NCBI GenBank assembly: GCA_964618995.1
Contig: CAZUBQ010000002.1
Location: 25,352-89,351, forward strand
Direction of reading: 5' to 3'
Length of the DNA: 64,000 nucleotides
Source: an uncultured Candidatus Poseidoniales archaeon
GTDB lineage: Archaea > Thermoplasmatota > Poseidoniia > Poseidoniales > Thalassarchaeaceae
The position numbers were made by a program, and so were the translations under genes. Below the pieces are notes generated by a model. It saw nothing but the letters and a program-made list of their open reading frames with translations. It made no database searches and was not told the origin of the DNA. How positions within the stretch are numbered: position 1 is the stretch's first letter; each line of letters begins with the position of its first letter. Below, one piece after another: positions 1 through 64,000 of the stretch.

Positions 1-2
1 TC

Positions 3-227
3 GTGATCGCGTTCGTAACCCCGCGGACCCTCGACGAGGAATCGTTGCTCGATGCGCTTGACGCGTTCGCCACCATCATTCCCGGCAGGGGAGGGCGCAA
101 GCGACGCTTGCCAGTGATTCCTGTGGTGGTCTGTCCTGCCTGTTCTATGCGCAACCCGGTTGCCAGCGAAGAGCGCCCCTACCGAATGCCCTGTGGTGGC
201 TGTGGTGCGCGTCTGCGCATCGACTAA
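3..227 (+). CDS. C-terminal fragment of an upstream gene (partial); ends in a CPAC...CGGCG zinc-ribbon-like motif
   Basis: Open frame runs from the window edge to a TAA stop at 225-227. It carries a CxxC...CxxC pattern. No function can be assigned. Confidence 0.3.
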   Translation: MIAFVTPRTLDEESLLDALDAFATIIPGRGGRKRRLPVIPVVVCPACSMRNPVASEERPYRMPCGGCGARLRID

Positions 228-244
228 GGTTCGGCAGAAGGCGT

Positions 245-1126
245 TTGAACCACGGCGGGCTGCGGACCACGATGCACTCATTGCTCGAGACCGAGCCGTT
301 CCAGAGTCTGGCACCTGTGCTGAGAGCTGCGGCCGGTGCACTCAGGTCCAACTCACCGGTCACCTTGTGCGCTGAGACGACGACTGTCGGCGCGCTGGCT
401 CTGGCGCATCTGGAGGCATCCCTCTTGGATGCGGGAATCGCATACCGAAGACGTGTTCCACCTCGCGATGGACAGGCGTCATCAGTGATCATCAGCGAGG
501 AATCGCCTCAAACTGAACCGAAGCCGCTCGAATCCGAACCATTCAGGTTGATCCTCTCGCCACTCACCGTTCACGCGCTCTACGGTCATGATGGCAGTTC
601 TCATTCCGGCACGCTGTCACCGGTAGCACAGGCGGCAGCGCTGGCAGCGGAGATTGCACCGGATGGCAGGCGGGTGCGTATGCTGCGCCCCTGGTTGATC
701 GCTGGGAACTGGCACTCGGATGCACTCGACAACTCATATGACCCGGTCTACAGCAGGCTGCGCGACCATCTGCGAGATGAGGGAGCGTTTCGAGTCGTTC
801 CACTTCCGTCGGTGAGCGAACCGGATGACACCCTTCTACCCGACATCGATGACGAGATGCTGTCGGCCACCAAGGATTCGTGGAGTGTGCTCGACGAGCA
901 GCAGCGTGCAGAAGCCCTCTCGGAAATCGCCGCACCCGAGGTGTTCGGTGGCTCGCTCGGTACCGCACGCTTGGAGGAACTGGTCTGGCACAGGCTGGTG
1001 GTCTCGAATCGCCCTCGCGACATGCATTCGCAATTCGCCGCCCTGCAGACACGATTCTCTGACGACGCGCTTGAAGCAGCCAACACCTGCATCGACCAAC
1101 TTCTCTCCACGGGAGAGGTGGAGTGA
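245..1126 (+). CDS. hypothetical protein (probable ATG start at ~272, MHSLLETE...)
   Basis: 293-aa acidic ORF convergent with rps15. I recognise no diagnostic motif. The track start at 245 is a TTG. Confidence 0.4.
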   Translation: MNHGGLRTTMHSLLETEPFQSLAPVLRAAAGALRSNSPVTLCAETTTVGALALAHLEASLLDAGIAYRRRVPPRDGQASSVIISEESPQTEPKPLESEPFRLILSPLTVHALYGHDGSSHSGTLSPVAQAAALAAEIAPDGRRVRMLRPWLIAGNWHSDALDNSYDPVYSRLRDHLRDEGAFRVVPLPSVSEPDDTLLPDIDDEMLSATKDSWSVLDEQQRAEALSEIAAPEVFGGSLGTARLEELVWHRLVVSNRPRDMHSQFAALQTRFSDDALEAANTCIDQLLSTGEVE

Positions 1127-1134
1127 ATACCGAC

Positions 1135-1590
1135 TCAGTCGACTATGAGGCGAATCTGGTCACGCTTGTAGCGCCAGTCTGCCGGAAGCCGACCGGTGCC
1201 GATGTGGTAGCGGGCGTTTCGGCGAATCTTCGATTCGGTCAGTTCCAACTGCCGACGGTTGTGTAGATCCTTGCGGTTCTGCTCAAGGTGGTCTACGAGC
1301 CTCAAGGCCTTGCGCATCAGATTCATCATTTCGTCGGGGTATTTCGGAATCCTTTCATTGTCAACCAGCACTCCGGCCACCCTCTTGTTGAGTAGCAGAC
1401 GGACGTTGGGAACTGCATACTGGTCGCGCAGAATGGTGCCTATCATCGCCGTTGAATTGCCACTGTCATACAGTTCGCAGATGAGTTGTTCCACCTTCTC
1501 CTTGTCCTGCTCCGACCACTTCGGGACCTCGGTGAGCAGGGGCCTTGAGGAACCTGAGGAACCTTTGCCACTGCTGTGCATCCTTGCCAT
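1135..1590 (-). CDS. rps15: 30S ribosomal protein S15 (uS15; archaeal/eukaryotic S13e type)
   Basis: 151 aa, MARMHSSGKGSSGSSRP... A full-length match in pattern to archaeal S15P/S13e (N-terminal S13e extension plus C-terminal S15 helix bundle). Confidence 0.9.
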   Translation of the reverse strand: MARMHSSGKGSSGSSRPLLTEVPKWSEQDKEKVEQLICELYDSGNSTAMIGTILRDQYAVPNVRLLLNKRVAGVLVDNERIPKYPDEMMNLMRKALRLVDHLEQNRKDLHNRRQLELTESKIRRNARYHIGTGRLPADWRYKRDQIRLIVD

Positions 1591-1679
1591 GGTATCTCCT
1601 CAAGCGACCCGCCGACCTGCTCCCCCTTCATAACCGCTACGCTGCAAGGATGCATGCTCTCTTGTGTAACCTAGTCCAT

Positions 1680-3605
1680 TCACAGCCGGTGCTTGGCGCG
1701 GGCGAGTCTTCCAGGGGAACCAGAGTACTCCCACGCGGCGGCAAGCGAGCGGGCGGTGCCGAGTAGGCCTCCGTCACGCAGTACCAACACGTCATCACCG
1801 ACACGAATGTCTCCCTCGATGCTGTCGACCATCGGACCGAACACGTCACCTTTCCAATCAGGGCCGGGCTGCAGGTGGACGCGACTGAGTGTATTCGTGT
1901 CCGCCAGCAGAGGGAGACTCGCTTTGGCGAAGGCGAAGCGGCCGGCGCGCGGATGCCATTGTGCGAACTGCTCGTCAGCGACGAATATCTTCCATTCGGG
2001 AGGACGTCCGACCACCTTGGCGTCAGTAAGCCATTCGTCTGTGCCGTGGAACCAGCGCGACAGCGCGCGGAACTTGTCTAGCAGATGCTCGCGCTCACTC
2101 ATGCGCTCTCCTGAGTGATAGCGCTCTGCAGCGTCGTCGCTAGCCTGCTGCAATCTGGTGAGCGCAGCTTCTGACCCGGCTGTCTCTCCTAATCGGGTGT
2201 CGATTACCTCGACGCCGGCGTCGATGTCGACGCCAGAGTGGTTGATGACAAGTTCGTAGCCGATGCGGGATACTAGCGCACGTACGAGTCGGGTGATGTC
2301 CTCCAGTTCGGATGAGTTCCAGTCACCGGTGACCGGGATGTCGTAATGTGCGGCCGGCCAGAGATCCTCGAGCTCCCGGGGAACCAGACCGAGCGGAGCA
2401 GTTACCATCACCTCGTGCAGGTTTCTGTGTCTCAACGAACGGCGGAAACGCCAGTGAGAGTTGGACAACCGATACGGTTTGCGCTCACTGCATGGGAGCA
2501 GCACCAGCACCTTCGACTGCGTAGAAGGGGGGGTGTGAACATCCTCAATGCGCTGTATCCAGTCGGCGATGAGCGCGTCGTTGGTGCTGTTAGCAGAATT
2601 ACACCGCCAGCGTCTCCCGTCAGGAACCTTACGCGCCAGCGGGGGCGAAGGAAGGAGCGTGAGTGTCTGCTTATCCTCGGCTGTCAGTTGCTCGCGCTTC
2701 GCCGCTGATTCTCCCAACGAGGCTCGCATCAGGCGGTCATGGAACCTCAGATGCTCCACCAACCTCGAACTGTTCAGCGCTCGGCGCTCCACCAGTTCCC
2801 GCAGCGTCCCATCCCTGATCGCCTGGCGCACGTTGGCCAGTTCATCCACCCAAGCCGCGAACTGCCTGTCCATATCGGTGGACTCCTCGAGGCTGGCATC
2901 GGCTCTCCGAGGACCTGAGGAGGTGAGCAGTGCGCCGGCTGAGGCGGCCTGTCTGCTCCGTCCGAAATCGTGCAGATCGACTCCGAACCATGTCAACAGA
3001 GCGAGATTGTCAGGGCCTGACAGCCCAGGGCACCAGATGAGCGACACCGGGTGACTGGTGCGCAACACGGCTAGTGCACGCACAAGCCGGCCGGGGTGCT
3101 GTGCCAGTTGCAGCGCATCTGTAAGCACCAGAACACCGGGAATCGTCTGCGGATCGGCGAGCACCTCGTCGTGTAGCATACGTTGCCAGGAGACCGGCAT
3201 GACCTCACCCACTCCTGCGTGGGCGAGTCCGGAATCGGCGGTGGCGAGCGATGGCGGTAGTGTGTGACCGAGTGTGACACGCCATTCAGGAGCGGGGTCC
3301 TCGAACGGATGGGCTAGCGGAGCGCGGGCGCGCAGAACGAGTTCGGCAGGCAGGGAACTGGAATCGTGAGCGGAGACAAACGGCGCCAAGGCCACCGTCA
3401 GCGAATCACCTAGGTCGCTGATGTCGGCTTCAGAGGCGATCATACAGGGTGACTGCGCCGCTGACGACTTGCGATCACCCAACGCGATGATGCGTGCGTG
3501 GCGCATACGGTCCGTGACCGTGCGACCTAGATGCTGTTCTGACACGATGCGGCGACCTGTGCGCCATAATTGAACGATTCTATAACCGGCGAGCGGCGCG
3601 CGCAA
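1680..3605 (-). CDS. arcS: archaeosine synthase (ArcS / tRNA-guanine transglycosylase-like protein with C-terminal PUA domain); probable start at ~3506 (MRHARII)
   Basis: Contains LPCSERKPYRLSNSHW, which matches the strictly conserved ArcS motif PC-x3-KPY-x2-S-x2-H. A C-terminal PUA-like region is present (…GDIRVGDDVLVL…). The size is consistent with ArcS. The track's N-terminal ~33 aa would collide with the divergent neighbour. Confidence 0.75.
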   Translation of the reverse strand: MRAPLAGYRIVQLWRTGRRIVSEQHLGRTVTDRMRHARIIALGDRKSSAAQSPCMIASEADISDLGDSLTVALAPFVSAHDSSSLPAELVLRARAPLAHPFEDPAPEWRVTLGHTLPPSLATADSGLAHAGVGEVMPVSWQRMLHDEVLADPQTIPGVLVLTDALQLAQHPGRLVRALAVLRTSHPVSLIWCPGLSGPDNLALLTWFGVDLHDFGRSRQAASAGALLTSSGPRRADASLEESTDMDRQFAAWVDELANVRQAIRDGTLRELVERRALNSSRLVEHLRFHDRLMRASLGESAAKREQLTAEDKQTLTLLPSPPLARKVPDGRRWRCNSANSTNDALIADWIQRIEDVHTPPSTQSKVLVLLPCSERKPYRLSNSHWRFRRSLRHRNLHEVMVTAPLGLVPRELEDLWPAAHYDIPVTGDWNSSELEDITRLVRALVSRIGYELVINHSGVDIDAGVEVIDTRLGETAGSEAALTRLQQASDDAAERYHSGERMSEREHLLDKFRALSRWFHGTDEWLTDAKVVGRPPEWKIFVADEQFAQWHPRAGRFAFAKASLPLLADTNTLSRVHLQPGPDWKGDVFGPMVDSIEGDIRVGDDVLVLRDGGLLGTARSLAAAWEYSGSPGRLARAKHRL

Positions 3606-5876
3606 TGCATGCGCAGCACATCCGGGGCTTGTACGCTTCTGTGCTTGCTGCTGTTATCATCAGTGATGTTCGCGGTCCCTCCACAACCCCCCACCGAACC
3701 AGATAGGGAACTCACCTCACCAATGAATGCACAGACCGTCCTGTTGATTGACGCTCAGCAGGAGGTGAACTGGTCGATTGAGGTGCGCAGTGGCCCGTTT
3801 TTCGTGGCGGTCGATTGCTCGGCTGGAAGTGGCTGCCCTCAGACCACTCTGACAATCACAGAGGCGGGAGGGAATACCCATCAAGCGACCGAACGGTTCC
3901 GTATCGAGTTGTCCGGCAATCTCAGTGCAGGCACCCACACGCTGAGCATCAGCCGTGATTCATCCTCCGGTGACCTGTCGCTCACGCTGACCACCATCTG
4001 GCTCGACCCCATGGGAGGTGAATTCCTCGACGCGCCTTCTGTCCTGCCCGATCCGGGTAGCGATGCGAGCGCCTGGCCCGTGCTGTCCGCTGTGGGATGC
4101 GGGAACTACACAGCATGCGGGGTCACAGACAGGGGAGACATTGGTAGCGCATCGAGCTGGTGGAACGGAAGCCTGGCAGATGTCGATGATATTGACAGCC
4201 TGCTGCTTAACGGAAGCGAGGGCGACGTGTTCGAGTTCGAACTGGTGGCACATTCGACCGAGGTGACCATCGAGATCTGGAATCGAACCGATGACGACCT
4301 GCAGATGCTCTCGAGCATAACCCATGGCCTCGCACAACTCCCTGAATCGGATTCACGCCAGGTTCTCAGCCAACCTGTAGAAGGTGAACTGTGGCTGTTG
4401 CTAATCACCGCGGGAGGTGAAGGTGGAATGTACTCGCTGAACGTAGCGAGACATGTAGCGGGCCTAGAATCAGAATCCGGCGACCTTCCCGGAATTCCAT
4501 TCCTTTCACCAGAGCACACAACGGGGGTGGCAACATCAGGCCATCTGGGCTACGAAGACTACGCTGGTGACATGCTCAGATTCCCAGCCGGATCCCGCTC
4601 GCACATCCGCATCGAATGGACGAGCAGCGCGCCATGTGACCTCAGTCTGCATGTGCACAATCTCACATGGGATCTGTTCACCACGTATCCGTCGTCTGTC
4701 GGCTCCGGTATCGATATCGTTCTCCCCGAAGGAACGGATGGATTCTCAATCGGATTCGACAACCAGTCGTCTGCACTGATCTGGACGCTGTCGGCGACCG
4801 ATCTCGGACCACATGATGCAGGATATCTTGGTGATGCCACCGACCACCGCCCTACCGGAGAGGCTGCGGGAGCGGCGATGCAGGAACACACAGGATCCAG
4901 CGGAACAATCTCTGGCAGCCTGGATATCGTCGACCAGCGCGATGTCTATCTCATCGAACGGGAACTCGGATTCCCCGACCGCAGCTGGTTCTCAACCACG
5001 CTGGAATCAGAACCCGGCTGCTGCCGGGTGAGCATCGAGCAACTGAACACATCGGCGTACATCGGTTGGACGACAGTGGATAGCAACACGAGCGACTTGG
5101 TAGGCATGAGCACCAGTGTCGGCCTCGAATTGGATCACGGACGGCATCTTCTGGTGGTGGAACCGGTCGGCCCGCTAAATGAGCAGGTGGAGTACACCTT
5201 GTTGTGGGGCTGGGCGACACCGGAAGTAGAGGAGAACGATACAGATGGCGAATGGCAGGACCTGTCGGGAGACTTTCGGAATTTCTACATCCTCGTGGGA
5301 GTAATGTTTCTCTCCCCGTGGCTATTGATATTCTACTGGAGGTGGCAGGACCGCGGAACCCTCCGGTTGGAGGTACACGAGCGCAAACGATTGGCGCGCC
5401 TGCGCGAACGGCTGGTGGCGGCTGATGTGGACGATACCGAGGACCCGCACGCGCTTGAAGACGCACTGAACTCGCTGGCGGACACAGACTGGGAGGCGCT
5501 CATCTTGGAGTGGGGGGAGCCAGTGGTACGACATCTGACGGAGGGCATAGATCTCGCATGCTGGCGGCTTGAGAGCAACGATGACTCGGCACGGCTGGCA
5601 GTCGGAATCAGCACCGGTTCGGATTCATGGACCCTCGCCGCGCTGCGCTTCCAGGCGATCGAGGGGGCAGAATGGAAGGTAGGCACGGTCGTTCCCGAGG
5701 CAATGGCAGAGGGGGACGAACTGTTCCTCGGTGAATTATCGGCGAACAGCGACCGCTTCCTGAGAGTTGACCTCGAAGGCAGCGCGGAGGGTCTCGACAT
5801 CCATCTGTCCGGATTGGTTGGCGGTGAACCGATTGCCGCCATCCCGACACGCGCGGTGATGCTAGAGGAGGAGTGA
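3570..5876 (+). CDS. single-pass membrane protein with a large acidic ectodomain and a ~230-aa cytoplasmic domain (receptor-like); probable ATG start at 3609
   Basis: Signal-peptide-like MRSTSGACTLLCLLLLSSVMFAV, then a ~540-aa Asp/Glu/Ser/Thr-rich region. One TM helix (FYILVGVMFLSPWLLIFYW) is followed by a charged RxR stop-transfer and a C-terminal soluble domain. The track start at 3570 is a TTG. Confidence 0.5.
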   Translation: MNDSITGERRAQCMRSTSGACTLLCLLLLSSVMFAVPPQPPTEPDRELTSPMNAQTVLLIDAQQEVNWSIEVRSGPFFVAVDCSAGSGCPQTTLTITEAGGNTHQATERFRIELSGNLSAGTHTLSISRDSSSGDLSLTLTTIWLDPMGGEFLDAPSVLPDPGSDASAWPVLSAVGCGNYTACGVTDRGDIGSASSWWNGSLADVDDIDSLLLNGSEGDVFEFELVAHSTEVTIEIWNRTDDDLQMLSSITHGLAQLPESDSRQVLSQPVEGELWLLLITAGGEGGMYSLNVARHVAGLESESGDLPGIPFLSPEHTTGVATSGHLGYEDYAGDMLRFPAGSRSHIRIEWTSSAPCDLSLHVHNLTWDLFTTYPSSVGSGIDIVLPEGTDGFSIGFDNQSSALIWTLSATDLGPHDAGYLGDATDHRPTGEAAGAAMQEHTGSSGTISGSLDIVDQRDVYLIERELGFPDRSWFSTTLESEPGCCRVSIEQLNTSAYIGWTTVDSNTSDLVGMSTSVGLELDHGRHLLVVEPVGPLNEQVEYTLLWGWATPEVEENDTDGEWQDLSGDFRNFYILVGVMFLSPWLLIFYWRWQDRGTLRLEVHERKRLARLRERLVAADVDDTEDPHALEDALNSLADTDWEALILEWGEPVVRHLTEGIDLACWRLESNDDSARLAVGISTGSDSWTLAALRFQAIEGAEWKVGTVVPEAMAEGDELFLGELSANSDRFLRVDLEGSAEGLDIHLSGLVGGEPIAAIPTRAVMLEEE

Positions 5877-5882
5877 GCAACT

Positions 5883-7076
5883 TCACCGGTTGCGGCGCCT
5901 TTCCTGTGCTTCACGTCGAACTTCTTCCTCGACGTCATCCTTCGGGATGCTCAATTCATCTCGCAGCGCCTCGACCTGCTCCTTGATTTTCTTCGACGGC
6001 TTCTGGGGGACGTGCATCTTCAGCAGCACGGTGATGTCGCCCTGACCCCTTCCCCTACGGTGAGGCAATCCACGGCGACTGATGAGCAGCGTGTCCCCGG
6101 GTCGCGAACCGGCAGGGACTACGATGCGCAGTGGTTCGCCATCGATGTGCGGCAACTCGACTGTGGTGCCGAGCAGCAGTTCTGGATATCCGAGCGGGAG
6201 GGCCATCAGCAGATCGGCGCCGTCACGCTCGAACCATTCGTGGTCGTCGATAGAGAGTTGGATGTATAGATCACCGGCCCGACCTCGGCCACCTTGTGAA
6301 GGTTCACCCTTCCCCGACATTCGCAGGCGCGTCCCATCGAGTACACCTGGGGGGACGTTGAACCTGAGTGTTCGCGTTCTGGTCTGGCATCCATCGCCGC
6401 GGCAGGCCGAGCAGGGTTTGTCGATGATTCTCCCTTCCCCCCTGCAATGTGAGCAGTCCGAGACCATCTGCTGCAGGAACGGGCCAACCTTTCGGCTCTG
6501 CGCAATTCTCCCCTCGCCGCCACACGGCTCGCAGGAACTGATTGCATCAGAGCTGGCAGCTCCGTTGCCACCACAATCCTCACACGCTTCGAGAAGCTCG
6601 ACCTCGGCCTCTCGTTCGCCGCCGCTCTGCACCATCTCGAAAGGTATCCGGTGATGCATCAGAACGTCATGGCCGCGGCTCGTCCGCACTCCTCTTTGTG
6701 ATGCGCCGGAGAAGAAGTTGGAGAAGAACGACTCGAAACCGCCGTTGAACAGGTCCTCCATGGAGATGTTCACCCCTTGGAAGCCACCGGATCCGAACGG
6801 ACTTCCCCCGGGATGCTCGTGACCGAACATGTCGTAGTTACGTCGCTGCTCTGCGTTCGACAGAACCGCGTACGCCTCCTGAATTTCCTTGAAGCGCGTC
6901 TCGGCATCAGGATCATCGGGGTTCTTGTCCGGGTGATTCTTGCGCGCCAGAATACGGAAAGCGTCCTTGATGTCCTTGTCCGAACCGTCGCGGCTGACCC
7001 CGAGGACTTCGTAGTAGTCTCGCTTGGTCATCGGTGGTTCACCGACCCGCGCTGCTCGGCCGACCGTTTTCAACAC
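5883..7076 (-). CDS. dnaJ: molecular chaperone DnaJ (Hsp40); probable true start at 7031 (MTKRDYYEVLGV)
   Basis: J-domain with HPDKNP, a Gly/Phe-rich linker, four CxxCxGxG zinc-finger repeats, and a C-terminal substrate-binding domain. Confidence 0.9.
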   Translation of the reverse strand: MLKTVGRAARVGEPPMTKRDYYEVLGVSRDGSDKDIKDAFRILARKNHPDKNPDDPDAETRFKEIQEAYAVLSNAEQRRNYDMFGHEHPGGSPFGSGGFQGVNISMEDLFNGGFESFFSNFFSGASQRGVRTSRGHDVLMHHRIPFEMVQSGGEREAEVELLEACEDCGGNGAASSDAISSCEPCGGEGRIAQSRKVGPFLQQMVSDCSHCRGEGRIIDKPCSACRGDGCQTRTRTLRFNVPPGVLDGTRLRMSGKGEPSQGGRGRAGDLYIQLSIDDHEWFERDGADLLMALPLGYPELLLGTTVELPHIDGEPLRIVVPAGSRPGDTLLISRRGLPHRRGRGQGDITVLLKMHVPQKPSKKIKEQVEALRDELSIPKDDVEEEVRREAQERRRNR

Positions 7077-7116
7077 AGCGACAGCGAAATGCTCAGGATG
7101 TCCCAGTAGCGCTGCC

Positions 7117-8034
7117 TCAAGTCAGTAGAGCACTGCAGCTGGAGCAGTAGTCCCTGCTGATTGAGTTTCGCGCACCGCAGTCGAGGCAGAACTTCGTCTC
7201 CTTGCCGACGTCCCCTCCACCACCTGTTGAGGCTGCGAGCGATGCCAGGTCCTTGTCACCCTCAACCGTGACTCCCGCAGGCTCCTTGCCACCACCATAG
7301 ATCTGTTCGTACTCCTGTGGAGATGCTGCCTTCGGTTCGGGTTTCGGTTTTGGCTTCGGCTTGGCGACCACCGGTGCTGGCGCCGCCGTCTCCTTCACCT
7401 TCTGCTTCCTCGCTGAGTCCTCATCTTTCAGGGCCTGCTGGAGACTGGCATCGACATTGGATGGACTGGCCGCCTGCTTGCGCTCGTGCGCCAGGTCAGA
7501 TGCGGCCATCGCAGCCATAGGATCTTCCTGACCTTCCCCTGACATGCGGCTGGTGGAACGACGCACATGATCCTGTTCCGAGAGCATGCGAACCTCGAGT
7601 TCTTCCTCCTTCTCTGGACTATCGGACATGGACCTGCCTGCCAGTTCGTCGGTGCGCTTGCCTCGGTCCCTGCCAGCATCATCGTCTGAGGCGAGATATC
7701 CCTCAGCGTCCCGCTCAAGTTGAGCCATAGCCGAATCAGCCTTGGTCCAAAGGCCACGGTCCTCGGCGGTGTACGCCTTGCGCAGACCCTTGATGCTCTT
7801 GGCGCGGAAGAACTCGTGGTCGAGCACCTTTCGCGAACGACGGAAGAGCAGGAATCCTAGAGCCAACGCGATGAGGTACATCACTACCTTCTCCCAAGTC
7901 AGGTCGACGTAATGGCTCGCTGCCGGAATAATCGAATGCAGTATGGCGACGATGATTGCCGGAGTGATGAGCAGCGCCCACGCGGTCAACTCGTTCTTGT
8001 CCTCAGCCATGCGAACCAAACGCTTCGACGCCAC
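7117..8034 (-). CDS. membrane protein with two N-terminal TM helices, an acidic/Lys-Pro-repeat linker and a C-terminal zinc ribbon
   Basis: N-terminal hydrophobic helices. A KPKPKPKPEPK repeat. C-terminal FCLDCGARN...CSSCS (CxxC...CxxC). Confidence 0.5.
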   Translation of the reverse strand: MASKRLVRMAEDKNELTAWALLITPAIIVAILHSIIPAASHYVDLTWEKVVMYLIALALGFLLFRRSRKVLDHEFFRAKSIKGLRKAYTAEDRGLWTKADSAMAQLERDAEGYLASDDDAGRDRGKRTDELAGRSMSDSPEKEEELEVRMLSEQDHVRRSTSRMSGEGQEDPMAAMAASDLAHERKQAASPSNVDASLQQALKDEDSARKQKVKETAAPAPVVAKPKPKPKPEPKAASPQEYEQIYGGGKEPAGVTVEGDKDLASLAASTGGGGDVGKETKFCLDCGARNSISRDYCSSCSALLT

Positions 8035-8089
8035 AGTTCCCGTTCAATGTTTGGTGCCAGCGAATGGCAGTACCAAGGCGTCAAACCGG

Positions 8090-9232
8090 TCAACTGACGC
8101 GGTCCTTGGGGGCACGCCCCTTACGGATGAGCCCGTCGAGAAGCCCGATGGAAAATGTTGTGTGAAGCAGCAACAGCATCAATGGCATCCCGAGCAGCAG
8201 AGTCGGTTGCTGCCGCGTAACCGATTCGAACAGGCCGTGGAGAGTGAGCACCACGGCATAGGTGAGTGGAGGGATCAACCAGATGGGAACACCGGTGAGC
8301 CCGAGACCAGTGAACTTCAGACCAGTGCAACAAAGGAACACGGTTGTGAGCAACCCAATCCATGGAAGGAACTCCAACATCGAGGCACGACTTGGAGCGG
8401 AACGAAGATGCTTCATCCGCCAGAATCCGTAGCGATGACCGAATTTCAGCCACCCACCCAGAGTCCTCCGCTTCGCCATGCGACAAGATGAGACATCAGA
8501 GCGCCACAACTCCCAGCCTGACTGCTCGAGCCGATGATTCAACTCTGAATCCTGCGTGGTGATGAACCGCTCATCCCAGCCGCCCACCTCATCGAGCGCC
8601 CCTCGTCGGTAGAGGGTGAACGGAGGGACACGCGTCCGCTCGCGACCGCGGAACTGGGCGAACTGCCCCCTGCCGCTGGCCATCGGATTCTGCAAGGTCG
8701 CCTCCACCCAGCGGCCGACCAAACCCAGATCCTCGTCTGATTCGCGCACGAGAGTGCCGATTCCCGCCAATCGCCGCCCTTCCTTCGTCAACTCTGACTC
8801 CAAGTCCAACAGATCCGCCACCCGTCGACTCAGGTGGTTCGCGGGCACCCATACATGTCCAATCATCTCCAGCACGAGTTCCACTTCGTCGGGCAAGCTT
8901 ACGAGGCTCTGGTTGCGCGCGTGAGGGACATATCTGTCGGGATTATCCAGCAATTCGACTCGCGGACCTCCCGCAGTTACACTCTCCTGTGCCAATCGCT
9001 TCACGATATCACGCGTACCATCGCTGCTACCTCCATCAATGACCTGAATGAGATGTCTGTCGGCCGGCCAATCCTGTGCGATGAACGATGTCAGGCAGCG
9101 TTCGAGGTGATCGACCTCCTGCCACACCGGGATGACAGTCGCAACCAGAGGATGTTCAGCCATGCGCTTCGCCGATGCTGCTGGCGGACCGGTTGTGAAG
9201 ATTGTCACTGAGCAGTAGGCAGGATTCATCAT
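8090..9232 (-). CDS. family 2 glycosyltransferase (GT-A fold) with a C-terminal multi-TM region
   Basis: N-terminal VIPVWQE...CL.S...Q, then the VIDGGSSDGT (DxD-type) signature of GT2 enzymes. The C-terminal third is hydrophobic, like dolichyl-phosphate sugar synthases and AglD/AglJ-type enzymes. Confidence 0.7.
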   Translation of the reverse strand: MMNPAYCSVTIFTTGPPAASAKRMAEHPLVATVIPVWQEVDHLERCLTSFIAQDWPADRHLIQVIDGGSSDGTRDIVKRLAQESVTAGGPRVELLDNPDRYVPHARNQSLVSLPDEVELVLEMIGHVWVPANHLSRRVADLLDLESELTKEGRRLAGIGTLVRESDEDLGLVGRWVEATLQNPMASGRGQFAQFRGRERTRVPPFTLYRRGALDEVGGWDERFITTQDSELNHRLEQSGWELWRSDVSSCRMAKRRTLGGWLKFGHRYGFWRMKHLRSAPSRASMLEFLPWIGLLTTVFLCCTGLKFTGLGLTGVPIWLIPPLTYAVVLTLHGLFESVTRQQPTLLLGMPLMLLLLHTTFSIGLLDGLIRKGRAPKDRVS

Positions 9233-9266
9233 CCGACGGGGTCTCGCATGTCACCGAGGTCGAACG

Positions 9267-9758
9267 ATGGTCACGGCGAGCGTGGAGGCGGGACTGGCGC
9301 CCACTGACGACGCCGTATTGGTGCGCAACGCCCTGTTGGAACTGTTTCCCAGCTCCGAACTGCCCGATGTAGAACCTAGGCCGGTCTTCCCGACTTCAGA
9401 GACGACAGGTGTGCTGTACGCACGCAACGTGGAATTGACCCGGCTGCAGGAGCGGTTGCAGGAACAACGAATCTGTGACACGGCTCTCGATACGATGGCG
9501 TTCGCACTCGATGAGGACGGCCAGAGCACCTGCTTTTCGATCTCACGCCAGGCGGCGCTGGCAGGCAAGGTTGCATTCGTCCTCCCTGGAGAGAGGGTGC
9601 TCGGTGGCACGTTTGAGGTGAGCATCAGTGGGGAAGGTCTGGCTGAGTGGATCGAAGAGTTCACCTGGCATCCCGGGCGCGGCTCCGTGCCTCGGAACGT
9701 TGCGGATGAAGTGGCGATGCGCAGCGATGGTAGTTCGCGTGACTGGTTCGATGACTGA
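9267..9758 (+). CDS. UPF0201 / COG1931 family protein (predicted RNA-binding, archaea-specific)
   Basis: MVTASVEAGLAPTDDAVLVRNALLELFP..., ...RLQEQRICDTA..., and the F...SRQAALAGKV.F.L block fit my recollection of the UPF0201 consensus. Confidence 0.55.
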   Translation: MVTASVEAGLAPTDDAVLVRNALLELFPSSELPDVEPRPVFPTSETTGVLYARNVELTRLQERLQEQRICDTALDTMAFALDEDGQSTCFSISRQAALAGKVAFVLPGERVLGGTFEVSISGEGLAEWIEEFTWHPGRGSVPRNVADEVAMRSDGSSRDWFDD

Positions 9759-9763
9759 GGCAC

Positions 9764-10828
9764 TCAGACCGGCCGCCGGAGGTTGGACAAACCATCTGAC
9801 TGCAGCATACGGATGAAGTCAATGTCCGGCTCCAGCCACTCAACGCTGGTCAGCTCTTCATTCTCCAGCCAGCGTGTCTGGTCGTGGACGGTCAGGCGCA
9901 ATTCATCCAACGAGCCCACAGGCTCGCACAACCAGAAGGAGAGTTCGACGACCATCGACGGGTAGCCATGCTCCAACCGTTCAAGACAGCGTATAGGCCG
10001 AACCTCAACCCCCAGCTCCTCGTTGATCTCACGCGCCACCGCACCAGCCTCTGTTTCACCTGGCTCGACCTTTCCACCAGGGAACTCCCAGTTTCCTGGC
10101 ATCGCCTCATCAGGAGCCCGGCGGGCGGCCAGAACGCGGTCGTCGTCTGCGAGGATGATGCCCGCAACGACCCTCACCCGAGGTCTCTGAGTAAGCAGCG
10201 CTCCAACCCGTCGCACCAATTCCACCTGCCGCTCAAAGGGCACCTGTTCGGCGGGAGGCACGTGGACGAAGATGGCGGGCAGGGGTCTTCCAAGACGGTC
10301 ACGACAATCTAAGCGGTCGATCATGCGCAGGGTGCGGTAGCAGGTCTCGTTGCACACGAACCTGCCCGCATCGTCGGACCTGCGCACGTCCGAATCTGAA
10401 CTGAATTCAGACAGGAGCATCTTCAGGGGAGCGGTGGTCAACTGCAACGGGAGGCCATCTTCGTCGATGAACGACTCTGATGGCTGACGCCCGCTATTGT
10501 CTGGAATGCGGAAATTGGCTTCGTTGACGGCTCCCGACTCAAGACATAGTCGTCGACGTCGCTCGGCGAAGCCGAGATGTAGAATCGCGTCCCATCCTGG
10601 TTCGTCAACAAGCAGGTCGGCGACCTCGCGGCTACCCGCCTCATCGACGCTCAGTACACGGCATTCCCATTCCACCGCGACCGTACGCGATTCCGCACCC
10701 TGTTGCGCAGGGGAATCTCCGAGGTCGACCGTCTCTGTCGCTCCATCCAGATGCTGTGCGATCTCCCCCGAGATGTTGTGCTCATTGCCTTCGAACGGCT
10801 CGAATCCGGTCACCAACACCCTGCGCAT
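9764..10828 (-). CDS. pcp: pyrrolidone-carboxylate peptidase (Pcp, peptidase C15) fused in-frame to a NUDIX hydrolase domain
   Basis: MRRVLVTGFEPFEGN...AGRFVCNETCY is the Pcp signature, including the catalytic Cys in GxFVCN. It is followed directly by GNWEFPGGKVEPGETEAGAVAREINEELGVEV, a NUDIX box (Gx5Ex7REUxEExGU). There is no stop between the domains. An ATG was checked at 10826-10828. Confidence 0.75.
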   Translation of the reverse strand: MRRVLVTGFEPFEGNEHNISGEIAQHLDGATETVDLGDSPAQQGAESRTVAVEWECRVLSVDEAGSREVADLLVDEPGWDAILHLGFAERRRRLCLESGAVNEANFRIPDNSGRQPSESFIDEDGLPLQLTTAPLKMLLSEFSSDSDVRRSDDAGRFVCNETCYRTLRMIDRLDCRDRLGRPLPAIFVHVPPAEQVPFERQVELVRRVGALLTQRPRVRVVAGIILADDDRVLAARRAPDEAMPGNWEFPGGKVEPGETEAGAVAREINEELGVEVRPIRCLERLEHGYPSMVVELSFWLCEPVGSLDELRLTVHDQTRWLENEELTSVEWLEPDIDFIRMLQSDGLSNLRRPV

Positions 10829-10916
10829 CCGCGTCACCACCAGCAATCCAGCGCGCGGGCGTGTAGGCAGGACATAGATTATCGCTGGCAAGGAAGGAGA
10901 ACCAAGTGGAGTTGGG

Positions 10917-11480
10917 GTGATGGACGACTGGGACCACCTGACTGACGAAGACTTGGACCGGTTCGCCCTAGCCGGAACAAGAGATGCGATGCAGGATGAG
11001 GAGAGCGGCGTCAGGGAGTACTCGAGCTTGATGCTCGCTGACGGGCTGTTGTACGCTGTAGGAGTGATTGCTGTCATGAATTCGGTGCTCGAAGCAGACA
11101 TGTTCCTGTTCTTCTGCGGATCGGGGCTGTGGCTCTGTTCACAATCCATCAACCGTTTTCGGCGATTACTACCCTTGTGGTTGCGTGCAGCCTTGAACAT
11201 GGAGATTGACCCTCCCGATTGGGAGATTCTGACATCCAAGCAGAAGAAGCGCCGTATCGTGACCGTGTTCGTTGCCGCTGCACTGTCCGGCCTCACCGCC
11301 TGGCGCTTCACGGTCGGGTTCGATGAGATCGCCACTCGCAGCGGAGTACCGTTCCACCTCGTCATCTTCACACTGGCTGGGATGTTGGCCCTGCTCGGAC
11401 TGCACTGGATCCGTTTGCTGATGGCTGACGAGGGCATCTACGAACCCCATTCCATGGAGCACGAAGAGCCGTGGGGCTGA
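10917..11480 (+). CDS. hypothetical polytopic membrane protein
   Basis: Acidic N-terminus, then four or more hydrophobic helices. Divergent from pcp. Confidence 0.5.
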   Translation: MMDDWDHLTDEDLDRFALAGTRDAMQDEESGVREYSSLMLADGLLYAVGVIAVMNSVLEADMFLFFCGSGLWLCSQSINRFRRLLPLWLRAALNMEIDPPDWEILTSKQKKRRIVTVFVAAALSGLTAWRFTVGFDEIATRSGVPFHLVIFTLAGMLALLGLHWIRLLMADEGIYEPHSMEHEEPWG

Positions 11481-11504
11481 AGGCGAATGGGTGTGCACGG
11501 GTGA

Positions 11505-11867
11505 ATGAAGATGGCGTCCGACGGCATACATGATGGATTCCAGCGGCGGGTGGCTGAGAGGCTGGCTGATTCACCCCGATGGCAGACTCCTTTCCGGGTA
11601 CTGCTGGTCATCTGGAGTGAATTCACCGGTGGCCTCGGTGCTTGGGGGGCACTACGTCCGCTGGTCGCCACCGCGTTGGCGTTCGTCCCGTTCTTGTTCC
11701 TCGGACAGCACTTCAACCGCCAGCATCGCAAAGGATTCGACTGGGCGATGCTGCAGATTCCATTGCTCCTAGCGCTGCTCTGGCCCCTTCTCTGGTTCTG
11801 GTCCATCTTCGACGCCTACCAGACTGCGATGCTATCCGTAGCAGACGACTATTCGGTCGCCGCTTGA
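11505..11867 (+). CDS. small hypothetical membrane protein
   Basis: 120 aa with two hydrophobic segments. Immediately follows the previous gene on the same strand. Confidence 0.4.
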   Translation: MKMASDGIHDGFQRRVAERLADSPRWQTPFRVLLVIWSEFTGGLGAWGALRPLVATALAFVPFLFLGQHFNRQHRKGFDWAMLQIPLLLALLWPLLWFWSIFDAYQTAMLSVADDYSVAA

Positions 11868-11869
11868 CA

Positions 11870-12361
11870 TCAGAAGTCGTCGGGGTATTCCACCGGAGAG
11901 AACAAGGAACCGGGACCGCTTGCCCCAGAGAGTTGACTACGCACCAGATGTTCCCACTCGCGCATGAACAACAACGCGTCCGTCAATGGCAATTCACATT
12001 CGTTGATCACGTTGCGGATGATCGTGTCGAAGATGTCGATGCGATCCCCATCGACCATGTCAAGCACCTTGTCGAGCGCGAATTCGGTATCTTGCCCAAC
12101 ATCAGCAGCAGAATCCCCAGCCTCCAGCGGCCAAGGTTGGCTGAGTCGTTCTGGCAGCTCCTCTCCCTGCTCAGCAGCGTGTGCGGAGAGGTGCGTGCTG
12201 ATCTGCTTGGTGTATTTCGAAAGCACCAGGCTGACCTCGACGACGGGCATCGAATATTGCTGAGTGAAGTTCACCATTCGTTCCTGCAGGAACAGCAGTT
12301 TGCTGGAGGTGGGAGCGTCAACGGAAGGGGGTGATTCCGGCTCAGGATGTTCATTATCCAA
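11870..12361 (-). CDS. hypothetical acidic cytoplasmic protein
   Basis: 163-aa Asp/Glu-rich ORF. It is the last gene downstream of the giant surface-protein gene on the same strand. Confidence 0.4.
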   Translation of the reverse strand: MDNEHPEPESPPSVDAPTSSKLLFLQERMVNFTQQYSMPVVEVSLVLSKYTKQISTHLSAHAAEQGEELPERLSQPWPLEAGDSAADVGQDTEFALDKVLDMVDGDRIDIFDTIIRNVINECELPLTDALLFMREWEHLVRSQLSGASGPGSLFSPVEYPDDF

Positions 12362-12397
12362 TCAGACCCTCCCTGTCGCTACGGTTCAGAGAGCGGT

Positions 12398-15300
12398 TCA
12401 CTCGTCACCCTTGCCAGTGAACCAACGGGCAGCGCGTTCTAGTTCATCGGCGTTGAGGTAGTTGTTACCTTCAGAGTCAAACGCCACCGCGTATGTCAGG
12501 AATGCTTCGCGGTCGGCGATTCCGTGCTCGGTCATCGCCCGTTCGAGTACCGCTTCAGAGAAGTTCATCTTCGCCAACGCCGCCTTCCCTTCCTGCTGCT
12601 GCACCTTCCAGGCCTCCACCTGCTCATGCGTCCACCCCTTCGCCAGCAGTTGAATGTCAGTCCAGCCCTCCGAACCAGATTGTGTGGCCACATCACCCGA
12701 ATCCTGAGAAATCCCACCTCCCGGTGGAGGGGGTGGAGTCGCTCCGACGGGTATCGAGTTCGGATCGAACCCTTCAGGTGGTGCCGGGGCTTTCTCTGGC
12801 GGAGGGGCGTCGGGATCGAACCCTTCTGGTGGAGGCGGAGGAGCGCTCATGTCAGCGATGACGTCAACCGTCTGATCGTGAGTGGAACCTTCGGGTTCCA
12901 ACCGCCCGAGATTGCGATTCATCACGATGAGCACGACGATGACGATGAGTGCAACCATCAAGGAGATGTAGAGCACAATCGGGCCAATGTTATCGGTGAA
13001 CTGCTGGCTCATCGCGGCCGCGTCGCGTGCTACTGGGGGCTGGAGAATGAGCGGGTCGATAGAGATCCTATCGAGCACCACATGTCCGTCACGGACAACC
13101 AGACGGTAGCGTTCGACGGTCTCCTCCTCAACCTCATCAGTTTCGATGACAATCTCCCCGATGAAGCCTGCTTGTGGCCGCAGTGTCACCTCTGTCGATG
13201 CGTCCTCGACATCGACCCATACGCCGTTGCCTATCTTCCTCTGGAGAGCGAAGGTGAGGTTGCCCTCCTCGTCATTTGAATTGGTTCCGATGATCGTCAA
13301 CGTGACCGGGTCACCCGATTCAGGAGTAGCGTCCGACCAACTGATGTCCGTCTCAAACAGGTCTACGTCCGGGCCGACGCGAACGAGGCGCCAGGTTTCG
13401 AGCGGAGTTGCCTCAGTGTTGTTCTCTGACACATACGGATTTCCGGCAGCATCTGCACCTGTCACCCAGACATCCACCAAGTATCCCGGAAGAAGTTCAG
13501 TCACCCCACCGTCGGTGATGTCGATGGTGTCGGTCCAGTGTCCGTATCCGTACTGCTGCAACAAAGTGCGCAACTCGTAACTGCCACGTGCTACTTCCGA
13601 CTCGCCAGCACGCACGATGTAGTGCAGCACTGCCGGTCGGTTGGAATCGAAACCTGAGGCGTCGCTGGTGTTCAGGAACACCACAATCTCTCCAGCGTCA
13701 GTCAGAGGGATGTCTCCGGAGGGAAGAATGGAGTTGATTACTGGCAGAACGCCATCCACCTCGAGCAGGATGCGCGGCGGCTCAGGTGTCTGGTCAGTCG
13801 CCAGTCCAGGAAGGTTCTCCAGCCATGCGAACATGTCGAGGTGACCGCTACGCACGTTCGGGACGAGGATGTCGACGGTGAACTCCCCACCCTCGCGCGG
13901 CACTGCTCTCCATTCGAGTTCTAGGTTTCCGACGACGATGTCGAAAGCGCCTTCAGGCGCAGGTGCGTGGTCCTCGCTGAACAGGATGCGTCCGTTGACG
14001 CGGACGACCTGTCCGGCAGCGATAGTCCGTTGCTCTCCCTCCTCATTGTACAGGTTCTGGCCGGTGGCCAGATCGATGGCTGTGAAGTGACCCGGGTCGA
14101 GGTCGAAGCGGAGGTCATTGTCGAGGCTCCATTCGTCATTGCCCAACCCACCTCGTTCAGAGAAACATGGCTCCAGTGTTTCCGCGTAACAGGGCCAGTC
14201 GGATACTTCAATCACGGGAATGTAAGTGGACAAACCATCGGTATCCATCTCTTCCGGGAATTGCCATGTCAACTGGAAGCGGATGTTCAGGTCAATGATT
14301 GACTCATTGCCATCGACCAGAGTGTAATCGCTGTAGAGATTGGACACCGCTAATCCAAGACCCCCCGATTCAAGATACATGTCGAGAGTACCGTCCTCAA
14401 GTTTGGTGAAGTTGGCCCAGATTGAGCTCTCTGACTCGCTCAACTCGCCATTGAGAGAAATCTGGACATTGGAGATATCGTTCCAACCGTTACGATCGAC
14501 CACCCTCAGCCGCGCGATGTACTGCGTACCGGGATGCAGTGGTGCCTCGTCGTCGTGTCCAACGATCGTCGAGTTCTCCGATTCCAAGTATGGTTCAAAC
14601 TCCTCACGGATGTGATAGGTGACCAGGTCAGCTTCCCAATCAGGTTCCTCCTCGTTGAAGCCTACACCGCAGGGGTCAGCCTCTTCTGAACACACGGGAC
14701 CTCCACCCATCGCCAGCGCGTTACCCTGAGCATCCGCCCCCTCGATGTAGAGAGATACCTTCTCTCCATGGTGGTTCACGTTGTCCTGGATGAGCCCCTC
14801 GAAGATGTTCAAGCCGCCGGGTTGCACCTCGGGCGTGTTCAACGTCAGGTAACTGTACTCATTCCAATCGGGTATGCCATCGTAATCGAGGTCATGTTGC
14901 CCTTCGACCCAATAGCGCAGGTCGAGTTGTGTTGGCGGATCGACAGAGTCCTGCACGACGATGCGAATCGGCTGGCTGGGTGTGCCCTTGTGCACCTCAT
15001 CGCCATCAGAGGGCGTCGCGCCGATTACGAGCGGACTGTTGCCGTCGAGCACCAGTCGTACCGTGTTCCAACCCGGATTGACGAACTCTGAGTTGTTGAC
15101 GAGGCTGACCGCCTTGATGCGAAAGAGCATACCGCCCGGTGACGACTCGACCGGGCTGACAATCGTGATTGAGTACTGCCCGTGGGACGGATTCGGTTCG
15201 ATGTGGAACTGCTTCTCCGGCTCCATCGGTTCCCCATCCATTGTCAGGTTCTGGCCGGTCAGTTCCAGGCTGAACTGTCCTGCCTGTGGAGAGTAAGCCG

Positions 15301-17875
15301 TTCCATCGAAGGATATCGAACCGTGGAACGTCACCTCGAGTCCGCCACGTACCCAGTCACTTCCGGAGAGTACGCGACCGGTCTCGTCCTCGACGCCCAT
15401 ATCCATCAGTTGGATGTCGTTCTCCACTCGCATTCCAAGACTCTCAGTCTCCCAGCGGGTCACCTGCCTACCGATGTCATCGTCGACAGTGAGCAGAACC
15501 TCGATGCCGCTCTCGTCGTCCCAAGTCCAGTTCGAACGCAACGGGAGCAGCAAGGACAGGACTCCATCAGACGATTCCTGCGAGGTGCAGTTTGCAGCAT
15601 CGAAGGAGATCAGGTCGGCGTTGTCCGACACCAGCGAGCAGGCATTGCCGTTGGACCACCTGATGATGGGATTCTCCACGCCGGTCGCCTGTAACTCGAC
15701 GTCGACCTGGTTGATGCGGTCCGCCTCGTCACCCTCAGCGACCCTAGCCACCAACACACGGCTCACTCCGTCGGGGACGAGCATGCCCCCTTCGAGCGAG
15801 GCGTCGAGCGCCATCGTGGACATCTTGTAGGTTACATCCAGATTGGATACGCGTATGCGACCGGGAGAGCCTGCCATGAAGGTCAGAGTGACGTTGCTGA
15901 CTCCGACTCCGTTATCCAGAATGTTGTCGTTGAAAGCATCGACAAGGTTCTGCCCACTGAGGGTTACCGGTTGGTTGAGCAGGTCCGTGCCGACGTATTC
16001 GTAACTCCCATCATCCCCAATGTCGATTCTGACTGAACTCGGGTAGCCCTCCTCGTAGTCCAGAGTGAACGAAGATAGAGAGGGCGTAACGCTGGAGTCA
16101 GTTGACCCGAAGGTCACCCGGTAGGCCAATTGGTTCCCCTGTGAGGTGAACGTCACCATCTGATTGTTCGTCACCGTCTGCCAGTTGCTGCCGTTGTCAT
16201 TGCTCACCTCCACACCCACTGTCGTCCCCGGTGGAGTGGATTCCACCCAGGACACCTGCATCTGCCCTACCTGTGTGCTCGTCGTGACCGTGGGCGAGGT
16301 CCAACTCCCCGCTGTGTTGTAATCAGTGGAGTAGTTGAGCGACATCCACCACGATACCGAGGTCGACCCTACCATCTGCAGCTTCCAGCGCAACTGCTGG
16401 CCGGGATGAGGGAAGTGCACCGTCTGGTTGTTCACCACCTGAACCCAGTGAGTTCCGTTGTCCGCGCTCACCCAGTAATCGACTCGGTCACCCGCGGCCG
16501 TCGCCGACCAGACCGTCTCGATGTTCGCCACCAGCACGTCGCTGTTCGTGTCGATGGGCTCACTGATCCAGTTCGAAGTCCCCGGTTGGGGAGATATCGG
16601 ATAACTCCAGCCAGTGCCGAATTCCCGGTAGTAGCGATTGGTGTAGTGGTAGTGATCATGCGTCAGAAGTCGCTGGCCATCGTGGTAAATCCCGTAACCG
16701 TTGGCGGGAATGGATGCCTCTCCGGTCTGCTTTGCGAGGGTGGTAGAGGTACCGCTGACAGCGAACACCTCGATTCTGTCCTGATAGTACTGGAAGCGGC
16801 TGCGCATGAAGAACAGGTTGTCCTCGACTGCCAACCCGTGCTGTTGGTTGTAATTCGAGAAGTAAGCGTACTGCAGGCTTCCGTCTCGCTCAAACGTGCC
16901 GTCGTCGGAGAAGGAGTAGGGAAGAATGGTCCGCCTGGTGGGGTGGAGTACCCAGAAGATATCCCTGCTGCGGTCGAACGAGATGCCGGTGTAGGAGCCG
17001 AACTGCTGGCCGGAGAGATCGTAGGACTGGATGCACTCCCAGTTGTTCTCGTAGCGAATGTCAAGCACCCATAATCGGAGATACTGCGCTTGGTAGTTGT
17101 AGGCGTCAGAACCGATGATGGCGTAGAGCCGCTCATCGTCTCCGACAGTCCACCCTCGGAATCCATACTCCCCCCACTGCGACATTGTTGGGAAGGCGCA
17201 GTTACCTGACTCGATCATGACCGAGGAGTGTACCGACATGTTGTTCGGCCAGACCTTCTTCACCACCTGATTGATCTGCTTCGAGTCGAAAGTCGAGACG
17301 TAAAGCCAGTCGCGGTGCTTCATCACCGCGCCGGCATAACTGCCAATCGACGAGGTGAGCGTTCGCTGAGCTGAGAGGCGGGTCTCGGTCGAGTTCGAAG
17401 TGTGCGGCTGGCGGATGCTGAACGAACCGTTGTCATTCCAAGCACTGCCGGACGAGGCGTTGTCATCCATGCTATGCGGGACGAACTCCTTGACGGGGGA
17501 ATCCATCGCCAGCGTGAGTTCATCAGAGCGAGTCTCTACAGATGTGGCCTCACCAGATTCCCAGTCCGGTCGAGATTGATGTACGATCTGGTTCCAGCCG
17601 GTCGACGAGGCGCCGGCAATCGTCATCTCCACATCTGTGACCTCCGCCCCCCGCGGCATCGAGACTTGCACGTTGCGAGCTGGAGTCCCCATGTGGTAGA
17701 CAGCAATCGCCTCGGTGCTGCCATCCGAGAACGAGTACTGGTGGCGGGTTCCACCTCCGGCAGCACTCACGTCGTCAGCGATGAAGGATAGGGCGGGGAC
17801 TCCGATGGAGCAAAGGAACAGCAACAGCAGTGTTCCTGAGAGGAGTCGCTTGCTATGTTCCGGGTCCATGGACAA
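12398..17875 (-). CDS. giant cell-surface protein (1825 aa): Sec signal, ~1600-aa ectodomain, one C-terminal TM, Pro-rich linker and a ~90-aa cytoplasmic domain
   Basis: N-terminal signal LLLLFLCSIGVPALS. Thr/Ser/Asn/Trp-rich beta-type domains. TM IVLYISLMVALIVIVVLIVM. PPPPPEGFDP(x2) linker. Terminal domain with an EF-hand-like DSEGNNYLNADE loop. Confidence 0.8.
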   Translation of the reverse strand: MSMDPEHSKRLLSGTLLLLFLCSIGVPALSFIADDVSAAGGGTRHQYSFSDGSTEAIAVYHMGTPARNVQVSMPRGAEVTDVEMTIAGASSTGWNQIVHQSRPDWESGEATSVETRSDELTLAMDSPVKEFVPHSMDDNASSGSAWNDNGSFSIRQPHTSNSTETRLSAQRTLTSSIGSYAGAVMKHRDWLYVSTFDSKQINQVVKKVWPNNMSVHSSVMIESGNCAFPTMSQWGEYGFRGWTVGDDERLYAIIGSDAYNYQAQYLRLWVLDIRYENNWECIQSYDLSGQQFGSYTGISFDRSRDIFWVLHPTRRTILPYSFSDDGTFERDGSLQYAYFSNYNQQHGLAVEDNLFFMRSRFQYYQDRIEVFAVSGTSTTLAKQTGEASIPANGYGIYHDGQRLLTHDHYHYTNRYYREFGTGWSYPISPQPGTSNWISEPIDTNSDVLVANIETVWSATAAGDRVDYWVSADNGTHWVQVVNNQTVHFPHPGQQLRWKLQMVGSTSVSWWMSLNYSTDYNTAGSWTSPTVTTSTQVGQMQVSWVESTPPGTTVGVEVSNDNGSNWQTVTNNQMVTFTSQGNQLAYRVTFGSTDSSVTPSLSSFTLDYEEGYPSSVRIDIGDDGSYEYVGTDLLNQPVTLSGQNLVDAFNDNILDNGVGVSNVTLTFMAGSPGRIRVSNLDVTYKMSTMALDASLEGGMLVPDGVSRVLVARVAEGDEADRINQVDVELQATGVENPIIRWSNGNACSLVSDNADLISFDAANCTSQESSDGVLSLLLPLRSNWTWDDESGIEVLLTVDDDIGRQVTRWETESLGMRVENDIQLMDMGVEDETGRVLSGSDWVRGGLEVTFHGSISFDGTAYSPQAGQFSLELTGQNLTMDGEPMEPEKQFHIEPNPSHGQYSITIVSPVESSPGGMLFRIKAVSLVNNSEFVNPGWNTVRLVLDGNSPLVIGATPSDGDEVHKGTPSQPIRIVVQDSVDPPTQLDLRYWVEGQHDLDYDGIPDWNEYSYLTLNTPEVQPGGLNIFEGLIQDNVNHHGEKVSLYIEGADAQGNALAMGGGPVCSEEADPCGVGFNEEEPDWEADLVTYHIREEFEPYLESENSTIVGHDDEAPLHPGTQYIARLRVVDRNGWNDISNVQISLNGELSESESSIWANFTKLEDGTLDMYLESGGLGLAVSNLYSDYTLVDGNESIIDLNIRFQLTWQFPEEMDTDGLSTYIPVIEVSDWPCYAETLEPCFSERGGLGNDEWSLDNDLRFDLDPGHFTAIDLATGQNLYNEEGEQRTIAAGQVVRVNGRILFSEDHAPAPEGAFDIVVGNLELEWRAVPREGGEFTVDILVPNVRSGHLDMFAWLENLPGLATDQTPEPPRILLEVDGVLPVINSILPSGDIPLTDAGEIVVFLNTSDASGFDSNRPAVLHYIVRAGESEVARGSYELRTLLQQYGYGHWTDTIDITDGGVTELLPGYLVDVWVTGADAAGNPYVSENNTEATPLETWRLVRVGPDVDLFETDISWSDATPESGDPVTLTIIGTNSNDEEGNLTFALQRKIGNGVWVDVEDASTEVTLRPQAGFIGEIVIETDEVEEETVERYRLVVRDGHVVLDRISIDPLILQPPVARDAAAMSQQFTDNIGPIVLYISLMVALIVIVVLIVMNRNLGRLEPEGSTHDQTVDVIADMSAPPPPPEGFDPDAPPPEKAPAPPEGFDPNSIPVGATPPPPPGGGISQDSGDVATQSGSEGWTDIQLLAKGWTHEQVEAWKVQQQEGKAALAKMNFSEAVLERAMTEHGIADREAFLTYAVAFDSEGNNYLNADELERAARWFTGKGDE
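12690..12850 (-). repeat. coding Pro-rich direct repeat (PPEGFDP x2 within PPPPPEGFDPDAPPPEKAPAPPEGFDPNSIPVGATPPPPPGGG)
   Basis: Near-identical GGATCGAACCCTTC(A/T)GGTGG units at ~12754 and ~12805. This is the cytoplasmic linker of the 1825-aa giant. Confidence 0.6.
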
Positions 17876-18011
17876 GCCTGCCTAGCAATGCCACCATTTC
17901 GGCTGACTATCAATGCTCTGCACAATGGACACACGCCTACGGCGGGTGTCTTGTGACGATTTTCGTCTGTTTCCCAGAGAACACACAACACTGGAAAGTG
18001 AGGGTGCTCAC

Positions 18012-21000
18012 TCAGCCGATGTTCGTCTTACGGTCATCCCAGCGTAGTGGAGATGGGCCGTTCCCACGGACGTTGTCGAGCATGTCGTTCTCAATCTCGA
18101 ACCAATCATTCAGCCAGTCACCATCGGAATCCCAGTTCAATGGGTTCGTCCCATCGGCTATCTGGTCACCATCCATGTCGATGCGCCACCAGCCCCACAC
18201 GTTCTCGCCGATTCCGGTGTTGGGGAAGTGGTACTGGTCACCGAACACCCTGCCGTACTCGTCGGTCCAGTCCCCCTTCACAAGGTGGATGTCATTGCCG
18301 TTGTCGATGGTCATGTAGTCCGGGTCCATGTCGTTGATGACCAGAGCATAGAGCTCATCAGTGGAATTGGTGCGATACATGCGCATGTAGTTCACCAGGT
18401 AGGAACTCGGCTGTCCCAATCCAAGCAGCGTCTCACGTAATTCCCACCATTCGCTGACCACCACGTTGATCGGTGGGCTGGTCCCAGCAATCGGTATCGG
18501 TGTCGAGCGCACCAGCGTGGGCGAGACCAACGAGGCGTTGGTGATGCCGTAGAACTCCTGGAAGTTGTTGTAGGAGGTGTAGGTACAACCGGCATTAGTG
18601 CATTCCCAATCTCCATCTAGGTCCGGATCCTCCATCGCATCGGCAGGGTCGGTAGCGTTGAACGTGTACCAGGTCCAATTCATCAATGGCCGTTCGAGCA
18701 GACCCATGCCGTTGTCGTGCAGCGGGCGCAAGACAATGCTGCCCAGCACTGTGTACTGCTCCCAGACAGTCTCGATTTGGGCGTACGATGACCAGTTGTC
18801 ATTAGATTCGTTCCAGCCCATCTTGTACTCGTACCAGTCGGGCAGCATGTCCCAGTCGGTGTCGTTGTCGAGCGCGTTGGTGCCGTACTTGAACACCTCT
18901 CGACCGTCGAGCAGCGCCCAGTCCCTCTCATAGCTGAGCGTGATGTTGTCGTCGCTCGGATCGCTGATGTGCGTGTAGGTGATGGCGTCTTCGTCGGTGT
19001 CGTTCAGGTCTGGTCGAGTGCCGTTGTCGTACTCCATCCAGTTGGTGAAGAACAGCGGAGAGTTGCCCGCTGATATCTGGTCCTCTATTCCCCCAGAGGT
19101 GAACACATGACTGCTCCATTCCCCTTGAGTTGCCACCCTGTCTCCGGAGGTGCGGTCGAACCAGCCGTCAAGATCAGGGTCGTAGTCGATGTCCAAGGGG
19201 TTCACAGGATTGGTAGCCCAGCGCCAGTCGTCGACTGGGAACACGGTCTGGTATGTCCCGTAGCAGAACTCCCATCCGTCGGGGATGCCATCGGAGTCAG
19301 AGTCGGAGTGAGTCGGGTCGGATATTCCGATGAGACTGAGATTGAAGTTGTCTGAATAAGCGGAGTTGATACGATTCATACGGTTGGAACTGGTGACATC
19401 CTTGGCCGCGAACGTTTGCACCAGTTGCGCGCGAGCATCCCCCCAAGAGAGACCCTGCTCATCCATGTAGGCGTTGATGGCGTCCTCACCGTAGTCGACG
19501 ATGCCGAATCCCGGCGGGAAGGAGTAGCGCATCGACTCCTTTCCGTAGACCCGGGCTTCATACTCGCGGAGGTTCGAGTAACGCTCGTCAGGCGCTATCT
19601 GTCCATCCTGGTTGCAGTCATACGAGTCGTCGTCACTATCGGCGAATACATCGGTGATGGTCAGCGGATTCATCGACCAACGGTTTCCGTCGAGGTCCCA
19701 TTCTGTGAACCAATACTCGTAGCCGTCGATCATGCCATCATCGTCGGTGTCATTGTTGGTCGGGTCGGTGATGCCGATCAATGTAGAGAAAAACGGTTGG
19801 GCTATGCCAGTTACTTCCCAATTCCAGTGTTGCTGTAATGCGATGAACGCTCTTCCAGATCTCCCTTCGAGCATGTCCTCGATGCGTTCGGAGAAATTCG
19901 CTGACTCGAGCACGAGCGCCTCTTCCCACATCTTGGGCGCGTCCGGTGGTGCAAGGCCACCGTTGAGGGGGTTCTCGTACGTCAGGTTCAGCTCCTGCAG
20001 GTCTGTGAGTGCGTCTTGGTCACCGTCCGCGCCTCCATCCCCAGCAACCAGAGGGTTGAGGGTCCAGTTGAGGAAAGACAGGTTCCACTCGGTGAACAGC
20101 AGTTCGATGCCATCGAGCAGGCCGTCACCGTCACTGTCTCCATTGTTCGGGTCGCAGGTCGGCCCGGACAGATTGTACTGGTCTGAGGACATGAACGCAC
20201 CGAAAGAGGGCGCGCCCACACCCTGAGCCCATGGCTGGAGTATGATCTGGTTGCCGCTCCTGAACGGGAACCATTGTGGCGAGGTCTGGTTGGCGTCGGT
20301 CTCAGACAAATTGGCTGAAATGGAGTTGTACTCCTCCCAGTTAGTCATGCCGTCGCCGTCCGGGTCGTTGAAGCGGTCGGACGAGTTCATCGGGTTGAGC
20401 ATCCACTGCGCATCGAAAGTGTCCCAGCGGGCGAACCATACCTCCCAGCCGTCAGGCATGCCATCAGTGTCGCTGTCGGCGGACAGTGGGTCCGATGCAC
20501 CCTCGTCAGTGAGGATGATTCCTGGAACATTGCTGATGGCATTGAAACCGGCACGCTCGCCGAACGGCAGCGTCGCACCGCTCGTCCAACTATCGTTCCA
20601 CAGAGAAGTGACGAAACCTGCGGGGAGCGGGGTGCCGTCATCGGTCATGTTCCCAAAGATCTGCTTGTCCTTGATGTGGTACTCCATCCAGTTGTTGAAC
20701 CACTCGTCCTCGGTCAACTCACCATCGTGATTAGCGTCGTAACCATCACCGTCGGGGTTGTTGAGGTAGTCACTGCCGTTGAGGGGGTTGATGCCTACGT
20801 TAGCCATGCTCCACACGCACGCGTAGCGAGCCTCCCATCCATCGGGAAGCGAGTCACCGTCCGAATCCGGATTGTTGGGGTCGATCTTCGTCCAGTTCTG
20901 TGCGGCCTCGGCACTCTCACCGTGGCTCGGCAGCCCGTTCGCCCGTGAATCGAGCAGAAGGAGTTCCCACTGGTATTCACAGTAGTTCGTCAGCCCATCG

Positions 21001-23759
21001 CTGTCCGCGTCCTCATCACGATCGGTCGGGTCCATCGGATCAAGGGTCCATTCGTTGCCGCCGTGGAAGGTGGTGCCAATCCAGCGCCGATTCTCAATCT
21101 CCCAACCATCTGGCATGCCGTCTCCGTCACTGTCCCACACGGTAGGGTCGGTCGCCCGGTCGGTGGCGCCCGAGGAGCCTGTGCCTTGCCAACCGAGCGC
21201 GTAGACCTGTTCGGCTATCTCGCCTTCGGAATCGTCACAGAGGTACTCACCAGTCTCGTAGTGACAGGTGAAATTCGTCTCGGAGAAGAACCAGCCCCAG
21301 TACTCCGCACCATCCAGCAGACCGTCACCGTCGGTGTCGGATAGACGTGGATCCGTCCCGTTGAAGCCTTCGGGAACTATCGCCAGATAGCGGAACTCAT
21401 CGAGATTGGTCCAGTTGTGGTCAGGGATATCATCCACGTAGGGATTGAGATTGATGCCATCGACGTCGAGGTCCTCGTCCCTGTCGAACGGATCGGTCGG
21501 GTCGAGACCATGCGCATTCTCCCAACCGTCAGGCATACCGTCGAGATCCGAATCGTTGTTGAACGGATTGATCAGCATGCGGTTGGAATAGCGTCCGGGG
21601 TCGAGGCCAGCGAACACAGTCTCATTGCCGTCCACGTTCATCACTGCTAGTTCAGTGACGAATCCGGGTATGCGGGTATGTCCGACGTCCACGCCGAGAG
21701 AACGTGCGTAGTCACCGTTGAGTACCCATGTGCCGAACGCGGAACCTATCAGCACCTCGTCGCCCAGAGGCAGAATGGCATGTACGTTGTTGGCACCCTC
21801 GGTGTTCCATTCATCGTTCTGCATCCGCTCGCGAGTGAAGGCGACCAGCGGGTCGGCGGCGTCCAGTAGTGAGAATTGGTGCACGCCGCCGGCGGTTCCC
21901 ACCCAGATGGTTTGGTGACTTGAGAGAGTTCCATCGGAAGCGCGTGGGCCGTCCACGACCAGTGTGCGGATGTTGGCTGAGTGCGACGCGTTGCTCGGGT
22001 CAGCGGCGCGCACGTAGAGTTCGGCCAAGGTCTCGTTGAAAATCCAGGTAATGGCGAAGTCGCCGCGCGCATCGGCGGTGTCTGCCACGAGCATCCCATT
22101 GTCAGTTCCGAGATACAGTTGCGGTGTCTGCCCATCCAAGGTCGCATGCGCCACTGCCTGTAGGGTGGCATTCTCCACCGCCAGCGCTTCGACCACCTTC
22201 TGCGCAGGAACCACCGCGCTCACCTGCCCGCTACCATCGACGCTGAACGTCCATGCGCTGCCAGCGGGTCCGCCGGCGAGCAGGTCGAGCGAGCCGCTTC
22301 CGGTGCTCAACCGGCTGAGCAGACTGACCTCTCCGAACTCAGCGGTGTTGACCGGCGCCGTAAGATCGAGCTTTCCGCTGTCGTCAAGGTTCCACACCGC
22401 TATGCTCTGGTTCAGTGCCAACACGAGGAATGATTCTCCTCCGCCATCTGTCCAATGGACCATGTCGTTGAGCTCCACCCCTGGTAGGAGTTTGTAGTGG
22501 TAGGTTGCTCCAGTGGCCGGCTCGAAAATGGTGACGCCACGCATTGAGGCCACGTAAATGAGGCCTAGTTCGGAATCGACATGCAACGCCCGAACATCAT
22601 GATGCAGGATGGCGGGAGATGTGCCTTGATCGTACATCTGGACTTCTGCGTCGACTTTACCCAACGGGGTGCTCTTCATGCCAGCGCGAACCCAGGTTCC
22701 TTGATCGATGAAGATGTAGTACTCCTCCAGATTGCTCAACGCCTCACCGAGGTAGATGGTAGCCCGCGAACCGTCTGGTAGCACCATACCGTCGCGATCG
22801 ATGTCCCAGCCGTCCTCGTCGCTGTCAAGCAGGCTGTCCGACTCGTTGCGCGGATCGAGCCCGAAGAAAACCTCCCAGCCATCGATGATACCGTCGCCGC
22901 GGTTTGACTTGGCCAACTCACGTGAGCCAGACCAGTAGAAGAAATCGGAGTCATTGCGCAATGGGTCGGTCCCCAGCCACCCGGGATATCCAGTGGGTCT
23001 TGTATCGAGGTCGGTGCAGGCGGGCATCAACTCGATGCAGCGCAGTCCGTGGAACTCGGTGGTCCAGTTCTCCCAGGCGCCGTAGTTGTACTCCTCTGCG
23101 TTGGTGTACCATTCGTGCACTTCTATGATACCATCACGGTCGACATCGAATCCGTCGCCACACCCCAGATCACCATCGATGCAGCGATCTGAGTCATTCT
23201 GACCATCGTACGAGTTCAACGGATCGAACGCGTTGCACTCCCAAGCGTCGCTCTCGTTGATGGAACCGGTCTCCATCATGCACATCCAAACCTCATAGCC
23301 GTCGGGGAGACCATCTCCGTCAGTGTCCGCCACACGCGGATCGAGGAACTCTCGTAGCCCCGATTCGCTCTCACCCGGGGGTTTGCCTGTCAGGCTTCTT
23401 CGGTTGGTGAAACAGTTGTCCAGGTCGTACGGCCAGCAATATTCTGCCAACGCGACCAAGCCATCGTTGTCGAAGTCAGACTGGTTGTCAGAACCATTCT
23501 CGAAATCGAGGCCATTGATGACGAGCGTTACATCGTCAAGAGTCAGATTAATCGCCTGGCTGAACGCCTCCTCGTGCAGGTCTGGGATGAGATCCTTATC
23601 GGTGTCCGTGATTGGTGGGCCTTCGCCCGTCGTGTCGTCTGGGTGGACCGATTCGACAGGTGAGTTGGGACGACTCTGCGACACGAAAACCATGCTGCCC
23701 AGAATGAGCAGAGTGACCAAGATGACAGTCTGCTTCCGGCGCACGAATAACACCCCCAA
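18012..23759 (-). CDS. giant secreted calcium-binding adhesin-like protein (1915 aa) with >10 thrombospondin-type-3-like D-x-D-x-DG-x-PDGWE repeats and a probable beta-propeller segment
   Basis: Signal anchor VILVTLLILGSMVFVS. Recurring DSDGDGMPDGWE, DTDGDGLPDGYE, DSDSDGIPDGWE and DTDDDGMIDGYE motifs. Trp-rich interrepeat modules. Confidence 0.8.
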   Translation of the reverse strand: MGVLFVRRKQTVILVTLLILGSMVFVSQSRPNSPVESVHPDDTTGEGPPITDTDKDLIPDLHEEAFSQAINLTLDDVTLVINGLDFENGSDNQSDFDNDGLVALAEYCWPYDLDNCFTNRRSLTGKPPGESESGLREFLDPRVADTDGDGLPDGYEVWMCMMETGSINESDAWECNAFDPLNSYDGQNDSDRCIDGDLGCGDGFDVDRDGIIEVHEWYTNAEEYNYGAWENWTTEFHGLRCIELMPACTDLDTRPTGYPGWLGTDPLRNDSDFFYWSGSRELAKSNRGDGIIDGWEVFFGLDPRNESDSLLDSDEDGWDIDRDGMVLPDGSRATIYLGEALSNLEEYYIFIDQGTWVRAGMKSTPLGKVDAEVQMYDQGTSPAILHHDVRALHVDSELGLIYVASMRGVTIFEPATGATYHYKLLPGVELNDMVHWTDGGGESFLVLALNQSIAVWNLDDSGKLDLTAPVNTAEFGEVSLLSRLSTGSGSLDLLAGGPAGSAWTFSVDGSGQVSAVVPAQKVVEALAVENATLQAVAHATLDGQTPQLYLGTDNGMLVADTADARGDFAITWIFNETLAELYVRAADPSNASHSANIRTLVVDGPRASDGTLSSHQTIWVGTAGGVHQFSLLDAADPLVAFTRERMQNDEWNTEGANNVHAILPLGDEVLIGSAFGTWVLNGDYARSLGVDVGHTRIPGFVTELAVMNVDGNETVFAGLDPGRYSNRMLINPFNNDSDLDGMPDGWENAHGLDPTDPFDRDEDLDVDGINLNPYVDDIPDHNWTNLDEFRYLAIVPEGFNGTDPRLSDTDGDGLLDGAEYWGWFFSETNFTCHYETGEYLCDDSEGEIAEQVYALGWQGTGSSGATDRATDPTVWDSDGDGMPDGWEIENRRWIGTTFHGGNEWTLDPMDPTDRDEDADSDGLTNYCEYQWELLLLDSRANGLPSHGESAEAAQNWTKIDPNNPDSDGDSLPDGWEARYACVWSMANVGINPLNGSDYLNNPDGDGYDANHDGELTEDEWFNNWMEYHIKDKQIFGNMTDDGTPLPAGFVTSLWNDSWTSGATLPFGERAGFNAISNVPGIILTDEGASDPLSADSDTDGMPDGWEVWFARWDTFDAQWMLNPMNSSDRFNDPDGDGMTNWEEYNSISANLSETDANQTSPQWFPFRSGNQIILQPWAQGVGAPSFGAFMSSDQYNLSGPTCDPNNGDSDGDGLLDGIELLFTEWNLSFLNWTLNPLVAGDGGADGDQDALTDLQELNLTYENPLNGGLAPPDAPKMWEEALVLESANFSERIEDMLEGRSGRAFIALQQHWNWEVTGIAQPFFSTLIGITDPTNNDTDDDGMIDGYEYWFTEWDLDGNRWSMNPLTITDVFADSDDDSYDCNQDGQIAPDERYSNLREYEARVYGKESMRYSFPPGFGIVDYGEDAINAYMDEQGLSWGDARAQLVQTFAAKDVTSSNRMNRINSAYSDNFNLSLIGISDPTHSDSDSDGIPDGWEFCYGTYQTVFPVDDWRWATNPVNPLDIDYDPDLDGWFDRTSGDRVATQGEWSSHVFTSGGIEDQISAGNSPLFFTNWMEYDNGTRPDLNDTDEDAITYTHISDPSDDNITLSYERDWALLDGREVFKYGTNALDNDTDWDMLPDWYEYKMGWNESNDNWSSYAQIETVWEQYTVLGSIVLRPLHDNGMGLLERPLMNWTWYTFNATDPADAMEDPDLDGDWECTNAGCTYTSYNNFQEFYGITNASLVSPTLVRSTPIPIAGTSPPINVVVSEWWELRETLLGLGQPSSYLVNYMRMYRTNSTDELYALVINDMDPDYMTIDNGNDIHLVKGDWTDEYGRVFGDQYHFPNTGIGENVWGWWRIDMDGDQIADGTNPLNWDSDGDWLNDWFEIENDMLDNVRGNGPSPLRWDDRKTNIG

Positions 23760-23978
23760 CTACGTTGGTGGTGTCTAACCACATTCTTTCCCTTATGATG
23801 CTGATGGAGCACAGTTCGGACACTGCGACTCGTCGCGGTGGAGCGAATACCACAGGTACTTCAGGTGAGAGTCCACAGGGTAACACGCGCTTCCCATGGA
23901 TTCGTTCGGAGGGTGGAGGGGTATCTGAAAACTGACGTCCTCTAATGTCAGCAAGAGGTGAATTGAAGGTGTGACTGT

Positions 23979-24806
23979 GTGCCCGAAGCGCTCGCGATGA
24001 CCCTACAACTGACCCATCTCGGAACAGGCAGCCGTGGCAACGCCACCTTGCTATGCTCTGAAGAGGCAAACATACTGCTGGACTGCGGATTCTCAGGCAA
24101 GGAGTTGGAACGTAGACTAGCCTTGCTCGAACTGAAGCCGGAAGACCTGGATGCGATCGCCGTGAGCCACCACCACAACGACCACTCCAAGGGGGCACTA
24201 ATCGCCAACCGTCGCTGGGGCATTCCTCTGCACATGAACTTCGATACCTGCGCCCGGCTTGGGCTTGACCCGGTCAACGACTGCACCCTGTTCGAAGCAT
24301 TGGGACGCGTCGAATTCGCCGACGACTTGTCGCTGCTGCCAGTACCTGTGGAACACGGAGATGCGGACAATGTCGGATTCATCGTCAGCCATCGTGGAGA
24401 GAGAGCTGCGGTGGTGACGGACCTCGGTTCATGGTCAACCGAATTGGTGCGTCACCTCGGCCAATGCACGCACATTTCGCTCGAGGCGAACTACGACCAC
24501 GGGCGCCTGTTGGGCGGCCCCTATCCTGACCGCTTGAAACAGCGTATCATGGGTCGCGGCGGACACCTGTCTAACGAGCAGGCGGCCGATCTGCTCTCTG
24601 AAGTCTGCGGCCCCGCCACGAGAAGTATCGTACTCTGTCATCTCTCAGAGCAGAACAACCAGCCACACCTCGCCGAGAGCGAGGTTCTGATGAACATAGA
24701 CAACCAGTTCGATGGGGATCTGTCCATCAGTCTGCAGTCAGGACCGGAATTCAGCCACTACCTGGGTCAGGTAGAGCCAGAACGACTCTCGAGTGCGCAT
24801 ATCTGA
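23979..24806 (+). CDS. MBL-fold metallo-hydrolase (metallo-beta-lactamase superfamily)
   Basis: AVSHHHNDHSKG (the HxHxDH zinc motif), plus downstream His and Asp ligands. ~270 aa. Confidence 0.75.
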   Translation: MPEALAMTLQLTHLGTGSRGNATLLCSEEANILLDCGFSGKELERRLALLELKPEDLDAIAVSHHHNDHSKGALIANRRWGIPLHMNFDTCARLGLDPVNDCTLFEALGRVEFADDLSLLPVPVEHGDADNVGFIVSHRGERAAVVTDLGSWSTELVRHLGQCTHISLEANYDHGRLLGGPYPDRLKQRIMGRGGHLSNEQAADLLSEVCGPATRSIVLCHLSEQNNQPHLAESEVLMNIDNQFDGDLSISLQSGPEFSHYLGQVEPERLSSAHI

Positions 24807-24858
24807 GCAGTAGGCTCAGGTGCTCTCCTCGGCGAAGTCATAAGAACGGCAGGAGAGA

Positions 24859-25902
24859 GTGGGGAACGTGCGCCAGCGGAGCGGCTCTCTCGCCCGTCGA
24901 GATGTTGGCGGTGTCAGCGAGATTCTCGGCGTGACGATGCTGCTGGCGATGGTCGTAACCGTGCTAGGAGCTGTGTTCGTGCTGCTCGCGCCATTGGTGA
25001 ACGACATCAACGACAATAGAGAGTGGGCAGCGGGCAGCGTGGCTGCCACTCAATTGAATGACAGAATCTTGGTCGTGGCTGATTCACCTGCAGGAACCGG
25101 CGTCGTGCATCACAGCGCGCAACTCGCCAATACAATCGACTGGCTTCCAAGGGCGGAAACTTGGACGATTGCTGCCGATCTGGCCGGAACTGACCGGGTG
25201 ACCGTACAACTGGACCCGGGCGAGGTAAATGTCACCAGTTTGAACCGCACCGCCAGCAACGTGACAGTTGTCACCGAGACTGCTACTTACCAATTCGACC
25301 TCGTGAACGGAACGGGAAACCTCAGCATCGGCAGCGCCATGCACGGGAAGGTCAGCGTGGAGGTGAAAGACATTCATGGGAGCACGATTCACCGCCTAGT
25401 GCGCATCTCCATCGACGGCATTCGCCTGAACAACCAGATGAGCGGGGGTGTATTCAGCGTGGATCTCGTGAATGGGGCGCGCATAGAGAAACTCCCCGGG
25501 CAGGGTATCGAAGTGCAGCAGTATCCGCGGCTGCGACATGATGTCCTCATCGACGGGACTCATCGCGTCAGTCTGGTACTGCTCAACATCGATGTCGGCG
25601 AAACCCTGACGCGGCACATGACCACTGTGAACCTCGGTTCGCTTGGAACCGAGGCGCTGTTCGAGGCTCAGTCGCGCAATCTCCTGCTGAAGTCTGAGTT
25701 CGTTACTGAAGCGACCATCGGCGCACGCTACACCCATCACTGGGCTGGAGACCACGATCTGTGGCTGGCCAGCGGACAGATAGACGACTACAATGGATTC
25801 GGCCCCCGCCAGCGCCTCTCTGGGCTCGATGGGCTGACACTGTTCCCTGCCGACGAGACGTTCACCCTTGAGGTCACGTTGCAGAAGGTGGTGGTGAGTT
25901 GA
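24859..25902 (+). CDS. protein with an archaeal type-IV-pilin/FlaF-FlaG-like N-terminal domain (class III signal-like)
   Basis: N-terminus RRDVGGVSEILGVTMLLAMVVTVLGAVFVLLA resembles the (K/R)G-VSEVIG-hydrophobic motif of archaeal pilin-like proteins. The rest is a beta-rich, Asn/Thr/Val-rich ectodomain. Confidence 0.55.
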   Translation: MGNVRQRSGSLARRDVGGVSEILGVTMLLAMVVTVLGAVFVLLAPLVNDINDNREWAAGSVAATQLNDRILVVADSPAGTGVVHHSAQLANTIDWLPRAETWTIAADLAGTDRVTVQLDPGEVNVTSLNRTASNVTVVTETATYQFDLVNGTGNLSIGSAMHGKVSVEVKDIHGSTIHRLVRISIDGIRLNNQMSGGVFSVDLVNGARIEKLPGQGIEVQQYPRLRHDVLIDGTHRVSLVLLNIDVGETLTRHMTTVNLGSLGTEALFEAQSRNLLLKSEFVTEATIGARYTHHWAGDHDLWLASGQIDDYNGFGPRQRLSGLDGLTLFPADETFTLEVTLQKVVVS

Positions 25903-28148
25903 TGCGTCGACGTATGGATGACGAAGCGGTCTCGGCAGCCATCGCGACCGTGCTGCTGTTCGCTGGTACGCTGGCCATCATTTCAGGAATGATGGTGACG
26001 ATCACTCCGATGGTCGACGAGATGCACGGCGCGGTCGAGCGCCAAGCGATGTCGAGCCAGATGACCGATCTGGCCTTGGAGACAGTGCGCCTGTCCGAGA
26101 CGGGGCTTCCGGGCGATTCCGCCACAGTCCAGTTGCGGCCACACACAGGGGAGTTGAACTGGGACCTGAAACACGGTGGGACCTGGTACTCAGCGAGCCA
26201 TGTCGAAGGCGGAACCCTTCGTCTGGATGGAGTACTGGATCTAGACGATCGAGCGCGCTTCCGCTATCCCACAAGCGAGGTTTCCTCAATCTGCTTCGAT
26301 GACCTGCGAGGAGGCCCGGGGGCCTTGTGGCAAGTGCGTCTGCCCGACATCGATGGGACGTGGGCAGCAACTCCCGTATCGACCTTGGAACTGCCTTTGG
26401 CGAGTACCAGTTTGAACATAGATAACGAGGGGGTCGAGACAGATGTCCGTCTCCCGTACGGGGTGTCATTGACTGGGAGTCTGTCCGCTGGAGGTGGTGA
26501 CACATGGTTACACGCCGATGGCCCCGTCAGAGTCCTTGCTTGGATGGGAGATGGAGGTGCTGCGCTCATCGCACCCGATCTGGCCGCACCGGCTGACGGC
26601 ACGGGACGTGGCTGGACGCTTCCCGTACCACCAGGTTCCGTCACTGCTCATCTTGTGACGGCACGACCTGCGAGCATCGAATGGACCATCGGCGAACAAT
26701 CCGGTAGTGGGGTAACTAGCGGGAGTACGGCTGCATGGAGTAACACCTGGCCTACAGGTTCAGGAGACGTACTCATGCTGCGCAGCAGCGCACCGGGACG
26801 ACTACTGCTGCAATGGGGGTCTGATGCCGCCGAATCCGGTTCGGCTGCTGGCTCGACCATGTGGCCGGATGATACAGGTTCTTTCGTCGGACGTAACTTC
26901 AGCCTACCAGCAGCGAGCGGCAGCCTGTTGCTGGAGAACTCTGCCACCCAGCCCGTCACAGCCAGCATCCACGGACTGTTTCACATGGTTCCCGCTCAGG
27001 GTCAGTTGCGTGTCGGCTGGACGAGCGGTAGCGGAGACATCACTGTGAGCGGCCCGGTGCAGTTGCACTGGCTCGCGGATGCGACCGGAGCACATGCCTG
27101 GCGTCCCGGAAGCCTCGACCTCGTGCGCGCTCTCGACACCGGTCAGACCAGCGGACTAGAGCATCGTATCGGAGTGCCAGTCAGCAACGGTGACATCGAC
27201 CTGTTGCTACAACCAGCCGCGCCTCAGACCCGAGTACGCCTGCTTACCAGCCTCTCTTCTGGGGAGGAATATGACGTACTGCTCAACCATACAGGCAGCA
27301 CACATACCGCCAGCCTTGCTGCCGGCGCATCGGGACTCGTGCGCATCGAAGTGAACAACAGCGACGCATTCCCTGACATGCCGATTCGCGTCTACGCCTC
27401 AAGTGGTACTGATGGATTAATCGAGGTACGCTCGGACGGCGAGGGTCGTTGCCTCCATCTGGGAGTCCGCGCGTCGGGTTGGATTGACGTAGATCTCCCT
27501 TGGAGCGATGTCAGTAAACTCGGAGACCGAGGGCTCAGGACAGCATGGGCTGATGGCACCCACATGCTGGGATTCGCTCTCAAGGTACGCGGCCCCCTAG
27601 GTGATTCCCCACACTCGGTTCTCGCTTCGGCATGGGGAGTTCATCTCCCACGGCTGAACTACGAGTTCAAAAGCAGCGTCAGCGGGATGGAGATCGGCTT
27701 CCGCGGTGGGTTCGTAGGTACCAACCATCCCGAATTTCACGCTGATGTAATCGTCCCGCCACCTTCGCGCGAAGGGCCGGGACCGCGTCTCGCAGTGACC
27801 ATGCAGATGACCATGCCAACGGCTGATTCAGCCCTTGGCAGCAGCGTGGTTGAACTTGAGTTCAACCTCGACAAGCGTGATCAGCTCACCTCCACCAAGG
27901 CATGGGAGATACGCAGAGGGTGGGACGGCCCCTATGGACCGGCAATCGCTGCAGACGCCTCTGAAGATCTCGCATTCTCGGATGATTGGCTCACCTTCCC
28001 TGGCCAACTCGACCTGCTCGACGACCATGTCGGTTGGGTGCAACTGGTTCCTTCAAGTTCCGAATCGATCTACCACGCTGGCGGGAAGCAGATCCTGTTC
28101 AACCTGCAACTAGCTCAGATTACATCGTCGATGGTGGTGGTCGTTTGA
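25899..28148 (+). CDS. large (749 aa) protein with a pilin-like N-terminal hydrophobic domain; candidate tip or minor-pilin-like adhesin
   Basis: N-terminus DDEAVSAAIATVLLFAGTLAIISGMMV. Its start overlaps the previous stop by 4 nt (operon-like coupling). Long Gly/Ser/Thr-rich beta region. Confidence 0.55.
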   Translation: MMRRRMDDEAVSAAIATVLLFAGTLAIISGMMVTITPMVDEMHGAVERQAMSSQMTDLALETVRLSETGLPGDSATVQLRPHTGELNWDLKHGGTWYSASHVEGGTLRLDGVLDLDDRARFRYPTSEVSSICFDDLRGGPGALWQVRLPDIDGTWAATPVSTLELPLASTSLNIDNEGVETDVRLPYGVSLTGSLSAGGGDTWLHADGPVRVLAWMGDGGAALIAPDLAAPADGTGRGWTLPVPPGSVTAHLVTARPASIEWTIGEQSGSGVTSGSTAAWSNTWPTGSGDVLMLRSSAPGRLLLQWGSDAAESGSAAGSTMWPDDTGSFVGRNFSLPAASGSLLLENSATQPVTASIHGLFHMVPAQGQLRVGWTSGSGDITVSGPVQLHWLADATGAHAWRPGSLDLVRALDTGQTSGLEHRIGVPVSNGDIDLLLQPAAPQTRVRLLTSLSSGEEYDVLLNHTGSTHTASLAAGASGLVRIEVNNSDAFPDMPIRVYASSGTDGLIEVRSDGEGRCLHLGVRASGWIDVDLPWSDVSKLGDRGLRTAWADGTHMLGFALKVRGPLGDSPHSVLASAWGVHLPRLNYEFKSSVSGMEIGFRGGFVGTNHPEFHADVIVPPPSREGPGPRLAVTMQMTMPTADSALGSSVVELEFNLDKRDQLTSTKAWEIRRGWDGPYGPAIAADASEDLAFSDDWLTFPGQLDLLDDHVGWVQLVPSSSESIYHAGGKQILFNLQLAQITSSMVVVV

Positions 28149-28633
28149 GAACAGATGATCTCGAGCAGGCGTCAATTCGCAGGGACGAGGCGGCGGCGGC
28201 GACTGAACTAGGATACGTGTTCACATTCCTTCTGGGACTGCTGTTCCTCTCGATGTTCAGCGTCTGGACCTGGGACCTCGAATCCTCGCGACAGAAGTCA
28301 TGGACGGCGGAGGCGATGGACCAGAACCTCGACGCAGTGGCTGCTGCAGTGGAACGGGCTGATTCGGCGAGTCACCTCGGGGATGACGTCACTTACGCGG
28401 AACCAGTGCCTCTGCTGCTCTCTCAGGCGACCCGGCTGGAACTCAGGATGCTCCTCGATGACGAGGGGCTGCTGCTGCAAGATGGGAGTCGAGAGTACAC
28501 TTCGCGCAGACCCATCAGCGCGGGGGCTGCGACCAATCACACTGGAGAGGTGTCCTTGAATGGAATCGATACCGTCTGGGTGGTGCTCCACGACGGAGAA
28601 GTGCGACTACAGGTTTCCCAACCGGGCATCTAG
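28145..28633 (+). CDS. small pilin-like N-terminal domain protein (start uncertain; the track's start at 27986 overlaps the previous gene by 160 nt)
   Basis: DEAAAATELGYVFTFLLGLLFLSMFSVW hydrophobic N-domain just after the previous stop. A TTG at ~28145 overlaps the TGA stop (TTGA coupling). Confidence 0.4.
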   Translation: MRTDDLEQASIRRDEAAAATELGYVFTFLLGLLFLSMFSVWTWDLESSRQKSWTAEAMDQNLDAVAAAVERADSASHLGDDVTYAEPVPLLLSQATRLELRMLLDDEGLLLQDGSREYTSRRPISAGAATNHTGEVSLNGIDTVWVVLHDGEVRLQVSQPGI

Positions 28634-28648
28634 GCTACAAGGAAGTCC

Positions 28649-31198
28649 TCACTCACCCATGAGCGCTCGGTGCACCTTCGCTTGCACATCGCGCATACGG
28701 TCCTGGGCGCCGAGTTCCTGGAAGACTGTGAGTGAACGCTGCAGGTATTCCATTCGATGTTCCCTATCCCGTGCGGCTTCTCCTAGACGGGCGAGCAACT
28801 CGCCGATGAGTACTCTGTAGTCGTTTGATTCTGCGAGAGCGAGAGCTTCTCGATACTGTTCAAGAGCCTCGTCCTGTCGACCTGCGTCGACGAGCACCTC
28901 CCCAAGCAGCAACTTGATCTCGACTGCGGAGTGCTGGTCAGCCTCCTCGCTCATCTGCTCGAGTGCCTCAGAGTAGTGGAGCAGTGCCAGTTCTGGATCA
29001 CCGCTGCGAGCGTAGAAGCGGCCGAGTACTGCCCTAGCGCGCGCATGGAGCGACTTGTCCCCTGTGGCAAGAGTCTCGTCGTGAGCCACCATCGCGTGCT
29101 CACGAGCGCGATCGAGTTCGTCCATCTCAAGCAACGATGCAGCCAACTTGATGCGCGCGGCGGCGAACGAAGGATCCTTCTCTGAACCCAACAGAACTTC
29201 GACGTTCTCGCATGTCTCCAGAGCACGCTTCAAATCCTTCTGACGCCTGTAGATGTAGCCCATGTTGTTGTACGTCCGCGCCGCTCCAAGTGCATCATCC
29301 AGTTCGATGAACTGCACCAGAGCGTCACGATGCATTTCGAGTGCTGTGTCTATGTCTCCACGCATCATGTTGATGTCCGCTTGGCTGGAGTAGATGCGCG
29401 CGGTCGCCAACTTGCCGTCATCGCTCTTGTCAAGCAACTCCAGCGCCTCGGAGTAGAGTGCGCCCGCTTCTTCCCATCTACCTTGGATTGAGAGGATGTC
29501 ACCGCGCAGTTCCAGTACCACAGCCCACGCTGAATCCTCAACATCGCTCTTTTCGACAACGTCGAGGATTCCCAGCAGTTCCATGTGACCTGATGCCACC
29601 AAGGCGCGACCAGTGGTTGCTATCTCGGCACCCAACTCCTCACTGTCTCCGGTGTAGCGCAGATGGTAGAGGAATTCGATATTCTGCGATGGTTCCCGTC
29701 GGTGGTTTCGGTACCATTCTACAGCCGCCGCGTGCAGGTCTCGACGTGTCTGATCGTCATGAGAACGTGATAGGAACTCGCGGACCAGATCGTGTACGTC
29801 GTAATTCTCAGTGTCCGCTTGCCGTGCCAGCCCCTTGTCAACCAGATCGTCAAGTAGGTCTGTCTCCAATTCCTGCATTGTCAATGCCTCCAACGGCATT
29901 GGTTCGCGGAACACGGCCAACGCCCCCAGAAGACGCTTCTCTCCACCGGAGAGCTTGCTGAAAATCTCCTGCTCGACATACGTCTCAAGAGTCTCGTGGA
30001 AAGTGGCGCCAATCGACCCACGGTTGATCAGTTCCAATACCAAGGGGTGACCGCGTGACAGACCGTAGATGTGCATGTAGGTGACCTCGTCCATGTCAGG
30101 AAGTGCGGTCAGCAATTCCCGTGAAGATTCTCGATCCAGCCCTTCCAAGTGAACGACCAGCGTCATGATGTTCCCCTCGGCGTCAGTCAGAGGCATCACT
30201 GGGCGGAACGAACGAGAGAACAGCACGATTCCGACATCATCCATCTCTTCCATCCTCTGCGAGAGGCCACGGATTACTGAGAACAGCACCTCGTCGCCCA
30301 ATTTGTGCAGGTCGTCGATGACAATCAGCGCCGAAGTGTTCGCGAGTCCTCCGACTATCAGGTTGACTGACATAGGGGCCGAGGGGACCGGCGTCGTGGA
30401 CAGATAGTCAGACAATCCGTCATCACCAATGGCTGACAGCCAATCCGAGGCCACCTCGAGGAACGAACGCGCGCCCTCCCAGTCCTGCACTCGGTGGTAG
30501 AGCAGGTTTCTCTTGTGGGTGAACCTCTCGACCAGTTTGGCGGCCAATGAGGTCTTGCCGATGCCCGCTATTCCGGGCACAAGAATAGTGGTGGAGCGAG
30601 CATCGAGGAGGTCAACCATGGTCTTCAACTCGGCATCACGCCCCACGAAATGACGCATCCTGGGAAGGTCGCCGAGCACGGTCACCAACTGCTTCTCTAC
30701 GTGCTTCGACAGATCCCTTTCAATCAAGTCGGGAGTCAAATTGCGCATATCCAGCACGCCGTTGTCATCTAGATAGCGTAGCACGTCGGTGGGCCTGATT
30801 GCGAACGGAGACTGCTCGACGGAGCCGGCGAGGGTAGTGGATTCAGTCGAGCCATCTTGGACGATTAGGCGTACAGGGTGTTCAGCCAGCCGCTCCCATG
30901 TCTCCTCAGCCAGTTTCATTCCGGATTCAGTGAGGAAGTAGGCCTTCCGTTTGCGGGTCACTCCAGATACGTGTGCCTGCCTCTCGATGAGCAGATTCTG
31001 GTCCTTCAGTCCAGCGATGGCGCGCGGGACGTTGCTGCGAGCGATGGCGACAGCGTTAGCGATGCCCATCTGTGACAGAGAGAACGGTACCTCGACCTTG
31101 TCGGAGTAATCGGCGTAGTCCCACAAGTGGAGCAGGATGCGCTCCTGCACCCCCGGCTTCACCTGCACCATTTCATTCACCTCGTCCGAGTTCATCAC
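28649..31198 (-). CDS. STAND-class signal-transduction NTPase: N-terminal winged-HTH DNA-binding domain, NB-ARC-like P-loop NTPase and C-terminal TPR array
   Basis: wHTH (…LSQMGIANAVAIARSNVPRAIAGLKDQNLL…). Walker A GIAGIGKT, Walker B LIVIDDLH, and a GHPLVLEL motif (the GxP/'GLPL' motif of NB-ARC). Multiple C-terminal TPR-like repeats (…AARTYNNMGYIYRRQKDLKRALE…). Confidence 0.75.
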   Translation of the reverse strand: MMNSDEVNEMVQVKPGVQERILLHLWDYADYSDKVEVPFSLSQMGIANAVAIARSNVPRAIAGLKDQNLLIERQAHVSGVTRKRKAYFLTESGMKLAEETWERLAEHPVRLIVQDGSTESTTLAGSVEQSPFAIRPTDVLRYLDDNGVLDMRNLTPDLIERDLSKHVEKQLVTVLGDLPRMRHFVGRDAELKTMVDLLDARSTTILVPGIAGIGKTSLAAKLVERFTHKRNLLYHRVQDWEGARSFLEVASDWLSAIGDDGLSDYLSTTPVPSAPMSVNLIVGGLANTSALIVIDDLHKLGDEVLFSVIRGLSQRMEEMDDVGIVLFSRSFRPVMPLTDAEGNIMTLVVHLEGLDRESSRELLTALPDMDEVTYMHIYGLSRGHPLVLELINRGSIGATFHETLETYVEQEIFSKLSGGEKRLLGALAVFREPMPLEALTMQELETDLLDDLVDKGLARQADTENYDVHDLVREFLSRSHDDQTRRDLHAAAVEWYRNHRREPSQNIEFLYHLRYTGDSEELGAEIATTGRALVASGHMELLGILDVVEKSDVEDSAWAVVLELRGDILSIQGRWEEAGALYSEALELLDKSDDGKLATARIYSSQADINMMRGDIDTALEMHRDALVQFIELDDALGAARTYNNMGYIYRRQKDLKRALETCENVEVLLGSEKDPSFAAARIKLAASLLEMDELDRAREHAMVAHDETLATGDKSLHARARAVLGRFYARSGDPELALLHYSEALEQMSEEADQHSAVEIKLLLGEVLVDAGRQDEALEQYREALALAESNDYRVLIGELLARLGEAARDREHRMEYLQRSLTVFQELGAQDRMRDVQAKVHRALMGE

Positions 31199-31229
31199 CG
31201 GTTAGCAATCAATGTGCGCACGGCACCGT

Positions 31230-34200
31230 TCACTGCTGGGGTGGGCCACCTGACTGGTCTGGAATCCATTGGTTACTTGCCGCATCCCACTGCCATCCAG
31301 GATAGGCCGGTTGCGCTGCTGGCTCTGCTGCTGGCTGTGCTGCAGCATGTGCCGCTGGTTGAGCAGCAGCCTGTTCCTGCGGCGCCTGCTTGCCCCACGC
31401 GTATACGTCCTCATCCTCTTGGGACTCCTCAGACATCAGTAGCGACTCGTCGTCCACCTCTTCGAACTCGACGAAGAAGAACACGAACACACCGCCGAGC
31501 AGAGCGACGATGACCACCAAGAGTAGCGCCCAGAGGATCCAACCGAATTTGCTCCCATCATCCGCGTCACCTACCTGGATGCTGTAGCTCGTTTCGGTCA
31601 TACGCTCATTGTCATAGTCGAACACCACGATGTTGCTGCCTCTCTCCAACTTGGATGCGGGCACGTCGATGGTCCAACTGCCATTTTCGGAGATTTGCGC
31701 ACTGCCTAGACGCATTGCGTTCAACCCAGAGCGCGCGACCACCTCAACGCCGGGTCTGCCGGTGCCAGCGAACGTGACTGTACCATCGACGTCGATGTTT
31801 CCGCTGCCAACTCGCTGGACACTGAAACTCACCGCGTTCACCACGAAATCGACTTCGAGCGAGTACGCCTTGCTGTTGTGTGGATCCTTGGCGAGGAACT
31901 TCATCCCCGAGCAGGACCATTCGGCCATGTCGGGTGAATAGAACGACATCGCAACCGGGTTGTAGGTCGCTTTGCCATTGACGTCTATCTGGATTTGCTC
32001 TGCACACTGGTCGTCATCGTACGTTTGCGGGTCATCCCACACCTCAATGCTCAGATCCTCGCCCTCAGGATCGTAGAACCAACCCGCGAGTTCGACACTG
32101 GCTCCATCACCACAGCGATCCGGAGCCTGACTGTTCTCTTCACAGAAGATGACGTGCGTGCGCTGCCAACTCTGCTCCTGAGTCACCGAGGAGCCGTCGA
32201 GCAAATCGACCGTCTCTCCCTCGGCGAGATATATTGGAGCGAGATTGTTGGCATCGGGTGGGTTATCGATGATAATCTCCCTCTGAACCCAATCACTGTA
32301 CAGTTGTCCGTCCTTGGAGCGCGCCTGCACGAGATAGTGGAAATCGTGCACCAGCCTGGAGGTGTCCCAAGTAGTCGACCATGCGCCGTTGGGAGCGATG
32401 GTGGTGATAACGGAATGAGGTCCAGGGGGGCGCTCATTCATGGCGTCCTGCGGATCAAGTATCCTGATCTCGACCTTGGAAACGTCACCATCCGTGTCGC
32501 GGGCGACGCCGGAGATGATCGTGTCCGGTCCGGCACGAACGACCTGCATGTCATAGGGTTCAATCAACGTGATGAGCGGGGGTGCATTCGTATTGTCGAT
32601 ATCGAGGGTGAGCTCAACCGGAGTACACTCACCAATCACCCCGCGGCAGAACGATGAGTCGGACGCCCAGATGCGGAACATCCAATCTGTACGCACTTTC
32701 GGCATCCCGGAGAAGTTCCAGTCCCACGACCAAATCGGCCCTCCTACCACTGGGACCGTTGTCGTGTTGAATACAGATGAACTGATTTCGAAGTGGATCT
32801 GATCGATGTCACTACCATAGACGCCGTTGTACGGGTCACTGGCTGTGCCGCTGAAGGTGACGATGCCCGAATCGAACAGCGAACCGTCCGTCGGCGTTAC
32901 CACGTGGATGACTGGGGCCACCGTGTTGAGTCTGATTGTTCGCGTCACGACTGGACTGTAGTCGACACCATCCCAGGCGCGGAACTCGAAGGTGTAGTCG
33001 TTCTCTGGTTCCAGTGACATGTCATACTCGAAGTGCCAGATGCGGAATGGCCTGTTATCACTGGTCACTTCACCGTTCGCGTTGCTGTCGTCCACCGCGT
33101 AACGGGTGTCATTCCACGAACTGGATGCGGGCGTCTTAATCTCGATGCGCTCGATAGCACCCTTCTGCTCCCAGCGCGCCTGCTCGTCGGAGTTGAATAT
33201 CCCTGTGCCGATGTTTCCATCCCAACCCGAGCCAGTGAAGTTCACCTGACGCTTGAAAGAATGTCCGTCGAGTTGGGTGACAGTGACTGTGGGAGCCATA
33301 TTGTCGAGGGAAATGACCTGGTCCAAGGTCCCTGTCAGGTTGAACCAGTGCTTCTCGTATCCCTTGCCGAACTTGTATGTGGTCACGTAGTACTTCGACA
33401 ACTCACGCGTCGCCGACCCCTGCTGGCAATCTGGGTCATCCGAGTCGTAAAGCAAATCTCCGTCGTTGTCGATTCCGTCGCTGCAAGAATTCTCACCCGG
33501 ATCCCCTGCGAAGTCGTTGGGGTTGTCACCATTGCCTCTGATGTCAAGATGGAAGTCCGAGGGGAGTGCCACCCACGGCGTGAAACCGAACGGATCGGTG
33601 TCCATATCGTACATGTCGTTGCCGTGCGCATCTTCCAGCAACACCGTCGCACCTCCGACGCGCACACCGTTGACGGTGGCACGGAAGCGCACCAGTTCTG
33701 CCCTCCTCAGTTGAACCGACCACGTGCCGGCAGCTTGGGCGATATGTGCTTTGGAGAGGTCGAAGTTCGTCAGGTTGGCGAAAGTCAACACCGTCGAGTT
33801 GTTCACCAGTTCGAGTGACAACGGGAAGTTGCGAGGCGGAATGATCTGAGTAGGGGCGAGGTCGAGTTTGTTGCCCCAACCGTTGTTCGGATCGGCGTCT
33901 GCACTAATCCAACGGAGTTCCATCGGATAAGTCGTGGACGAAGTCGGATTAGGAATCAACTCAGACTGAACCGTCACCGAACTCTCTGAGATGTTGTACA
34001 CCTGCGATACGTTGTTCCAAGTGTTACCCGAGAAAAAGGCGAGCGAACCGTATTGTGGACCGCTCGGCACATCGTGCTGAACGACTCGTGCGCCCACTCC
34101 TGCAGCAGTGAACGAGTTGTCCTGGACGTCGATGATAGCTCCAATCGCTCTGATGGCATCACCCTGAGCGTTGTTCACAGTGTTGCGATGGATGCTGACA

Positions 34201-35630
34201 CTGGAGCGGAACAGGTGGAACACAGGGCAGGTGAATTCACTGTCCCACACCTTCTCACTCTGACACGTGCCGCTCACGTTACTGAAGGTGTTGTCCGCGA
34301 ACCATCCCCGAGCAGGCTGTGGACCAGACACAGTCCAGCCCTGGTCCCCGAAGTGGTACTCGCCGAGAATGACCGGTTCGCGGTTGATGTCCTGGAATGT
34401 GTTGTTGTCAGCGATGATGTCAACATAGCCGACACCCCAGATTCCATTGTAGCCACCAATCGGGCCGATGATGTTGCGGCTGAACTTGACCTCTGCCAAT
34501 TCCGGGTAGTTTGACACGACCTGGATTCCAGACCCATCATCAGCACCCTCCATCACGTTGTCCTCGAAGGTCACCAGAGCGCCGTCATAGGCGGTGAGCG
34601 GTGAGTTGTCTGCGGTTGAAATGCTGTTATGGTTAGCAAACAGTTCGTAGTCGTAGCCAAGAATCGTTCGCCTTCCATTGACATCGATTCCTGTGCAATC
34701 AGTCTGGAGCGTGTTGCTTGATATCGTTCCCGCGGAATCAGTGTAGCGATAACCGTAGTCCGCGCTGGCAACCACACCGTGGTCGATGTTCAGGAACGAC
34801 TTCTGCGCCCAGACGACGTGGCGGCCGTTGTCCTGTGAACTACATCCAGAGGATGTGCCAGAGAACACGGGGCTGTCAAGAGTCACCGGGTTGTTTGGCG
34901 TGCCCGCGCCGTAAGCCTGGATGGCCTGTCCAAGCAGAGACTCGACGCGCTCCTCGCTGCCGACGGTGAACGTACCACCGACGAAATGTGGTGAGGCAAG
35001 ATCGAGGATGAGCACACTTGAGGTGTTGATATCCTCAAACAACAGCCCTGTCGATGTCGGGCTGGCACCATCGAAGACCAGCGCGCCGTAGCGCACCTCG
35101 CTGATGTCAGTGGCGAAGCGGGGGATTCCATACGCATTCTTGATCTCAAGGTGATTCAACTTGGTCTGCTGCACATCGATGGTATCCCTGATTAGGATGC
35201 CTTCGTAGCAAGAGGGGTCCGCGTTGTAGAGCGGCTGGCCGTTGGACGGGTTGTTCAGCCAGTAGCAGTTTCCGCGGGCCGACCAGTTGCTCGGATCGCT
35301 CCAAGTGAATGTGGCCTTGCTCGAGTTGCTCCCCATGCCATTTGCGCCACAGCCAGTGTCCGCCGCGCATAAGTTGCCCCTTACGTGTAGGAACGTACCG
35401 TTCGCCATGGTGACCGTAGTCCCGGGCTGGATGATCAGTTTCGCCCCGGGCGCCACCTCCACGTTACCGGTGACCGTGTGTGACCCCTGCCATATCTCGG
35501 TTCCAGATATGACTCCGCTCTGGGTTTCATTCGAAGCGACGGCGGTCGGCAGAGCCAACAACAGCGCGCTCAGCGAGGTGAGCACCATGAGGCTCACCAG
35601 CGTGAAACTCTTCATTCGATTGTCATTCAT
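31230..35630 (-). CDS. giant (about 1470 aa) surface protein with right-handed parallel beta-helix (PbH1) repeats, Ig-like/CARDB-like domains, one C-terminal TM and a Gln/Ala/Pro-rich cytoplasmic tail; probable start MNDNRMKSF, or MKSF at ~35615
   Basis: Signal peptide MKSFTLVSLMVLTSLSALLLALPTAVAS. Repeated N-x-x-x-G-x-A-I motifs typical of pectate-lyase-fold repeats. A DGIDNDGD calcium-type loop. TM ILWALLLVVIVALLGGVFVFFFV. Tail with AAAQPAAHAAAQPAAEPAAQPA and YPGWQWD...NQW. Confidence 0.8.
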   Translation of the reverse strand: MNDNRMKSFTLVSLMVLTSLSALLLALPTAVASNETQSGVISGTEIWQGSHTVTGNVEVAPGAKLIIQPGTTVTMANGTFLHVRGNLCAADTGCGANGMGSNSSKATFTWSDPSNWSARGNCYWLNNPSNGQPLYNADPSCYEGILIRDTIDVQQTKLNHLEIKNAYGIPRFATDISEVRYGALVFDGASPTSTGLLFEDINTSSVLILDLASPHFVGGTFTVGSEERVESLLGQAIQAYGAGTPNNPVTLDSPVFSGTSSGCSSQDNGRHVVWAQKSFLNIDHGVVASADYGYRYTDSAGTISSNTLQTDCTGIDVNGRRTILGYDYELFANHNSISTADNSPLTAYDGALVTFEDNVMEGADDGSGIQVVSNYPELAEVKFSRNIIGPIGGYNGIWGVGYVDIIADNNTFQDINREPVILGEYHFGDQGWTVSGPQPARGWFADNTFSNVSGTCQSEKVWDSEFTCPVFHLFRSSVSIHRNTVNNAQGDAIRAIGAIIDVQDNSFTAAGVGARVVQHDVPSGPQYGSLAFFSGNTWNNVSQVYNISESSVTVQSELIPNPTSSTTYPMELRWISADADPNNGWGNKLDLAPTQIIPPRNFPLSLELVNNSTVLTFANLTNFDLSKAHIAQAAGTWSVQLRRAELVRFRATVNGVRVGGATVLLEDAHGNDMYDMDTDPFGFTPWVALPSDFHLDIRGNGDNPNDFAGDPGENSCSDGIDNDGDLLYDSDDPDCQQGSATRELSKYYVTTYKFGKGYEKHWFNLTGTLDQVISLDNMAPTVTVTQLDGHSFKRQVNFTGSGWDGNIGTGIFNSDEQARWEQKGAIERIEIKTPASSSWNDTRYAVDDSNANGEVTSDNRPFRIWHFEYDMSLEPENDYTFEFRAWDGVDYSPVVTRTIRLNTVAPVIHVVTPTDGSLFDSGIVTFSGTASDPYNGVYGSDIDQIHFEISSSVFNTTTVPVVGGPIWSWDWNFSGMPKVRTDWMFRIWASDSSFCRGVIGECTPVELTLDIDNTNAPPLITLIEPYDMQVVRAGPDTIISGVARDTDGDVSKVEIRILDPQDAMNERPPGPHSVITTIAPNGAWSTTWDTSRLVHDFHYLVQARSKDGQLYSDWVQREIIIDNPPDANNLAPIYLAEGETVDLLDGSSVTQEQSWQRTHVIFCEENSQAPDRCGDGASVELAGWFYDPEGEDLSIEVWDDPQTYDDDQCAEQIQIDVNGKATYNPVAMSFYSPDMAEWSCSGMKFLAKDPHNSKAYSLEVDFVVNAVSFSVQRVGSGNIDVDGTVTFAGTGRPGVEVVARSGLNAMRLGSAQISENGSWTIDVPASKLERGSNIVVFDYDNERMTETSYSIQVGDADDGSKFGWILWALLLVVIVALLGGVFVFFFVEFEEVDDESLLMSEESQEDEDVYAWGKQAPQEQAAAQPAAHAAAQPAAEPAAQPAYPGWQWDAASNQWIPDQSGGPPQQ
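31290..31385 (-). repeat. coding low-complexity repeat (AAQPAA x4)
   Basis: CTGCTGGCTSTGCTG-type units on the plus strand. They encode the cytoplasmic tail of the beta-helix giant. Confidence 0.6.
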
Positions 35631-35699
35631 GTTCACATACTCCTGATGTGAGCGGCCGATGGAGGGACTGAATATAAGCAAGAAGGCTCGACGCAATAG

Positions 35700-35790
35700 T
35701 ATTTGTATCAATTATCACTGTTTGTATCAATATTTTCTCGCTAATTTTCCTTACACTGTATCAATTTCAATGAAATGTATCAATTATTAA
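35700..35790 (-). promoter_or_regulatory. AT-rich upstream regulatory island with four direct copies of TGTATCAAT (candidate transcription-factor binding sites) upstream of the beta-helix giant gene
   Basis: Copies at ~35704, 35723, 35757 and 35776, arranged as 19-bp-spaced pairs 53 bp apart. Local GC is ~28% versus ~62% for the window. A TATA-like CTTATAT lies ~45 bp upstream of the ATG. Confidence 0.5.
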
Positions 35791-35861
35791 TATCATACCT
35801 AGGATGAAATATCAGAATTGGTCTAATGACTGGTTGGATATTACCGGAATCAGGTGTGATG

Positions 35862-37163
35862 TCACGTGGAAGAGGCAAGTCTGACCTCGACCTCTTCAAG
35901 CCAGGAGGTAGCATTCAACACCCCGTACCCGTAGCGCAGGTGGTGATCATCCAGCATCAACGGACTGGGGTCACATGAGTCGGCCAGAGCCTGCTTCACC
36001 AGGTCAATCGGCGCGCGATCACCCTCAGCAGCAGGTTGCAGCGCACCATGGTCTCGATGCCGCTCGAGGATCAATGCCAGCGCCCCGGTCACGAACACGG
36101 TCGCATCGCTTGTACCATCGCTGCGTGACCAAGTCGCACCTAGCTCCGTGGAGACGAAGGTGGAGTGGATCATCACCCCTGGGGCAACGACCTCAGGCTT
36201 CTGGTCAGGGGTGGACCTAGAACTCCCATCCGCCAATGTTGTTGCTCCGGCGCTGCTCTCTGACCACAGTGTCCGGTTACGGTGCACTGCTCCGACAGCG
36301 ATCACGTCATCGATATTCGCCGGGACGCTGACGTCCGGGTAATCCTGACCCGCCCCACCATGGTTACCAGCTGCCGCGACCACGAACACTCCGTTGTCGA
36401 GCGCCACATCCACAGCTTGCTCCGTACGTGTCCCGAGTTCAGTCACGAAGTCGGGCTTCCCCCCCAGACTCAGGCTGATGATGTGTGCCTGTTTCTCCAG
36501 CCAACACCATTCGATCGCATCCGCCACTACATTCTCAGCCCCGGATGAACCGTCGGCACCGAGCGCGGCTGCCACGATCAATTCGATTCCGGGCGCCGCT
36601 CCCGTGAACGTACCCTGAGCAGCGAGAATGCCCGCCATCATCGTGCCGTGCGAATGGGTTGCATCATTGTCGTGTGGATCTCCTTCCGTGTCGTGGACGA
36701 AATCCCGGAAGGCAACCAGATTGACATCAGATAGGTCCGGGTGGCTCGTGTCGATTCCTGTATCCACCAAGCATACTCGTACTCCCGCTCCTGTGAGGCC
36801 GATGTCGTTGAGGTCGCGGATGCCTGTTTCCTCGTATGCCCACTCAGAGTTGGGGATCAGGTCCTCGATGTAACTGGTCAGTAGATTCTGCGTGACCAGC
36901 AGCACAGCCAGCAGGATGATGATTATCCACAACCCCCATGGAAGGATGAGTGGGGGGCGCACTGGTCTGGCTGCGTCCGCCTCCTTCCAGCCACCAGGGT
37001 CCCGGTCGGAGGGCAGTCCGTAATCCTCAGCGGGGTATCCGGGTGCCTCGGGGTCGATTGCCGACAGCATTCTCGGTTCTTCAGGCTCTGGCAGGAACTC
37101 GACATCTTCCAGACCGAGTACCATCTGCTCCTCTCCGTACACTCCGAGGAGAGTACGCTTCAT
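35862..37163 (-). CDS. subtilisin-like serine protease (peptidase S8, halolysin-like) with an N-terminal signal-anchor (type II membrane topology)
   Basis: Catalytic Asp in VCLVDTGIDTSHPDL, catalytic His in HSHGTMMAGILAA, and a Ser motif near DGTSDAT. N-terminal cytoplasmic ~70 aa followed by TM LILPWGLWIIIILLAVLLV. Confidence 0.8.
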   Translation of the reverse strand: MKRTLLGVYGEEQMVLGLEDVEFLPEPEEPRMLSAIDPEAPGYPAEDYGLPSDRDPGGWKEADAARPVRPPLILPWGLWIIIILLAVLLVTQNLLTSYIEDLIPNSEWAYEETGIRDLNDIGLTGAGVRVCLVDTGIDTSHPDLSDVNLVAFRDFVHDTEGDPHDNDATHSHGTMMAGILAAQGTFTGAAPGIELIVAAALGADGSSGAENVVADAIEWCWLEKQAHIISLSLGGKPDFVTELGTRTEQAVDVALDNGVFVVAAAGNHGGAGQDYPDVSVPANIDDVIAVGAVHRNRTLWSESSAGATTLADGSSRSTPDQKPEVVAPGVMIHSTFVSTELGATWSRSDGTSDATVFVTGALALILERHRDHGALQPAAEGDRAPIDLVKQALADSCDPSPLMLDDHHLRYGYGVLNATSWLEEVEVRLASST

Positions 37164-37220
37164 CCACTCTTCGCACCGGTGAGTGGTTCGATTGTCCGAA
37201 CTGAGACCTACTCGCGGTGG

Positions 37221-40200
37221 TCAGAAAGGCGCGGCTCCGGTCATACCGGACCTGACTCTCCTGTAGAGGAGGAATCCTATGAGGAACATGGCGATGATGA
37301 TCATCGGAACCCATGTGTTGACGGATTCAGGAGCGGGTGTGGCGACATGGATGGTCTCCATCTCATTGGTATCTGAAGATGCATCCAGATCATCCAGTTC
37401 CGAGACGATGATGGTGAAGTTGAACTTCTGGTTCCCGATACCAACCCCTTCCAAATCGAGGAACAGCATGTAGTCGACTGTCTTACCCGCTGGAATGGCC
37501 AGATTGTCAGATTCAGTGAAGAGTTCGGGGTATTCGGGCATGTCAAGCCGTATCTTCACTTCGCGTGCATCGACAAGACCGTCGTTTTTCACGCGCACGA
37601 CGAACTGGTTGCGTGAGCCTGTGATCGCATCTCCTCCGCTGAAGGTGTCGATGTCCTCAAATGACAACAGTGGCCGAGCCGCCTTGACCTCTATGGAGAT
37701 CGGCGGGTAACTGGTGTTGTCCTCACTGCTGATATTCAGATGCAGCTCAAAGGATTCATCGCCTGCGTCCGCGGGTGCGAACACGGTGAACGAGTAGGTG
37801 CGCGCCTCACCGCTGTTGTACGGGGACTCCTGCGGCCCGGTTGCGCTCCATCCCTCTGGCAGCCAAGTCGTGTCAATCTCAAACTGGATGGTGTCATGAC
37901 CGTTTCCTGCATTCTCAATCAAGAACTCCACTCGTTGCTCATCACCGGGATAGACCCCTGTTGTACCCTCAGGCTGCTCGAGCACGTTCACCTGGTAGGT
38001 CTGTGGAATGCGGACCGTCAACACATGCTCGCTGGAGGAGCCGTCAGTATGAGTCAGTCTGAGCGTGATTCTGTGACCATCATCCAATGAAGTGGAATTA
38101 CTGAGGTTCGCCGGTTGGACACGCATGGTGAGGTCGAGGGTGCCCGCGCTGTCCAAGCCAAGTTGAATCTTCTGCTCCTCCACCCATTGGATAGTACCAT
38201 TGGCATCGGTGCCATTGTGGAACTCGACCGACCAGTACTCGATGTCCTCGGCGGAGAAGACGGTCGTGACGTTATACTCGTCAAGTGCCTCATTGCCTGT
38301 GTAATCAATCTCGATTGTGAACTCGATCACCTCGAACACATTGCTCTCGTTCGATTCCACGACATCGACGTCGTTGTTCATCTCCTCGTGCTGAGTTGCC
38401 CCAGTGACCGAGGTGACATTGAACTGAACTCCGTGGTTAAGGTGGCGATTGAAGCGCAGGGTGTTGACCGGCGTCTCCTGTTCGGAGGCGATATCGATCG
38501 AAAGGCCGGCGCTGTAGGTCATGTTCAGCCCGTGTTCAAACGTCTGGAATTCACTCTCGAGGAACAATGTCCCCTCGGGTAGCAACAGGTCTACGTTGCC
38601 TTCGGAATCGACACCGACCACCCATTTGCGGTTGTCTCCCATATCAAAATCGATGGACGGTGTATCGAGCATCTCAGCACCCGGTACATTCGAGTCTCCG
38701 AGGTGATGGTTTTCGCCCTCGAAGTCAATCCATGAGGTGGCGATGTGCAGGATGCCGCCTGGCTCCAGCGTCAGGTTCACCTCCGCGCCTTCGTGCACGC
38801 TTGCATCCACGAGAATCACACCGACCACGCCGGCGGCTTCGTTTGTGGCAATCAACACCCATTCTCCGGGTTCGACATCCGCACTCCACGAGCCGTTCCA
38901 GTCACCCCCGTTATCGAGTAGTTTTTCGGGTGTGTGGGAATCTCTCTCGATTCCAGTGTGCGGTACGAGCTGAAGAACAACGCCTCCAGAGATATCGTCC
39001 CACACCTCCATCTGCACGTAATCTATCAGGCCCACCACAGTGACGTTTCCTGCCAGCAATTCCAAATCGGTCGAGTTCGAAGTCTCGGCGATGACGATTG
39101 TGGTGTTTACAGGGGCGAATCCGATACGGGTTGCTTCGATGGTGTAGTTGCCGAGAACGGGTACGAACAATTGCCATGTTCCGAGTTCGCTGCTGGTCAA
39201 GTTGACGTCCTCTGGCAGGCCGCCTCCGCTGACGCTGATGTTCGCACCTTCGACGCCTTCACCCTGATCGTATTCACCGTCGTCATCGAGATCCCAGAAC
39301 AGATTCCCGCCGAGGGTGACCCAATGCTCCAAGATTATCGAACTGTTGTCCGGTGTCTGTTCTCCGTCGCTGAGTTCAGCCAAGGTCTGTGATTCGAGTA
39401 GCCAACGCTCCTGAGAGAACGTAGCGTTCAGGGACAGCGACCACGTCCCTGGCCATATGTAGGCGTCGAGCACGCCATCCGAGTTGGTCGCGGGCAGCGT
39501 TATGTTACCCAGACCATCCTCGCTGTGGGCGATTAACTCGAACCCGGTCATATTCTCCCCGCTACCCTCCTCGAAGAAGGATATCAGCAGATGAGCAGAT
39601 TCCTTAGTACGCCAAGAGATTCCATCGAGGCTGGCGTTGCCGTCGATGACTAGCAGGCCACGGAACTCCTCATGTGTCACGCCGGTGTTGAATCGCTCAA
39701 CAGTGACTATCCACTCGCCTTCGGGAAGATAGTCGAGCAGGGTACCGTTCTCGTCTGTGAAGCGAATGAACTCGATTTCGCCGTCTACAGATTCAAAGTT
39801 CACCTGTCGCTCTGCCACCGCTCCGCTGGAGAAATTGGTCAGTTCAGCGTTCACCCGCCACATGGGCAAGAAGGGCATCTCAACTACCTCGCTCACGTTG
39901 TTCACGCCAAGTGCCAGCACGATGTTTTCTGCGGCCGCCAACTGGGTGTCGTAGGCGCTGCCGTTGGTGGCATTCTGCGGCTCTACGGCAATCGTGTAGA
40001 CACCAGGTTCCACGTTCACGGTGATGCGACCATCGGTGAACTCGGCGGAGGTGACGTTCAGGCCAATCCCCAGACCACCCGCTGAAATCGGTACGAAAGC
40101 CAGGTCGATGTCGATGAGCGTGCCGTTGCTGACGTTCGCATCACCCTCATGGTCGATGAAGGCGGTGATGTCGACGGTGATGTTGTCCGGTTGCGCCATC

Positions 40201-43200
40201 AGCACTAAGTTCAGAAGGTTCTCACTGTTGTTGAGCGAGACGTTGATGTCCATCGATTCGAGGTTGAACCAATCATCATCTATGCTCAGTGTCCAGAGAC
40301 CTTCCTGCAATTTGTTTCCGAAGCGGCCGTCCGAGTCCACCTCTAGGAACCAGTGTACATCACGGGCGTGGTCGTATGCGTGAATCTCCACCGGTCGGTA
40401 GAAGGGGAAGTTACTGGTGTACAACGTCAGGTTGCGATTGATGAACATAGTGCCAGAGAAAGGCAGACCATTCTCGAGGAAGAGCACGATTGGATCCATC
40501 CCCTCAAGCACCTCGAACTGGGTTCCGTTGGACAGTTGGCTGGCAATCGAACGAGCGGTCATGTTGACGACGGCATGTTCGGGAAGCAGCAACGAGAAGT
40601 TGCCCTCCATATCTGTCGTCACCGACGTCTCTATGCCACCCCATTGGAACTCAACCACTAGGTTGTGCGCCGGATCGAATGGGTCATCCTCCTTCTGGGT
40701 GTGCACGAGAATCGTGCCGTTCACCTCGACGCTGCGAACAAGCGTCCACTCCAAGCCGCTCATGTCCTCGATTACCTCGAACTCCTCCCAGAGCATCAGG
40801 CCATCTGCACCTGTGCTGTTGGCCACCCATCCACCCATGGGCAACTCGATGTGGTAGGAACTCGTGTTGTTGTCATAACGAGCTTGCAGGTACTCATCAT
40901 CGAGCAACAACTCGCTGTGGAACCACACTTCGGAGTCACTCACTGGCTCGACCGTTCCTCCGCCCAATTCGGTCCAGACCGTGAACTCGACATCATAGTG
41001 CACCGGAACCGGGTTGGCGCTACTGATGAGTGAGAACTCCTGCGCATCGATGATGGCTGAGATATGCGCGACTCCGTTGCACACACCGTATCCAGTACCG
41101 TTCCACGGAACGCACTCGTTGAATCCATCACCATCGTAGTCCATGCTCAACGAGTAGTTGCCGTCAGGGAGAGGACCGAAACCGAACGAGCCGTTCTCAT
41201 CTGCGGTAATGATGCATGGGGCGAAGAAAGTGACCTCGCATGGCTCGATGGCAGGGCTATCCGGCAGGCTGTTGTCGAGAATCTCCAGTGGAGCATCGCT
41301 GACCATCGAGCCATTCATCCACTTCAGTTCGCCACTGATGTGTGACCCTGGCATCAGCAGTTCGACATCAGCGATAGGTTCTGTTTCGACATCGAGGGAC
41401 GTCGACAGTCGAGTGCGCTTGCCATTGCCGAGTATGACCTCGACTCGATAGGTACCGGGCAGAGCATCGACGAGATGGAACGATCCCGGCTCCACCATTT
41501 CCCCAGTGAAGATACCGACTCCGCTGAACAATCCCGTGCCATTGAACACTCCGTACGTCTCAAGTTGATCGTCGCTGGTGTTGGTGATGAAAATTCCTGC
41601 ACCGACAAACGTCTCCCTGTACATCTCTGTAGTGAAGTCCAGAGTGCCATTGGCGGTGACCCTGCCACTGCCATCCAACTGATTGATGAACACGTACTTC
41701 GGCGGATTACTACCGAGAATCAAACATATCTCATCGTCCTCCGGAACAGTCTCGTTCACGCAGTTGGAGAGGTTGGATGGCGGGTTAACAAGCGTACCTT
41801 CGAATGTGCCCGCGCCCTTGAACTCGCCACTACCGGTGAAGGAGTGGTTGTGTAGTATCTGGCGAGTGAAATTGCCCGTGAAGTCAGAGACGAGCACAGT
41901 ACCCTCAGATTGCATCACGCCAATTCCGGTGAAGGTTACCTCACCTGTTCCGCGGAAGGTTCGCGGATGCTCTTCATCTGATTCAACCGTCCCATTGGTG
42001 GTCCAGATGTGCGGGAGTTCCCGCTGAGTCCAGATCTCTGTTAAGATGAGTTCGTGAGAAATGAGTGGCTCACCGTCGAATGAGGCGTGACCATCCCAGG
42101 CAACGGTGCCCGAGGCGCTAGATGCCGCGATGACAAGTGTCTGCTCGATAACCTGCTCACCGTTCGAGTCGGCTTGCTCTCCGGTGACATTGAACTCTAT
42201 CTCGCCAATCCACTTCCCTCCTGAGACATTCGCCAGCAGCGCGGTGACCGGATTGATGGTTCGTCCATCTTCCGGCTGGTCTCCAAGCACGTCTGTGAGC
42301 CAAGTTTGCCAGGTCTGGAAGTTGCTCTGTGCTTGAGTGATCTTATCGATTGACACCTGACGCGCCTCGGTCTCCTCTCCTGTGAACCCGGTGAACGCTG
42401 TGACGCGGATGTGGCCTGCAGGTACCCTGAACTCGAAGTGACCGTCATCGTCTGCATCGACGGTGCCGATTGGAATCCAGTATTCACGCGGATCGTCGTC
42501 GTTAGAACTCTCGCCACTGTAGGCATCGCGCTCGATGAGGAGGCGCGCATTGGGCACAGTGGAGATGTCTCCAAGTTGGACTTCACCCGACAAAGTCGCT
42601 CCAGAATAGTACTTCAGAATCTTGACCGCGGTGTTCGCATCATACCATGGCTTCGTTCCGTCGTCATTGTCCTCGTCATACCAGTTGGCGATCACGAAGT
42701 GGTTCATCATCGCCGCTGGAAGCGGGAAGGCGTACTGCAGTGAAGAATTCGACGTGCCGCGCATATCGAAGTGCTGCCCTGGCTGAGCAGGGTCTGTGTT
42801 GAGCACGTCATCGAGACCAAGCTGAGGAGAACCGTAGCCGATGTAGGTACGAGCGACCATCGTGTCGAAGAACTCCGCCTCATGATCCACCCTGATATCC
42901 ATGAGTTGTATAATCTCTAAATCGTTCTGCGACTGGCTGCGCACGACGTCATCCTTGTACTCCGCTTCGTACTGCTCGGACGACATTTCTACAGGATAAC
43001 CTGACGCGCCGCGCTGAGTGACGTACAACGTCTCGAAGTATGTGTCAGGATCGAGCCCTGAGAGTGTGGTCGGGGCGTAGAAGATACCCGTGGGGTTGCC
43101 TCCGCTGGAGGAGTAGGCGCCCGCAACGGGGTAGAGACGATTGTCTACTGCAAAGTAGCGGATCTCGTGGTTACGATCGATCGTGTCTCCGGGCTTGCCG

Positions 43201-46200
43201 CCAGAATCGTCGACGGTGTAGGTGATCTCATTGGACACCTCATGGTTGAGCGTGACCAACTCGTCGAGTGTGAGTGCGGTGGACAGGAAGGTACGCCCCA
43301 GCGCCAGCCGTGCATTCTGCCGGTGAAGCGAGGTCGTGGCGTCGGCGAAGTCATCGACGATGTCCTTGGTGTACCAGTAGTCACCGATGATGTAGTGCGT
43401 CACTTCCTCCGTTACCACGTCGTTGCGGTGCTTTGTTGAGTTGAGTGATCCCATTGCATCGGACAGAACATTGTGTTCTGTGCCATCCCACTCCCGACTG
43501 TCGTAGACCCGGTAGGATTTCGTGAGAACAGGCATGCCGATGTCGTTGAGGTGATATCCTTCTCCGAGGGAGATGCTGCCCGCTGTGTGAGTGATGGTGA
43601 ACGAGTGATCGACGACAACCGATTCGCCATCAACCCCCAAGGTCGTCAGCAGCACGAATTCGTCGTACTGGGTGTCTGACAGGGCGCGGTGCAGGGCGTT
43701 GTCGAATCCTGGTGTGAATCCTCCGTCACCGCTGTAGCGCAAATCGCCCTCGGCGAGCGTCAGTATCCAGAGTGCCAGCAAATCCTCCTCTGACTGAGCG
43801 AGCAGCATGTTCCCTGAATTCGGAATACCGCTCTGGAAGTTGTCCGCCACAGTCGGGTGTTTCCCCTGAGCGAGCGCCTGGAATCCATAATCCCACCAAG
43901 AGACGAACGCCGGGCGTTGCGCGAACGGCATTTCCTGATCCTGTTCTTCGAGCCACTGGTAGCCATCGTTCCAATAGCGTCCATTGAAGCCTGAACCGAA
44001 AGACCCCATGTACCAACAACTGGTCGACTTGCTGGAGCCGCGACAACCGCTTGACGGGTTGTACTGGGTGTCGTCGAACACAGAGAATCCGAAAATCGGG
44101 TCAGCGGTGCGCAGCAGCCGCGGCGTGATGTTGTAGATTGATGAATCGACATCCTTGGCTGCGGAGTTCCCCTGCGGGATGCCGGCATCCAGTCCGTAGG
44201 TGGCGTGCTGGCTGACGAGCAGCATGAACACAAGCAGGATGGCCCCCACAGCAGGGTGCTTCTTCAGCGCCTTGGTACCAGAAGTGAATCGTGCCTTCGG
44301 AGTGCCAACCCCGAACCTGCGCCATGATTTGGCAATCTGGTCGCCGCCACACATGCTCCACAAGAGAGTGATCGACCACGCCCCCATGACCGCCACCGGA
44401 GGAGTCGCATTGAACACGAACCGTCCGGCGCGCCATGCCATGAAACCGGCAACGAGCATCCACACCGCCAGCACCAGTTTCACCCGGTCCTGCTGGCGCA
44501 CACCCTGCCACAACGCCGCGAGTCCTGAACCGACGGCCAGCAGCGCAACGAGCGGCCCGAATGAACCGAACAACATCCCGCGGCTGGGAGCCTGTGCCTC
44601 AGCGATTGTCCCGAATATCTTGTTCTTGCTGAAGTAGTAGCCACCCGTGAACAGCACCTCCCATGCAGAGGTGTCCTGCAACACATCGACGATGAACCAG
44701 CCAGCCGCGCCGATGATGCCGAGTACGAGCACGATGGATTGCGGATTGATCTTGGATTCGTAGCTCGCGAGGAACATCCAGATGAACAGCAGACCGGCGG
44801 CGAGCGCACCGAAGTACCATTCGATGGAGAAGTTCACACCTCCTGCGATGATCAGCATACCTATGATTGCCGGTCCGGCGATGACCAACCACGGCAGATC
44901 ACGACTGGCGGATGCGATGTATCCCGTGACGAACGTGAATGCGAGGATGTAGAACATCGGCTGGAATCCGCTGGCGTCCCACACGAGTTTCAACTCCATG
45001 TGAGCGTAGAACGGGAGTGGCAGAAGGAAGGCACTGATCATCATAGCCAATGCAGCGACCGTGAGTGGCATGCTGTCACGACGCCGGAACATGTTCAGCA
45101 GTACCTGAGTGAAGAAGGCTGCATACAAGATGGCGAGACCATAGACGAATCCCTTCCACCCAAGTGCAACAGTGGCAAACGCGAAGCCTGCAAGGATAGC
45201 ATTGGAAACCGCAGTCGGGCGTTGCTCAATGGTCGCCTTCACACCCCTGAGGAAGTACGAGGGGCGCCACGAGGAGTTGGCTACGAGTTTGTCGCTGCCC
45301 GCCGCCTCGACCGCCTTCAACCAGAAGTAGAACCCGAGCGTCAGGAACAGGATGACGAACGCGTCGTGGTCCGCCATCGCGAACGTGCTCTTGGAGACGT
45401 GCCCCGGCATCAGGGCAATCAGCCAAGCGGCCACTGCCCCGGTGCCCTTGCTGAAGAATCGCCGACCGATTGCCGCCATCGGCAACACTGTGAGAGAGCC
45501 GTAGATGACAGGCAGAGCGGACACCGACCACCAGACCGATTCTTCTGCAGGTACTCCGAGAATCGGGGCGAGCAGCAATCCTCCGACAGCCATGCTCCAT
45601 GCGAACAGCGGTGGCCGCGGATTAATCGCTCCGAGCGGATAGGAGCGATCCATGTCGATCAGGAAGTGGCTGTGCTGGGCGAGAACGTACTCCACGGCGC
45701 GCATCATGTACCACGGATCAGAACCTCCGGTCAGATCCCACTCATGGGTCCCGCTGGCGTTCATCGCCGGTATGACGCTCCATACTGAGCGAATGATCAG
45801 CGCAACCAACATCGCGGTGAACACTGTGATTCCGTACCAGTGTGCGGACCACCAGAGACGAGCCGGGCCGGGTAAGCGCCGCGGTGATGTGTCTCCGAGC
45901 TTGCCCATGACGCCGAGAATGATGGCGACCGAATTCACCCAGAAGAAGATGAAGAACCAGACGAACAGGCCATTGCTTCCCCCGAAGTATGAATGCCAAT
46001 CAGATGATCCTGTCAGGATGAGGCCCTTCTCCTGCAATCCCGAGAGAGAGAACAGCAGCCAATTTGCGAGTAAGAGCGTTGCCCGGGTCTTCCAGCGCTC
46101 GGATACGAAGAACATCGCCAGCAGCGAGAGGATACCGGTGAACAGAGCCCACCAGATGCTCATGTGATCGCCAGCCAGCCGCGCACCTTCATCGGATGAG

Positions 46201-47036
46201 AAGAAGGAGGCGAGTACGGTGACGTGGGCGAGCATCCAGAGTGCGAACCCGGCGTAGAGCGGCCACGTCGAGCGGGAATCCAGACGTTCTGGGAGGTTGA
46301 CGAACCAGCCGCCGCGACCAGCGGGCAGCAGTCTGCCGCGCAGGGCGAACGTGGCGAGCGCACCGGCCAGCATGCTGACCATCCAGGTGTTGAAGAACAG
46401 GAAGCCGACCTCCTGTCGGTGACTGTCCAGATGTCCCCAGTAGGAGCTGTCAGCAACATCGAGAGCCGGCAACCAAGCGCCGCCCACCCACTGTGAACCG
46501 TCGAATGTCGGTGCAGCCACGGCTGCGAACGACAGCGCGGCGTAGAACCCCATCACGGTCCAGGTGAGGATGTTCGCTTCCTCGAAACGACCTGCTCTGT
46601 CAAACAGATGCACGCCGAGTGCGAGTACGACGAAAAGCAGACCGAGAAGCGTGTCGCCGATGACCAACTGCGGTATGGCTGCAGCCAACACAAGCGGCGC
46701 GAAAATGAACAGCGTGACATGCGAAGGCTTGACGCTGAGGCCGGAGAAGATGATGCGGGGGGTTACCCCTAGCAGGGCTCCGATCGTCAGTAGAACGAAC
46801 GGAAGCACCTGATTCATCACGGCTTCTTGGCTGTCATACGTCACGCCCAGCGGGTACATCGTCATCGTCAACAGCAGTAGCACGACCCCGGCTAACGGGG
46901 CCGCGAACAGACTGCGCACGGTGCTGACACCCGAGGACGTGCTGTCGTTGTCGTCCATCGTTTTCCCTCTTGATTGACAGTCGTCAGACTGTCGGCGTCG
47001 CCGCCACCTAGCAATGTGGTTTAACGGTTGCCACAC
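37221..47036 (-). CDS. aglB: giant (about 3245-3271 aa) STT3/AglB-type oligosaccharyltransferase fusion. It has an extra N-terminal polytopic membrane domain, an STT3 catalytic core, a ~2200-aa extracellular beta-rich C-terminal region and a C-terminal TM anchor. Probable ATG start at ~46958 (MDDNDSTSS).
   Basis: STT3 signatures appear in the right order. First GSDPWYMMRAVEYV (the DPW(Y/F)xxR motif). Then AMADHDAFVILFLTLGFYFWLKA (the DxD block, compare eukaryotic SYDNEGIAIF...FYLWIKA). Then FVSWWDYGFQ (WWDYG), followed by VADNFQ (the DNNTW/DK region). The remainder is Ig/CARDB/carboxypeptidase-regulatory-like beta domains. It ends in WVPMIIIAMFLIGFLLYRRVRS. Confidence 0.75.
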   Translation of the reverse strand: MWQPLNHIARWRRRRQSDDCQSRGKTMDDNDSTSSGVSTVRSLFAAPLAGVVLLLLTMTMYPLGVTYDSQEAVMNQVLPFVLLTIGALLGVTPRIIFSGLSVKPSHVTLFIFAPLVLAAAIPQLVIGDTLLGLLFVVLALGVHLFDRAGRFEEANILTWTVMGFYAALSFAAVAAPTFDGSQWVGGAWLPALDVADSSYWGHLDSHRQEVGFLFFNTWMVSMLAGALATFALRGRLLPAGRGGWFVNLPERLDSRSTWPLYAGFALWMLAHVTVLASFFSSDEGARLAGDHMSIWWALFTGILSLLAMFFVSERWKTRATLLLANWLLFSLSGLQEKGLILTGSSDWHSYFGGSNGLFVWFFIFFWVNSVAIILGVMGKLGDTSPRRLPGPARLWWSAHWYGITVFTAMLVALIIRSVWSVIPAMNASGTHEWDLTGGSDPWYMMRAVEYVLAQHSHFLIDMDRSYPLGAINPRPPLFAWSMAVGGLLLAPILGVPAEESVWWSVSALPVIYGSLTVLPMAAIGRRFFSKGTGAVAAWLIALMPGHVSKSTFAMADHDAFVILFLTLGFYFWLKAVEAAGSDKLVANSSWRPSYFLRGVKATIEQRPTAVSNAILAGFAFATVALGWKGFVYGLAILYAAFFTQVLLNMFRRRDSMPLTVAALAMMISAFLLPLPFYAHMELKLVWDASGFQPMFYILAFTFVTGYIASASRDLPWLVIAGPAIIGMLIIAGGVNFSIEWYFGALAAGLLFIWMFLASYESKINPQSIVLVLGIIGAAGWFIVDVLQDTSAWEVLFTGGYYFSKNKIFGTIAEAQAPSRGMLFGSFGPLVALLAVGSGLAALWQGVRQQDRVKLVLAVWMLVAGFMAWRAGRFVFNATPPVAVMGAWSITLLWSMCGGDQIAKSWRRFGVGTPKARFTSGTKALKKHPAVGAILLVFMLLVSQHATYGLDAGIPQGNSAAKDVDSSIYNITPRLLRTADPIFGFSVFDDTQYNPSSGCRGSSKSTSCWYMGSFGSGFNGRYWNDGYQWLEEQDQEMPFAQRPAFVSWWDYGFQALAQGKHPTVADNFQSGIPNSGNMLLAQSEEDLLALWILTLAEGDLRYSGDGGFTPGFDNALHRALSDTQYDEFVLLTTLGVDGESVVVDHSFTITHTAGSISLGEGYHLNDIGMPVLTKSYRVYDSREWDGTEHNVLSDAMGSLNSTKHRNDVVTEEVTHYIIGDYWYTKDIVDDFADATTSLHRQNARLALGRTFLSTALTLDELVTLNHEVSNEITYTVDDSGGKPGDTIDRNHEIRYFAVDNRLYPVAGAYSSSGGNPTGIFYAPTTLSGLDPDTYFETLYVTQRGASGYPVEMSSEQYEAEYKDDVVRSQSQNDLEIIQLMDIRVDHEAEFFDTMVARTYIGYGSPQLGLDDVLNTDPAQPGQHFDMRGTSNSSLQYAFPLPAAMMNHFVIANWYDEDNDDGTKPWYDANTAVKILKYYSGATLSGEVQLGDISTVPNARLLIERDAYSGESSNDDDPREYWIPIGTVDADDDGHFEFRVPAGHIRVTAFTGFTGEETEARQVSIDKITQAQSNFQTWQTWLTDVLGDQPEDGRTINPVTALLANVSGGKWIGEIEFNVTGEQADSNGEQVIEQTLVIAASSASGTVAWDGHASFDGEPLISHELILTEIWTQRELPHIWTTNGTVESDEEHPRTFRGTGEVTFTGIGVMQSEGTVLVSDFTGNFTRQILHNHSFTGSGEFKGAGTFEGTLVNPPSNLSNCVNETVPEDDEICLILGSNPPKYVFINQLDGSGRVTANGTLDFTTEMYRETFVGAGIFITNTSDDQLETYGVFNGTGLFSGVGIFTGEMVEPGSFHLVDALPGTYRVEVILGNGKRTRLSTSLDVETEPIADVELLMPGSHISGELKWMNGSMVSDAPLEILDNSLPDSPAIEPCEVTFFAPCIITADENGSFGFGPLPDGNYSLSMDYDGDGFNECVPWNGTGYGVCNGVAHISAIIDAQEFSLISSANPVPVHYDVEFTVWTELGGGTVEPVSDSEVWFHSELLLDDEYLQARYDNNTSSYHIELPMGGWVANSTGADGLMLWEEFEVIEDMSGLEWTLVRSVEVNGTILVHTQKEDDPFDPAHNLVVEFQWGGIETSVTTDMEGNFSLLLPEHAVVNMTARSIASQLSNGTQFEVLEGMDPIVLFLENGLPFSGTMFINRNLTLYTSNFPFYRPVEIHAYDHARDVHWFLEVDSDGRFGNKLQEGLWTLSIDDDWFNLESMDINVSLNNSENLLNLVLMAQPDNITVDITAFIDHEGDANVSNGTLIDIDLAFVPISAGGLGIGLNVTSAEFTDGRITVNVEPGVYTIAVEPQNATNGSAYDTQLAAAENIVLALGVNNVSEVVEMPFLPMWRVNAELTNFSSGAVAERQVNFESVDGEIEFIRFTDENGTLLDYLPEGEWIVTVERFNTGVTHEEFRGLLVIDGNASLDGISWRTKESAHLLISFFEEGSGENMTGFELIAHSEDGLGNITLPATNSDGVLDAYIWPGTWSLSLNATFSQERWLLESQTLAELSDGEQTPDNSSIILEHWVTLGGNLFWDLDDDGEYDQGEGVEGANISVSGGGLPEDVNLTSSELGTWQLFVPVLGNYTIEATRIGFAPVNTTIVIAETSNSTDLELLAGNVTVVGLIDYVQMEVWDDISGGVVLQLVPHTGIERDSHTPEKLLDNGGDWNGSWSADVEPGEWVLIATNEAAGVVGVILVDASVHEGAEVNLTLEPGGILHIATSWIDFEGENHHLGDSNVPGAEMLDTPSIDFDMGDNRKWVVGVDSEGNVDLLLPEGTLFLESEFQTFEHGLNMTYSAGLSIDIASEQETPVNTLRFNRHLNHGVQFNVTSVTGATQHEEMNNDVDVVESNESNVFEVIEFTIEIDYTGNEALDEYNVTTVFSAEDIEYWSVEFHNGTDANGTIQWVEEQKIQLGLDSAGTLDLTMRVQPANLSNSTSLDDGHRITLRLTHTDGSSSEHVLTVRIPQTYQVNVLEQPEGTTGVYPGDEQRVEFLIENAGNGHDTIQFEIDTTWLPEGWSATGPQESPYNSGEARTYSFTVFAPADAGDESFELHLNISSEDNTSYPPISIEVKAARPLLSFEDIDTFSGGDAITGSRNQFVVRVKNDGLVDAREVKIRLDMPEYPELFTESDNLAIPAGKTVDYMLFLDLEGVGIGNQKFNFTIIVSELDDLDASSDTNEMETIHVATPAPESVNTWVPMIIIAMFLIGFLLYRRVRSGMTGAAPF

Positions 47037-47130
47037 GCGGGCGCGAGGTGCATCGCCTCAGTGCCACGATTACACCTAGGATTCCCGAGCTTTGGCAATA
47101 ATGCTCTCCCGGTAGTATGTCATACTCAGA

Positions 47131-48399
47131 TTACAGCGCACGGTGTCCGATATCCCTGCGGTAATGCGAGCCCTCTAACTCGATGCCTGCGAGCAGGTCG
47201 TAGGCGGCATCGCGCGCCCCTTCGAGGCTGGAGGCGATTCCTGTGCTGGCGAGTACTCTTCCCCCTGACGCCACCAGCCGTCCCTGATTATCGTGGCCCG
47301 TACCTGCATGATGCACCAACGCGCTGCTTCCGGCGTCGACCAACACTTCAGAGGCAAGTGAGATTGGGAGTCCTGTTCGCGGAGGACCGGGGTACCCTTG
47401 GGCGGCGAGCACCACTGTCAGCGCGTGAGAATCAGAGAACTCGGGAGTCATATCAGCCACCCTTCCTTCCGCGACCGAGAGTAACAACTGGTAAAGATCG
47501 CTGGAGATGAGCGGAATCGTCACCTGCGTCTCCGGGTCGCCGAAGCGGACGTTGTACTCCACCACGTACGGGTCATCATCGTCATCGATCATCAGTCCGA
47601 CGTAGAGGCATCCGCGATACGGGGTCTCCTGTGTTGAGAGCCATGCATGCATGGGCTCCACAATCCGCTCGAACACCTTGTCGCGCACTGCATCCGTCAC
47701 CACTGGAGCGGGAGCGTAGGCACCCATCCCCCCGGTGTTCGGCCCGCTGTCGCCTTCACCCACTCGCTTGTGGTCCTGGCTGGATGGCAGGGCGACCCAA
47801 CCAGATTCATCGAGCATCACGAGCATACTCGCCTCCTCGCCCGTGAGGAACTCTTCGAGCAGCACGAACGAGTCCGCGGCTATGGCTGATGAAATCGCCT
47901 CGCGGGCGACGTCACGCTCATCAGTCACAGTCACCCCTTTCCCGCCGGCGAGAACATCCCGCTTCACAACCCACGGAGATTGGAAACTGTCCAGAGCGTC
48001 TTCTATCTGGCCGGCATCGTCGATGACCACCACGCCCCCTGTGGGTACTCCATTCAGCTGCATCACCTGTTTGGCGTGCAACTTGCTCCCCTCGAGTTCT
48101 GCACCGGCGGAGTGGGGACCGAAGCAAGGGATGTCCTTCGTTCTCAACAGATCGGCAAGGCCGGCGACCAGAGGGCCTTCGGGGCCGACCACGACAAGGT
48201 CGCAGTCGAGTTCCACGGCCAACTCTACCAGCCCCTCGACATCGCTGTCCAGAAGCGCATGGTTGCTCGCCATGGAGGCGGTGCCAGCGTTGCCCGGAGC
48301 GACGTGCACCTCAGCCACCGATGGTGATGCGGCTAGACCGATGGCGAGCGCATGCTCACGCCCCCCCCCTCCTACGACGAGGACCGTTGCGGCAGGCAT
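47131..48399 (-). CDS. purD: phosphoribosylamine--glycine ligase (GAR synthetase)
   Basis: MPAATVLVVGGGGREHALA... with ATP-grasp fold motifs. Full length, 422 aa. Confidence 0.9.
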   Translation of the reverse strand: MPAATVLVVGGGGREHALAIGLAASPSVAEVHVAPGNAGTASMASNHALLDSDVEGLVELAVELDCDLVVVGPEGPLVAGLADLLRTKDIPCFGPHSAGAELEGSKLHAKQVMQLNGVPTGGVVVIDDAGQIEDALDSFQSPWVVKRDVLAGGKGVTVTDERDVAREAISSAIAADSFVLLEEFLTGEEASMLVMLDESGWVALPSSQDHKRVGEGDSGPNTGGMGAYAPAPVVTDAVRDKVFERIVEPMHAWLSTQETPYRGCLYVGLMIDDDDDPYVVEYNVRFGDPETQVTIPLISSDLYQLLLSVAEGRVADMTPEFSDSHALTVVLAAQGYPGPPRTGLPISLASEVLVDAGSSALVHHAGTGHDNQGRLVASGGRVLASTGIASSLEGARDAAYDLLAGIELEGSHYRRDIGHRAL

Positions 48400-48442
48400 T
48401 ATGCGGTATCGGAACCCAAGAGGTCATAGGGTTTCCCAAGCA

Positions 48443-49144
48443 TCAATATGGAACTGACTTGAGTCCCAACCTGTATCCTAGGATATTGAATGCGCGATGG
48501 ATCAGAGGGGTCGCTATCAGCAATATCCCCATGCCCATCAGCAATTCTGAACTGCTGACTATTGATGGAGCGAGACATACCTGTCCGAACAGAAAGGCGA
48601 AGATTGCAAACGGCAATGTGTCCAGCAACGGGGCCTGGCTCGAAACATCGCCTTCGCGCTTCAACCCGCGCCGCCGCTTGGCGAACGACCCGACCGAGTC
48701 GCCGACCATGCACCCGAACCCTAGAACACATCCAAGAATGAATGCAGCTCCGAGATCGCCGCCGATCCAGAACCACGCCTCCTCCACAGATACACTGGAA
48801 GTTCCGTAAGTCGCCAACGGATCAAGGAACGGGGCTGAGCTGATTTGGTTGCCAACGGCGATACTGTGGGTAAGCATTCCCAGAAGACCACCCCCCACTG
48901 TTCCCCCGATGAATCCGTTCCACGTCTTGCCGTCCCCCAGTATCCGGTTTCCATCGGACAGCACCTTCCCACCATCCATCGGAATAACCCGCATCCCTGT
49001 AAATTCAGGAATCCACTTCCCGCCGAACATCGCCGCAGTGTTCGACAGATATCCCGGCAGGTAAAGCCACAGAACCAGCAGGGGGGCGAGGACGAAATTG
49101 TCCCATGGAAGAACGGAGGACGACATCAACCGGGGCACCCCCAC
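48443..49144 (-). CDS. carS: CDP-archaeol synthase (CDP-2,3-bis-O-geranylgeranyl-sn-glycerol synthase)
   Basis: LAPLLVLWLYLPGYLSNTAAMFGGKW matches the CarS N-terminus (…LWLLLPAYVANASAVLFGG…). The DGGK...DGKTWNGFIGGTVGG motifs also fit. Alternative ATG start at 49126. Confidence 0.7.
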   Translation of the reverse strand: MGVPRLMSSSVLPWDNFVLAPLLVLWLYLPGYLSNTAAMFGGKWIPEFTGMRVIPMDGGKVLSDGNRILGDGKTWNGFIGGTVGGGLLGMLTHSIAVGNQISSAPFLDPLATYGTSSVSVEEAWFWIGGDLGAAFILGCVLGFGCMVGDSVGSFAKRRRGLKREGDVSSQAPLLDTLPFAIFAFLFGQVCLAPSIVSSSELLMGMGILLIATPLIHRAFNILGYRLGLKSVPY

Positions 49145-49211
49145 GAGGCGATTGAACCTTCGTACAGCGTGCGGCGGCGAATTGATGGTGCGAGTCTATA
49201 TCGGAGGGGCA

Positions 49212-50933
49212 ATGAACCCGAAGACCAGCCCCCTGATCATCTGCCTGCTGATGCTCTCAATGCTCTGTTTACCCGCCCCTCCAGCGGAGGCGACCGGACC
49301 GCCCGGCGGAAGCGATGCGATCAACATCACCGAAGACACGACATGGGACGAAGCCGGCAGCATCGACCAGCAACTGACCATCTCCGCCGGCGCGACACTC
49401 ACCATCTCCAGCGACATCCAGGTCGGACCAGCCACGAACATCGTGGTCTCAGGTACGCTCGACCTCGACGGCGGCTCACTCGTAGCTACCGACCCACCCT
49501 CCGACCTGCAGTGGTGGAACGCGGGAGAAGCCTCCACCCTATGGCTGCCGACGGATGAGGTCAGCGGCAGCGGCGCGATCATCATCATCAGCGCTGCGGG
49601 TTACAACCTGTCTGGTTTCACGGTGGCATGGGGGGACGGAGCCTCCGAGCAGATGGACGGAGAGCAGCACGAGATTACCCTCAACTCGTTCCCGAACGAC
49701 GGAGACTGGCTCACATTCGAGATGGAGATCGGCAGTTGGGGTGAACTGGTGCTGGACAGGATCGAGATCAGGACCGCTTCCACCATCCCGTTCGAAGCGG
49801 CGGATCTCGACGGGTCGGGTTGGGTGCTGCGTGGTGATTTCGGATTCTCTCTCGGCGTCGCCGACGGGGGGTCCCTAAGCGCCACCGATGCGGAGATCAT
49901 GGGGGCTGATGTCCTGATCAGTGGCACCGCAGTGGGACAGAATAGTTGGTTCAAGCGCTCGGGACCAGTGAATGTGATGGGTGCACAGTCCTCTCTGACT
50001 TGGAACGGAGGGGGTTTCGACAGCACACTCGATGACCATGACGTGCGCGCGGACGGTGTGGCCGCGCTCTCCTTCACAGGCGTGACCGACAGTGGAGGAT
50101 TCGTCGACCTGTGGGAGAGACAGATTCCAGCACAGGTTCTCCATTTCCCTGGAAGTGGGGCTCAATTCACTTTGAATGGGGTCGGACCGAATGCACGTAC
50201 CATCCCCGGCATCAGCACGGCGGAGGGCATATCCAACGTACCCGGAGATGATGGCCCGACCACTCGTGTCGTGGAGATAGGTCAGTCCGACGGCACGGTC
50301 TGGACCGAGAGCGCCACGATTGACAGCATCTCCTGGTTCACCGCATGGGGGACGTACACGAGTGATGGGATTCCACTGACTCACTCATCCGACGTGGTAG
50401 TCGATTTCCCGCTGCCATCGGTATCCATCTCGCAGGTGGAGATCGAGGATGCAGCACCCACAATCGGAAGGAGGGCATCGGTCACAGTCACACTGGAGAA
50501 TACTGGTGAGGTCCCAGCCAACGTTCCCATCGAGTGCTATGATGGAGCCGAGCGAGCGGACATCTCCCCTACATACCCGAGCGCCACGGTCGGTGCTGAC
50601 TCGGAGGCGGATATCGACCTGAAATGGGGCCATACAGGAACTGGTAATTCCACCCTGACCTGCTCTCCGATGTTGCCCACGCAACTCACCCGCGACGGTG
50701 CCTTCGGTGGCGGCTCAGGTGATTCGACCGTGGTCGTTTGGGAGGTGCAGCAGGAAACGGGGATGGACCCGATTGTGATCGCACTGATCGTCGCACTCGT
50801 TGTAGGAGTACTGCTCGTTGCCGGGTTCGCCAGCATGCAGGCTCGCGAGAGCATGGTGAAGGCCGAGGAACCTGATGACATCGAACTCGTCGAACTCGAC
50901 GATGAGCTGGAAGAACTCGATGACGACGACTGA
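49212..50933 (+). CDS. surface protein: Sec signal, ~540-aa Gly/Ser/Thr/Asp-rich ectodomain, one C-terminal TM and a poly-acidic tail (track start 49098; ATG candidates at 49185 and 49212)
   Basis: Signal MNPKTSPLIICLLMLSMLCLPAPPAEA. TM IVIALIVALVVGVLLVAGFA. Tail EPDDIELVELDDELEELDDDD. Confidence 0.55.
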   Translation: MNPKTSPLIICLLMLSMLCLPAPPAEATGPPGGSDAINITEDTTWDEAGSIDQQLTISAGATLTISSDIQVGPATNIVVSGTLDLDGGSLVATDPPSDLQWWNAGEASTLWLPTDEVSGSGAIIIISAAGYNLSGFTVAWGDGASEQMDGEQHEITLNSFPNDGDWLTFEMEIGSWGELVLDRIEIRTASTIPFEAADLDGSGWVLRGDFGFSLGVADGGSLSATDAEIMGADVLISGTAVGQNSWFKRSGPVNVMGAQSSLTWNGGGFDSTLDDHDVRADGVAALSFTGVTDSGGFVDLWERQIPAQVLHFPGSGAQFTLNGVGPNARTIPGISTAEGISNVPGDDGPTTRVVEIGQSDGTVWTESATIDSISWFTAWGTYTSDGIPLTHSSDVVVDFPLPSVSISQVEIEDAAPTIGRRASVTVTLENTGEVPANVPIECYDGAERADISPTYPSATVGADSEADIDLKWGHTGTGNSTLTCSPMLPTQLTRDGAFGGGSGDSTVVVWEVQQETGMDPIVIALIVALVVGVLLVAGFASMQARESMVKAEEPDDIELVELDDELEELDDDD

Positions 50934-52097
50934 TTAGCAAGCCTCAGTCGGCTTGTAGGGCTCACCTGTTTGAGGGCCTTCGCCATCGGGGTCCGATGTG
51001 TCACGCTCCTCGTTGTAGTCCCATGAAAACTGGTACCCTTGACTGGCTGTGCCACTGAACACTTCTCCGAATGGAGTATCATGGGTTACCGTGATCTCGA
51101 TGGTGTAGCACCCATCACCATCGTAGAAGTCGGCTCGTGGGATGTAGTTCTGCATCACACCGAAGCCATCCAACTTCTCGCCATCACCGTCGAGATCGAG
51201 CCATGCGCTCTCGACCAGACCACCACCCCCAGTCCAAGTGGCGGTTGAGCCATCAACTGTGACGGTTGGGAAAACGAAGACTTCTGAACCTTCGAAGTCG
51301 ATCGTCGCTTCGATGGTGTAGTCCGAGTTGACGTGGAGCATCATGCCGGTTGTGTTGCTGGTCACCGGGTCCTCCACGCCCGCGCCTACGCGCAGCGACG
51401 CGCCGAGGTGATCGAGGCCGTTCTTCGGGCACTCACCTGTTTCCTCATCACAGGTGGTTGCTTCCGTCAGAGTGGAAAGTTCTCCGTCGACCGCGGTGAT
51501 GGTGCGATCCATGATTTCCGGAGATATCGGGTAAGCGCTGGCAACCGAGCCGCCCTGCGTCACCTCGATTGTATAGTCGATATCGGTCAGATCGCTGGCG
51601 GCCGCACGGGAATTGCCTTGGTAGAAATCGCTGAACGGAATCTCGTACCATGACAGTTTGTTCTTCGGCGTGAACGAACCGTTGTACGCCACGACCTCTC
51701 CATATGTGATTCTCACCTCTAGTGGGTCGTCAGGCGTACCCCCAAGCATCGGTGTGCCGATGAACATCTGCACTCGCAGCACATCGTCCGACTCATCGAC
51801 CTCGACGGCGGACACTGAGATCGAGTACTCCCCCAAACTGAACCCCATAGCCATCTGGGCGGCGATGAACACAATCAGCAGAACAACGAGGCCTGCAGCG
51901 ATGCCTTTCTTGGCATTCGATGAGAGAAAGGACGATTCTTGACCAGTACTCCTTGACGAATCCGCGCGAGCCAGCAGTCCACCCGAATCGACGACTTGTG
52001 TCGCTTCCTCGACATCAGCGTCATCGTTTACGTCGGGAGCGACTACATCCTCGTCATCTTGGATGTCCTTTGCCTTCTCGAGCAATCCCCCAGACAC
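50934..52097 (-). CDS. type II membrane protein: acidic N-terminal cytoplasmic region, a signal-anchor and a ~280-aa ectodomain
   Basis: DDEDVVAPDVNDDADVEE N-terminal region. TM GLVVLLIVFIAAQMAMGF. Beta-rich Thr/Gly ectodomain. Confidence 0.5.
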   Translation of the reverse strand: MSGGLLEKAKDIQDDEDVVAPDVNDDADVEEATQVVDSGGLLARADSSRSTGQESSFLSSNAKKGIAAGLVVLLIVFIAAQMAMGFSLGEYSISVSAVEVDESDDVLRVQMFIGTPMLGGTPDDPLEVRITYGEVVAYNGSFTPKNKLSWYEIPFSDFYQGNSRAAASDLTDIDYTIEVTQGGSVASAYPISPEIMDRTITAVDGELSTLTEATTCDEETGECPKNGLDHLGASLRVGAGVEDPVTSNTTGMMLHVNSDYTIEATIDFEGSEVFVFPTVTVDGSTATWTGGGGLVESAWLDLDGDGEKLDGFGVMQNYIPRADFYDGDGCYTIEITVTHDTPFGEVFSGTASQGYQFSWDYNEERDTSDPDGEGPQTGEPYKPTEAC

Positions 52098-52203
52098 AGT
52101 CCCACCTCAGTCAATATGTAATGCCACTCAACAGGTTATCAACCCGTTGGCGAACAGCATTAGCCTCGCACAGCAGTTCTCGATGGGCGCGAGAGAAGAC
52201 TCG

Positions 52204-53151
52204 TCACAGTAACGGTTCGGGCGGTTCCGCCCCAATGAACTCAGTATAATCCTCTTCCACACGGCGACGATGGAGGACAGCAGCACCCAAGGCGAGCATC
52301 GTCATCCCTGGAATGACCTCGAATCCAGGAAGGTAGACACCGCGCACGTAGAGCGTCACCATCTGCGTCTGGTAGTTGGCCACACCTTCTGTGCGTACCG
52401 AGAACTCACTGGTCGCCTTGAACTGCAACTGGTAGTAGTGGTCCGACCAGCCCTGCTTCTTCGGGGTGCGGATCATCACGCGCATCTTGTCCGGAGGGGC
52501 CTGAGGCTCAATCTCGGTGCTGATTGCAGGAAGTGTGATCTGGAAGTCGGCGTCCTCGAGGACGTCGCGGTTGGCAATCTCGATGTTGAAGCGGTCGTAG
52601 GCGTTACCGTCGTTGTAGACCTTGAACTCGAAGATGTAGTCGACCTTCGGCCTGAGTTGCTTGAATGGTTCCTCGGCCTCGACACGCAGTCGGCTGTACT
52701 GCATGATGGTCACGAGCGCGTTCACGGTGTTCGAAGTGCAGGACGGGCAGGCGACGCCGTTAGCGGTGTCCACGGTCGCTGAGACGGTCACGGTACGGCT
52801 TCCTTCCGCCATTCGGTCATCTCCGCGAACGACCACCTCGAACACGGCGTCGTCATATGCTCCGACGATCACCGAACCGGGTGCGGCGAACGAAAGTCCA
52901 CCTGCTGTGACTTGGATACGCACCTTCTCGGTGTACTGTGTCGGGTTGGTAGCGGTACAGAAGGTGGTGCCGACTCGCGTGGCTCCGGGGTAGACATCAA
53001 CAGGAATCGAGGCTGGCGAGCAAGCTACGTTGATCTCTGGGTTCGGGGAAATCCCCTGAGCCGAGACTGAGCCAGCAGCACCAGCCCACAAGCCCAGGAC
53101 ATACACAAGCATGAGGAGGGACATCCTCCGAACAGCACTTCGATTCATCAT
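52204..53151 (-). CDS. secreted Cys-containing surface protein with a C-terminal TM (paralog A of a tandem pair)
   Basis: Signal LLMLVYVLGLWAGAAGSVSAQG. Conserved C...P...V.V.PG...GTT.CT.TN...Y.E.V.I.V. C-terminal IPGMTMLALGAAVLHRRR plus a short tail. Confidence 0.55.
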   Translation of the reverse strand: MMNRSAVRRMSLLMLVYVLGLWAGAAGSVSAQGISPNPEINVACSPASIPVDVYPGATRVGTTFCTATNPTQYTEKVRIQVTAGGLSFAAPGSVIVGAYDDAVFEVVVRGDDRMAEGSRTVTVSATVDTANGVACPSCTSNTVNALVTIMQYSRLRVEAEEPFKQLRPKVDYIFEFKVYNDGNAYDRFNIEIANRDVLEDADFQITLPAISTEIEPQAPPDKMRVMIRTPKKQGWSDHYYQLQFKATSEFSVRTEGVANYQTQMVTLYVRGVYLPGFEVIPGMTMLALGAAVLHRRRVEEDYTEFIGAEPPEPLL

Positions 53152-53259
53152 CTGTCACCTATGGTGAACGGTCGCCGAAAGACTCCTATAAGGATTCGGG
53201 GACAATGCCCGGCTTCGACGTGCTACGCACGTGTTTCCGCCATATACGAGGGCGTCGGT

Positions 53260-54300
53260 CTAGAAATCGTCTAAGTCGAGGTCATCGAGATCCAGGTCAT
53301 CATATTCATCGTCATCGAAATCGAGATCGTCGTCGTCGAAATCGAAGTCATCGGCCGCCAGGGAGCGCCGGTTGGATACCAGTTTGACCACGACGACGAT
53401 TGCACCCACGACAGCCAACAGCAGGAGAATGCCAGCCACTGAGACAGCCCACGTTGGCACACCCGCCACCGAAAGAATGAGTTCCTGCTTGGCGACGGTC
53501 TCCAGCCGGAACACATCGTTGATCGTCCACGAGTTTCCTTCATCCACGCTGTGTTGGCTGGTTGCGGTGATCTCGACCTCGAAGATGCCGTCACCCACGT
53601 CATCCGTGGTCGTCACGGTCAGCGTTACATCGGCAGTGGCATCCGCCTCCAATTCAAACGATGAAGAACTGAAGGAGAACTGTACTCCGAACTGTTCCAA
53701 ACCACTCCTATTCACGATATCAAGGTTGATGGTGTCCTTGTCGTTACCCTCGTTCTGCACCTTGAACACTATCTCTCCAGACTGACCCGCGTCGAGCAGT
53801 AACTCCTGCGGATTTATGACCAGCCCCGGCCTTCCGAATTGCTGTATGGCCACAGTTACTCGGAAAGTCTCCTCGGTACAGGTCGGACATGCAATCCCAC
53901 CAGTGATCGTTTGGACGATGGCGTTGATGTCCGATTGGATGTTATTCGCGGGGTCCCCCAACTCAGCGCGATAGACCACCTGGAAGGTCGCGTCACCATT
54001 GGGTGGAACATCGACTTGCTCTGGAGCGGCATACACCAAATCGACCACATCGACTGTGATGTTCACCTCTTCTTGGTAGATGGAGTCGTTTGTCAGGGTA
54101 CACGTTGTGGTTCCCGTGGCAGGGCTGCCTGGAGCCACCTCGACGGATACCTCAACTGGAGTGCACTCTATTTCCACGCCAGGCGAGAGTTGTTGAGCCT
54201 GTGCAGCCGGGATGGTCCCCAAGAGCAAGAGCAGAGAAAGCAAGGTGAACACCCATGTGTGCTCACGCCGAGGAACTGTTGCAATGCTTGACTGCACCAC
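53260..54300 (-). CDS. secreted Cys-containing surface protein with a C-terminal TM and an extreme poly-Asp tail (paralog B)
   Basis: Same N-terminal module as paralog A (ECTPVEVSVEVAPGSPATGTTTCTLTNDSIYQEEVNITV). TM, then a DDFDFDDDDLDFDDDEYDDLDLDDLDLDDF tail. Confidence 0.55.
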   Translation of the reverse strand: MVQSSIATVPRREHTWVFTLLSLLLLLGTIPAAQAQQLSPGVEIECTPVEVSVEVAPGSPATGTTTCTLTNDSIYQEEVNITVDVVDLVYAAPEQVDVPPNGDATFQVVYRAELGDPANNIQSDINAIVQTITGGIACPTCTEETFRVTVAIQQFGRPGLVINPQELLLDAGQSGEIVFKVQNEGNDKDTINLDIVNRSGLEQFGVQFSFSSSSFELEADATADVTLTVTTTDDVGDGIFEVEITATSQHSVDEGNSWTINDVFRLETVAKQELILSVAGVPTWAVSVAGILLLLAVVGAIVVVVKLVSNRRSLAADDFDFDDDDLDFDDDEYDDLDLDDLDLDDF

Positions 54301-54393
54301 GTTTTCCTGCCCATCCGTGGTTTATCAGCGTATGTGGACGAGGTGCCTGTGCCCGCCCAATCTTCATGTGCGGGGGCCGAGAGCGGCAGGGGA

Positions 54394-54468
54394 GGGCCCG
54401 TAGCTTAGTCTGGTTAGAGCGCCCGGCTCATAACCGGGTGATCATCGGTTCAAATCCGGTCGGGCCCA
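54394..54468 (+). tRNA. tRNA-Met (anticodon CAU); elongator type (G1:C72). It could alternatively be the agmatidine-modified tRNA-Ile2.
   Basis: Hand-folded cloverleaf with a 7-bp acceptor stem GGGCCCG/CGGGCCC, D arm GCTT/GAGC, anticodon stem CCCGG/CCGGG with loop CTCATAA, T arm ATCGG-TTCAAAT-CCGGT, and discriminator A. Confidence 0.85.
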
Positions 54469-54470
54469 CA

Positions 54471-55775
54471 TCACTGCTCGATCAGTTGCGCCGCGAGTTG
54501 CTCCGCTTCGGCACGAATTGATTCGGGAACGAAGTACATCGTGCTGCTGAATTCTCCGGAGATGGACTTGATCATAGCCGATGATACGAGAATATCGCTG
54601 CCGTCTTCGAGTTGTATTCCGCCGACATACGGCAGGTATCCTTCCTTGCGCATCCGTGCGTGGATGAGGTCGTGCTGCGCATCGAATCCTGCTTCTGAAA
54701 CTAACACGGACAGCGGGTCGAGCAACTTCTCCGCCTGCTCAGGGGTGTGTTCGGGAAGTCGCACCCGCTTGTGGAATCCATCGCGGCTGGCCAGACGAGT
54801 TGCATATCCTGACAGAACTGGATCTGCGAGGTCAGCCCAAGCGAACACGTCTGAGATAACGAACGCATCCGTCAGTTGGGAATAGCGCAATGGCGTGAGT
54901 TCGCGGTTCGACAGCATGTCGCGCATTCTCAAGGACAGCGGAAGGCCCTCATGTTCGTGCAGGTGCCGCGCCCGCGCTAGGGAGCGCACGTAGTACGCTT
55001 GGGTCAGCAGATTCAGTTTGTGGAAGTAAACGAGTTGGTACATGTGCCAACGAGTGACGAGGTAGCCTTCGACCACACCTACCCTGTCCTGCCTCACGAC
55101 CAAACGCCCATCATCCGAGATGCGCAGTGAGCGCAGGATTCGGTCCAGGTCGATGCTGCCCACATCCGCTCCGGTCACGAACTGGTCGCGCTTCAGGTAG
55201 TCGAGTCGATCGACATCTAACTGGCTGGAGATGATCTCGGAGAGGAAGCGGGGCTCGACGCTGCCCCCCATGATGGCGATCAGGCGGTCCACTGAATCGC
55301 CCAGCAATTCCGTCAGAACTCCTGACAAGTCGCACTCATCGTCCTGCATCAACAGGCGACCCCATTCCTCGTGCCCGCGGAAAGTGGCGAAAACCTCGGG
55401 TGTCTCGAACATGTGCGAGAAGGGGGGGTGCCCGACATCGTGCAGCAGGGCCGCGATCGGGACCAGTCGTGCATCCTCGTCAGAGATTGCATCAGGGTAC
55501 AGTTCGCGCAGACGTCCAATCAGCCGAGTCGCCAGATGATGCGCACCCAACGAATGTGAGAACCGGGTGTGGGTAGCCGAAGGGAATGCGTAGTGACTGG
55601 TGGCGAGCTGTTGGATGTAGCGCAGCCGCTGAAAGGTGCGCGTGTCGATGATGCGGCGGACTTCTTCGCTAATCTCGATGTCACCGTGCAGCGCGTCGCG
55701 GATGATGCGCCCGTCACCCATCACAGTGTCTCCAGCGTGTGCCGGGACCGGCGCGCTCGCTTCAATCCACCGCAT
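54471..55775 (-). CDS. HD-domain phosphohydrolase (dGTPase/SAMHD1-like dNTP triphosphohydrolase family); probable start at 55721 (MGDGRII)
   Basis: …RFSHSLGAHHLA… and LLHDVGHPPFSHMFE are HD motifs. ~415 aa, typical for archaeal dNTPase-like HD proteins. Confidence 0.75.
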   Translation of the reverse strand: MRWIEASAPVPAHAGDTVMGDGRIIRDALHGDIEISEEVRRIIDTRTFQRLRYIQQLATSHYAFPSATHTRFSHSLGAHHLATRLIGRLRELYPDAISDEDARLVPIAALLHDVGHPPFSHMFETPEVFATFRGHEEWGRLLMQDDECDLSGVLTELLGDSVDRLIAIMGGSVEPRFLSEIISSQLDVDRLDYLKRDQFVTGADVGSIDLDRILRSLRISDDGRLVVRQDRVGVVEGYLVTRWHMYQLVYFHKLNLLTQAYYVRSLARARHLHEHEGLPLSLRMRDMLSNRELTPLRYSQLTDAFVISDVFAWADLADPVLSGYATRLASRDGFHKRVRLPEHTPEQAEKLLDPLSVLVSEAGFDAQHDLIHARMRKEGYLPYVGGIQLEDGSDILVSSAMIKSISGEFSSTMYFVPESIRAEAEQLAAQLIEQ

Positions 55776-55813
55776 TCGCCAGACGTGAGGTCTCTGCGGG
55801 AAGATTCAGTGCT

Positions 55814-56668
55814 CTAGTCGGCCTCAATCCCCGCTCGCTGTCGCAGCCACAGCCAGGTGGGGAGATTCACGGCAGCCACCGCCAGCAACCACCCCGCGAC
55901 ACACGCGCCCGCGAGGGTGAGCATGTTCGAGGACATCGGATAGAAGGCTGCGATCAACAGTGCGTACACCGAGACGGACATGGCGCCGAGCATCATCGGA
56001 CCGATTGCTCCAGTGGGAACTGCTTCACCTTGTGAAATCCATAGTGCCACCATGCTGGTGGTGAATATCGCCGGGAAGATGCTCATCAGTCCGCTCGCCA
56101 GCGTGTCCCCCGACCCGGCGAGATGGACAGCGATTCCGATTGCCAGAGAAGCAGCCAGCCCCCGCGCCACCAAGGTACCCGGCCCCACCGGATTATCTCC
56201 GGGAGGTGCAGGAACGTGCTTCCAGCAGGTGGCCACGCCGATGCTGACTCCCAGCGCCAGCGCCAGCCAACCGATGAGCAGTGAAGAGGTGCCTCGCCCG
56301 AGCAGGAAGTCCACGCCGAGCATCGCGAGCGCCGCGCAGGCCAACCAAACAGCGAGGGTGATGAAGGTGATGGCGACCAGTCGAGTGCCCAATCCCCAGC
56401 CGGGAAGCATGTCTGGAACGATGCGCCACAACCAGAGGAAGCCGGCATTCAGCAGCAACCCGACCGGAACGATGCCCATCGCACGTTGGAACTGCTCGAC
56501 ATCGCCGGCGGTGGCTACCCATATCCCCAATCCCGCAGGAACCAATGTCGAAGGCACGGTTCCCAGAACACCGCCATGAATCCCACCCCAACGCTCGATG
56601 GCAAGGGTGACCAGCACGGCCACAATTCCAGCGAACAACGCAGAGAGTAGCAGTGAGGTGCTCGGCAT
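55814..56668 (-). CDS. hypothetical polytopic membrane protein (8-10 TM; start MPSTSLL at 56668; the track extends to 56800)
   Basis: Continuous hydrophobic helices rich in Gly/Ala/Leu. The longer track start would overlap the neighbouring protease gene. Confidence 0.5.
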   Translation of the reverse strand: MPSTSLLLSALFAGIVAVLVTLAIERWGGIHGGVLGTVPSTLVPAGLGIWVATAGDVEQFQRAMGIVPVGLLLNAGFLWLWRIVPDMLPGWGLGTRLVAITFITLAVWLACAALAMLGVDFLLGRGTSSLLIGWLALALGVSIGVATCWKHVPAPPGDNPVGPGTLVARGLAASLAIGIAVHLAGSGDTLASGLMSIFPAIFTTSMVALWISQGEAVPTGAIGPMMLGAMSVSVYALLIAAFYPMSSNMLTLAGACVAGWLLAVAAVNLPTWLWLRQRAGIEAD

Positions 56669-56699
56669 GTTGACACCTCGCACGAACAGAAGACCTCGC

Positions 56700-58721
56700 C
56701 TAACCGCCGGGTTCCTTGTTGTCCGATGTCTGCTCGAGTTCCGCGTCATGCGGGGCGTCATCTCCACCCATCGGCCATAGGCCGGCCTCCTGCCAACCAC
56801 CGTGCTTCTGCCTCGCGTTGGCGACCATCAGCCCGGTGATCACCACTCCGATGAGCAACAGCAGCACCAGCGCTGCGAGGAAGAACACCAGACCGGAAAG
56901 CCCACCCGCGTCATCGGTGACAGAGATTGGTTGTTCACCCATCACATGGAGGTGAACCACAGCGTTGGTCGAGGAGTTGTCGTCCTTGATAGCGCGCAGC
57001 ATGATCGTCTGGTTTCCCGTCAGGTTGTTACCCGGCAGGTAGCGCAGCCGGTCGAGCAGCATCTCATGAGTCACTTCAACCGAGGTCTCTCCCGGTTCGT
57101 AATGCGGGTGGTCGGACCAGTAGTCGCGCATGTCCCATGTGCGCCACTGGATCTTCATCGGACCACCCAGAAGTGAGAAGACGACGCCTCCACCCGGGCC
57201 GATGTGCACCTTGTTGTCTCCTCCTATCTCGCTCACCAGTGATACGTTCATCGCCAGCGTCAGGCCGTAGACCTCGTTGGCCGCCTCCATCACCGCGGGA
57301 ACCGCCTCCACCTGCCCATGGCCGTAGACGTTGTTCTGCCGATTCTTGGGGATGAGATCCTCTACACAAGGCTCGTTGGCGGCCATATAGATGCACAAGC
57401 GATAGGTCGATGTCTCCTGCATGATGTTGCGCACATCGAACGGAGAAAGGTCGGGATTCGCCTGGTACATCAGCGCCGCCACTCCGGCGGCTCCAGGGGT
57501 CGCCATGCTCGTGCCGGACATCGCGGTGTAGCCGGTTCCGGTGTTGGCCTCGACCGACATCACGCTGCTGCCGACGAAGGCGATATTCGGCTTGATGCGC
57601 CCCTCCTCGGTCGGCCCTTGACTGGAATAGATTGCGATGGCGGTGTCCTTGTCGAGCGCCCCTACGGTGACGACATCCTCCGCACTCCCTGGTGTGCCAA
57701 TCTGGAATGAGACGGCGGAGTTGCCCGCGGCGATGAACAGCGAGATGCCGTTGCGCACCATCTCGTTGGCCATCCTGTTGACGCTGTCCTCCTCGGATGC
57801 GGTGAACTCTGACAGGCCCGGACCGCCGAGGCTCATGCTCGCCGCCCGGATGTTGAACTCATGCCGGTAGTCAACCGTCCACTGCATCCCACCCATGACC
57901 TGAGCAAAAGAACCCGACCCGCTCCCGCTGAGAACCTTCACCCCCACTAACTGCGCCTGTGGTGCCACCCCGATGTGCTCGTAGGTGGGTGCACCCGTGC
58001 CTGTGGTGATGCCCGCACAATGGCTCCCGTGTCCATGGTCGTCATATGGCTCGACATCGCTGCCGTTGACCTTGTCAGGGTTGTTGATGGCGTCGTAGAA
58101 GGCGATGACCTTCGGGTCGTATGTGCTGTTGTCATCATCCAGATCATCGATTCCCGAGTGATTGCCATCGATGCCGGTGTCGATGATAGCGACTACTGAG
58201 CCCGCGCCCGTGTAGCCGGTGTCCTCCCAGACTGTGGTGACGCCGTGCACCTCATTGACATCCTCCATGGCGATGGTGAGGATGCCATCCAGTTCCACCA
58301 TGACGACTCCCGGCAGGTTGGCCAAGGTACCCAGCCTGCTCACCTCGACGGGGCCGGCGAGAGCATCGATGAGCGGGAAGCGCCATTCAGTTTCGAAATT
58401 GACGTGGTCGGCGAGCATCTTCTCGTCTGCGGCGCTCGGTTGATGGTCGAAATCAACGATGACCCCGATACGCCCCTCGTCATCCACCCAGTCGTGCAAT
58501 TCGCTGGCAATCGCTATCGGAATCGCATCGGAGATGCCGTCACGGTCGCGATCCATGTTCGTAGTCTCCCACCACGGCTCCTCTTCGACGTCCGTGGGCA
58601 GTGGTGCCACTTCTGGCGTGACCGCCGCACCTAGGCTGGGCAGGAACAGGAGAGCGAACACCGCAAGGCTCGCCCACAGCATGCGGATGCGGCGCGATAC
58701 GTCACTACGACCGTCAATCAT
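56700..58721 (-). CDS. subtilisin-like serine protease (S8) with an N-terminal Sec signal, a C-terminal TM anchor and a short cytoplasmic tail
   Basis: AIIDTGIDGNHSGIDD (Asp), DDHGHGSHCAGITTG (His) and GTSMATPGAAGVAALM (Ser) are canonical S8 motifs. Signal MLWASLAVFALLFLPSLGAAV. TM GLVFFLAALVLLLLIGVVITGLMV. Confidence 0.8.
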   Translation of the reverse strand: MIDGRSDVSRRIRMLWASLAVFALLFLPSLGAAVTPEVAPLPTDVEEEPWWETTNMDRDRDGISDAIPIAIASELHDWVDDEGRIGVIVDFDHQPSAADEKMLADHVNFETEWRFPLIDALAGPVEVSRLGTLANLPGVVMVELDGILTIAMEDVNEVHGVTTVWEDTGYTGAGSVVAIIDTGIDGNHSGIDDLDDDNSTYDPKVIAFYDAINNPDKVNGSDVEPYDDHGHGSHCAGITTGTGAPTYEHIGVAPQAQLVGVKVLSGSGSGSFAQVMGGMQWTVDYRHEFNIRAASMSLGGPGLSEFTASEEDSVNRMANEMVRNGISLFIAAGNSAVSFQIGTPGSAEDVVTVGALDKDTAIAIYSSQGPTEEGRIKPNIAFVGSSVMSVEANTGTGYTAMSGTSMATPGAAGVAALMYQANPDLSPFDVRNIMQETSTYRLCIYMAANEPCVEDLIPKNRQNNVYGHGQVEAVPAVMEAANEVYGLTLAMNVSLVSEIGGDNKVHIGPGGGVVFSLLGGPMKIQWRTWDMRDYWSDHPHYEPGETSVEVTHEMLLDRLRYLPGNNLTGNQTIMLRAIKDDNSSTNAVVHLHVMGEQPISVTDDAGGLSGLVFFLAALVLLLLIGVVITGLMVANARQKHGGWQEAGLWPMGGDDAPHDAELEQTSDNKEPGG

Positions 58722-58798
58722 CTCGCTCGGTACATTGTGGCCGTAGACACGCCTTCAACCTGACCCTTCTCGGCGGCATACTGAAAATCCGGCCTCTG

Positions 58799-59869
58799 GT
58801 GTATGTCAGCATGCGCCCGCGGACGCGAACGGCTCCGTCGTCGATGGAAACCGGTTCAGCAGTGCTCGCGCTGCTGCTGGCCCTGCTGCTGTTCCCACTG
58901 CCCACGGCCAGCGCTGCCTCCTTCCGACTGGACGAGCCAATCTACCATAGCGGTGACGAGTTCGTCTATGAAGGGTACACAGTAGAACTGCTCAACCGTC
59001 TGCGAACCACCTGGGAGAGCGACGGCGACCTGCTGAGCGTAGAGGTAACGGCCTCGGAGGAGTTGACCGTGAGTCATCTCGGTAGCGAGGGCTGCAGCAT
59101 CCTAGGCTGGTCGGGTGACTGCGACCGAGCCCGGATCAGCCACTCTGTGAACGTCACCATCACTTGGGTGGAGAACACTACCGCGTTCACCAATGACACG
59201 CTGAACATGTCCATCGTGCATACTGCTGACCACTGGAAGGCGCGCGGTACCCATCGTTACGAGAAACTCGCTGCCGTGACCAACACCGAGACCTATTTCT
59301 CGGGCGGCGGTGAGGACAATGTCCTCGAACACGAACTTCGCAAGACAACCCAAACGGAGCGAGTGGGAGACTGGCCAGATGTCGTCGAGGTGCGAAGTTC
59401 GTGGGACGTGGAGATGTCCGAGACATCGAACGTGACTGAGCGCACACGGGAGAACAAAGGTCCGTGGTCGGAAAGTTGGCGGGACGAGATGAACACGCAG
59501 CAGGTGGCCTATCGAGCACTCAACCTGACGACGGTGCACTACGGAGTGGCCAACGAGAAGTCGCATGACACCATCATCATCCGCCGCGACCATCTGGGTG
59601 ACAACCTCACCTTCCACGACCACTTCAGGGAGGAGGGGTTCCTCGCTCGCACTGAGATGTACGATGGGGAGACCCTGCTGCTCTCCACTACATTGGTGGA
59701 GTACAGTTACTACGAAACAGAGCCGCATTCGCTGACCAGCAGCTCCAATTGGATGTTGCCGACGATTTTCGTCGGGCTTGTCGTTCTGGCGATTATCGCC
59801 GCCGGTGCTGCCTTAGCTGTCGTCAGTAGCGCACCGCGGGCTCGAAATCCTGAACAAGATGAGCCATGA
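58799..59869 (+). CDS. surface protein: signal peptide, ~300-aa ectodomain and one C-terminal TM
   Basis: Signal AVLALLLALLLFPLPTASA. TM PTIFVGLVVLAIIAAGAALAVV. Tail SSAPRARNPEQDEP. Confidence 0.5.
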   Translation: MYVSMRPRTRTAPSSMETGSAVLALLLALLLFPLPTASAASFRLDEPIYHSGDEFVYEGYTVELLNRLRTTWESDGDLLSVEVTASEELTVSHLGSEGCSILGWSGDCDRARISHSVNVTITWVENTTAFTNDTLNMSIVHTADHWKARGTHRYEKLAAVTNTETYFSGGGEDNVLEHELRKTTQTERVGDWPDVVEVRSSWDVEMSETSNVTERTRENKGPWSESWRDEMNTQQVAYRALNLTTVHYGVANEKSHDTIIIRRDHLGDNLTFHDHFREEGFLARTEMYDGETLLLSTTLVEYSYYETEPHSLTSSSNWMLPTIFVGLVVLAIIAAGAALAVVSSAPRARNPEQDEP

Positions 59870-61211
59870 CCTCGCTCGCCTCGGCGGCCAGCGAAAGTGC
59901 CCGAATCCTGAGCAAGCCGCCGATGGCACTCCCCTCGAGAGTCAGCGTGTCCACGCCGACGACCTGGCTGGACAGCATGATCGCCACGACACCGTGCGTC
60001 CCCCAATCGTACTCTGTCGGCGTGTCGTCCATGGAGTTGCCAATGGGCAGCATCAGGCGCGCCGTGCCGTTGGACACGGTCGACCAAGCAAGCGTCGTAC
60101 TTCCGTGATATACGATTCCAGACGCATTCGTCACCGGCTGCCCCGCCGAATCATTGACCCAGATGGTCAGGTTGACTTCAGCGTTCAATGGCGACCAGTC
60201 GGGTTGTACCGAGACCTCGATGACCTCGGCTGGTGAAGCAGGAGAGTATCCGCTCAGAACTAGTGTCGCGTTCACTCCGCCAAGTGCGATGTCGTCTGTC
60301 CAGCGATGCGTGTACTGGCGTACGGCAGGACACCACCAGCGCCATTCCTCAGGCTCTCCAGTTCCGTCGTGCATCCACACCTCAGTGCTGTTCTCACACC
60401 CGGGCCACGGGGAATCGACCTGCCTCGCCACGGAGAAGTCCCACTCCTCGTTGCTGTGCTCAGGCCCATCCGGAACCTCAATCAATCCACTCTCCCCGCC
60501 CGAGTAGTTGCTGGAGTGGTTAATCTCCTCGTACCAGGTGTCGTTGAGTGCTAGTGGGAAATCATAGAACTCCCTAGGCGGATCAAATACCGAATCCTCA
60601 GTGAAGTCGGTGATCTCGATATCAGGGCCTTCGATAATCACCTGCGGAGTGAAGGTGAATGCCAACCGCTTGGAGTAGCCGGTCATTGCCAAATCACCGA
60701 CGCGATACCATTCAGTCAGTTCGAACACCACATTGAGCGTGCCATCCACATCGCCGATGACCGGAGCGGGAAAGTCGCGCCCCTGGCCGACGAAGTTGCC
60801 ACTGGTGAAGGTCTGGTAGACCGGAGTCAGCACTCCGTCCACCTCCTGCTCCTGAATCGCCTGCACGGTCATCACGCCGGTACCGTACAGGAAGTCAAGT
60901 TCCGCACCCTCGAGTTCGGCGGTCTCCTCGACCATCTCGATCGCATCGAGTACGACATCGAAGGTCCACTGGTCTCCGACATTCCATACCGGTATATGCG
61001 CAGTCCAGTTCCACTGCACACTCTCGTTATCGGTCGTGTTATCCTGTGTAGCATTCCCCTCATCTTCGGTGCTGAAGGAGAACTCACTCATTGAGTGATT
61101 CACATGTGAACCGAGGGGGGAGGTGAACGAGGTGACCAATAGCAGGAGAAGCGCACAGGAAACTACCTGCCGTACACCACCCATGGCATGCCGAGGAGGA
61201 GGTTCGCACAT
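59823..61211 (-). CDS. secreted/extracellular protein (track extends to 61580; probable ATG at ~61184-61211 preceding the signal peptide VVSCALLLLLVTSFTSPLGS)
   Basis: The N-terminal 120 aa of the track ORF are Arg/Ser/Pro-rich and overlap a divergent gene, so they are probably not translated. The mature part is Trp/Asn/Thr-rich and beta-type. Confidence 0.5.
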   Translation of the reverse strand: MCEPPPRHAMGGVRQVVSCALLLLLVTSFTSPLGSHVNHSMSEFSFSTEDEGNATQDNTTDNESVQWNWTAHIPVWNVGDQWTFDVVLDAIEMVEETAELEGAELDFLYGTGVMTVQAIQEQEVDGVLTPVYQTFTSGNFVGQGRDFPAPVIGDVDGTLNVVFELTEWYRVGDLAMTGYSKRLAFTFTPQVIIEGPDIEITDFTEDSVFDPPREFYDFPLALNDTWYEEINHSSNYSGGESGLIEVPDGPEHSNEEWDFSVARQVDSPWPGCENSTEVWMHDGTGEPEEWRWWCPAVRQYTHRWTDDIALGGVNATLVLSGYSPASPAEVIEVSVQPDWSPLNAEVNLTIWVNDSAGQPVTNASGIVYHGSTTLAWSTVSNGTARLMLPIGNSMDDTPTEYDWGTHGVVAIMLSSQVVGVDTLTLEGSAIGGLLRIRALSLAAEASEVMAHLVQDFEPAVRY

Positions 61212-61282
61212 GAAGCGAGCGCCGTCTTGAAGCACAAATGGTCCTCCCTGACGTTTAAGCCACCATTCGTCATAGCGCAGCC

Positions 61283-62866
61283 ATGAGCAAACTGTGGGCG
61301 ATGTTCTTCCTGAGCATCCTGCTTGTGAGTGTGATGAACTTCTACGCAGAGGTTCGAGAACCCGACCGTGTGGACATAGCCGAAATCCACGAGCACATAC
61401 GTGAGTCGGTGAAAGTGCAGGGAGTGCTGACATCGTACGTACGCGATCCGTACTCCGATGGGTCAGACCGAATCGACCTACTGCTCGAGGATGAGTACAA
61501 CGTCGTGGAGATTCGCTGGACCGAGACCGGCATGCGCCAATCTGGCCGTGATGATGGACTTCCGGTGACCCTGCCGCCAATCGGAACAGTGGTCGAGGGA
61601 GTGGGGGAAGTCGTCGAATGGAACGGTAAGATATGGATTCAATCGCAGGGCGCGGGTGCCATCACCTACGATGCCAGTTGGGTGCCCGATGTTCACGTGC
61701 TCGACCTGACAGCACTTTCGCACAGTCCGAGTAATTACGCAGGCGACCTGATCACGCTCACTGGCTACGCCGGCGGAGTCATCGAAGCGAACATCACCCG
61801 TCAGACCTTCTCGCTGATGGATTCGCCCTCGTACAGCAACGCTGACCACATCGTGTCCGTATCGATGGAAGGGCGACTCACCCAGGCGCTCGAATCAGGC
61901 AGCAAGATCACAATTACCGGATGGCTGCGCTGGGACGAACGCTCGTTCCGCTGGCAATTGCAGACCCACGCCACGCAGATCGAAGTTCTGTGGGCGGCGG
62001 GAGCGAAGCGACTCTCATGGAGCTCGGACGCAGTCTATTGGTCGTACGATGTGGGTGCGTTGGTCACTCTGGAAGGGACGAGTTCCAATCAATCGGACGG
62101 TTGGTGGATTATGGGTCCGGGAGACGCGGGCGTGAATCGACTCTGCCTGCTGCCCTCACCTACTGACCAAGACGGTATCACACAGGACTGGACCGGCCGG
62201 CTGGTGTGGGAGGAACAGAAGGTGCAACTATGCCTCGACCACGGTTACGATGCTGAGTTCACCAACCCGACAGGAGAAATCGGCGAGGGTATGGTACCTC
62301 TGGGAGATGTGGTGCGCGACCCGAATGCGTATCGCAACCAGACGCTGAACTTCGAAGGTTGGAGCACCGACCCCATCTCTCCTGACTACAACAAGGGCTA
62401 CTTCGCCGACGGGCCTGACTACTTCACCCGCTCCACGCGCGTGCGCATGGTTCTCGAGGGTGCCCGGGCTGAATGGCTGGAAGCCGACACCATGGTGCGC
62501 ATCAACGCAACAGTCGTTTGGGATACTGCAGACGCACGTCTCATCCTACAGGTACACGCAATCACGGTCGTTGGGCCAACTCCCAACCCAATCACACTCT
62601 CCTGGACCGAGGGTTTCGATGACTGGCAATGGGACATCAACAAGCGGGTCAAAATCAGCGGTATCGCAACCAACGGTTCCAACGGAACGTTGTGGATTGC
62701 TCGCGAGGGGAGCGCCATCGGTGAACGACTCTGCCTGCTCGGTGACGGAACCGAACTTACTGCGCAGACCGCGGCAGGCTCGCAACCGCTTGACTGGGTA
62801 GGCCGGTTGACCACCGAAGAGAACGTGGCCGACCGAGAAGTGAAACTCTGTCTGGACCGTCGTTGA
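61283..62866 (+). CDS. secreted protein with a signal-anchor and four internal ~120-aa repeats (OB-fold/BOF-like?) carrying a recurring (R/K)LCL(L/D) motif
   Basis: N-terminal LWAMFFLSILLVSVMNFYA. Repeats end in ...NRLCLLPSP, ...VQLCLDHG, ...ERLCLLGDG and ...VKLCLDRR. Confidence 0.5.
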   Translation: MSKLWAMFFLSILLVSVMNFYAEVREPDRVDIAEIHEHIRESVKVQGVLTSYVRDPYSDGSDRIDLLLEDEYNVVEIRWTETGMRQSGRDDGLPVTLPPIGTVVEGVGEVVEWNGKIWIQSQGAGAITYDASWVPDVHVLDLTALSHSPSNYAGDLITLTGYAGGVIEANITRQTFSLMDSPSYSNADHIVSVSMEGRLTQALESGSKITITGWLRWDERSFRWQLQTHATQIEVLWAAGAKRLSWSSDAVYWSYDVGALVTLEGTSSNQSDGWWIMGPGDAGVNRLCLLPSPTDQDGITQDWTGRLVWEEQKVQLCLDHGYDAEFTNPTGEIGEGMVPLGDVVRDPNAYRNQTLNFEGWSTDPISPDYNKGYFADGPDYFTRSTRVRMVLEGARAEWLEADTMVRINATVVWDTADARLILQVHAITVVGPTPNPITLSWTEGFDDWQWDINKRVKISGIATNGSNGTLWIAREGSAIGERLCLLGDGTELTAQTAAGSQPLDWVGRLTTEENVADREVKLCLDRR

Positions 62867-62903
62867 GACCTGATGGCGTTTGGAGAACTTGTGAGGTGAA
62901 ACA

Positions 62904-63999
62904 ATGGAGGTGTGGCTGGCGGAATACCTCTGGTTGATGGGGGCGTTCTTCATCGGCGTCTTCCTCGGATGCATGACCGGCCTAATCCCCGGGTTCCACG
63001 TCAACAATGTAGCCCTCATTGCGCTCAGCATGTCGCCGCTGGCGGTGGGAATCGGAATCCCTCTGTCTGCGGTGGCAGCGATTATTGTGGCGATGGGCTG
63101 TGTGCACACCTTCCTCAACTACATTCCTAGCGCACTGGTTGGTGCCCCCGACGGTGACACCGCGCTCGCGCTGCTCCCGGGGCACCGCATGCTGCTCGCT
63201 GGTCACGCCACGCAGGGTGTCTGCTACTCGGCGCGCGGCTCGCAACTCGGAATGATACTCGCGGTATGTCTGCTGGGGTTCGCCCGCTTACTATTCGGCG
63301 TGGACCCCGGGCTCGGCCTGTACGCCGAGAGTCGGGAGCTCCTCCCGTGGCTGCTGCTGGGGATCTCGTCCTTCCTGATTCTCACGGAGACGACCAGACT
63401 GCCCTGGCCGATATGGATGCGCGCCATGAGCAAGTCGTGGAAATTCGAATTGGCGGGCCGGACAATCAATCTGAGTTTCGGTGAGGATTCAAGAGTCGCC
63501 GGCATACTGGCGGCCACTGGTTTCTTCCTTCTGTCCGGGTTCTACGGCTGGGCTGTATTCGAACTGCCAGGCCGCTCACCAGTTGGAATGCCGAACGCCA
63601 CCATGCTGATGCCTGGGCTTGCGGGCCTATTCGGTATCGCCAACCTGATTGACATCTACGTCACCACCTCCGAGATGCCTCCTCAGGAGGATGACTGGGA
63701 GATGCCCGCGATCAAACCACTGCTCATACCATGCTTCCTCTCATCGATCTGCGCTTCTGTGATGGCCATCCTTCCCGGGATGACCGCCGCTCAGGCGACT
63801 GTTGTAGTGATGAGCGCACGCAACTTCGTTGGTAAATGGAGGGATCCTGACTACATTCCCGCCGACTTCGAATACGGCCCTGGGCAGCAGGCGCACCCGG
63901 CGATGCTGGCGATGGCGGCTCGTCAAGAGGCTGAACAGGAGGCTGCAGGAGGCCCCCCGCCACTAGACCCATCTTCACCACCAGATGACTCCTTCTCCG
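62904..63999 (+). CDS. partial (3'-truncated by the window) polytopic membrane protein, TctA/DUF112-like
   Basis: ATG at 62904, open to the window end, absent from the track. Repeated Gly-x-x-Pro-G motifs on TM helices (GLIPGFHVNNVAL, LLPGHRML, LMPGLAGLFGIAN, ILPGMTAAQATVVVMSARN) as in DUF112/TctA permeases. Confidence 0.45.
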   Translation, partial: MEVWLAEYLWLMGAFFIGVFLGCMTGLIPGFHVNNVALIALSMSPLAVGIGIPLSAVAAIIVAMGCVHTFLNYIPSALVGAPDGDTALALLPGHRMLLAGHATQGVCYSARGSQLGMILAVCLLGFARLLFGVDPGLGLYAESRELLPWLLLGISSFLILTETTRLPWPIWMRAMSKSWKFELAGRTINLSFGEDSRVAGILAATGFFLLSGFYGWAVFELPGRSPVGMPNATMLMPGLAGLFGIANLIDIYVTTSEMPPQEDDWEMPAIKPLLIPCFLSSICASVMAILPGMTAAQATVVVMSARNFVGKWRDPDYIPADFEYGPGQQAHPAMLAMAARQEAEQEAAGGPPPLDPSSPPDDSFS

Positions 64000-64000
64000 C

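Follow-up and report, generated by a model that had tools for sequence, protein, structure and literature searches.

Directly downstream of a gene for an MBL-fold metallo-hydrolase, three consecutive genes (g2, g3 and g4, together the trio) encode proteins whose N-termini are, in sequence, class III (type IV pilin-like), and the resulting four-gene unit recurs in conserved form in all Marine Group II (MGII) clades sampled. The unit is a previously unannotated yet fairly ordinary archaeal pilin-like member, and there is about an even chance that the trio forms a minor-pilin-like heterotrimeric surface module, extended or extruded by a motor encoded elsewhere. In the window, meaning the whole stretch of 64,000 nucleotides that was analysed, which belongs to an MGII (Poseidoniales) archaeon, the initial annotation had placed a hydrolase and three same-strand genes at 23979-28633, and all four ORFs were found there on the plus strand. 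The features are as follows:

23760-23978, no strand: divergent intergenic region between the gene of a 1915-aa giant surface protein (minus strand) and the MBL gene
23979-24806, plus strand: MBL-fold metallo-hydrolase, longest ORF 275 aa; database call from ATG 23997, 269 aa
24859-25902, plus strand: g2, pilin-like protein, 347 aa; database call from GTG 24868, 344 aa
25899-28148, plus strand: g3, large pilin-like protein, 749 aa; database call from ATG 25902, 748 aa
28145-28633, plus strand: g4, small pilin-like protein, TTG start, 162 aa
28649-31198, minus strand: STAND-type regulator, convergent, with HTH, AAA_16/AAA_22 and TPR

The gene calls for MBL, g2, g3 and g4 agree with database entries by exact-sequence look-up; fosmid KM3_169_C11 encodes the identical proteins (GenBank AIF03711-14), with g2, g3 and g4 named "hypothetical". 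The junctions within the trio overlap. The g2/g3 junction reads GTTGATG, in which the g2 stop TGA (25900-25902) overlaps the g3 start, by 4 nt if that is TTG and by 1 nt if it is the ATG at 25902; the g3/g4 junction reads TTTGAG and is a TTGA-type overlap. The stop/start coupling described earlier is thus real, including its TTGA type, but the junctions read TTGA and TGATG and there is no literal ATGA. ATGA overlaps are present in orthologous loci (g3/g4 in locus L001, MBL/g2 in locus L016, where the MBL stop overlaps the g2 ATG), and start/stop overlaps are kept across related loci. From its position, the region 23760-23978 is presumed to be the promoter region of the unit; the divergent arrangement upstream of MBL recurs in those related MGII-type loci whose contig covers the upstream region.

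Each protein of the trio has one Kyte-Doolittle hydrophobic segment, located N-terminally after a short charged leader, and the peptides quoted in the initial annotation are all present. The g2 leader ends in RRDVGG, with predicted class III cleavage before V (codon 24913), giving VSEILGVTMLLAMVV...; g3 has the leader MRRRMDDEA and a predicted cut before V (codon 25929), giving VSAAIATVLLFAG...; and in g4, where the leader ends in RRDEAAA, the cut is predicted before A19 (codon 28199), giving ATELGYVFTFLLG... Removal of the leaders after a small residue would be the work of a putative prepilin peptidase. The family motifs (↓, predicted site) are [G/A]↓VSE(I/V)LGV in g2, given by the alignment as [G/A]↓VSE[IV][LI]GV, (D/E)(D/E)[A/G/S]↓VSAAIATVLLF in g3 and A[A/G]↓(A/S)TELGYxFTF in g4. 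Among 49 g3 sequences, position -1 is A in 43, G in 4 and S in 2, with V at +1 and S at +2 in 49/49; among 33 g4 sequences -1 is A in 30 and G in 3, and E21, G23 and Y24 are invariant. In distant g4 relatives the aligned -1 residue is G (TEG↓TVEIGY, KNKG↓AVEIGY). At -2 the leaders of the trio carry an acidic residue, N or G, as against the usual K/R. The most conserved 30-aa window of each of the three families is the N-helix, which argues for pilin-like proteins rather than ordinary TM anchors. The six frames of the window contain 217 stop-free segments that are 100 aa or longer; a FlaFind-type regular expression with a hydrophobicity filter, run over all of them, selected g3, g4, an internal TM helix within the STT3 giant and nothing else. 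Because the screen picks out g3 and g4 almost alone, the pilin-like N-termini of the trio go beyond chance. In this class III signal check, of a type that had been proposed, g3 and g4 were recovered and g2 was not under the strict expression, although the Pilin_N and DUF7289 HMMs match the g2 family.

Profile comparisons link the trio to known pilin-like families at weak to threshold level. None of the window proteins g2, g3 and g4 lies above Pfam gathering thresholds, whereas among the orthologues of g2 and g4 those of DUF7289, Pilin_N and DUF7266 are passed or almost attained. The window g2 matches DUF7289 with its N-terminus only (E=0.002), and an MGIIa orthologue reaches 28.0 bits against DUF7289 (cutoff 27) and E=1e-4 against Pilin_N. 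DUF7266 resembles the g4 family over the whole profile: the window g4 covers positions 2-143 of 145 (E=8e-4, under cutoff), PF23928 is found on many of the MGIIa orthologues, a score of 31.9 bits against DUF7266 (cutoff 27.6) is reached by g4 orthologues, and one MGIIa orthologue is called "DUF7266 family protein" by NCBI. By sequence, g4 is a relative of DUF7266. DUF7289 and Pilin_N resemble the N-termini of g2 and g3, which are homologous to each other (hhalign 88%, E=3e-6). Because only the first 60-77 of the 238 DUF7289 positions match, the ectodomains of g2 and g3 differ from that family. The canonical members of DUF7266 and DUF7289 are probably located in pilB/pilC loci of haloarchaea. 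Motif, HMM links and helix architecture together support the archaeal type IV pilin-like N-terminal modules that had been read from the window.

Behind these N-termini the three proteins differ in size. The ectodomain of g2, of about 300 aa, contains an N-x-T-A sequon (N129) whose N129, T131 and A132 are invariant in the family alignment; since the N-x-T sequon is invariant, an extracellular, N-glycosylated domain fits. After its long N-terminal helix, g3 continues as a multidomain, all-beta ectodomain of about 680 aa in which two cysteines, C132 and C518, are invariant. That ectodomain is assigned to no family, and g3 has no meaningful match in PDB by fold or by sequence. The AF2 model of g3 (pLDDT 85.5, pTM 0.86) places the helix at 8-68 and beta strands after it, and that of g4 (pLDDT 87.6) a helix at 3-76 and a 7-strand beta domain, so that the proposed structure check of the N-domains yields a predicted N-terminal helix of 60-75 residues followed by a beta domain in both. 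The middle protein is indeed far larger than a pilin, and its very large all-beta ectodomain is compatible with the tip or adhesin role suggested for it.

The order MBL-g2-g3-g4 with a convergent STAND gene is the same in every MGII-type locus examined (g3 identity down to 31%), and the trio is present in both Thalassarchaeaceae (MGIIb) and Poseidoniaceae (MGIIa). Homologues of g3 fall into 78 clusters, down to 31% identity, with source names restricted to Marine Group II/Poseidoniales or unclassified Euryarchaeota/Thermoplasmatota archaea. The trio lies in a conserved cell-surface island that encodes proteins of 1825 and 1915 aa, a 1493-aa Big_7 protein, S8 subtilases and a 3271-aa STT3/AglB fusion. 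Because the neighbourhood of about 25 kb is syntenic as a whole throughout MGII, adjacency inside MGII says little on function. One contig of 40% GC, which is taken to be non-MGII from its flanking genes, couples a large class III protein (GGREG↓VSPIVAIIILL) to a DUF7266-like gene (KNKG↓AVEIGYIFTF), and the genes flanking this pair differ from the MGII layout.

As the initial annotation had it, the window is devoid of a PilB/PilC-type ATPase or platform gene: T2SSE (PilB/FlaI), T2SSF (PilC/FlaJ) and A24 peptidase domains were absent from its ORFs of at least 180 aa, and on the source scaffold of 116,908 bp none is recorded for called genes up to 10 kb past the window on either side. A pilB/pilC pair that travels with the trio was not seen in any of 11 related loci, which represent nine distinct places, nor on the one contig found that is taken to be non-MGII. 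No major-pilin candidate occurs within the operon. FlaI, FlaJ and FlaK are absent from 3/4 MGIIb population genomes (PMC6864105, Table S4) and reported missing in most MGIIb genomes (PMC6864105, PMC6461757, PMC6336850); for MGIIa genomes, Table S4 of PMC6864105 gives two FlaI/FlaJ pairs and a single FlaK. The "pilus" reading is weaker because pilB/pilC co-occurrence is lacking and the machinery is absent from 3/4 MGIIb genomes. The lack of co-occurrence does not touch the reading as pilin-like proteins; the ATPase/TadC modules of archaea are often served by pilin sets that are encoded in trans, and euryarchaeal sets of this kind frequently lie at a distance from the module (PMC4858521).

Among known systems, the bacterial GspI-GspJ-GspK (T2SS) and FimU-PilVWX with PilY1 (T4aP) form small/medium/large bundles of fixed stoichiometry that start or cap a filament, with an extra domain on the largest subunit. 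The likeness of the trio to these tips is a works-like analogy only: they belong to a different domain of life, homology is not detectable, their genes are located with or genetically tied to their own ATPase/platform whereas the trio has no such neighbours, and bacterial pilins have E at +5 where g2 and g4 have it at +3. The EpdA-C genes of Methanococcus are grouped together, apart from the assembly ATPase, and their locus has its own prepilin peptidase. Compared by description, EpdA-C are likewise three pilin-like class III proteins, but Epd pilins have Q at +1, none is of 750 aa, and a pilus and motor are demonstrated on the Epd side. PMC3875500 describes EpdA-C as class III-signal proteins designated minor pilins and distinct from the major pilin MMP1685. 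Close in features are the euryarchaeal pilin sets (Pilin_N PF07790; PMC4858521), which take in the uncharacterised Pfam families DUF7289 and DUF7266, with their short leader, small -1 residue, VS-x-x-I-type helix, beta-rich domain and several distinct pilin-like genes per operon. The trio differs from them in scores below gathering cutoffs, an acidic -2, a g3 ectodomain outside any family and the fixed association with an MBL hydrolase gene. FlaF and FlaG, of about 150-165 aa, have an N-terminal hydrophobic helix and a beta-sandwich and are membrane-anchored, facing the S-layer; g4 is similar in size and predicted architecture. The FlaF/FlaG-like identity first proposed for the trio is nevertheless not supported, since no HMM of the archaellin, FlaF or FlaG families matches at E<=1 and the trio stands outside any archaellum operon. 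Unlike the archaellum, which is patchy across MGIIb (PMC6461757, PMC6336850, PMC6864105), the trio is present in each of the two MGII families.

If the trio is a minor-pilin-like module, each precursor would enter the membrane via its hydrophobic N-terminal helix, leaving the charged leader on the inner side and the beta-rich domain on the outer, and, where present, a signal peptidase of class III would cut at [G/A/S]↓VS... in g2 and g3 and at [A/G]↓(A/S)TELGY in g4. The three helices might then form a 1:1:1 bundle, much as the minor pilins that initiate or cap type IV filaments do in small + medium + large sets such as GspI-J-K, or like the separately encoded EpdA-C of Methanococcus; the bundle would expose the all-beta g3 ectodomain of about 680 residues on the cell surface, and an ATPase/platform pair from elsewhere in the genome could extend or extrude the module on a filament. 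Heterotrimer formation, surface display and dependence on a motor are inferred. Counted against the module were the -2 residue, the regex failure of g2, the sub-threshold window proteins, searches of PDB with Foldseek and hmmsearch that gave no pilin or archaellin match, the want of an operon major pilin, and the absence of machinery both nearby and in 3/4 MGIIb genomes, although MGIIb has the trio.

Several of the same points would suit a static complex that needs no motor, pilin-derived but no longer polymerised, possibly uncleaved and N-terminally anchored as a bitopic assembly like FlaF/FlaG, which would serve as a fixed stalk or anchor organising the MGII envelope, for example by holding the neighbouring giant acidic glycoproteins or an S-layer-like coat. 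We consider this possible, if on the doubtful side. Both MGII families have the trio while FlaI/FlaJ/FlaK are reported absent from most MGIIb genomes, no locus links it to an ATPase or platform gene, it sits inside the surface island, and its leaders lack K/R at -2. On the other hand, the small -1 residue and V-S at +1/+2 are strictly kept over 31-92% identity, a pattern suggestive of a processing site that has been maintained; no HMM similarity links the trio to FlaF or FlaG; the machinery absence refers to KEGG annotation of incomplete MAGs not known as trio carriers; and the surface island is weak evidence because synteny inside MGII is uniformly conserved. A third reading, improbable in our view, makes the trio the tip of a pseudopilus, a short type II secretion-like or competence-like piston that exports the neighbouring giant proteins or hydrolases or imports DNA or nucleotides, with MBL as a cytoplasmic nuclease or phosphodiesterase. 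It draws on the constant first place of the MBL gene and the MBL/g2 overlap in one lineage, on the nucleases among MBL folds (weak RNase Z and beta-CASP N-terminal matches), on the resemblance to GspI-J-K and on the bindosome, in which class III-signal proteins are put to uptake (bioRxiv 10.64898/2026.04.22.720090). Yet the idea is purely analogy-based, channel, ATPase and platform gene are all unlinked to the trio, and the MBL protein has neither a membrane segment nor a specific family assignment. To our knowledge there is no archaeal T2SS. Hardly tenable is the view that three unrelated surface proteins, Sec/Tat-exported or signal-anchored in the ordinary way, resemble pilins by chance. The sub-threshold Pfam scores, the RRR stretch in the g3 leader and the Foldseek search, which gave no pilin, would agree with it. 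It is disfavoured by a hydrophobic stretch of 23-30 residues that continues as a 60-75-residue helix, in place of a 7-15-residue h-region with an AxA site, by an N-terminus that is the most conserved segment and is homologous between g2 and g3, by orthologues that reach the DUF7289 and DUF7266 thresholds and nearly that of Pilin_N, and by three tandem coupled genes whose N-termini no other window gene shares.

The two flanking genes may also have a role in the minor-pilin-like module. The first gene product has the MBL fold announced for it (Pfam Lactamase_B_2 E=5.9e-15, Lactamase_B E=1.4e-12) and the HHHNDH metal motif; neither a TM segment nor a signal peptide was found in it, and it is presumed to be cytoplasmic. 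Its NCBIfam matches (RNase Z, PhnP) are weak and N-terminal only, and its public names are "MBL fold metallo-hydrolase" or "phosphoribosyl 1,2-cyclic phosphodiesterase". The MBL gene lies directly 5' of g2 in 7/7 related MGII-type loci that reach that far. The STAND regulator combines an N-terminal HTH (HTH_Crp_2 E=1e-3), an AAA_16/AAA_22 NTPase (AAA_16 E=8.5e-7, 30.1 bits, under the 32.6-bit cutoff) and a C-terminal TPR array (TPR_12 E=1e-27, TPR_MalT E=1e-12). It abuts the trio tail-to-tail, as had been noted, its 3' end lying 15 nt from the g4 stop, and every related MGII locus has it in the same place and direction, which makes it a conserved neighbour of the trio.

The operon-like run comprises four same-strand genes, the last three of which (g2, g3 and g4, together the trio) encode the proteins considered here:

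23979-24806, plus strand, MBL-fold hydrolase (ORF map)
24859-25902, plus strand, g2 (ORF map)
25899-28148, plus strand, g3 (ORF map)
28145-28633, plus strand, g4, 162 aa, from a coupled TTG start at 28145 (the mechanical ORF begins at 27986)

At both junctions within the trio the stop overlaps the next start (GTTGATG for g2/g3, TTTGAG for g3/g4), which bears out the overlaps reported in the initial annotation. The spacing between the MBL gene and g2 is 52-61 nt, and in one related locus (L016) the stop codon of the MBL gene and the ATG of g2 overlap, which argues that the MBL gene belongs to the g2-g3-g4 unit. By exact-sequence look-up the four genes are GenBank AIF03711-AIF03714 on fosmid KM3_169_C11 of an uncultured marine group II/III euryarchaeote, and they also occur on a 116,908-bp metagenome scaffold; the database gene calls are 269/275 (MBL), 344 (g2), 748 (g3) and 162 aa (g4), and g2, g3 and g4 are annotated there only as "hypothetical protein". 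The presence of CDP-archaeol synthase and DUF5591 protein genes in the window indicates that the organism is an archaeon, and its closest homologues carry names that assign it to Marine Group II (MGII, Poseidoniales); the window g3 is 42-46% identical to its Thalassarchaeaceae (MGIIb) matches versus 31-33% to its Poseidoniaceae (MGIIa) matches. Our literature search found no mention of the trio in work on MGII, and DUF7266, DUF7289 and related names occur in no paper in a full-text search.

The pilin-like nature of g2, g3 and g4 is well supported: they are archaeal class III/type IV pilin-like proteins, of a known kind that is partly captured by existing DUF families. Each has a single hydrophobic segment, located at the N-terminus, and in all three a short charged leader with Gly, Ala or Ser in position -1 of the predicted class III cleavage site (marked by a vertical bar) leads, at the very N-terminus, directly into a hydrophobic helix some 20-30 residues long. 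The homologue alignments give the motifs leader-[G/A]|VSE(I/V)(L/I)GVxM(L/M)LAMV for g2 (n = 8), (D/E)(D/E)[A/G/S]|VSAA(I/V)ATVLLF(A/G)G for g3 (n = 49) and A[A/G]|(A/S)(T/V)E(L/I)GY(V/I)FTFLLG for g4 (n = 33). Among the g3 sequences, which are 31-92% identical, position -1 is Ala in 43 of 49, Gly in 4 and Ser in 2, and Val in position +1 and Ser in position +2 are each found in 49 of 49. In g4 position -1 is Ala in 30 of 33 sequences and Gly in the other 3, Glu(+3), Gly(+5) and Tyr(+6) are invariant (n = 33), and distant relatives carry an unambiguous Gly in the aligned position -1 (TEG|TVEIGY, ESG|TVEVGY and KNKG|AVEIGY). In all three families the most conserved window of 30 residues is the N-terminal helix, a pattern that typifies type IV pilins and that ordinary membrane anchors do not show. 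The window contains 217 long stop-free segments; a FlaFind-style regular expression with a hydrophobicity filter, applied to every one of them, picked g3, g4 and an internal STT3-protein helix, and nothing else. The proposed archaeal pilin N-termini are thus recognizable as motifs in all three proteins, but g2 fails the strict FlaFind-type expression owing to Glu in position +3 and Gly in position -2.

The Glu in position +3 is residue 21 in both g2 and g4, and it is present in 6/6 g2 sequences whose N-terminus is aligned and in 33/33 g4 sequences. This residue is reminiscent of E5, which is essential in bacterial type IV pilins, and of the E-Y in Flp pilins; such a conserved glutamate would be unusual among archaeal pilins.

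An ordinary Sec signal peptide has an h-region of 7-15 aa, and a Tat signal a weakly hydrophobic one after S/T-R-R-x-F-L-K, in both cases followed by an AxA-type cleavage site. In the trio the hydrophobic run spans 23-30 aa and extends into a single helix of 60-75 residues, and inspection of the sequences revealed neither a twin-arginine consensus in the N-termini nor AxA after the h-region. On this inspection we reject the trio as Sec or Tat signal-peptide proteins.

Profile searches give a graded picture. No window protein matches Pilin_N ("Archaeal Type IV pilin, N-terminal"; PF07790, cutoff 25.2 bits) at E ≤ 1; g2 orthologues reach 23.5 (E = 1e-4), 20.3 and 14.5 bits, none of which attains the cutoff, and all of these matches begin at profile position 1, which corresponds to the predicted cleavage site. 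The window g4 matches DUF7266 (PF23928, 145 positions, cutoff 27.6 bits) at 19.6 bits (E = 8e-4) over positions 2-143, below the cutoff; orthologues at 44-46% identity carry PF23928 (31.9 bits for P0142), and MGIIa orthologues exceed the cutoff, one of them being named "DUF7266 family protein" by NCBI. The window g4 can be considered a putative DUF7266 member, which holds by transitive homology only. Membership in DUF7289 (PF23960) was taken to require at least 27 bits across the 238-position profile, and g2 (18 bits, positions 2-60) and g3 (14.2 bits, positions 2-72) were rejected as members, their matches being confined to the N-terminal part of the profile; the best g2 orthologue, an MGIIa protein that also scores best on Pilin_N (E = 1e-4), reaches 28.0 bits, yet over positions 2-77 only. 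Judged from these alignments, g2 and g3 share the N-terminal pilin module of DUF7289, not its ectodomain. According to profile-profile comparison the N-termini of g2 and g3 are homologous to each other (E = 3e-6), and g4 represents a separate lineage. Orthologues of g4 and g2 thus pass the score cutoffs of DUF7266 and DUF7289, the latter over the N-terminal part of the profile only, but the window proteins themselves remain below the cutoffs; a chance resemblance to pilins, which those low scores might suggest, is unlikely. The N-terminal domains had also been described as FlaF-FlaG-like, and this description has to be withdrawn: the trio has no Pfam or NCBIfam match to archaellin, FlaF or FlaG models at E ≤ 1, fla genes are found neither in the window nor in the related loci, and the trio is not located in a fla/arl operon together with FlaH, FlaI and FlaJ.

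The structure predictions point the same way as the motifs, as the AlphaFold2 models of g3 and g4 both have a long N-terminal helix followed by a beta-rich domain. In g4 (33-sequence alignment, pLDDT 87.6) helix 3-76 is followed by seven strands; in g3 (49 sequences, pLDDT 85.5, pTM 0.86) helix 8-68 precedes a ~680-residue region made up of several all-beta domains. This predicted plan resembles the pilin "lollipop". Foldseek comparison of the two models with the PDB returned no pilin, only non-significant or generic matches (beta-clamp, vicilin/cupin, complement C5; TM ~0.1-0.2), a result that is uninformative, as poor alignment is to be expected of long helices and of multidomain beta proteins; likewise, hmmsearch of PDB sequences with the alignment profiles of g2, g3 and g4 gave nothing relevant.

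The trio was found in every MGII lineage examined. The g3 family comprises 78 clusters, whose source names are all Marine Group II/Poseidoniales or unclassified Euryarchaeota/Thermoplasmatota archaea. A g4-family profile had 61 matches among 1.84 billion representatives, nearly all MGII fragments (the 2796-aa P0250, a DUF5649 repeat protein, was judged spurious), a single-sequence search of genome contigs gave five close relatives, and three proteins plus a single 11-kb contig came from a homologue search started with P0249, a distant relative; when plasmids were searched by tblastn with g4- and g2-type proteins, there were chance bacterial matches or none. Nine contexts were compared across the g3 family (L001/2, L003/4, L010, L011, L013, L014, L015, L016/17), and the gene order is identical wherever the contigs extend far enough:

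first, minus strand, two giant proteins
after the giants, plus strand, MBL, g2, g3 and g4
after g4, minus strand, STAND regulator
after the STAND regulator, minus strand, ~1450-aa protein with Big_7/beta-helix domains
after the ~1450-aa protein, minus strand, S8 peptidase
after the S8 peptidase, minus strand, ~3200-aa STT3 fusion

Since MGII keeps this entire neighbourhood unchanged, the fact that genes adjoin each other inside the group is weak evidence of function. More informative is L012, a 40% GC archaeal contig of 11 kb, shorter than the others and with different genes next to the pair, which we took as a putative non-MGII outgroup. It encodes a protein of 1177 aa whose N-terminus is a model example of class III (GGREG|VSPIVAIIILL), translationally coupled to a DUF7266-like gene and followed by two more secreted proteins and then by housekeeping genes, which makes a large pilin-like protein together with a DUF7266-like protein the conserved core. 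An invariant N-x-T sequon in g2 and two invariant cysteines in g3 would fit an extracellular, glycosylated location.

The STAND regulator, which has HTH, AAA_16 and TPR domains, does stand tail-to-tail with the trio, ending 15 nt past g4. Between the g4 and STAND stops there are 0-15 nt in the window (28634-28648) and in the orthologous loci, with an overlap in L010; such a gap leaves no space for separate terminators, and the operon and the adjoining regulator may interfere with each other's transcription or be subject to antisense read-through.

Assembly machinery was sought in and around the locus. That the window holds no PilB/PilC-type ATPase or platform gene was confirmed, as its ORFs of 180 aa or more contain no T2SSE, T2SSF or A24-peptidase domain. 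Nor is such a domain recorded for called genes within 10 kb past either window end; the ~84 kb around the trio lack both an ATPase of the PilB/FlaI type and a platform of the PilC/FlaJ/TadC type. The same domains are missing from every related 22-kb locus, so that no pilB/pilC pair travels with the trio in these loci. Removal of the leader would be the task of a prepilin/preflagellin peptidase of the A24 family (PibD, FlaK or EppA). One candidate for a hidden GxGD prepilin peptidase was considered:

55814-56800, minus strand, membrane protein with 8 hydrophobic/TM segments and GSGD in a late helix; likely start M45, 284 aa (database call)

It was rejected, having no Pfam or NCBIfam family and no G-x-G-D-[VFA]-K context. 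All MGIIa, but only some MGIIb, have the archaellum operon (PMC6461757, PMC6336850); four MGIIa clusters have two FlaI, two FlaJ and one FlaK, and 3/4 MGIIb MAG clusters have 0/0/0 (PMC6864105 Table S4). Archaeal ATPase/TadC modules often draw on pilin sets encoded in trans (PMC4858521). Because such modules can act on distant pilin sets and the MGII literature is mixed, the absence of a motor at the locus is not decisive.

The most economical mechanism, to which we give about even chances, is a helical-bundle module in which small (g4), medium (g2) and large (g3) pilin-like subunits would be combined 1:1:1, by analogy with minor-pilin tip/initiation complexes, and which would expose the ectodomain of g3 on the surface. 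In the main rival the same complex would be a static, motor-independent membrane stalk; the absence of motor genes around the trio speaks for it, and we regard it as possible but doubtful. A transport pseudopilus acting with the MBL enzyme, which shares the unit with the trio in loci devoid of T2SSE and T2SSF domains, is unlikely. The most far-reaching version is a speculation that we would not expect to hold: the trio would be a pilin-derived heterotrimer without filament motor or prepilin peptidase and a core part of the MGII envelope, including that of streamlined MGIIb lacking FlaI/FlaJ/FlaK, and would form a static stalk that anchors or organises the nearby giant acidic glycoproteins, with the coupled MBL enzyme acting in biogenesis. 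Should the trio turn out to persist in MGIIb genomes that lack a motor, it must work without polymerisation, and persistence without any type IV motor or peptidase would mean pilin-like proteins working outside canonical assembly; if it is absent from motor-less MGIIb, this would point to an unrecognised pilus, relevant to particle attachment and carbon remineralisation. The upside of the finding hinges on the motor-less reading being confirmed.

Marine Group II are the most abundant planktonic archaea of the surface ocean and are uncultured. We know of no experimental work on their cell envelope, and to our knowledge the patchy archaellum operon is the only attachment device discussed in published MGII genome surveys. 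The present analysis provides a first functional handle on three "hypothetical" proteins as type IV pilin-like, one of them with a large novel ectodomain.

Several other genes of the region encode surface proteins of unusual build. Two giant acidic proteins (12398-17875, minus strand, 1825 aa; 18012-23759, minus strand, 1915 aa) consist of 15-18% Asp and Glu, have N-terminal signal-like helices and no Pfam match, and adjoin the MBL gene in those MGII loci that extend upstream; the 1915-aa protein contains 41 sequons and 8 exact DxDxDGxxDxxE (thrombospondin type 3-like calcium-binding) motifs. A 1493-aa surface protein (31230-35711, minus strand), always located between the STAND regulator and the S8 subtilase, has a Big_7 domain and, at the C-terminal end, a TM helix with a cytoplasmic tail rich in Pro, Gln and Ala, and its orthologues also match Beta_helix. 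The 3271-aa protein (37221-47036, minus strand) is an AglB fusion of unusually large size: residues 439-777 form an STT3 (AglB oligosaccharyltransferase) domain, the hydrophobic segments number at least 14, and a huge extracytoplasmic region carries a CarboxypepD_reg domain and 65 N-x-S/T sequons. A length of ~3200 aa is maintained wherever the MGII loci extend to this gene. In 9764-11437 (minus strand) a pyroglutamyl peptidase (Peptidase_C15) and a NUDIX domain share one ORF; the 557-aa ORF is over-extended, and the fusion is real because the 354-aa database call has both domains. About 3 kb past the right window end on the source scaffold (L018, 13438-18315), a 1625-aa protein with a lamin-tail domain (LTD) and a phospholipase D-like nuclease domain (PLDc_2) adjoins nucleoside salvage genes (thymidine phosphorylase, cytidine deaminase) and is possibly an extracellular nuclease.

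Follow-up and report, generated by a model that had tools for sequence, protein, structure and literature searches.

PH0952 of Pyrococcus horikoshii (PDB 6MFV), a STAND protein, reportedly had its structure solved only as a proxy for that of MalT of Escherichia coli, and to our knowledge neither inducer nor operator nor regulon is known for any archaeal STAND transcription factor. In the working model of MalT, an inducer and the exchange of ADP for ATP lead to an oligomer that binds cooperatively to asymmetric direct repeats upstream of the promoter. The MalT-dependent promoters pulAp and malPp800 have four MalT sites each, which are bound cooperatively by the oligomer. The PH0952 clade has been published as a group of predicted archaeal transcription factors that is sister to APAF-1/NB-ARC (PMC6468293), and the N-terminal domain of PH0952, which was deleted from the crystal, was termed 'ArsR-like' (Lisa et al. 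2019, PMC6468293).

The gene described here lies in a 64-kb stretch of DNA (the window, to which all positions refer) from a Marine Group II (MGII) archaeon (Poseidoniales, Thalassarchaeaceae-type), and encodes a STAND protein of this already described archaeal family. Marine Group II archaea are uncultured, and hypotheses on regulators and their targets must therefore come from comparative genomics; our literature searches turned up no study of this gene or cluster from MGII. The best explanation overall, which we consider moderately likely, is a STAND transcription factor of the PH0952 clade, with a box array before the neighboring surface-protein gene as its most likely target.

Domain organization and family placement

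The gene is encoded on the minus strand, which the original prediction had left unstated, and the three motifs that it named, GIAGIGKT, LIVIDDLH and GHPLVLEL, are each located in the protein. The predicted length of 849 aa holds for codons counted from the first GTG; however, the sequence indicates that the true start is probably the ATG at codon 10 (window 31171), giving 840 aa, since this ATG is preceded by GAGGTGA and the orthologues are 838-842 aa long. The protein consists of a winged helix-turn-helix (wHTH), a small linker subdomain, an NBD-HD-WHD nucleotide switch, a helical arm and ~8 TPRs, and no signal peptide or membrane segment could be read from its sequence. The switch, made up of a nucleotide-binding domain (NBD), a helical domain (HD) and a winged-helix domain (WHD), is the nucleotide-binding oligomerization domain (NOD) of the STAND class. 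The gene and its parts are as follows.

28649..31198, minus strand: STAND regulator ORF (849 codons with the GTG as start)
30884..31150, minus strand: MarR/PadR-type wHTH, aa 17-105 (AF2 and Foldseek)
30704..30883, minus strand: beta-beta-alpha-alpha-beta-alpha subdomain between wHTH and NOD, aa 106-165 (structure models)
30164..30649, minus strand: NBD, aa 184-345 (AAA_16 match at E=1.2e-9 and conserved columns)
aa 184-190, minus strand: FxGRxxE motif of the NBD
30551-30574, minus strand: Walker A GIAGIGKT, aa 209-216
30305-30328, minus strand: Walker B LIVIDDLH, aa 291-298
R329: sensor-1 arginine of the NBD
29954..30163, minus strand: NOD helical domain, aa 346-415 (sequence columns and model)
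30029-30052, minus strand: GxP motif GHPLVLEL in the NOD helical domain, aa 383-390
29759..29953, minus strand: NOD winged-helix domain, aa 416-480 (sequence columns and model)
29549..29758, minus strand: helical arm as defined in PH0952, the least conserved part of the protein
28652..29548, minus strand: TPR sensor of 16 helices and ~8 repeats, aa 551-849 (Pfam and model)

The full-length AF2 model has a pLDDT of 85.8, and its NBD-HD-WHD layout (pLDDT ~85) superposes on 6mfv. The AF2 models and the Pfam TPR matches, namely TPR_12 (E=1.2e-27) and TPR_MalT (E=1.4e-12, 48 bits, above the 45-bit cut-off), agree with the predicted order of wHTH, NOD and TPR in a STAND protein. The NTPase possesses a Walker A, a Walker B of the hhhhDD form, an hhGRxxE strand-helix and a sensor-1 arginine, and is followed at its C-terminal side by an HD with the GxP motif and a WHD with the ADP-contacting histidine. 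In 48 sequences, F184, G186, R187, E190, D295, R329, G383, P385 and H469 are invariant, as are G209, G212, G214, K215 and T216 of Walker A; for D296 and H384, conservation is at least 90%. The invariant His469, which sits in the stretch YDVHDLVREF of the winged-helix domain, is the MHD-like histidine, the kind that contacts ADP.

The N-terminal domain models confidently as a wHTH, with a pLDDT of 88.4 and a pTM of 0.82. Foldseek revealed MepR, Pex, MexR, ZitR and PadR as the best matches of this model, and the top neighbors are all DNA-binding MarR/PadR regulators, some of which were solved with DNA. As modelled, the domain is by fold a DNA-binding-type winged helix, in agreement with the winged-HTH that had been predicted; it has the recognition helix RSNVPRAIAGLK (aa 54-65), a wing containing RKRKAYFLT (aa 82-90) and a C-terminal helix (aa 91-105). 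In Pfam, the N-terminus matches HTH_Crp_2 and PadR, both below threshold. The wHTH is the most conserved domain of the protein, with 73-86% identity within MGII and 38% in 30%-identical relatives; within the whole protein, conservation is highest in its basic wing and recognition helix.

Searching the PDB sequences with phmmer gave PH0952 (6mfv) as the best match (E=6e-28, aa 178-498). A 15-sequence NOD profile matched PH0952 at 5.4e-51, followed by Roq1 (1.5e-8) and APAF-1 (2.6e-5), with no MalT chain among its best 60 matches, and the top Foldseek match of the full-length model was 6mfv_A (E=2e-20 over 676 columns). Along its whole length the NOD has PH0952 as its nearest match, the N-terminal winged helix is of the DNA-binding type by fold, and a helical arm leads to a C-terminal TPR sensor; we conclude that this is very probably a PH0952-type STAND protein with a DNA-binding-type head. 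At E<1e-30 it matches 441 clusters (50% identity), nearly all of which align from aa ~17 to ~520. The relatives come from Thermoplasmata, Methanomassiliicoccales and Thorarchaeota, and beyond one 60%-identity cluster the next ones are at most 36% identical.

Among the family labels originally proposed, STAND is retained, whereas NB-ARC and AfsR/SARP are not, since the NOD belongs to the PH0952 clade and the head is MarR/PadR-type. In the HMM searches, the TPRs were significant, whereas the wHTH families stayed below threshold and NB-ARC (PF00931) below its cut-off (E=0.089, 12.5 bits compared to 23.5). The isolated NOD gave only a sub-threshold match to the P-loop (aa 22-49 of the NOD fragment), and we keep the term 'sister clade' instead of NB-ARC, a kinship that shows up with the NOD profile alone. 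Nor is GHPLVLEL, which had been read as the NB-ARC-diagnostic 'GLPL' motif, diagnostic of that family, because PH0952 carries the same GHPL. An AfsR/SARP identity was rejected for a protein that lacks the OmpR-type Trans_reg_C and the BTAD, neither of which Pfam detected in the N-terminus even with a limit of E<=10, and that has a MarR/PadR-like fold; AfsR matches came via the TPRs and the P-loop only, and the NCBIfam AfsR model reached 36 bits, over the TPR region only, compared to a cut-off of 1430 bits. Membership in the MalT family was rejected likewise: the C-terminus consists of TPRs without a GerE match, and the NCBIfam MalT model scored 40.9 bits compared to 537, with the TPR_MalT region alone matching.

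Conserved gene order and the TGATAY array

The pilin-like operon and the beta-helix giant had both been correctly named as neighbors of the STAND gene. The elements around it are as follows.

24859-28633, plus strand: pilin-like trio (DUF7289 / 749 aa / DUF7266), convergent to the STAND gene
31199..31216, minus strand: block CACATTGATTGCTAACCG, conserved, within the 31 nt between the beta-helix and STAND genes (subclade comparison)
31230..35630, minus strand: secreted Big_7/beta-helix protein of 1466 aa (ATG 35630), directly upstream of the STAND gene
35672..35677, minus strand: TATA-like TTATAT of the beta-helix promoter, ~27 nt downstream of the proximal box
35704..35814, minus strand: candidate operator array of four ATTGATACA boxes and two distal TGATAT, on the sense strand
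35704-12, 35723-31, 35757-65 and 35776-84, minus strand: the ATTGATACA boxes, exact copies

The beta-helix gene has an AGGAG 11 nt upstream of its ATG at 35630, and an alternative start of its ORF at 35711 gives 1493 aa. Big_7 is the only significant Pfam match of its product, which has no match among the PDB sequences; the orthologues carry Beta_helix (PF13229). The 849-codon STAND ORF starts 31 nt after this gene, and the block CACATTGATTGCTAACCG in the spacer could, as a sequence element, be the promoter element of the STAND gene itself. A related ACATTSWWKR block is found at the same place in all subclades. The presence of a conserved block in a spacer of 31-70 nt suggests that a separate promoter may drive the STAND gene, and the idea of autoregulation is weakened by this.

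On the same strand, an STT3/AglB giant, an S8 subtilase, the beta-helix surface protein and the STAND protein are encoded in this order, which is identical in all 36 Poseidoniales loci wherever the contig reaches. The STAND gene is the best-conserved member of the cluster (59-62% identity, compared to 28-38% for the STT3 giant) and also holds a fixed position beside purD. Within a single archaeal lineage, vertical inheritance can account for synteny even where the genes have no functional link. Nine contexts of distant homologues divide into three beside giant PKD/Big_9/FG-GAP proteins, three beside DUF835 and three with unrelated genes, so that a family-wide link to surface proteins is suggestive only and was set aside.

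The sequence TGTATCAAT occurs in four exact copies at 35704, 35723, 35757 and 35776, and these were the only copies in 64 kb with up to one mismatch allowed. The TGTATCAAT island pointed out by the original prediction is a real cis-element, a four-box array conserved before the beta-helix gene, and the only AT-rich island within the 64-kb window. The four exact boxes are asymmetric direct repeats on the sense strand, with their centers at ~-60 to -132 relative to the transcription start, which is expected at about 35648. Comparison of 15 non-redundant loci revealed a fixed TGATAY spacing of 19-20/34-35/19-20 bp and a fixed distance from box 4 to the TATA-like element, which is conserved as TTATAAC/TTATATT. 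Each array contains 4-6 sense and 0 antisense TGATAY boxes compared to 0.1-0.25 expected, and none of 2000 shuffles reached the observed box count in any of 18 non-redundant loci. In one locus (L003), a box pair is inverted in orientation.

The beta-helix gene (31230..35630) is the presumed target of the STAND protein, and the four-box array before this neighboring surface-protein gene its most likely binding target, although binding of the protein to the TGATAY array is put forward tentatively. No paired TGATAY boxes were found elsewhere in each ~22-kb locus or in the 64-kb window. The protein had been proposed as the prime candidate for a master regulator of the surface island; the array, however, precedes the beta-helix gene alone, and none lies before the genes of the pilin trio, of the STT3 giant or of the protein of 1915 aa. 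As TGATAY pairs and clusters occur at this one promoter only, in the window and in all loci searched, control of those other genes finds no support and a whole-island regulator was rejected. The arrangement suggests a MalT-like local activator rather than a master regulator.

In the 60%-identity subclade, 10 non-redundant loci, which are high in GC and of Thalassarchaeum type, lack the array and have a hairpin plus a CCCTATGATTAAATCC element in its place. The STAND gene is intact in these genomes and its recognition helix is nearly identical, so the conserved job of the protein cannot depend on the array alone. A STAND transcription factor with its targets elsewhere would fit these loci, the array being the operator of an unlinked regulator and the adjacency an inherited gene order; it would also fit the many unrelated contexts of distant homologues and a box search that covers ~22 kb per genome. 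We consider this explanation rather unlikely, given that the gene order with respect to the beta-helix gene does not vary in any locus where the contig reaches, that four asymmetric direct repeats suit a multimerizing activator better than a dimeric wHTH repressor, and that 3/9 distant homologues adjoin giant PKD/Big_9/FG-GAP surface proteins.

Role of the STAND protein and a possible mechanism

The protein is likely to act as a transcription factor. Winged helices can also mediate protein contacts, and a non-transcriptional STAND hub is conceivable in which the wHTH serves as an adaptor for protein or RNA and the oligomer scaffolds surface-protein assembly, glycosylation or processing. The Pfam HTH matches below threshold would agree with such a hub, and the 60-aa subdomain beside the wHTH could be the adaptor. 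However, every top structural neighbor is a bona fide DNA-binding regulator, conservation peaks in the basic wing RKRKAYFLT and the recognition helix, and there is no signal peptide or membrane segment to reach secreted partners, which together make the hub improbable.

An Avs-like antiviral STAND NTPase, whose TPRs would recognize a viral protein and whose N-terminus would be a toxic effector, had already been disfavored in the original prediction and is highly improbable and largely refuted: Avs3 and Avs4 are among the structural matches (E~1e-10 to 1e-7) because of the shared STAND core and TPRs, but PADLOC returned no significant family, the N-terminus is a small wHTH with no nuclease, protease, TIR or SIR2 domain in the protein, neither an Avs-like cassette nor an effector was found, and the most conserved gene of a vertically inherited, syntenic cluster, fixed near purD among housekeeping-type surface genes, is the opposite of fast-evolving, patchy defense genes.

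For a transcription factor acting on the array, a mechanism may be drawn from those of PH0952 and MalT, by analogy with which we infer that the protein is 'ligand-gated'. It would rest as an ADP-bound monomer, kept in a closed state by contacts of the NBD with the WHD, the arm and the TPRs, until a small molecule or protein bound by the TPRs and arm opens the NOD. ATP would then replace ADP, the protein would multimerize head to tail, and the clustered wHTH heads would bind cooperatively to the direct repeats of the array, thereby activating the promoter of the beta-helix gene. Read-through from this promoter may include the STAND gene itself.

If this holds, a conserved surface module (AglB-fusion giant, subtilase and beta-helix protein) would be switched on in planktonic archaea that rank among the most abundant in the ocean, and the TPRs might sense a substrate-derived oligomer. 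Confirmation would show how MGII control a large surface-protein gene and would extend MalT-type, oligomerization-driven activation to archaeal promoters; otherwise the STAND gene would be one more ordinary gene, if a well-conserved one, of a family that is widespread in Thermoplasmatota. It is doubtful, though conceivable, that the STAND protein forms with the TGATAY array of four boxes a regulator-operator pair, which would be the first of the PH0952 clade. The candidate pair is clonable as a protein of 840 aa and a promoter fragment of ~110 bp that contains the four boxes found by phylogenetic footprinting.

Comparison with known STAND systems

Avs3 and Avs4 have the STAND core and a TPR sensor in common with the protein, whereas Avs proteins possess an N-terminal nuclease or other effector and lie in defense islands, neither of which applies here. 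The NB-ARC proteins APAF-1, CED-4 and plant NLR form a sister clade according to Lisa et al. (PMC6468293). The alignment of the NOD family profile spans the entire NOD in Roq1 (1.5e-8) and APAF-1 (2.6e-5), the GxP motif and the MHD-like histidine are common to both groups, and relatives at 30% identity carry Pfam NB-ARC matches; however, the effectors (CARD/TIR/CC) and sensors (WD40/LRR) of APAF-1, CED-4 and NLR are unlike those of the STAND protein. AfsR and the large SARP of Streptomyces follow the same logic of an N-terminal DNA-binding domain, a STAND NTPase and C-terminal TPRs, but the OmpR-type wHTH and BTAD that define them are missing from the STAND protein.

PH0952 shares the NOD, the GHPL and VHD motifs, the arm and the TPR sensor; a winged-helix DNA-binding domain is predicted at its N-terminus, in the same position, and the overall order is equal. 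Despite this architecture, the NODs are only ~30% identical, the head of PH0952 was called 'ArsR-like' whereas that of the STAND protein finds MarR/PadR-type structural matches, and the modelled 60-aa subdomain between wHTH and NOD is extra compared to PH0952. MalT is similar by analogy, as both proteins have a TPR-like sensor and fit the STAND activator model. The two differ in that the DNA-binding domain of MalT (LuxR/GerE type) is C-terminal and acts with bacterial sigma-70, whereas the wHTH of the STAND protein is N-terminal and would act with an archaeal TBP/TFB promoter. If the proposed mechanism is true, the protein would be an archaeal, N-terminal-wHTH counterpart of MalT, whose oligomer assembles on direct repeats upstream of a TATA element.

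Domain architecture and clade of the STAND protein

The STAND gene (window 28649..31198, minus strand) is an ORF of 849 codons with a GTG start, and the plus-strand reading of this interval is stop-rich; the G+C content of the window is 58%, and its 64 kb hold no second copy of the gene. Translation probably begins at codon 10, an ATG (window 31171) preceded by GAGGTGA; the orthologues comprise 838-842 residues, with N-termini of MVQVKPG or MxxxRPGVQER. The original prediction had read the product as an AfsR-like wHTH, NB-ARC and TPR protein, and the motifs it quoted were all found (GIAGIGKT at residues 209-216, LIVIDDLH at 291-298 and GHPLVLEL at 383-390). A full-length AF2 model, built on a 48-sequence alignment (pLDDT 85.8), displays five parts, among which conservation is highest in the wHTH and lowest in the arm.

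Domains of the STAND protein in the AF2 model
aa 17-105: wHTH, with helices 17-26 and 43-50, recognition helix 54-66, wing strands 70-77 and 83-89, and helix 91-105
aa 108-164: small alpha/beta subdomain
about aa 184-480: NBD, HD and WHD, the nucleotide switch
aa 482-547: helical arm
aa 555-847: TPR region of 16 helices

The N-terminal 178 residues, modelled separately (pLDDT 88.4, pTM 0.82), fold as a winged helix, so that the original prediction withstands its own test on this point, and resemble in Foldseek MepR, Pex, MexR, ZitR, AdcR, SlyA and PadR, all of which are DNA-binding MarR/PadR-type winged-helix regulators. Pfam gave sub-threshold HTH_Crp_2 and PadR matches at the N-terminus, the generic AAA_16 for the NTPase (1.2e-9) and TPR_12 for the TPR region (E=1.2e-27), in addition to a TPR_MalT match exceeding its cut-off (E=1.4e-12). 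The three-part architecture was thus upheld, whereas the label "NB-ARC" is only approximate, as this model scored 12.5 bits (E=0.089) against a 23.5-bit cut-off and covered the P-loop only. Across the 48 sequences, which reach down to 21% identity, FxGRxxE, Walker A, Walker B D295, R329, G383, P385 and H469 are invariant, and D296 and H384 are at least 90% conserved, which indicates, as judged from sequence, a working nucleotide switch.

Among proteins of solved structure, PH0952 of Pyrococcus horikoshii (PDB 6MFV) gave the best sequence match, with an E-value of 6e-28 over residues 178-498, where the two share the GHPL and VHD motifs. Foldseek search of the PDB with the full-length model also ranked 6mfv_A first (E=2e-20, 676 columns), with weaker STAND matches to Avs3/4, CED-4 and MalT. 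A family profile of 15 NODs matched PH0952 at 5.4e-51, followed by whole-NOD NB-ARC matches to Roq1 (1.5e-8) and APAF-1 (2.6e-5); AfsR aligned over the P-loop alone, and no MalT chain appeared among the 60 matches listed. Lisa et al. (2019, PMC6468293) place APAF-1 as the sister group of the PH0952 clade and MalT in a basal position. The protein is therefore a PH0952-clade archaeal STAND protein, a probable transcription factor of a clade already described. The SARP, strict NB-ARC and Avs identities were rejected. "AfsR/SARP-like" is wrong as a family label, since the OmpR-type (Trans_reg_C) and BTAD module of AfsR/SARP was not found by Pfam in the N-terminus, and the NCBIfam AfsR match, like that of MalT, lies in the TPR region far under its cut-off. 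The exclusion of an Avs-type protein was sustained by a PADLOC scan without significant match and by a locus pattern typical of a core gene.

Close full-length homologues (59-95% identity) belong to Marine Group II (Poseidoniales, Thalassarchaeaceae, Thalassarchaeum). A library of clusters at 50% identity yielded 2271 matching clusters, 441 of them at E<1e-30; nearly all align over residues ~17 to ~520, so that the wHTH plus NOD is a widespread architecture. Relatives of ~30% identity occur in Thermoplasmata, Methanomassiliicoccales and Thorarchaeota, often several per genome, and many have recorded NB-ARC, MarR_2 or HTH_Crp_2 Pfam matches.

The conserved gene cluster

Window proteins were compared by tblastn with 40 loci (L001-L040), 36 from a Poseidoniales genome scan and four from a homologue look-up. 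Wherever the contig reaches, one strand carries an invariant order: the giant STT3/AglB-domain protein, an S8 subtilase, the beta-helix/Big_7 protein and STAND, followed on the opposite strand by a metallo-beta-lactamase-fold gene and then a ~1910-aa protein; the giant gene is itself closely preceded by purD.

Genes around the STAND gene in the window
37221-47036, minus strand: 3271-aa giant opening the cluster in all MGII loci, with an STT3/AglB oligosaccharyltransferase N-terminal domain (aa 439-777, E=5e-16) and a CarboxypepD_reg domain (aa 2591-2654)
24859-28633, plus strand: pilin-like trio of DUF7289-like 347-aa, 749-aa (no Pfam match) and DUF7266-like 215-aa proteins
23979-24806, plus strand: metallo-beta-lactamase-fold gene (Lactamase_B_2, 5.9e-15), adjoining the cluster in all loci

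No gene of the block is better conserved than STAND: between the window and the far subclade its identity is 59-62%, compared to 45-49% for the subtilase, 33-45% for the beta-helix protein and 28-38% for the giant. Fixed order and top conservation are the marks of a core gene, as opposed to a mobile defence gene. Orthologues of the metallo-beta-lactamase-fold gene have a recorded Anti-Pycsar_Apyc1 match, which probably reflects only the common fold. The pilin-like trio is an insertion between this gene and STAND, present only in the subclade of the window (STAND at least 68% identical); as listed, the ORFs of its 749-aa and 215-aa proteins have ~160 nt in common, so that one of the two has probably been given a wrong start. 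The C-terminus of the beta-helix protein (window 31230-31330, minus strand) bears the motif YPGW(K/Q)WD...N(Q/E)W(I/V)PD after an Ala/Pro/Gln-rich low-complexity stretch, and this motif is kept in all subclades despite ~43% overall identity.

Nine contexts of distant homologues divide equally among giant PKD/Big_9/FG-GAP surface proteins, DUF835 genes and unrelated genes. The surface proteins (L052 88-7575, L054 11003-16446 and L058 1-8945, the second also adjoined by two Pilin_N genes) echo the MGII neighbourhood. In the three DUF835 contexts, from Methanomassiliicoccus-like and other Thermoplasmatota, the gene immediately before wHTH-STAND-TPR encodes DUF835 (PF05763; L053 185-1130, L056 6826-7365 and L057 7342-8001, where it abuts the STAND start), a possible conserved partner within this branch.

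The TGATAY array and the spacer block

Four exact copies of TGTATCAAT, reading ATTGATACA on the gene strand, are the only matches with at most one mismatch in 64 kb, and occupy the only AT-rich island and only TGATAY cluster of the window. Relative to the expected transcription start they lie at about -60 to -132, and are followed by a TATA-like TTATAT (35677-35672), AGGAG and the beta-helix ATG at 35630. Every non-redundant locus of this subclade has 4-6 sense and no antisense boxes, compared to 0.1-0.25 expected, a count reached in none of 2000 shuffles. In 15 non-redundant loci, the 19-20/34-35/19-20 spacing and the distance from box 4 to the conserved TATA-like element are fixed while the inter-box sequence varies; by this comparison, the array is a phylogenetic footprint. 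Two far-subclade lineages retain one box pair, which in L003 is inverted and accompanied by a hairpin. In ten high-G+C loci the boxes are absent, and a conserved hairpin together with CCCTATGATTAAATCC takes their place; this hairpin, CGAGCCTACGGCTCG, then CTACCCTATGATTAAATCC, stands about 35 nt before the ATG.

Other conserved elements
S8-to-beta-helix intergenic region, e.g. L019 5475-5638: conserved hairpin (L019-L026, L028, L038, L040)
31199-31229, minus strand: 31-nt spacer between the beta-helix and STAND genes, with a block conserved in all subclades (L001-L040); window CACATTGATTGCTAACC, mid subclade ACTATTGAATGGTTGCAGG, far subclade AACATTCTTGAGTGGA

In the window and mid subclades, the spacer block and the boxes have an ATTGA core in common, in the far subclade only TTGA; the block could be the STAND gene's own promoter.

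A proposed local regulator

If it behaves like its homologues PH0952 and MalT, the resting protein would be a closed ADP-bound monomer, which inducer binding by the TPR/arm would open for ADP-to-ATP exchange and then multimerisation. Such a multimer, with several wHTH heads, would be a natural reader of an asymmetric direct-repeat array. We infer that the protein may bind the TGATAY boxes, an assignment weakened because the ten array-free loci keep an almost identical recognition helix. Activation is consistent with an array placed ahead of the TATA box, and read-through across the 31-nt gap from the beta-helix gene into STAND would give positive feedback, although the spacer block may be a separate promoter. 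The proposed role of "master regulator" of the surface island is unsupported, as no locus, nor the window, has a box pair of 19-20 bp spacing anywhere but before the beta-helix gene. The best-supported specific hypothesis, itself tentative, is a local activator of this adjacent gene. The conserved four-box array offers a concrete regulator-operator hypothesis for an uncharacterised STAND family, in archaea that are uncultured yet ecologically dominant. It parallels MalT, whose dependent promoters, such as pulAp and malPp800, have four cooperatively bound sites.

Follow-up and report, generated by a model that had tools for sequence, protein, structure and literature searches.

Upstream of the gene for a giant β-helix surface glycoprotein, an uncultured Candidatus Poseidoniales archaeon carries an array of short, same-direction repeats that is very probably the docking platform for a gene regulator, as about 60 Poseidoniales species keep the same layout. 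In the reading that we favor, to which we assign a probability of roughly 0.55, the AT-rich island that holds these repeats is the upstream activator-binding array of a promoter that serves both the β-helix gene and a co-transcribed gene behind it, and it is bound by the oligomerizing product of that second gene, a STAND ATPase with an N-terminal winged helix (wHTH). The source lineage belongs to the family Thalassarchaeaceae within the Poseidoniales (Marine Group II, MGII), and the comparison covered 58-61 species-level genomes from both MGII families.

An array of six direct repeats in an AT-rich island

The window analyzed in this study is a 64-kb stretch of DNA with a mean GC content of 58.5% (SD 3.9%), rather than the approximately 62% given in an earlier note on this sequence. 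Positions 35700-35849 have a GC fraction of 0.28, and the 150-nt interval with the lowest GC content, 35694-35843, reaches 26.7%, which is 8 SD under the mean. As the next-lowest 150-nt interval elsewhere in the 64 kb has 46.7%, the island is the sole strongly AT-rich tract in the window; the earlier estimate of about 28% GC agrees well with the 27-28% measured. The island lies within a 231-nt intergenic region between the β-helix gene (31230..35630, minus strand; ATG at 35630, 1466 aa) and its upstream neighbor, an S8 subtilase gene (35862..37163, minus strand; 433 aa), the stop codon of which sets the far edge of the region.

Within the island, the 9-mer TGTATCAAT occurs four times exactly on the plus strand, at 35704, 35723, 35757, and 35776 (spacing 19/34/19), 74-154 nt upstream of the β-helix ATG. 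No further copy was found in the 64 kb with one mismatch allowed, and when the island was shuffled 20,000 times with dinucleotides preserved, four copies of any 9-mer came up only once. Because the flanking genes lie on the minus strand, the motif in the gene direction is ATTGATACA. The earlier note had described four direct repeats, which hold up as exact 9-mers; at the level of the hexamer TGATAY, however, there are six sites, two TGATAT copies having been missed. By the gene list used in the analysis, the window contains no other non-coding TGATAY.

The six sites span 35814-35705 with successive spacings of 19, 13, 19, 34, and 19, and so form three pairs with 19 bp within each. The distal pair, recovered in a scan for TGATA[CT], consists of TGATAT at 35809..35814 (site 1, minus strand, -184 from the ATG) and, 19 bp downstream, TGATAT at 35790..35795 (site 2, minus strand, -165). 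The other four sites are exact copies of ATTGATACA on the minus strand: the middle pair is made up of site 3 (35776..35784, core TGATAC at 35782-35777, -152) and, 19 bp from it, site 4 (35757..35765, core at 35763-35758, -133), and the proximal pair of site 5 (35723..35731, core at 35729-35724, -99) and site 6 (35704..35712, core at 35710-35705). An A-rich tract, GAGAAAAT, precedes site 5 and recurs in many orthologues. Site 6, the proximal site, precedes a TATA-like TTATAT (35672..35677, minus strand, within CTTATAT at 35678-35672), the putative core promoter of the β-helix gene, by 33 nt counted from start to start, and transcription is predicted to start near 35647-35649. A Shine-Dalgarno-like AGGAG (35640..35644, minus strand) lies 9 nt before the ATG, and GGAG or GAGG before the ATG is conserved in the orthologues. 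The position of the repeats with respect to the S8 gene, the β-helix start, and CTTATAT had been given correctly before. The reading of 19 bp as two helical turns needs correction, as 19 bp corresponds to 1.8 turns and two turns are only approximated at 19-20 bp.

Six variable columns among six near-identical contigs, taken as population SNPs, include none within the hexamers, where about one would be expected by chance (P ~0.36), so that this pattern carries no weight as evidence. The only local palindrome in the island, ATTTCATTGAAAT (35776-35764, between sites 3 and 4), was considered as a functional element and rejected; as a natural SNP disrupts it and the orthologues lack it, it is probably a chance occurrence.

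Conservation and geometry across the Poseidoniales

Each of the orthologous glycoprotein promoters from the 58-61 species-level genomes contains two to six sense TGATAY sites. Altogether 205 sense sites were observed against 19.2 +/- 4.2 in shuffles, whereas the antisense count (5 observed, 7.6 expected) shows no enrichment. Sense arrays were found in the same place in 9/9 loci fetched via the β-helix protein and in ~58/58 usable loci fetched via the STAND protein. The sites follow the extended consensus wwwwTGATAYtwtt, every one in the direction of transcription, and while the G and Y of the core are invariant, the AT-rich flanks drift and the spacers between sites diverge freely.

The geometry of the array is conserved as well. 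Consecutive sites are most often 19 bp apart (66 times), followed by 32-35 (33 times), 20 (25 times), and 13 bp (11 times), and the proximal site has a partner at -19/-20 in essentially all orthologous promoters. Distances between pairs are 21, 32, 42, 52-55, 62, and 73 bp, and their periodogram peaks at 10.5 bp (R = 0.89, phase near 0); since these distances are whole helical turns, the pairs all lie on one face of the DNA. The TATA-like box follows the proximal site at 32-34 nt in 48/58 promoters and at 45 nt in one clade (8/58). The box itself, 41-48 nt before the ATG, reads TTATA[ATG], TTTTATC, or GTTAAG at the equivalent position in 56/58 orthologues. Its assignment as a TATA element, which draws on sequence and positional conservation, is putative; GTTAAG is a poor TATA, which makes the core promoter assignment uncertain in some MGIIa clades, and an A-rich/TATAT tract that directly precedes the proximal pair might serve as the TATA instead.

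In MGIIa genomes of 38-45% GC, the region does not stand out in composition, but hexamers and spacing are retained, which indicates that the hexamers matter rather than the AT-richness. The earlier note had held that an unconserved tract in related genomes would speak against its proposal; instead, about 60 species keep the core, the orientation, the spacing, and the interval between the array and the TATA-like box. A short motif repeated upstream of a putative TATA-like box without overlapping it, with motif, orientation, and position conserved among 58-61 orthologous promoters while the spacers have diverged, is the pattern of a UAS-type array. The proposal that the repeats form a cis-regulatory element upstream of the β-helix promoter has thus been borne out to the extent that the array appears to behave like a protein-binding array.

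In the sequence examined, the array occurs only at the promoter of a core surface protein

The 1.27 Mb of MGII DNA examined contain 112 TGATAY-N13/14-TGATAY signatures, every one of them in the β-helix upstream region. Neither in the 64-kb window nor in the 1.27 Mb of related loci was the motif found in the non-coding DNA of other giant surface-protein genes or in other intergenic regions, and no wider surface-gene regulon was seen within this sequence. The idea of a surface-gene switch therefore finds no support where it implies action on several genes. A metagenome scan for the three-site pattern TTGATAY-N12/13-TTGATAY-N25-28-TTGATAY returned at least 120 matches on unrelated, mostly AT-rich contigs, and among the matches listed (at least 120) there was no β-helix, S8, or STAND relative.

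The β-helix gene product is predicted from its sequence to be a secreted, membrane-anchored surface glycoprotein of β-helix and Ig-like domains, with a signal peptide, many N-x-S/T sequons, a C-terminal transmembrane helix, and an acidic tail. Full-length orthologues of 1,430-1,490 aa, with 39-84% identity, occur throughout the Poseidoniales. The target is a core surface protein, universally conserved and present in single copy.

A winged-helix STAND protein as the candidate regulator

Immediately behind the β-helix gene lies the gene for the wHTH-STAND-TPR protein (28649..31195, minus strand; alternative start at 31171; ~840-848 aa), which in the window starts 32 nt past the β-helix stop codon. 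In 62 loci it is always the next gene downstream, separated by 12-97 nt with no T5+ run, and the two genes are very probably co-transcribed. The protein consists of a wHTH (residues ~16-103), a small α/β domain, a P-loop STAND NTPase, and tetratricopeptide (TPR) repeats. The NTPase core is recognized by AAA_16, AAA_22, and nSTAND3 matches at residues 184-327, with Walker A GIAGIGKT and Walker B LIVIDD, and the TPR arm by TPR_12 (1.2e-27) and TPR_MalT (1.4e-12; 48 bits against a cut-off of 45).

The N-terminal domain is less apparent from sequence, as Pfam gave only a sub-threshold HTH_Crp_2 (E = 1.9e-4)/PadR match, and a sequence-profile search against the PDB returned a PadR match alone (E = 1.6). 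Its AlphaFold2 model (pLDDT 84.5) has the predicted topology H16-25, H42-49, H56-65, E69-76/E82-88, H90-103, and the top PDB matches in Foldseek are MepR-DNA complexes, ZitR, and AdcR (E ~2e-3, probability 1.0), the alignments with MepR, ZitR, AdcR, and PadR having an rmsd of ~3 Å over ~90 columns. The modeled domain thus has the topology of a MarR/PadR-like wHTH fold. The segment with its predicted recognition helix (RSNVPR) and wing (RKRK), VEVPFxLSQMGIANAVAIARSNVPRAIAGLKD...RKRKAYFLT, is invariant or near-invariant from MGIIb to MGIIa, the range of lineages in which the hexamer core is kept as well, at an overall MGIIb-MGIIa identity of 58% for the STAND protein and 41% for the target glycoprotein.

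No DNA-binding domain other than this wHTH is encoded in the conserved gene neighborhood. Of the two kinds of factor that the earlier note had put forward, the nearby wHTH-STAND protein has gained from the analysis, in that an N-terminal winged helix is indeed predicted and no other DNA-binding protein is encoded nearby, and binding to the array is suggested by this association; the other, a TrmB/Lrp-type factor, is not supported by repeats that are strictly direct and lack dyad symmetry (205 sense against 5 antisense).

Among species-representative genomes, tblastn confirmed 504 STAND relatives, and the best 80 of the 504 occur in syntenic position as single copies, with 70-98% identity over the N-terminal 190 aa. 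An anti-phage (Avs-like) STAND function was considered and rejected, PADLOC having given only a generic TPR match and the best 80 of 504 relatives being single-copy and syntenic. The wider wHTH-STAND family comprises 969 representative clusters at E <= 1e-10. Two distant relatives from the Thermoplasmata both adjoin giant surface-protein genes (2/2); neither has TGATAY or a comparable repeat array beside it, and the recognition helices differ (n = 2). Given the size of the family and the position of these two outgroup members, the wider family could be dedicated surface-protein regulators across the Thermoplasmatota.

Proposed mechanism and alternative explanations

On these grounds, we propose that the β-helix gene and the STAND gene behind it share a promoter, with the island as its upstream regulatory region. 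Its working parts would be the TGATAY pairs 19-20 bp apart, the proximal one ending 32-34 nt before the TATA-like box, with zero to two extra pairs further upstream, whole helical turns away. Each hexamer would be read by one winged-helix domain of the STAND ATPase. Nucleotide binding and a signal received through the TPR arm may jointly cause the protein to oligomerize head to tail, so that it would fill the phased direct repeats cooperatively and, from about -60 relative to the start, help TBP and TFB load on a weak TATA/BRE. With the regulator in the same transcript as its target, the circuit would be self-reinforcing and hence switch-like. We infer the STAND protein as the most likely binder through guilt by association, and activation as the more probable sign of regulation.

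The alternative that survives best keeps the cis function and changes the trans factor; there is perhaps one chance in several that the sites are read by an unlinked, possibly global, Lrp/AsnC, TrmB, MarR, or other wHTH protein, and that the STAND protein serves elsewhere, e.g., in sensing or scaffolding for surface-protein biogenesis. Conservation and geometry indicate that something binds and are silent on its identity. MarR-type wHTH proteins normally act as dimers on palindromes, unlike direct repeats 19-20 bp apart, and this preference of MarR-like domains, together with the lack of an obvious array beside the outgroup STAND relatives (n = 2), favors another factor. Against this alternative, the paired motif occurs only at the β-helix promoter in the 64 kb and the 1.27 Mb of MGII DNA. 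Sites of Lrp and TrmB are dyad-symmetric, whereas the sites here are asymmetric and in one orientation, and an Lrp/AsnC or TrmB operator (a dyad 13-15-bp box or a TACT-N-AGTA-type palindrome) was rejected for that reason. No other DNA-binding domain than the STAND wHTH is encoded nearby, and its invariance follows that of the hexamer.

An unlikely reading is that the island is a silencing platform, on which a repressor or chromatin protein nucleated at high-affinity TGATAY sites would keep the gene off until relieved. In its favor, sequence does not reveal the sign of regulation, nucleoid-type silencers classically target AT-rich islands in genomes of high GC content, and several phased sites could permit the DNA to wrap. 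Archaeal repressors typically act over the TATA/BRE or the transcription start, but the sites here stop ~27 nt before the TATA-like box and leave the TATA/BRE and the predicted start uncovered. The persistence of hexamers and spacing in AT-rich MGIIa genomes without an island also argues against silencing, and high expression is more likely than silencing for a core surface protein that is universally conserved in single copy.

Still less probable, and in our view very unlikely, is an element acting at the RNA level, with the S8 and β-helix genes co-transcribed, or transcription starting upstream of the island, and UGAUAY serving as a site for processing, stability, or a translation factor. 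Strict sense orientation is equally expected of an RNA motif, and read-through from the S8 gene is possible because the island in the window has no T-run longer than 3. Yet the 10.5-bp DNA helical repeat in the inter-pair distances would be meaningless for RNA, the distance to the TATA-like box is fixed, and 40 of the 58 orthologous islands hold T5+ runs that should terminate archaeal transcription. Rfam covariance models gave no match at E <= 1 on either strand of 35300-36200. Termination of the S8 transcript was also rejected as the conserved function of the island, as T5+ runs are present in those 40/58 orthologues and the window has none longer than T3.

To the absence of any specific binding (a bent or meltable AT-rich UP-like element, an origin or iteron cluster, a mobile-element scar, or chance low complexity) we give hardly any credence, although the island is the sole AT-rich tract in the window and direct repeats are typical of iterons, as it is largely refuted by the conservation data, namely an invariant G and Y amid drifting flanks, and chance is excluded by four exact 9-mers that occur only here and the 1/20,000 shuffles. 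A replication origin was rejected in view of the lack of an orc1/cdc6 neighbor, the direct orientation of the repeats, and a cumulative GC skew without inflection at 35.7 kb, and a mobile element because the syntenic position is fixed across the archaeal order.

Implications

In the surface ocean, few archaea are as abundant as the Poseidoniales (Marine Group II), which outnumber the other planktonic Euryarchaeota of the sea, and to our knowledge none has been cultivated. Our search found no literature on gene regulation in Poseidoniales, and no report on the β-helix gene or its promoter in the metatranscriptome and other literature. The locus offers a concrete cis element, with a defined hexamer, spacing rules, a core-promoter distance, and a single strong candidate regulator, that is amenable to study outside the organism, as the DNA fragment and the protein are both accessible by synthesis. 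If the STAND protein is the binder, signal-integrating activators of the NOD-TPR type, so far characterized in bacteria, would work with archaeal TBP and TFB, and the signal that controls the cell-surface coat, a structure of importance for attachment to particles, for grazing, and for the adsorption of viruses, would become approachable. If it is not, the array is still an order-wide phylogenetic footprint that is useful for the annotation of MGII promoters.

Comparison with known systems

With the MarR/PadR family, the candidate shares the fold of residues ~16-103. Classical members of that family are dimers of ~140 aa that bind palindromes and mostly repress, whereas here the wHTH is fused to a STAND-TPR body of ~740 aa and encoded beside direct repeats. 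Among archaeal activators, Ptr2 of M. jannaschii, GvpE with its UAS in haloarchaeal gas-vesicle promoters, and TFB-RF1 use sites immediately upstream of the BRE/TATA to recruit TBP or TFB. Helical phase matters in these systems, and their sites, which are often dyad-symmetric, abut the BRE. In contrast to their single or double sites, the array described here has up to six direct hexamers.

An archaeal parallel in promoter layout is provided by EarA, which acts at archaellum promoters of Euryarchaeota (Methanococcus and Thermococcales). These promoters carry one to four copies of a 6-8-nt motif, with as many as three or four short repeats, upstream of the BRE/TATA and at a fixed distance from it, and activation requires them (PMC10665913, PMC5512572). 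Both EarA promoters and the TGATAY array serve archaeal cell-surface genes, and in both the copy number varies between species. However, the EarA motif, TACATA or A(C/G)(C/G)TACA(T/C), lies ~9 nt upstream of the BRE in mutually adjacent copies, whereas TGATAY comes in pairs with a spacing of 19-20 bp, at 32-34 nt from the TATA-like box. The regulator EarA is a small stand-alone protein that targets archaellins, and the candidate here is a STAND ATPase with a β-helix glycoprotein as the presumed target. On the basis of core sequence, distance to the box, and downstream gene, the repeats were not assigned as EarA recognition sites (PMC10665913).

In domain logic, the STAND protein resembles the bacterial activators MalT/GutR and AfsR/SARP, which likewise join a domain for DNA binding to a P-loop NOD/STAND ATPase and a sensor arm of TPRs. 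Large SARPs, AfsR (wHTH + NOD + TPR) among them, recognize direct repeats at intervals of 11 or 22 bp (PMC10936776), compared with 19-20 bp within the pairs described here. As in SARP promoters, there are several short repeats in the same direction with helically meaningful spacing, and as in MalT/AfsR-type systems, the regulator is encoded beside its presumed target. The differences are considerable. SARPs possess an OmpR-type wHTH followed by a BTA domain and MalT a C-terminal LuxR HTH, whereas the archaeal protein has an N-terminal MarR/PadR-like wHTH. SARP sites overlap the -35 element, and the sites here lie ~60-165 nt upstream of the presumed start. The partner of the bacterial proteins is region 4 of the sigma factor; in an archaeon it would be TBP, TFB, or RNAP. 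Membership in either family was rejected, as the family-specific DNA-binding domain is absent and the NCBIfam scores of the STAND protein (MalT, 40.9 bits against a cut-off of 537; AfsR, 36.3 against 1430) are far below threshold. Nevertheless, we tentatively suggest, as a possibility that goes further than the main proposal and is correspondingly more doubtful, that the protein may be the first archaeal counterpart of MalT/AfsR, a signal-integrating, ATP-dependent oligomeric activator that acts on phased TGATAY repeats and exerts positive feedback onto the main surface (possibly S-layer) glycoprotein.

Results

Genomic setting of the island

The AT-rich island lies in a 231-nt intergenic spacer (35631-35861), and all the surrounding genes are on the minus strand. 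Upstream of the spacer are the genes for a 3,271-aa giant with an STT3/AglB oligosaccharyltransferase domain (47036-37221, -) and for an S8 subtilase (37163-35862, -). Downstream are the target gene (31230-35630, -), which encodes a 1,466-aa beta-helix protein and has AGGAG nine bases before its ATG at 35630, and, starting 32 bases past its stop codon, the gene for a protein of ~848 aa with AAA_16/STAND and TPR domains (the STAND protein; 28649-31195, -). This order is conserved throughout the Marine Group II (MGII) comparison loci, in which an opposite-strand three-gene unit, an MBL-fold gene and a ~1,900-aa protein are also syntenic. Identical copies of the S8 protein are encoded on marine metagenome contigs, a Red Sea MAG scaffold among them, and those full-length homologues of the 1,466-aa protein (39-84% identity) that are named belong to Candidatus Thalassarchaeaceae, Poseidoniaceae or Poseidoniales. 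As the host is an MGII archaeon, the promoter logic was read as archaeal (TATA/BRE and TBP/TFB). On account of its signal peptide, dozens of N-x-S/T sequons, beta-helix and Ig-like (Big_7) parts, C-terminal transmembrane helix and acidic tail, the 1,466-aa protein was classed as a type-I anchored surface glycoprotein, possibly a coat protein of the S-layer type.

The neighbouring genes have features of their own. The 3,271-aa protein carries its STT3/AglB domain at residues ~439-777, with a weak AglB_core match and CarboxypepD_reg-like domains; MGII genomes keep its orthologues (3,194-3,257 aa) directly upstream of the S8 gene, which in one MGIIa genome are represented by a gene broken into two (locus L015). 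The three-gene unit (24859-28633, +; ~345, ~749 and ~162 aa), which is convergent with the 3' end of the STAND gene, keeps its synteny across MGII and has no known function; its last, ~162-aa product has a weak DUF7266 match. The metallo-beta-lactamase-fold gene (23979-24806, +) holds a conserved place between this unit and the ~1,900-aa giant, and orthologues of its product have a precomputed Pfam match to Anti-Pycsar Apyc1 (PF23023).

A conserved array of TGATAY pairs

The island is a real compositional feature, with a GC of 0.28 (35700-35849) and a lowest 150-nt value of 26.7%, against a window mean of 58.5% +/- 3.9% (not ~62%, as first estimated) and a next-lowest value of 46.7% elsewhere in the 64 kb. 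TGTATCAAT occurs exactly at 35704, 35723, 35757 and 35776 and has no other copy in the 64 kb at up to one mismatch; when the island was shuffled 20,000 times with its dinucleotides preserved, four copies of any 9-mer appeared once. Read in the gene direction as ATTGATACA, all four copies precede the beta-helix ATG by 74-154 nt, with a TTATAT box downstream of them (35677-35672), just as the earlier note had placed them. Its count of four repeats holds for the exact 9-mers but overlooks two degenerate distal copies, TGATAT at 35814-35809 and 35795-35790. By the hexamer TGATAY there are six sites, at -184, -165, -152, -133, -99 and -80 from the ATG, which form three pairs with 19 bp within each pair (series 19, 13, 19, 34, 19); this distance is 1.8 helical turns rather than the two that had been supposed.

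Two further sequence features were seen nearby. A perfect 13-nt palindrome, ATTTCATTGAAAT (35764-35776, -), bridges sites 3 and 4 (counted from the distal end); it is probably fortuitous, since a T>A SNP carried by three near-identical metagenome contigs (L001, L002 and L005) breaks it and it was not found in orthologues. The 32-nt gap between the beta-helix and STAND genes (31199-31229, -) has one copy of ATTGATTG, a single base away from ATTGATAC.

Comparison with related genomes, which the earlier note had called for, shows that the TGATAY pairs are conserved as an array, with their orientation, their helical phasing and a fixed distance to the TATA-like box downstream. Nine orthologous loci from both MGII families were obtained via the beta-helix protein (84% down to 41% identity), and 80 further loci via the STAND N-terminal domain, these being the best 80 of 504 tblastn-confirmed relatives in species-representative genomes. 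Several sense copies of TTGATAY/TGATAY stand upstream of the beta-helix gene in all nine of the former, and TGATA[CT] sites number two or more in 60 of 61 usable promoters (exactly four in 32). Sense sites in 58 promoters number 205, compared with 19.2 +/- 4.2 in dinucleotide shuffles, and antisense sites number 5, with 7.6 expected. The extended consensus is wwwwTGATAYtwtt, of which the hexamer alone is invariant; the spacers are unalignable between genera.

The array is built of two-site units with an internal spacing of 19-20 bp, and consecutive spacings in the 61 promoters are 19 bp (66 cases), 20 bp (25), 13 bp (11) and 32-35 bp (33). Poseidonia-type genomes have the proximal pair alone, and others have two or three pairs. 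From the start of the proximal site to the TATA-like box (TTATAT, TTATAA, TTATAG, TTTTATC or GTTAAG) the distance is 32-34 nt in 48 of 58 promoters and 45 nt in one clade (8/58), the box itself preceding the ATG by 38-49 nt. Neighbouring pair units are separated by 21, 32, 42, 52-55, 62 or 73 bp, i.e., 2 to 7 B-DNA turns, and the inter-pair periodogram peaks at 10.5 bp with a phase near zero and a vector strength of 0.89 (0.83 on distinct values), related species being non-independent. The integer number of turns differs from clade to clade, as a face-of-the-helix constraint predicts and as RNA motifs or neutral drift do not.

Some orthologous loci show variations around the array. Many have a CAATTG palindrome 4-5 nt past the proximal site (TGATACtatttCAATTGc, e.g., L008 9930-9945), which is degenerate in the window (CTATTG, 35694-35699, -), and Poseidonia-type genomes have a different conserved block, AATGAGGCGCAGTA, between the proximal site and the TATA-like box; either could serve as a BRE-proximal element or as a site for a second factor. 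Evidence for site turnover inside a genus comes from the nearest other species (protein identity 84%; L007 8450-8476 and L018), where an additional site inserted between the usual members of the proximal pair gives three sites 10 bp apart (TGATACtattTGATATgattTGATAC). A typical MGII wHTH-STAND locus, with 72% identity to the window's STAND N-terminal domain, was also found in a single-cell assembly titled "Deltaproteobacteria bacterium AH-558-G13" (L073, JAOMAZ010000002.1), a record that is probably mislabelled or contaminated.

The array belongs to one promoter within the 64-kb window and 1.27 Mb of MGII sequence, because all 112 matches to TGATAY-N13/14-TGATAY on both strands of the latter fall in the beta-helix upstream region and no motif was found in the window upstream of the other giant surface-protein genes (12398-17875, 18012-23759 and 37221-47036). 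Automatic coordinates placed 106 of the matches there, and the other six also fall in this region. Five of these are at loci without an automatic start codon (L035 twice, L048, L070 and L084), 4.47-4.76 kb upstream of the STAND match and so in or just past the range of the arrays (-4.4 to -4.7 kb); the sixth is an antisense match within the promoter of L053. The window has 32 TGATAY hexamers, and those outside ORFs are the six island sites and one at 63253, past the gene list. A metagenome scan for the three-site pattern gave, among the matches listed, unrelated contigs only, mostly AT-rich; one of them (L117 1007-1518, Ga0123355_10306270), unrelated to the MGII locus, has five overlapping three-site TTGATAY matches, apparently a tandem array.

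The STAND protein as a candidate factor

The N-terminus of the STAND protein has sub-threshold Pfam wHTH matches (HTH_Crp_2, E = 1.9e-4; PadR, 0.011), and its AlphaFold2 model (24 homologues, pLDDT 84.5) is a canonical winged helix, with predicted helices at 16-25, 42-49, 56-65 and 90-103 and wing strands at 69-76 and 82-88, followed by a small alpha/beta domain. Foldseek against the PDB ranked MarR-family regulators at the top, including MepR-DNA complexes, ZitR and AdcR (E about 2e-3, probability 1.0, rmsd about 3 A over about 90 columns). The wHTH is followed by a P-loop STAND core (GIAGIGKT, LIVIDD; AAA_16, AAA_22) and a TPR arm that attains the TPR_MalT gathering score; PADLOC matched no defence-system model to the protein. 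When one MGIIb genome is compared with one MGIIa genome, the STAND protein is 58% identical overall and the beta-helix target 41%, and the segment comprising helix 2, recognition helix and wing (VEVPFxLSQMGIANAVAIARSNVPRAIAGLKD...RKRKAYFLT) is invariant or nearly so. As the hexamer is also invariant, the predicted DNA-reading surface and the hexamer core are frozen over the same evolutionary span. Co-transcription of the two genes, and hence autoregulation, is plausible because only 12-97 nt separate the beta-helix stop from the STAND start in 51 measured loci and a T5+ run in this gap occurs in 0 of 62.

At E <= 1e-10, a profile of the N-terminal module found 969 representative clusters; a large share are 750-1,180-aa proteins matching wHTH, linker and the start of the P-loop, and those few that bear names point to Thermoplasmata and to "MarR family/TPR" or "NACHT" annotations. 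At two outgroup loci from other Thermoplasmata the STAND gene adjoins, divergently and through a small ORF, genes for giant secreted proteins: a 1,401-aa NosD/beta-helix protein (L216, 4739-12661), and 1,268-aa PKD and 1,704-aa FG-GAP proteins (L217, 1-12661). No TGATAY array was found at either, and the recognition helices differ. These two cases hint that the wider family may be surface-protein-linked regulators with lineage-specific sites.

Discussion

The comparative evidence strongly supports a cis-regulatory role for the array, and a sequence-specific protein very likely binds it. The STAND protein is the best candidate, with a probability that we put at about 0.5-0.55; one wHTH would read each hexamer, and head-to-tail oligomers would account for direct rather than inverted repeats. 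Since the sites precede the TATA box and do not cover it, the binder is likely to act as an activator that helps TBP/TFB recruitment from about -60. Given a TATA box centre near 35674/5, the predicted start site is near 35647-35649, and the hexamer centres would then be at about -59, -78, -112, -131, -144 and -163. A regulator carried on the same transcript as its target would create positive feedback.

Occupancy of the same TGATAY sites by an unlinked factor is rather unlikely, and the Lrp- or TrmB-type factor proposed in the earlier note is disfavoured because the sites lack dyad symmetry. What survives of that interpretation is the cis-regulatory role of the repeats, with the STAND protein, also named there, as the best candidate binder; the surface-gene switch that it suggested has no support as a multi-gene system in the window or in the 1.27 Mb of MGII sequence. 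The island might instead be a repressor or silencer platform, but the position of the sites relative to the TATA box makes this improbable, as does the retention of the hexamers in those MGIIa genomes that are AT-rich themselves and in which the region does not stand out in composition. Still more doubtful is an RNA-level element within a read-through transcript: the inter-pair distances follow DNA helical phasing, the TATA-like box is conserved, T5+ runs occur in 40 of 58 orthologous islands, and an Rfam search gave no match. Curvature alone, a replication origin, a mobile element and chance, of negligible probability in all, are rejected on account of the invariant G and Y positions of the hexamer, the lack of orc1/cdc6 and of a GC-skew inflection, the fixed synteny and the repeat statistics.

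We found no description in the literature of the TGATAY element, of the STAND regulator or of promoter motifs in Poseidoniales. While the principle is unsurprising, the array is an unusually clean and testable entry point to how an abundant, uncultivated order of archaea regulates its genes.

The closest functional analogues of the STAND protein are bacterial STAND activators, of which MalT and GutR have NOD-plus-sensor logic in common. AfsR, a large SARP, combines wHTH, a BTA domain, NOD and a TPR arm, and the binding sites of SARPs are direct repeats with a spacing of 11 or 22 bp (PMC10936776). The MGII protein shares the domain logic of these activators, but its DNA-binding domain is MarR-like, its weak NCBIfam similarity to MalT and AfsR is far below the thresholds of those families, and it would need archaeal TBP/TFB as partners; it may therefore function like the bacterial activators without being a member of their group. 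If binding is demonstrated, the element would represent a new variant of STAND-type regulation. The nearest archaeal precedent in cis is the EarA system, in which archaellum operons are activated through short repeats, one to four in number, that precede BRE/TATA (PMC10665913, PMC5512572). The TGATAY array differs from it in motif, spacing, distance and target, and is a newly defined case among the known activator-site arrays upstream of archaeal promoters.
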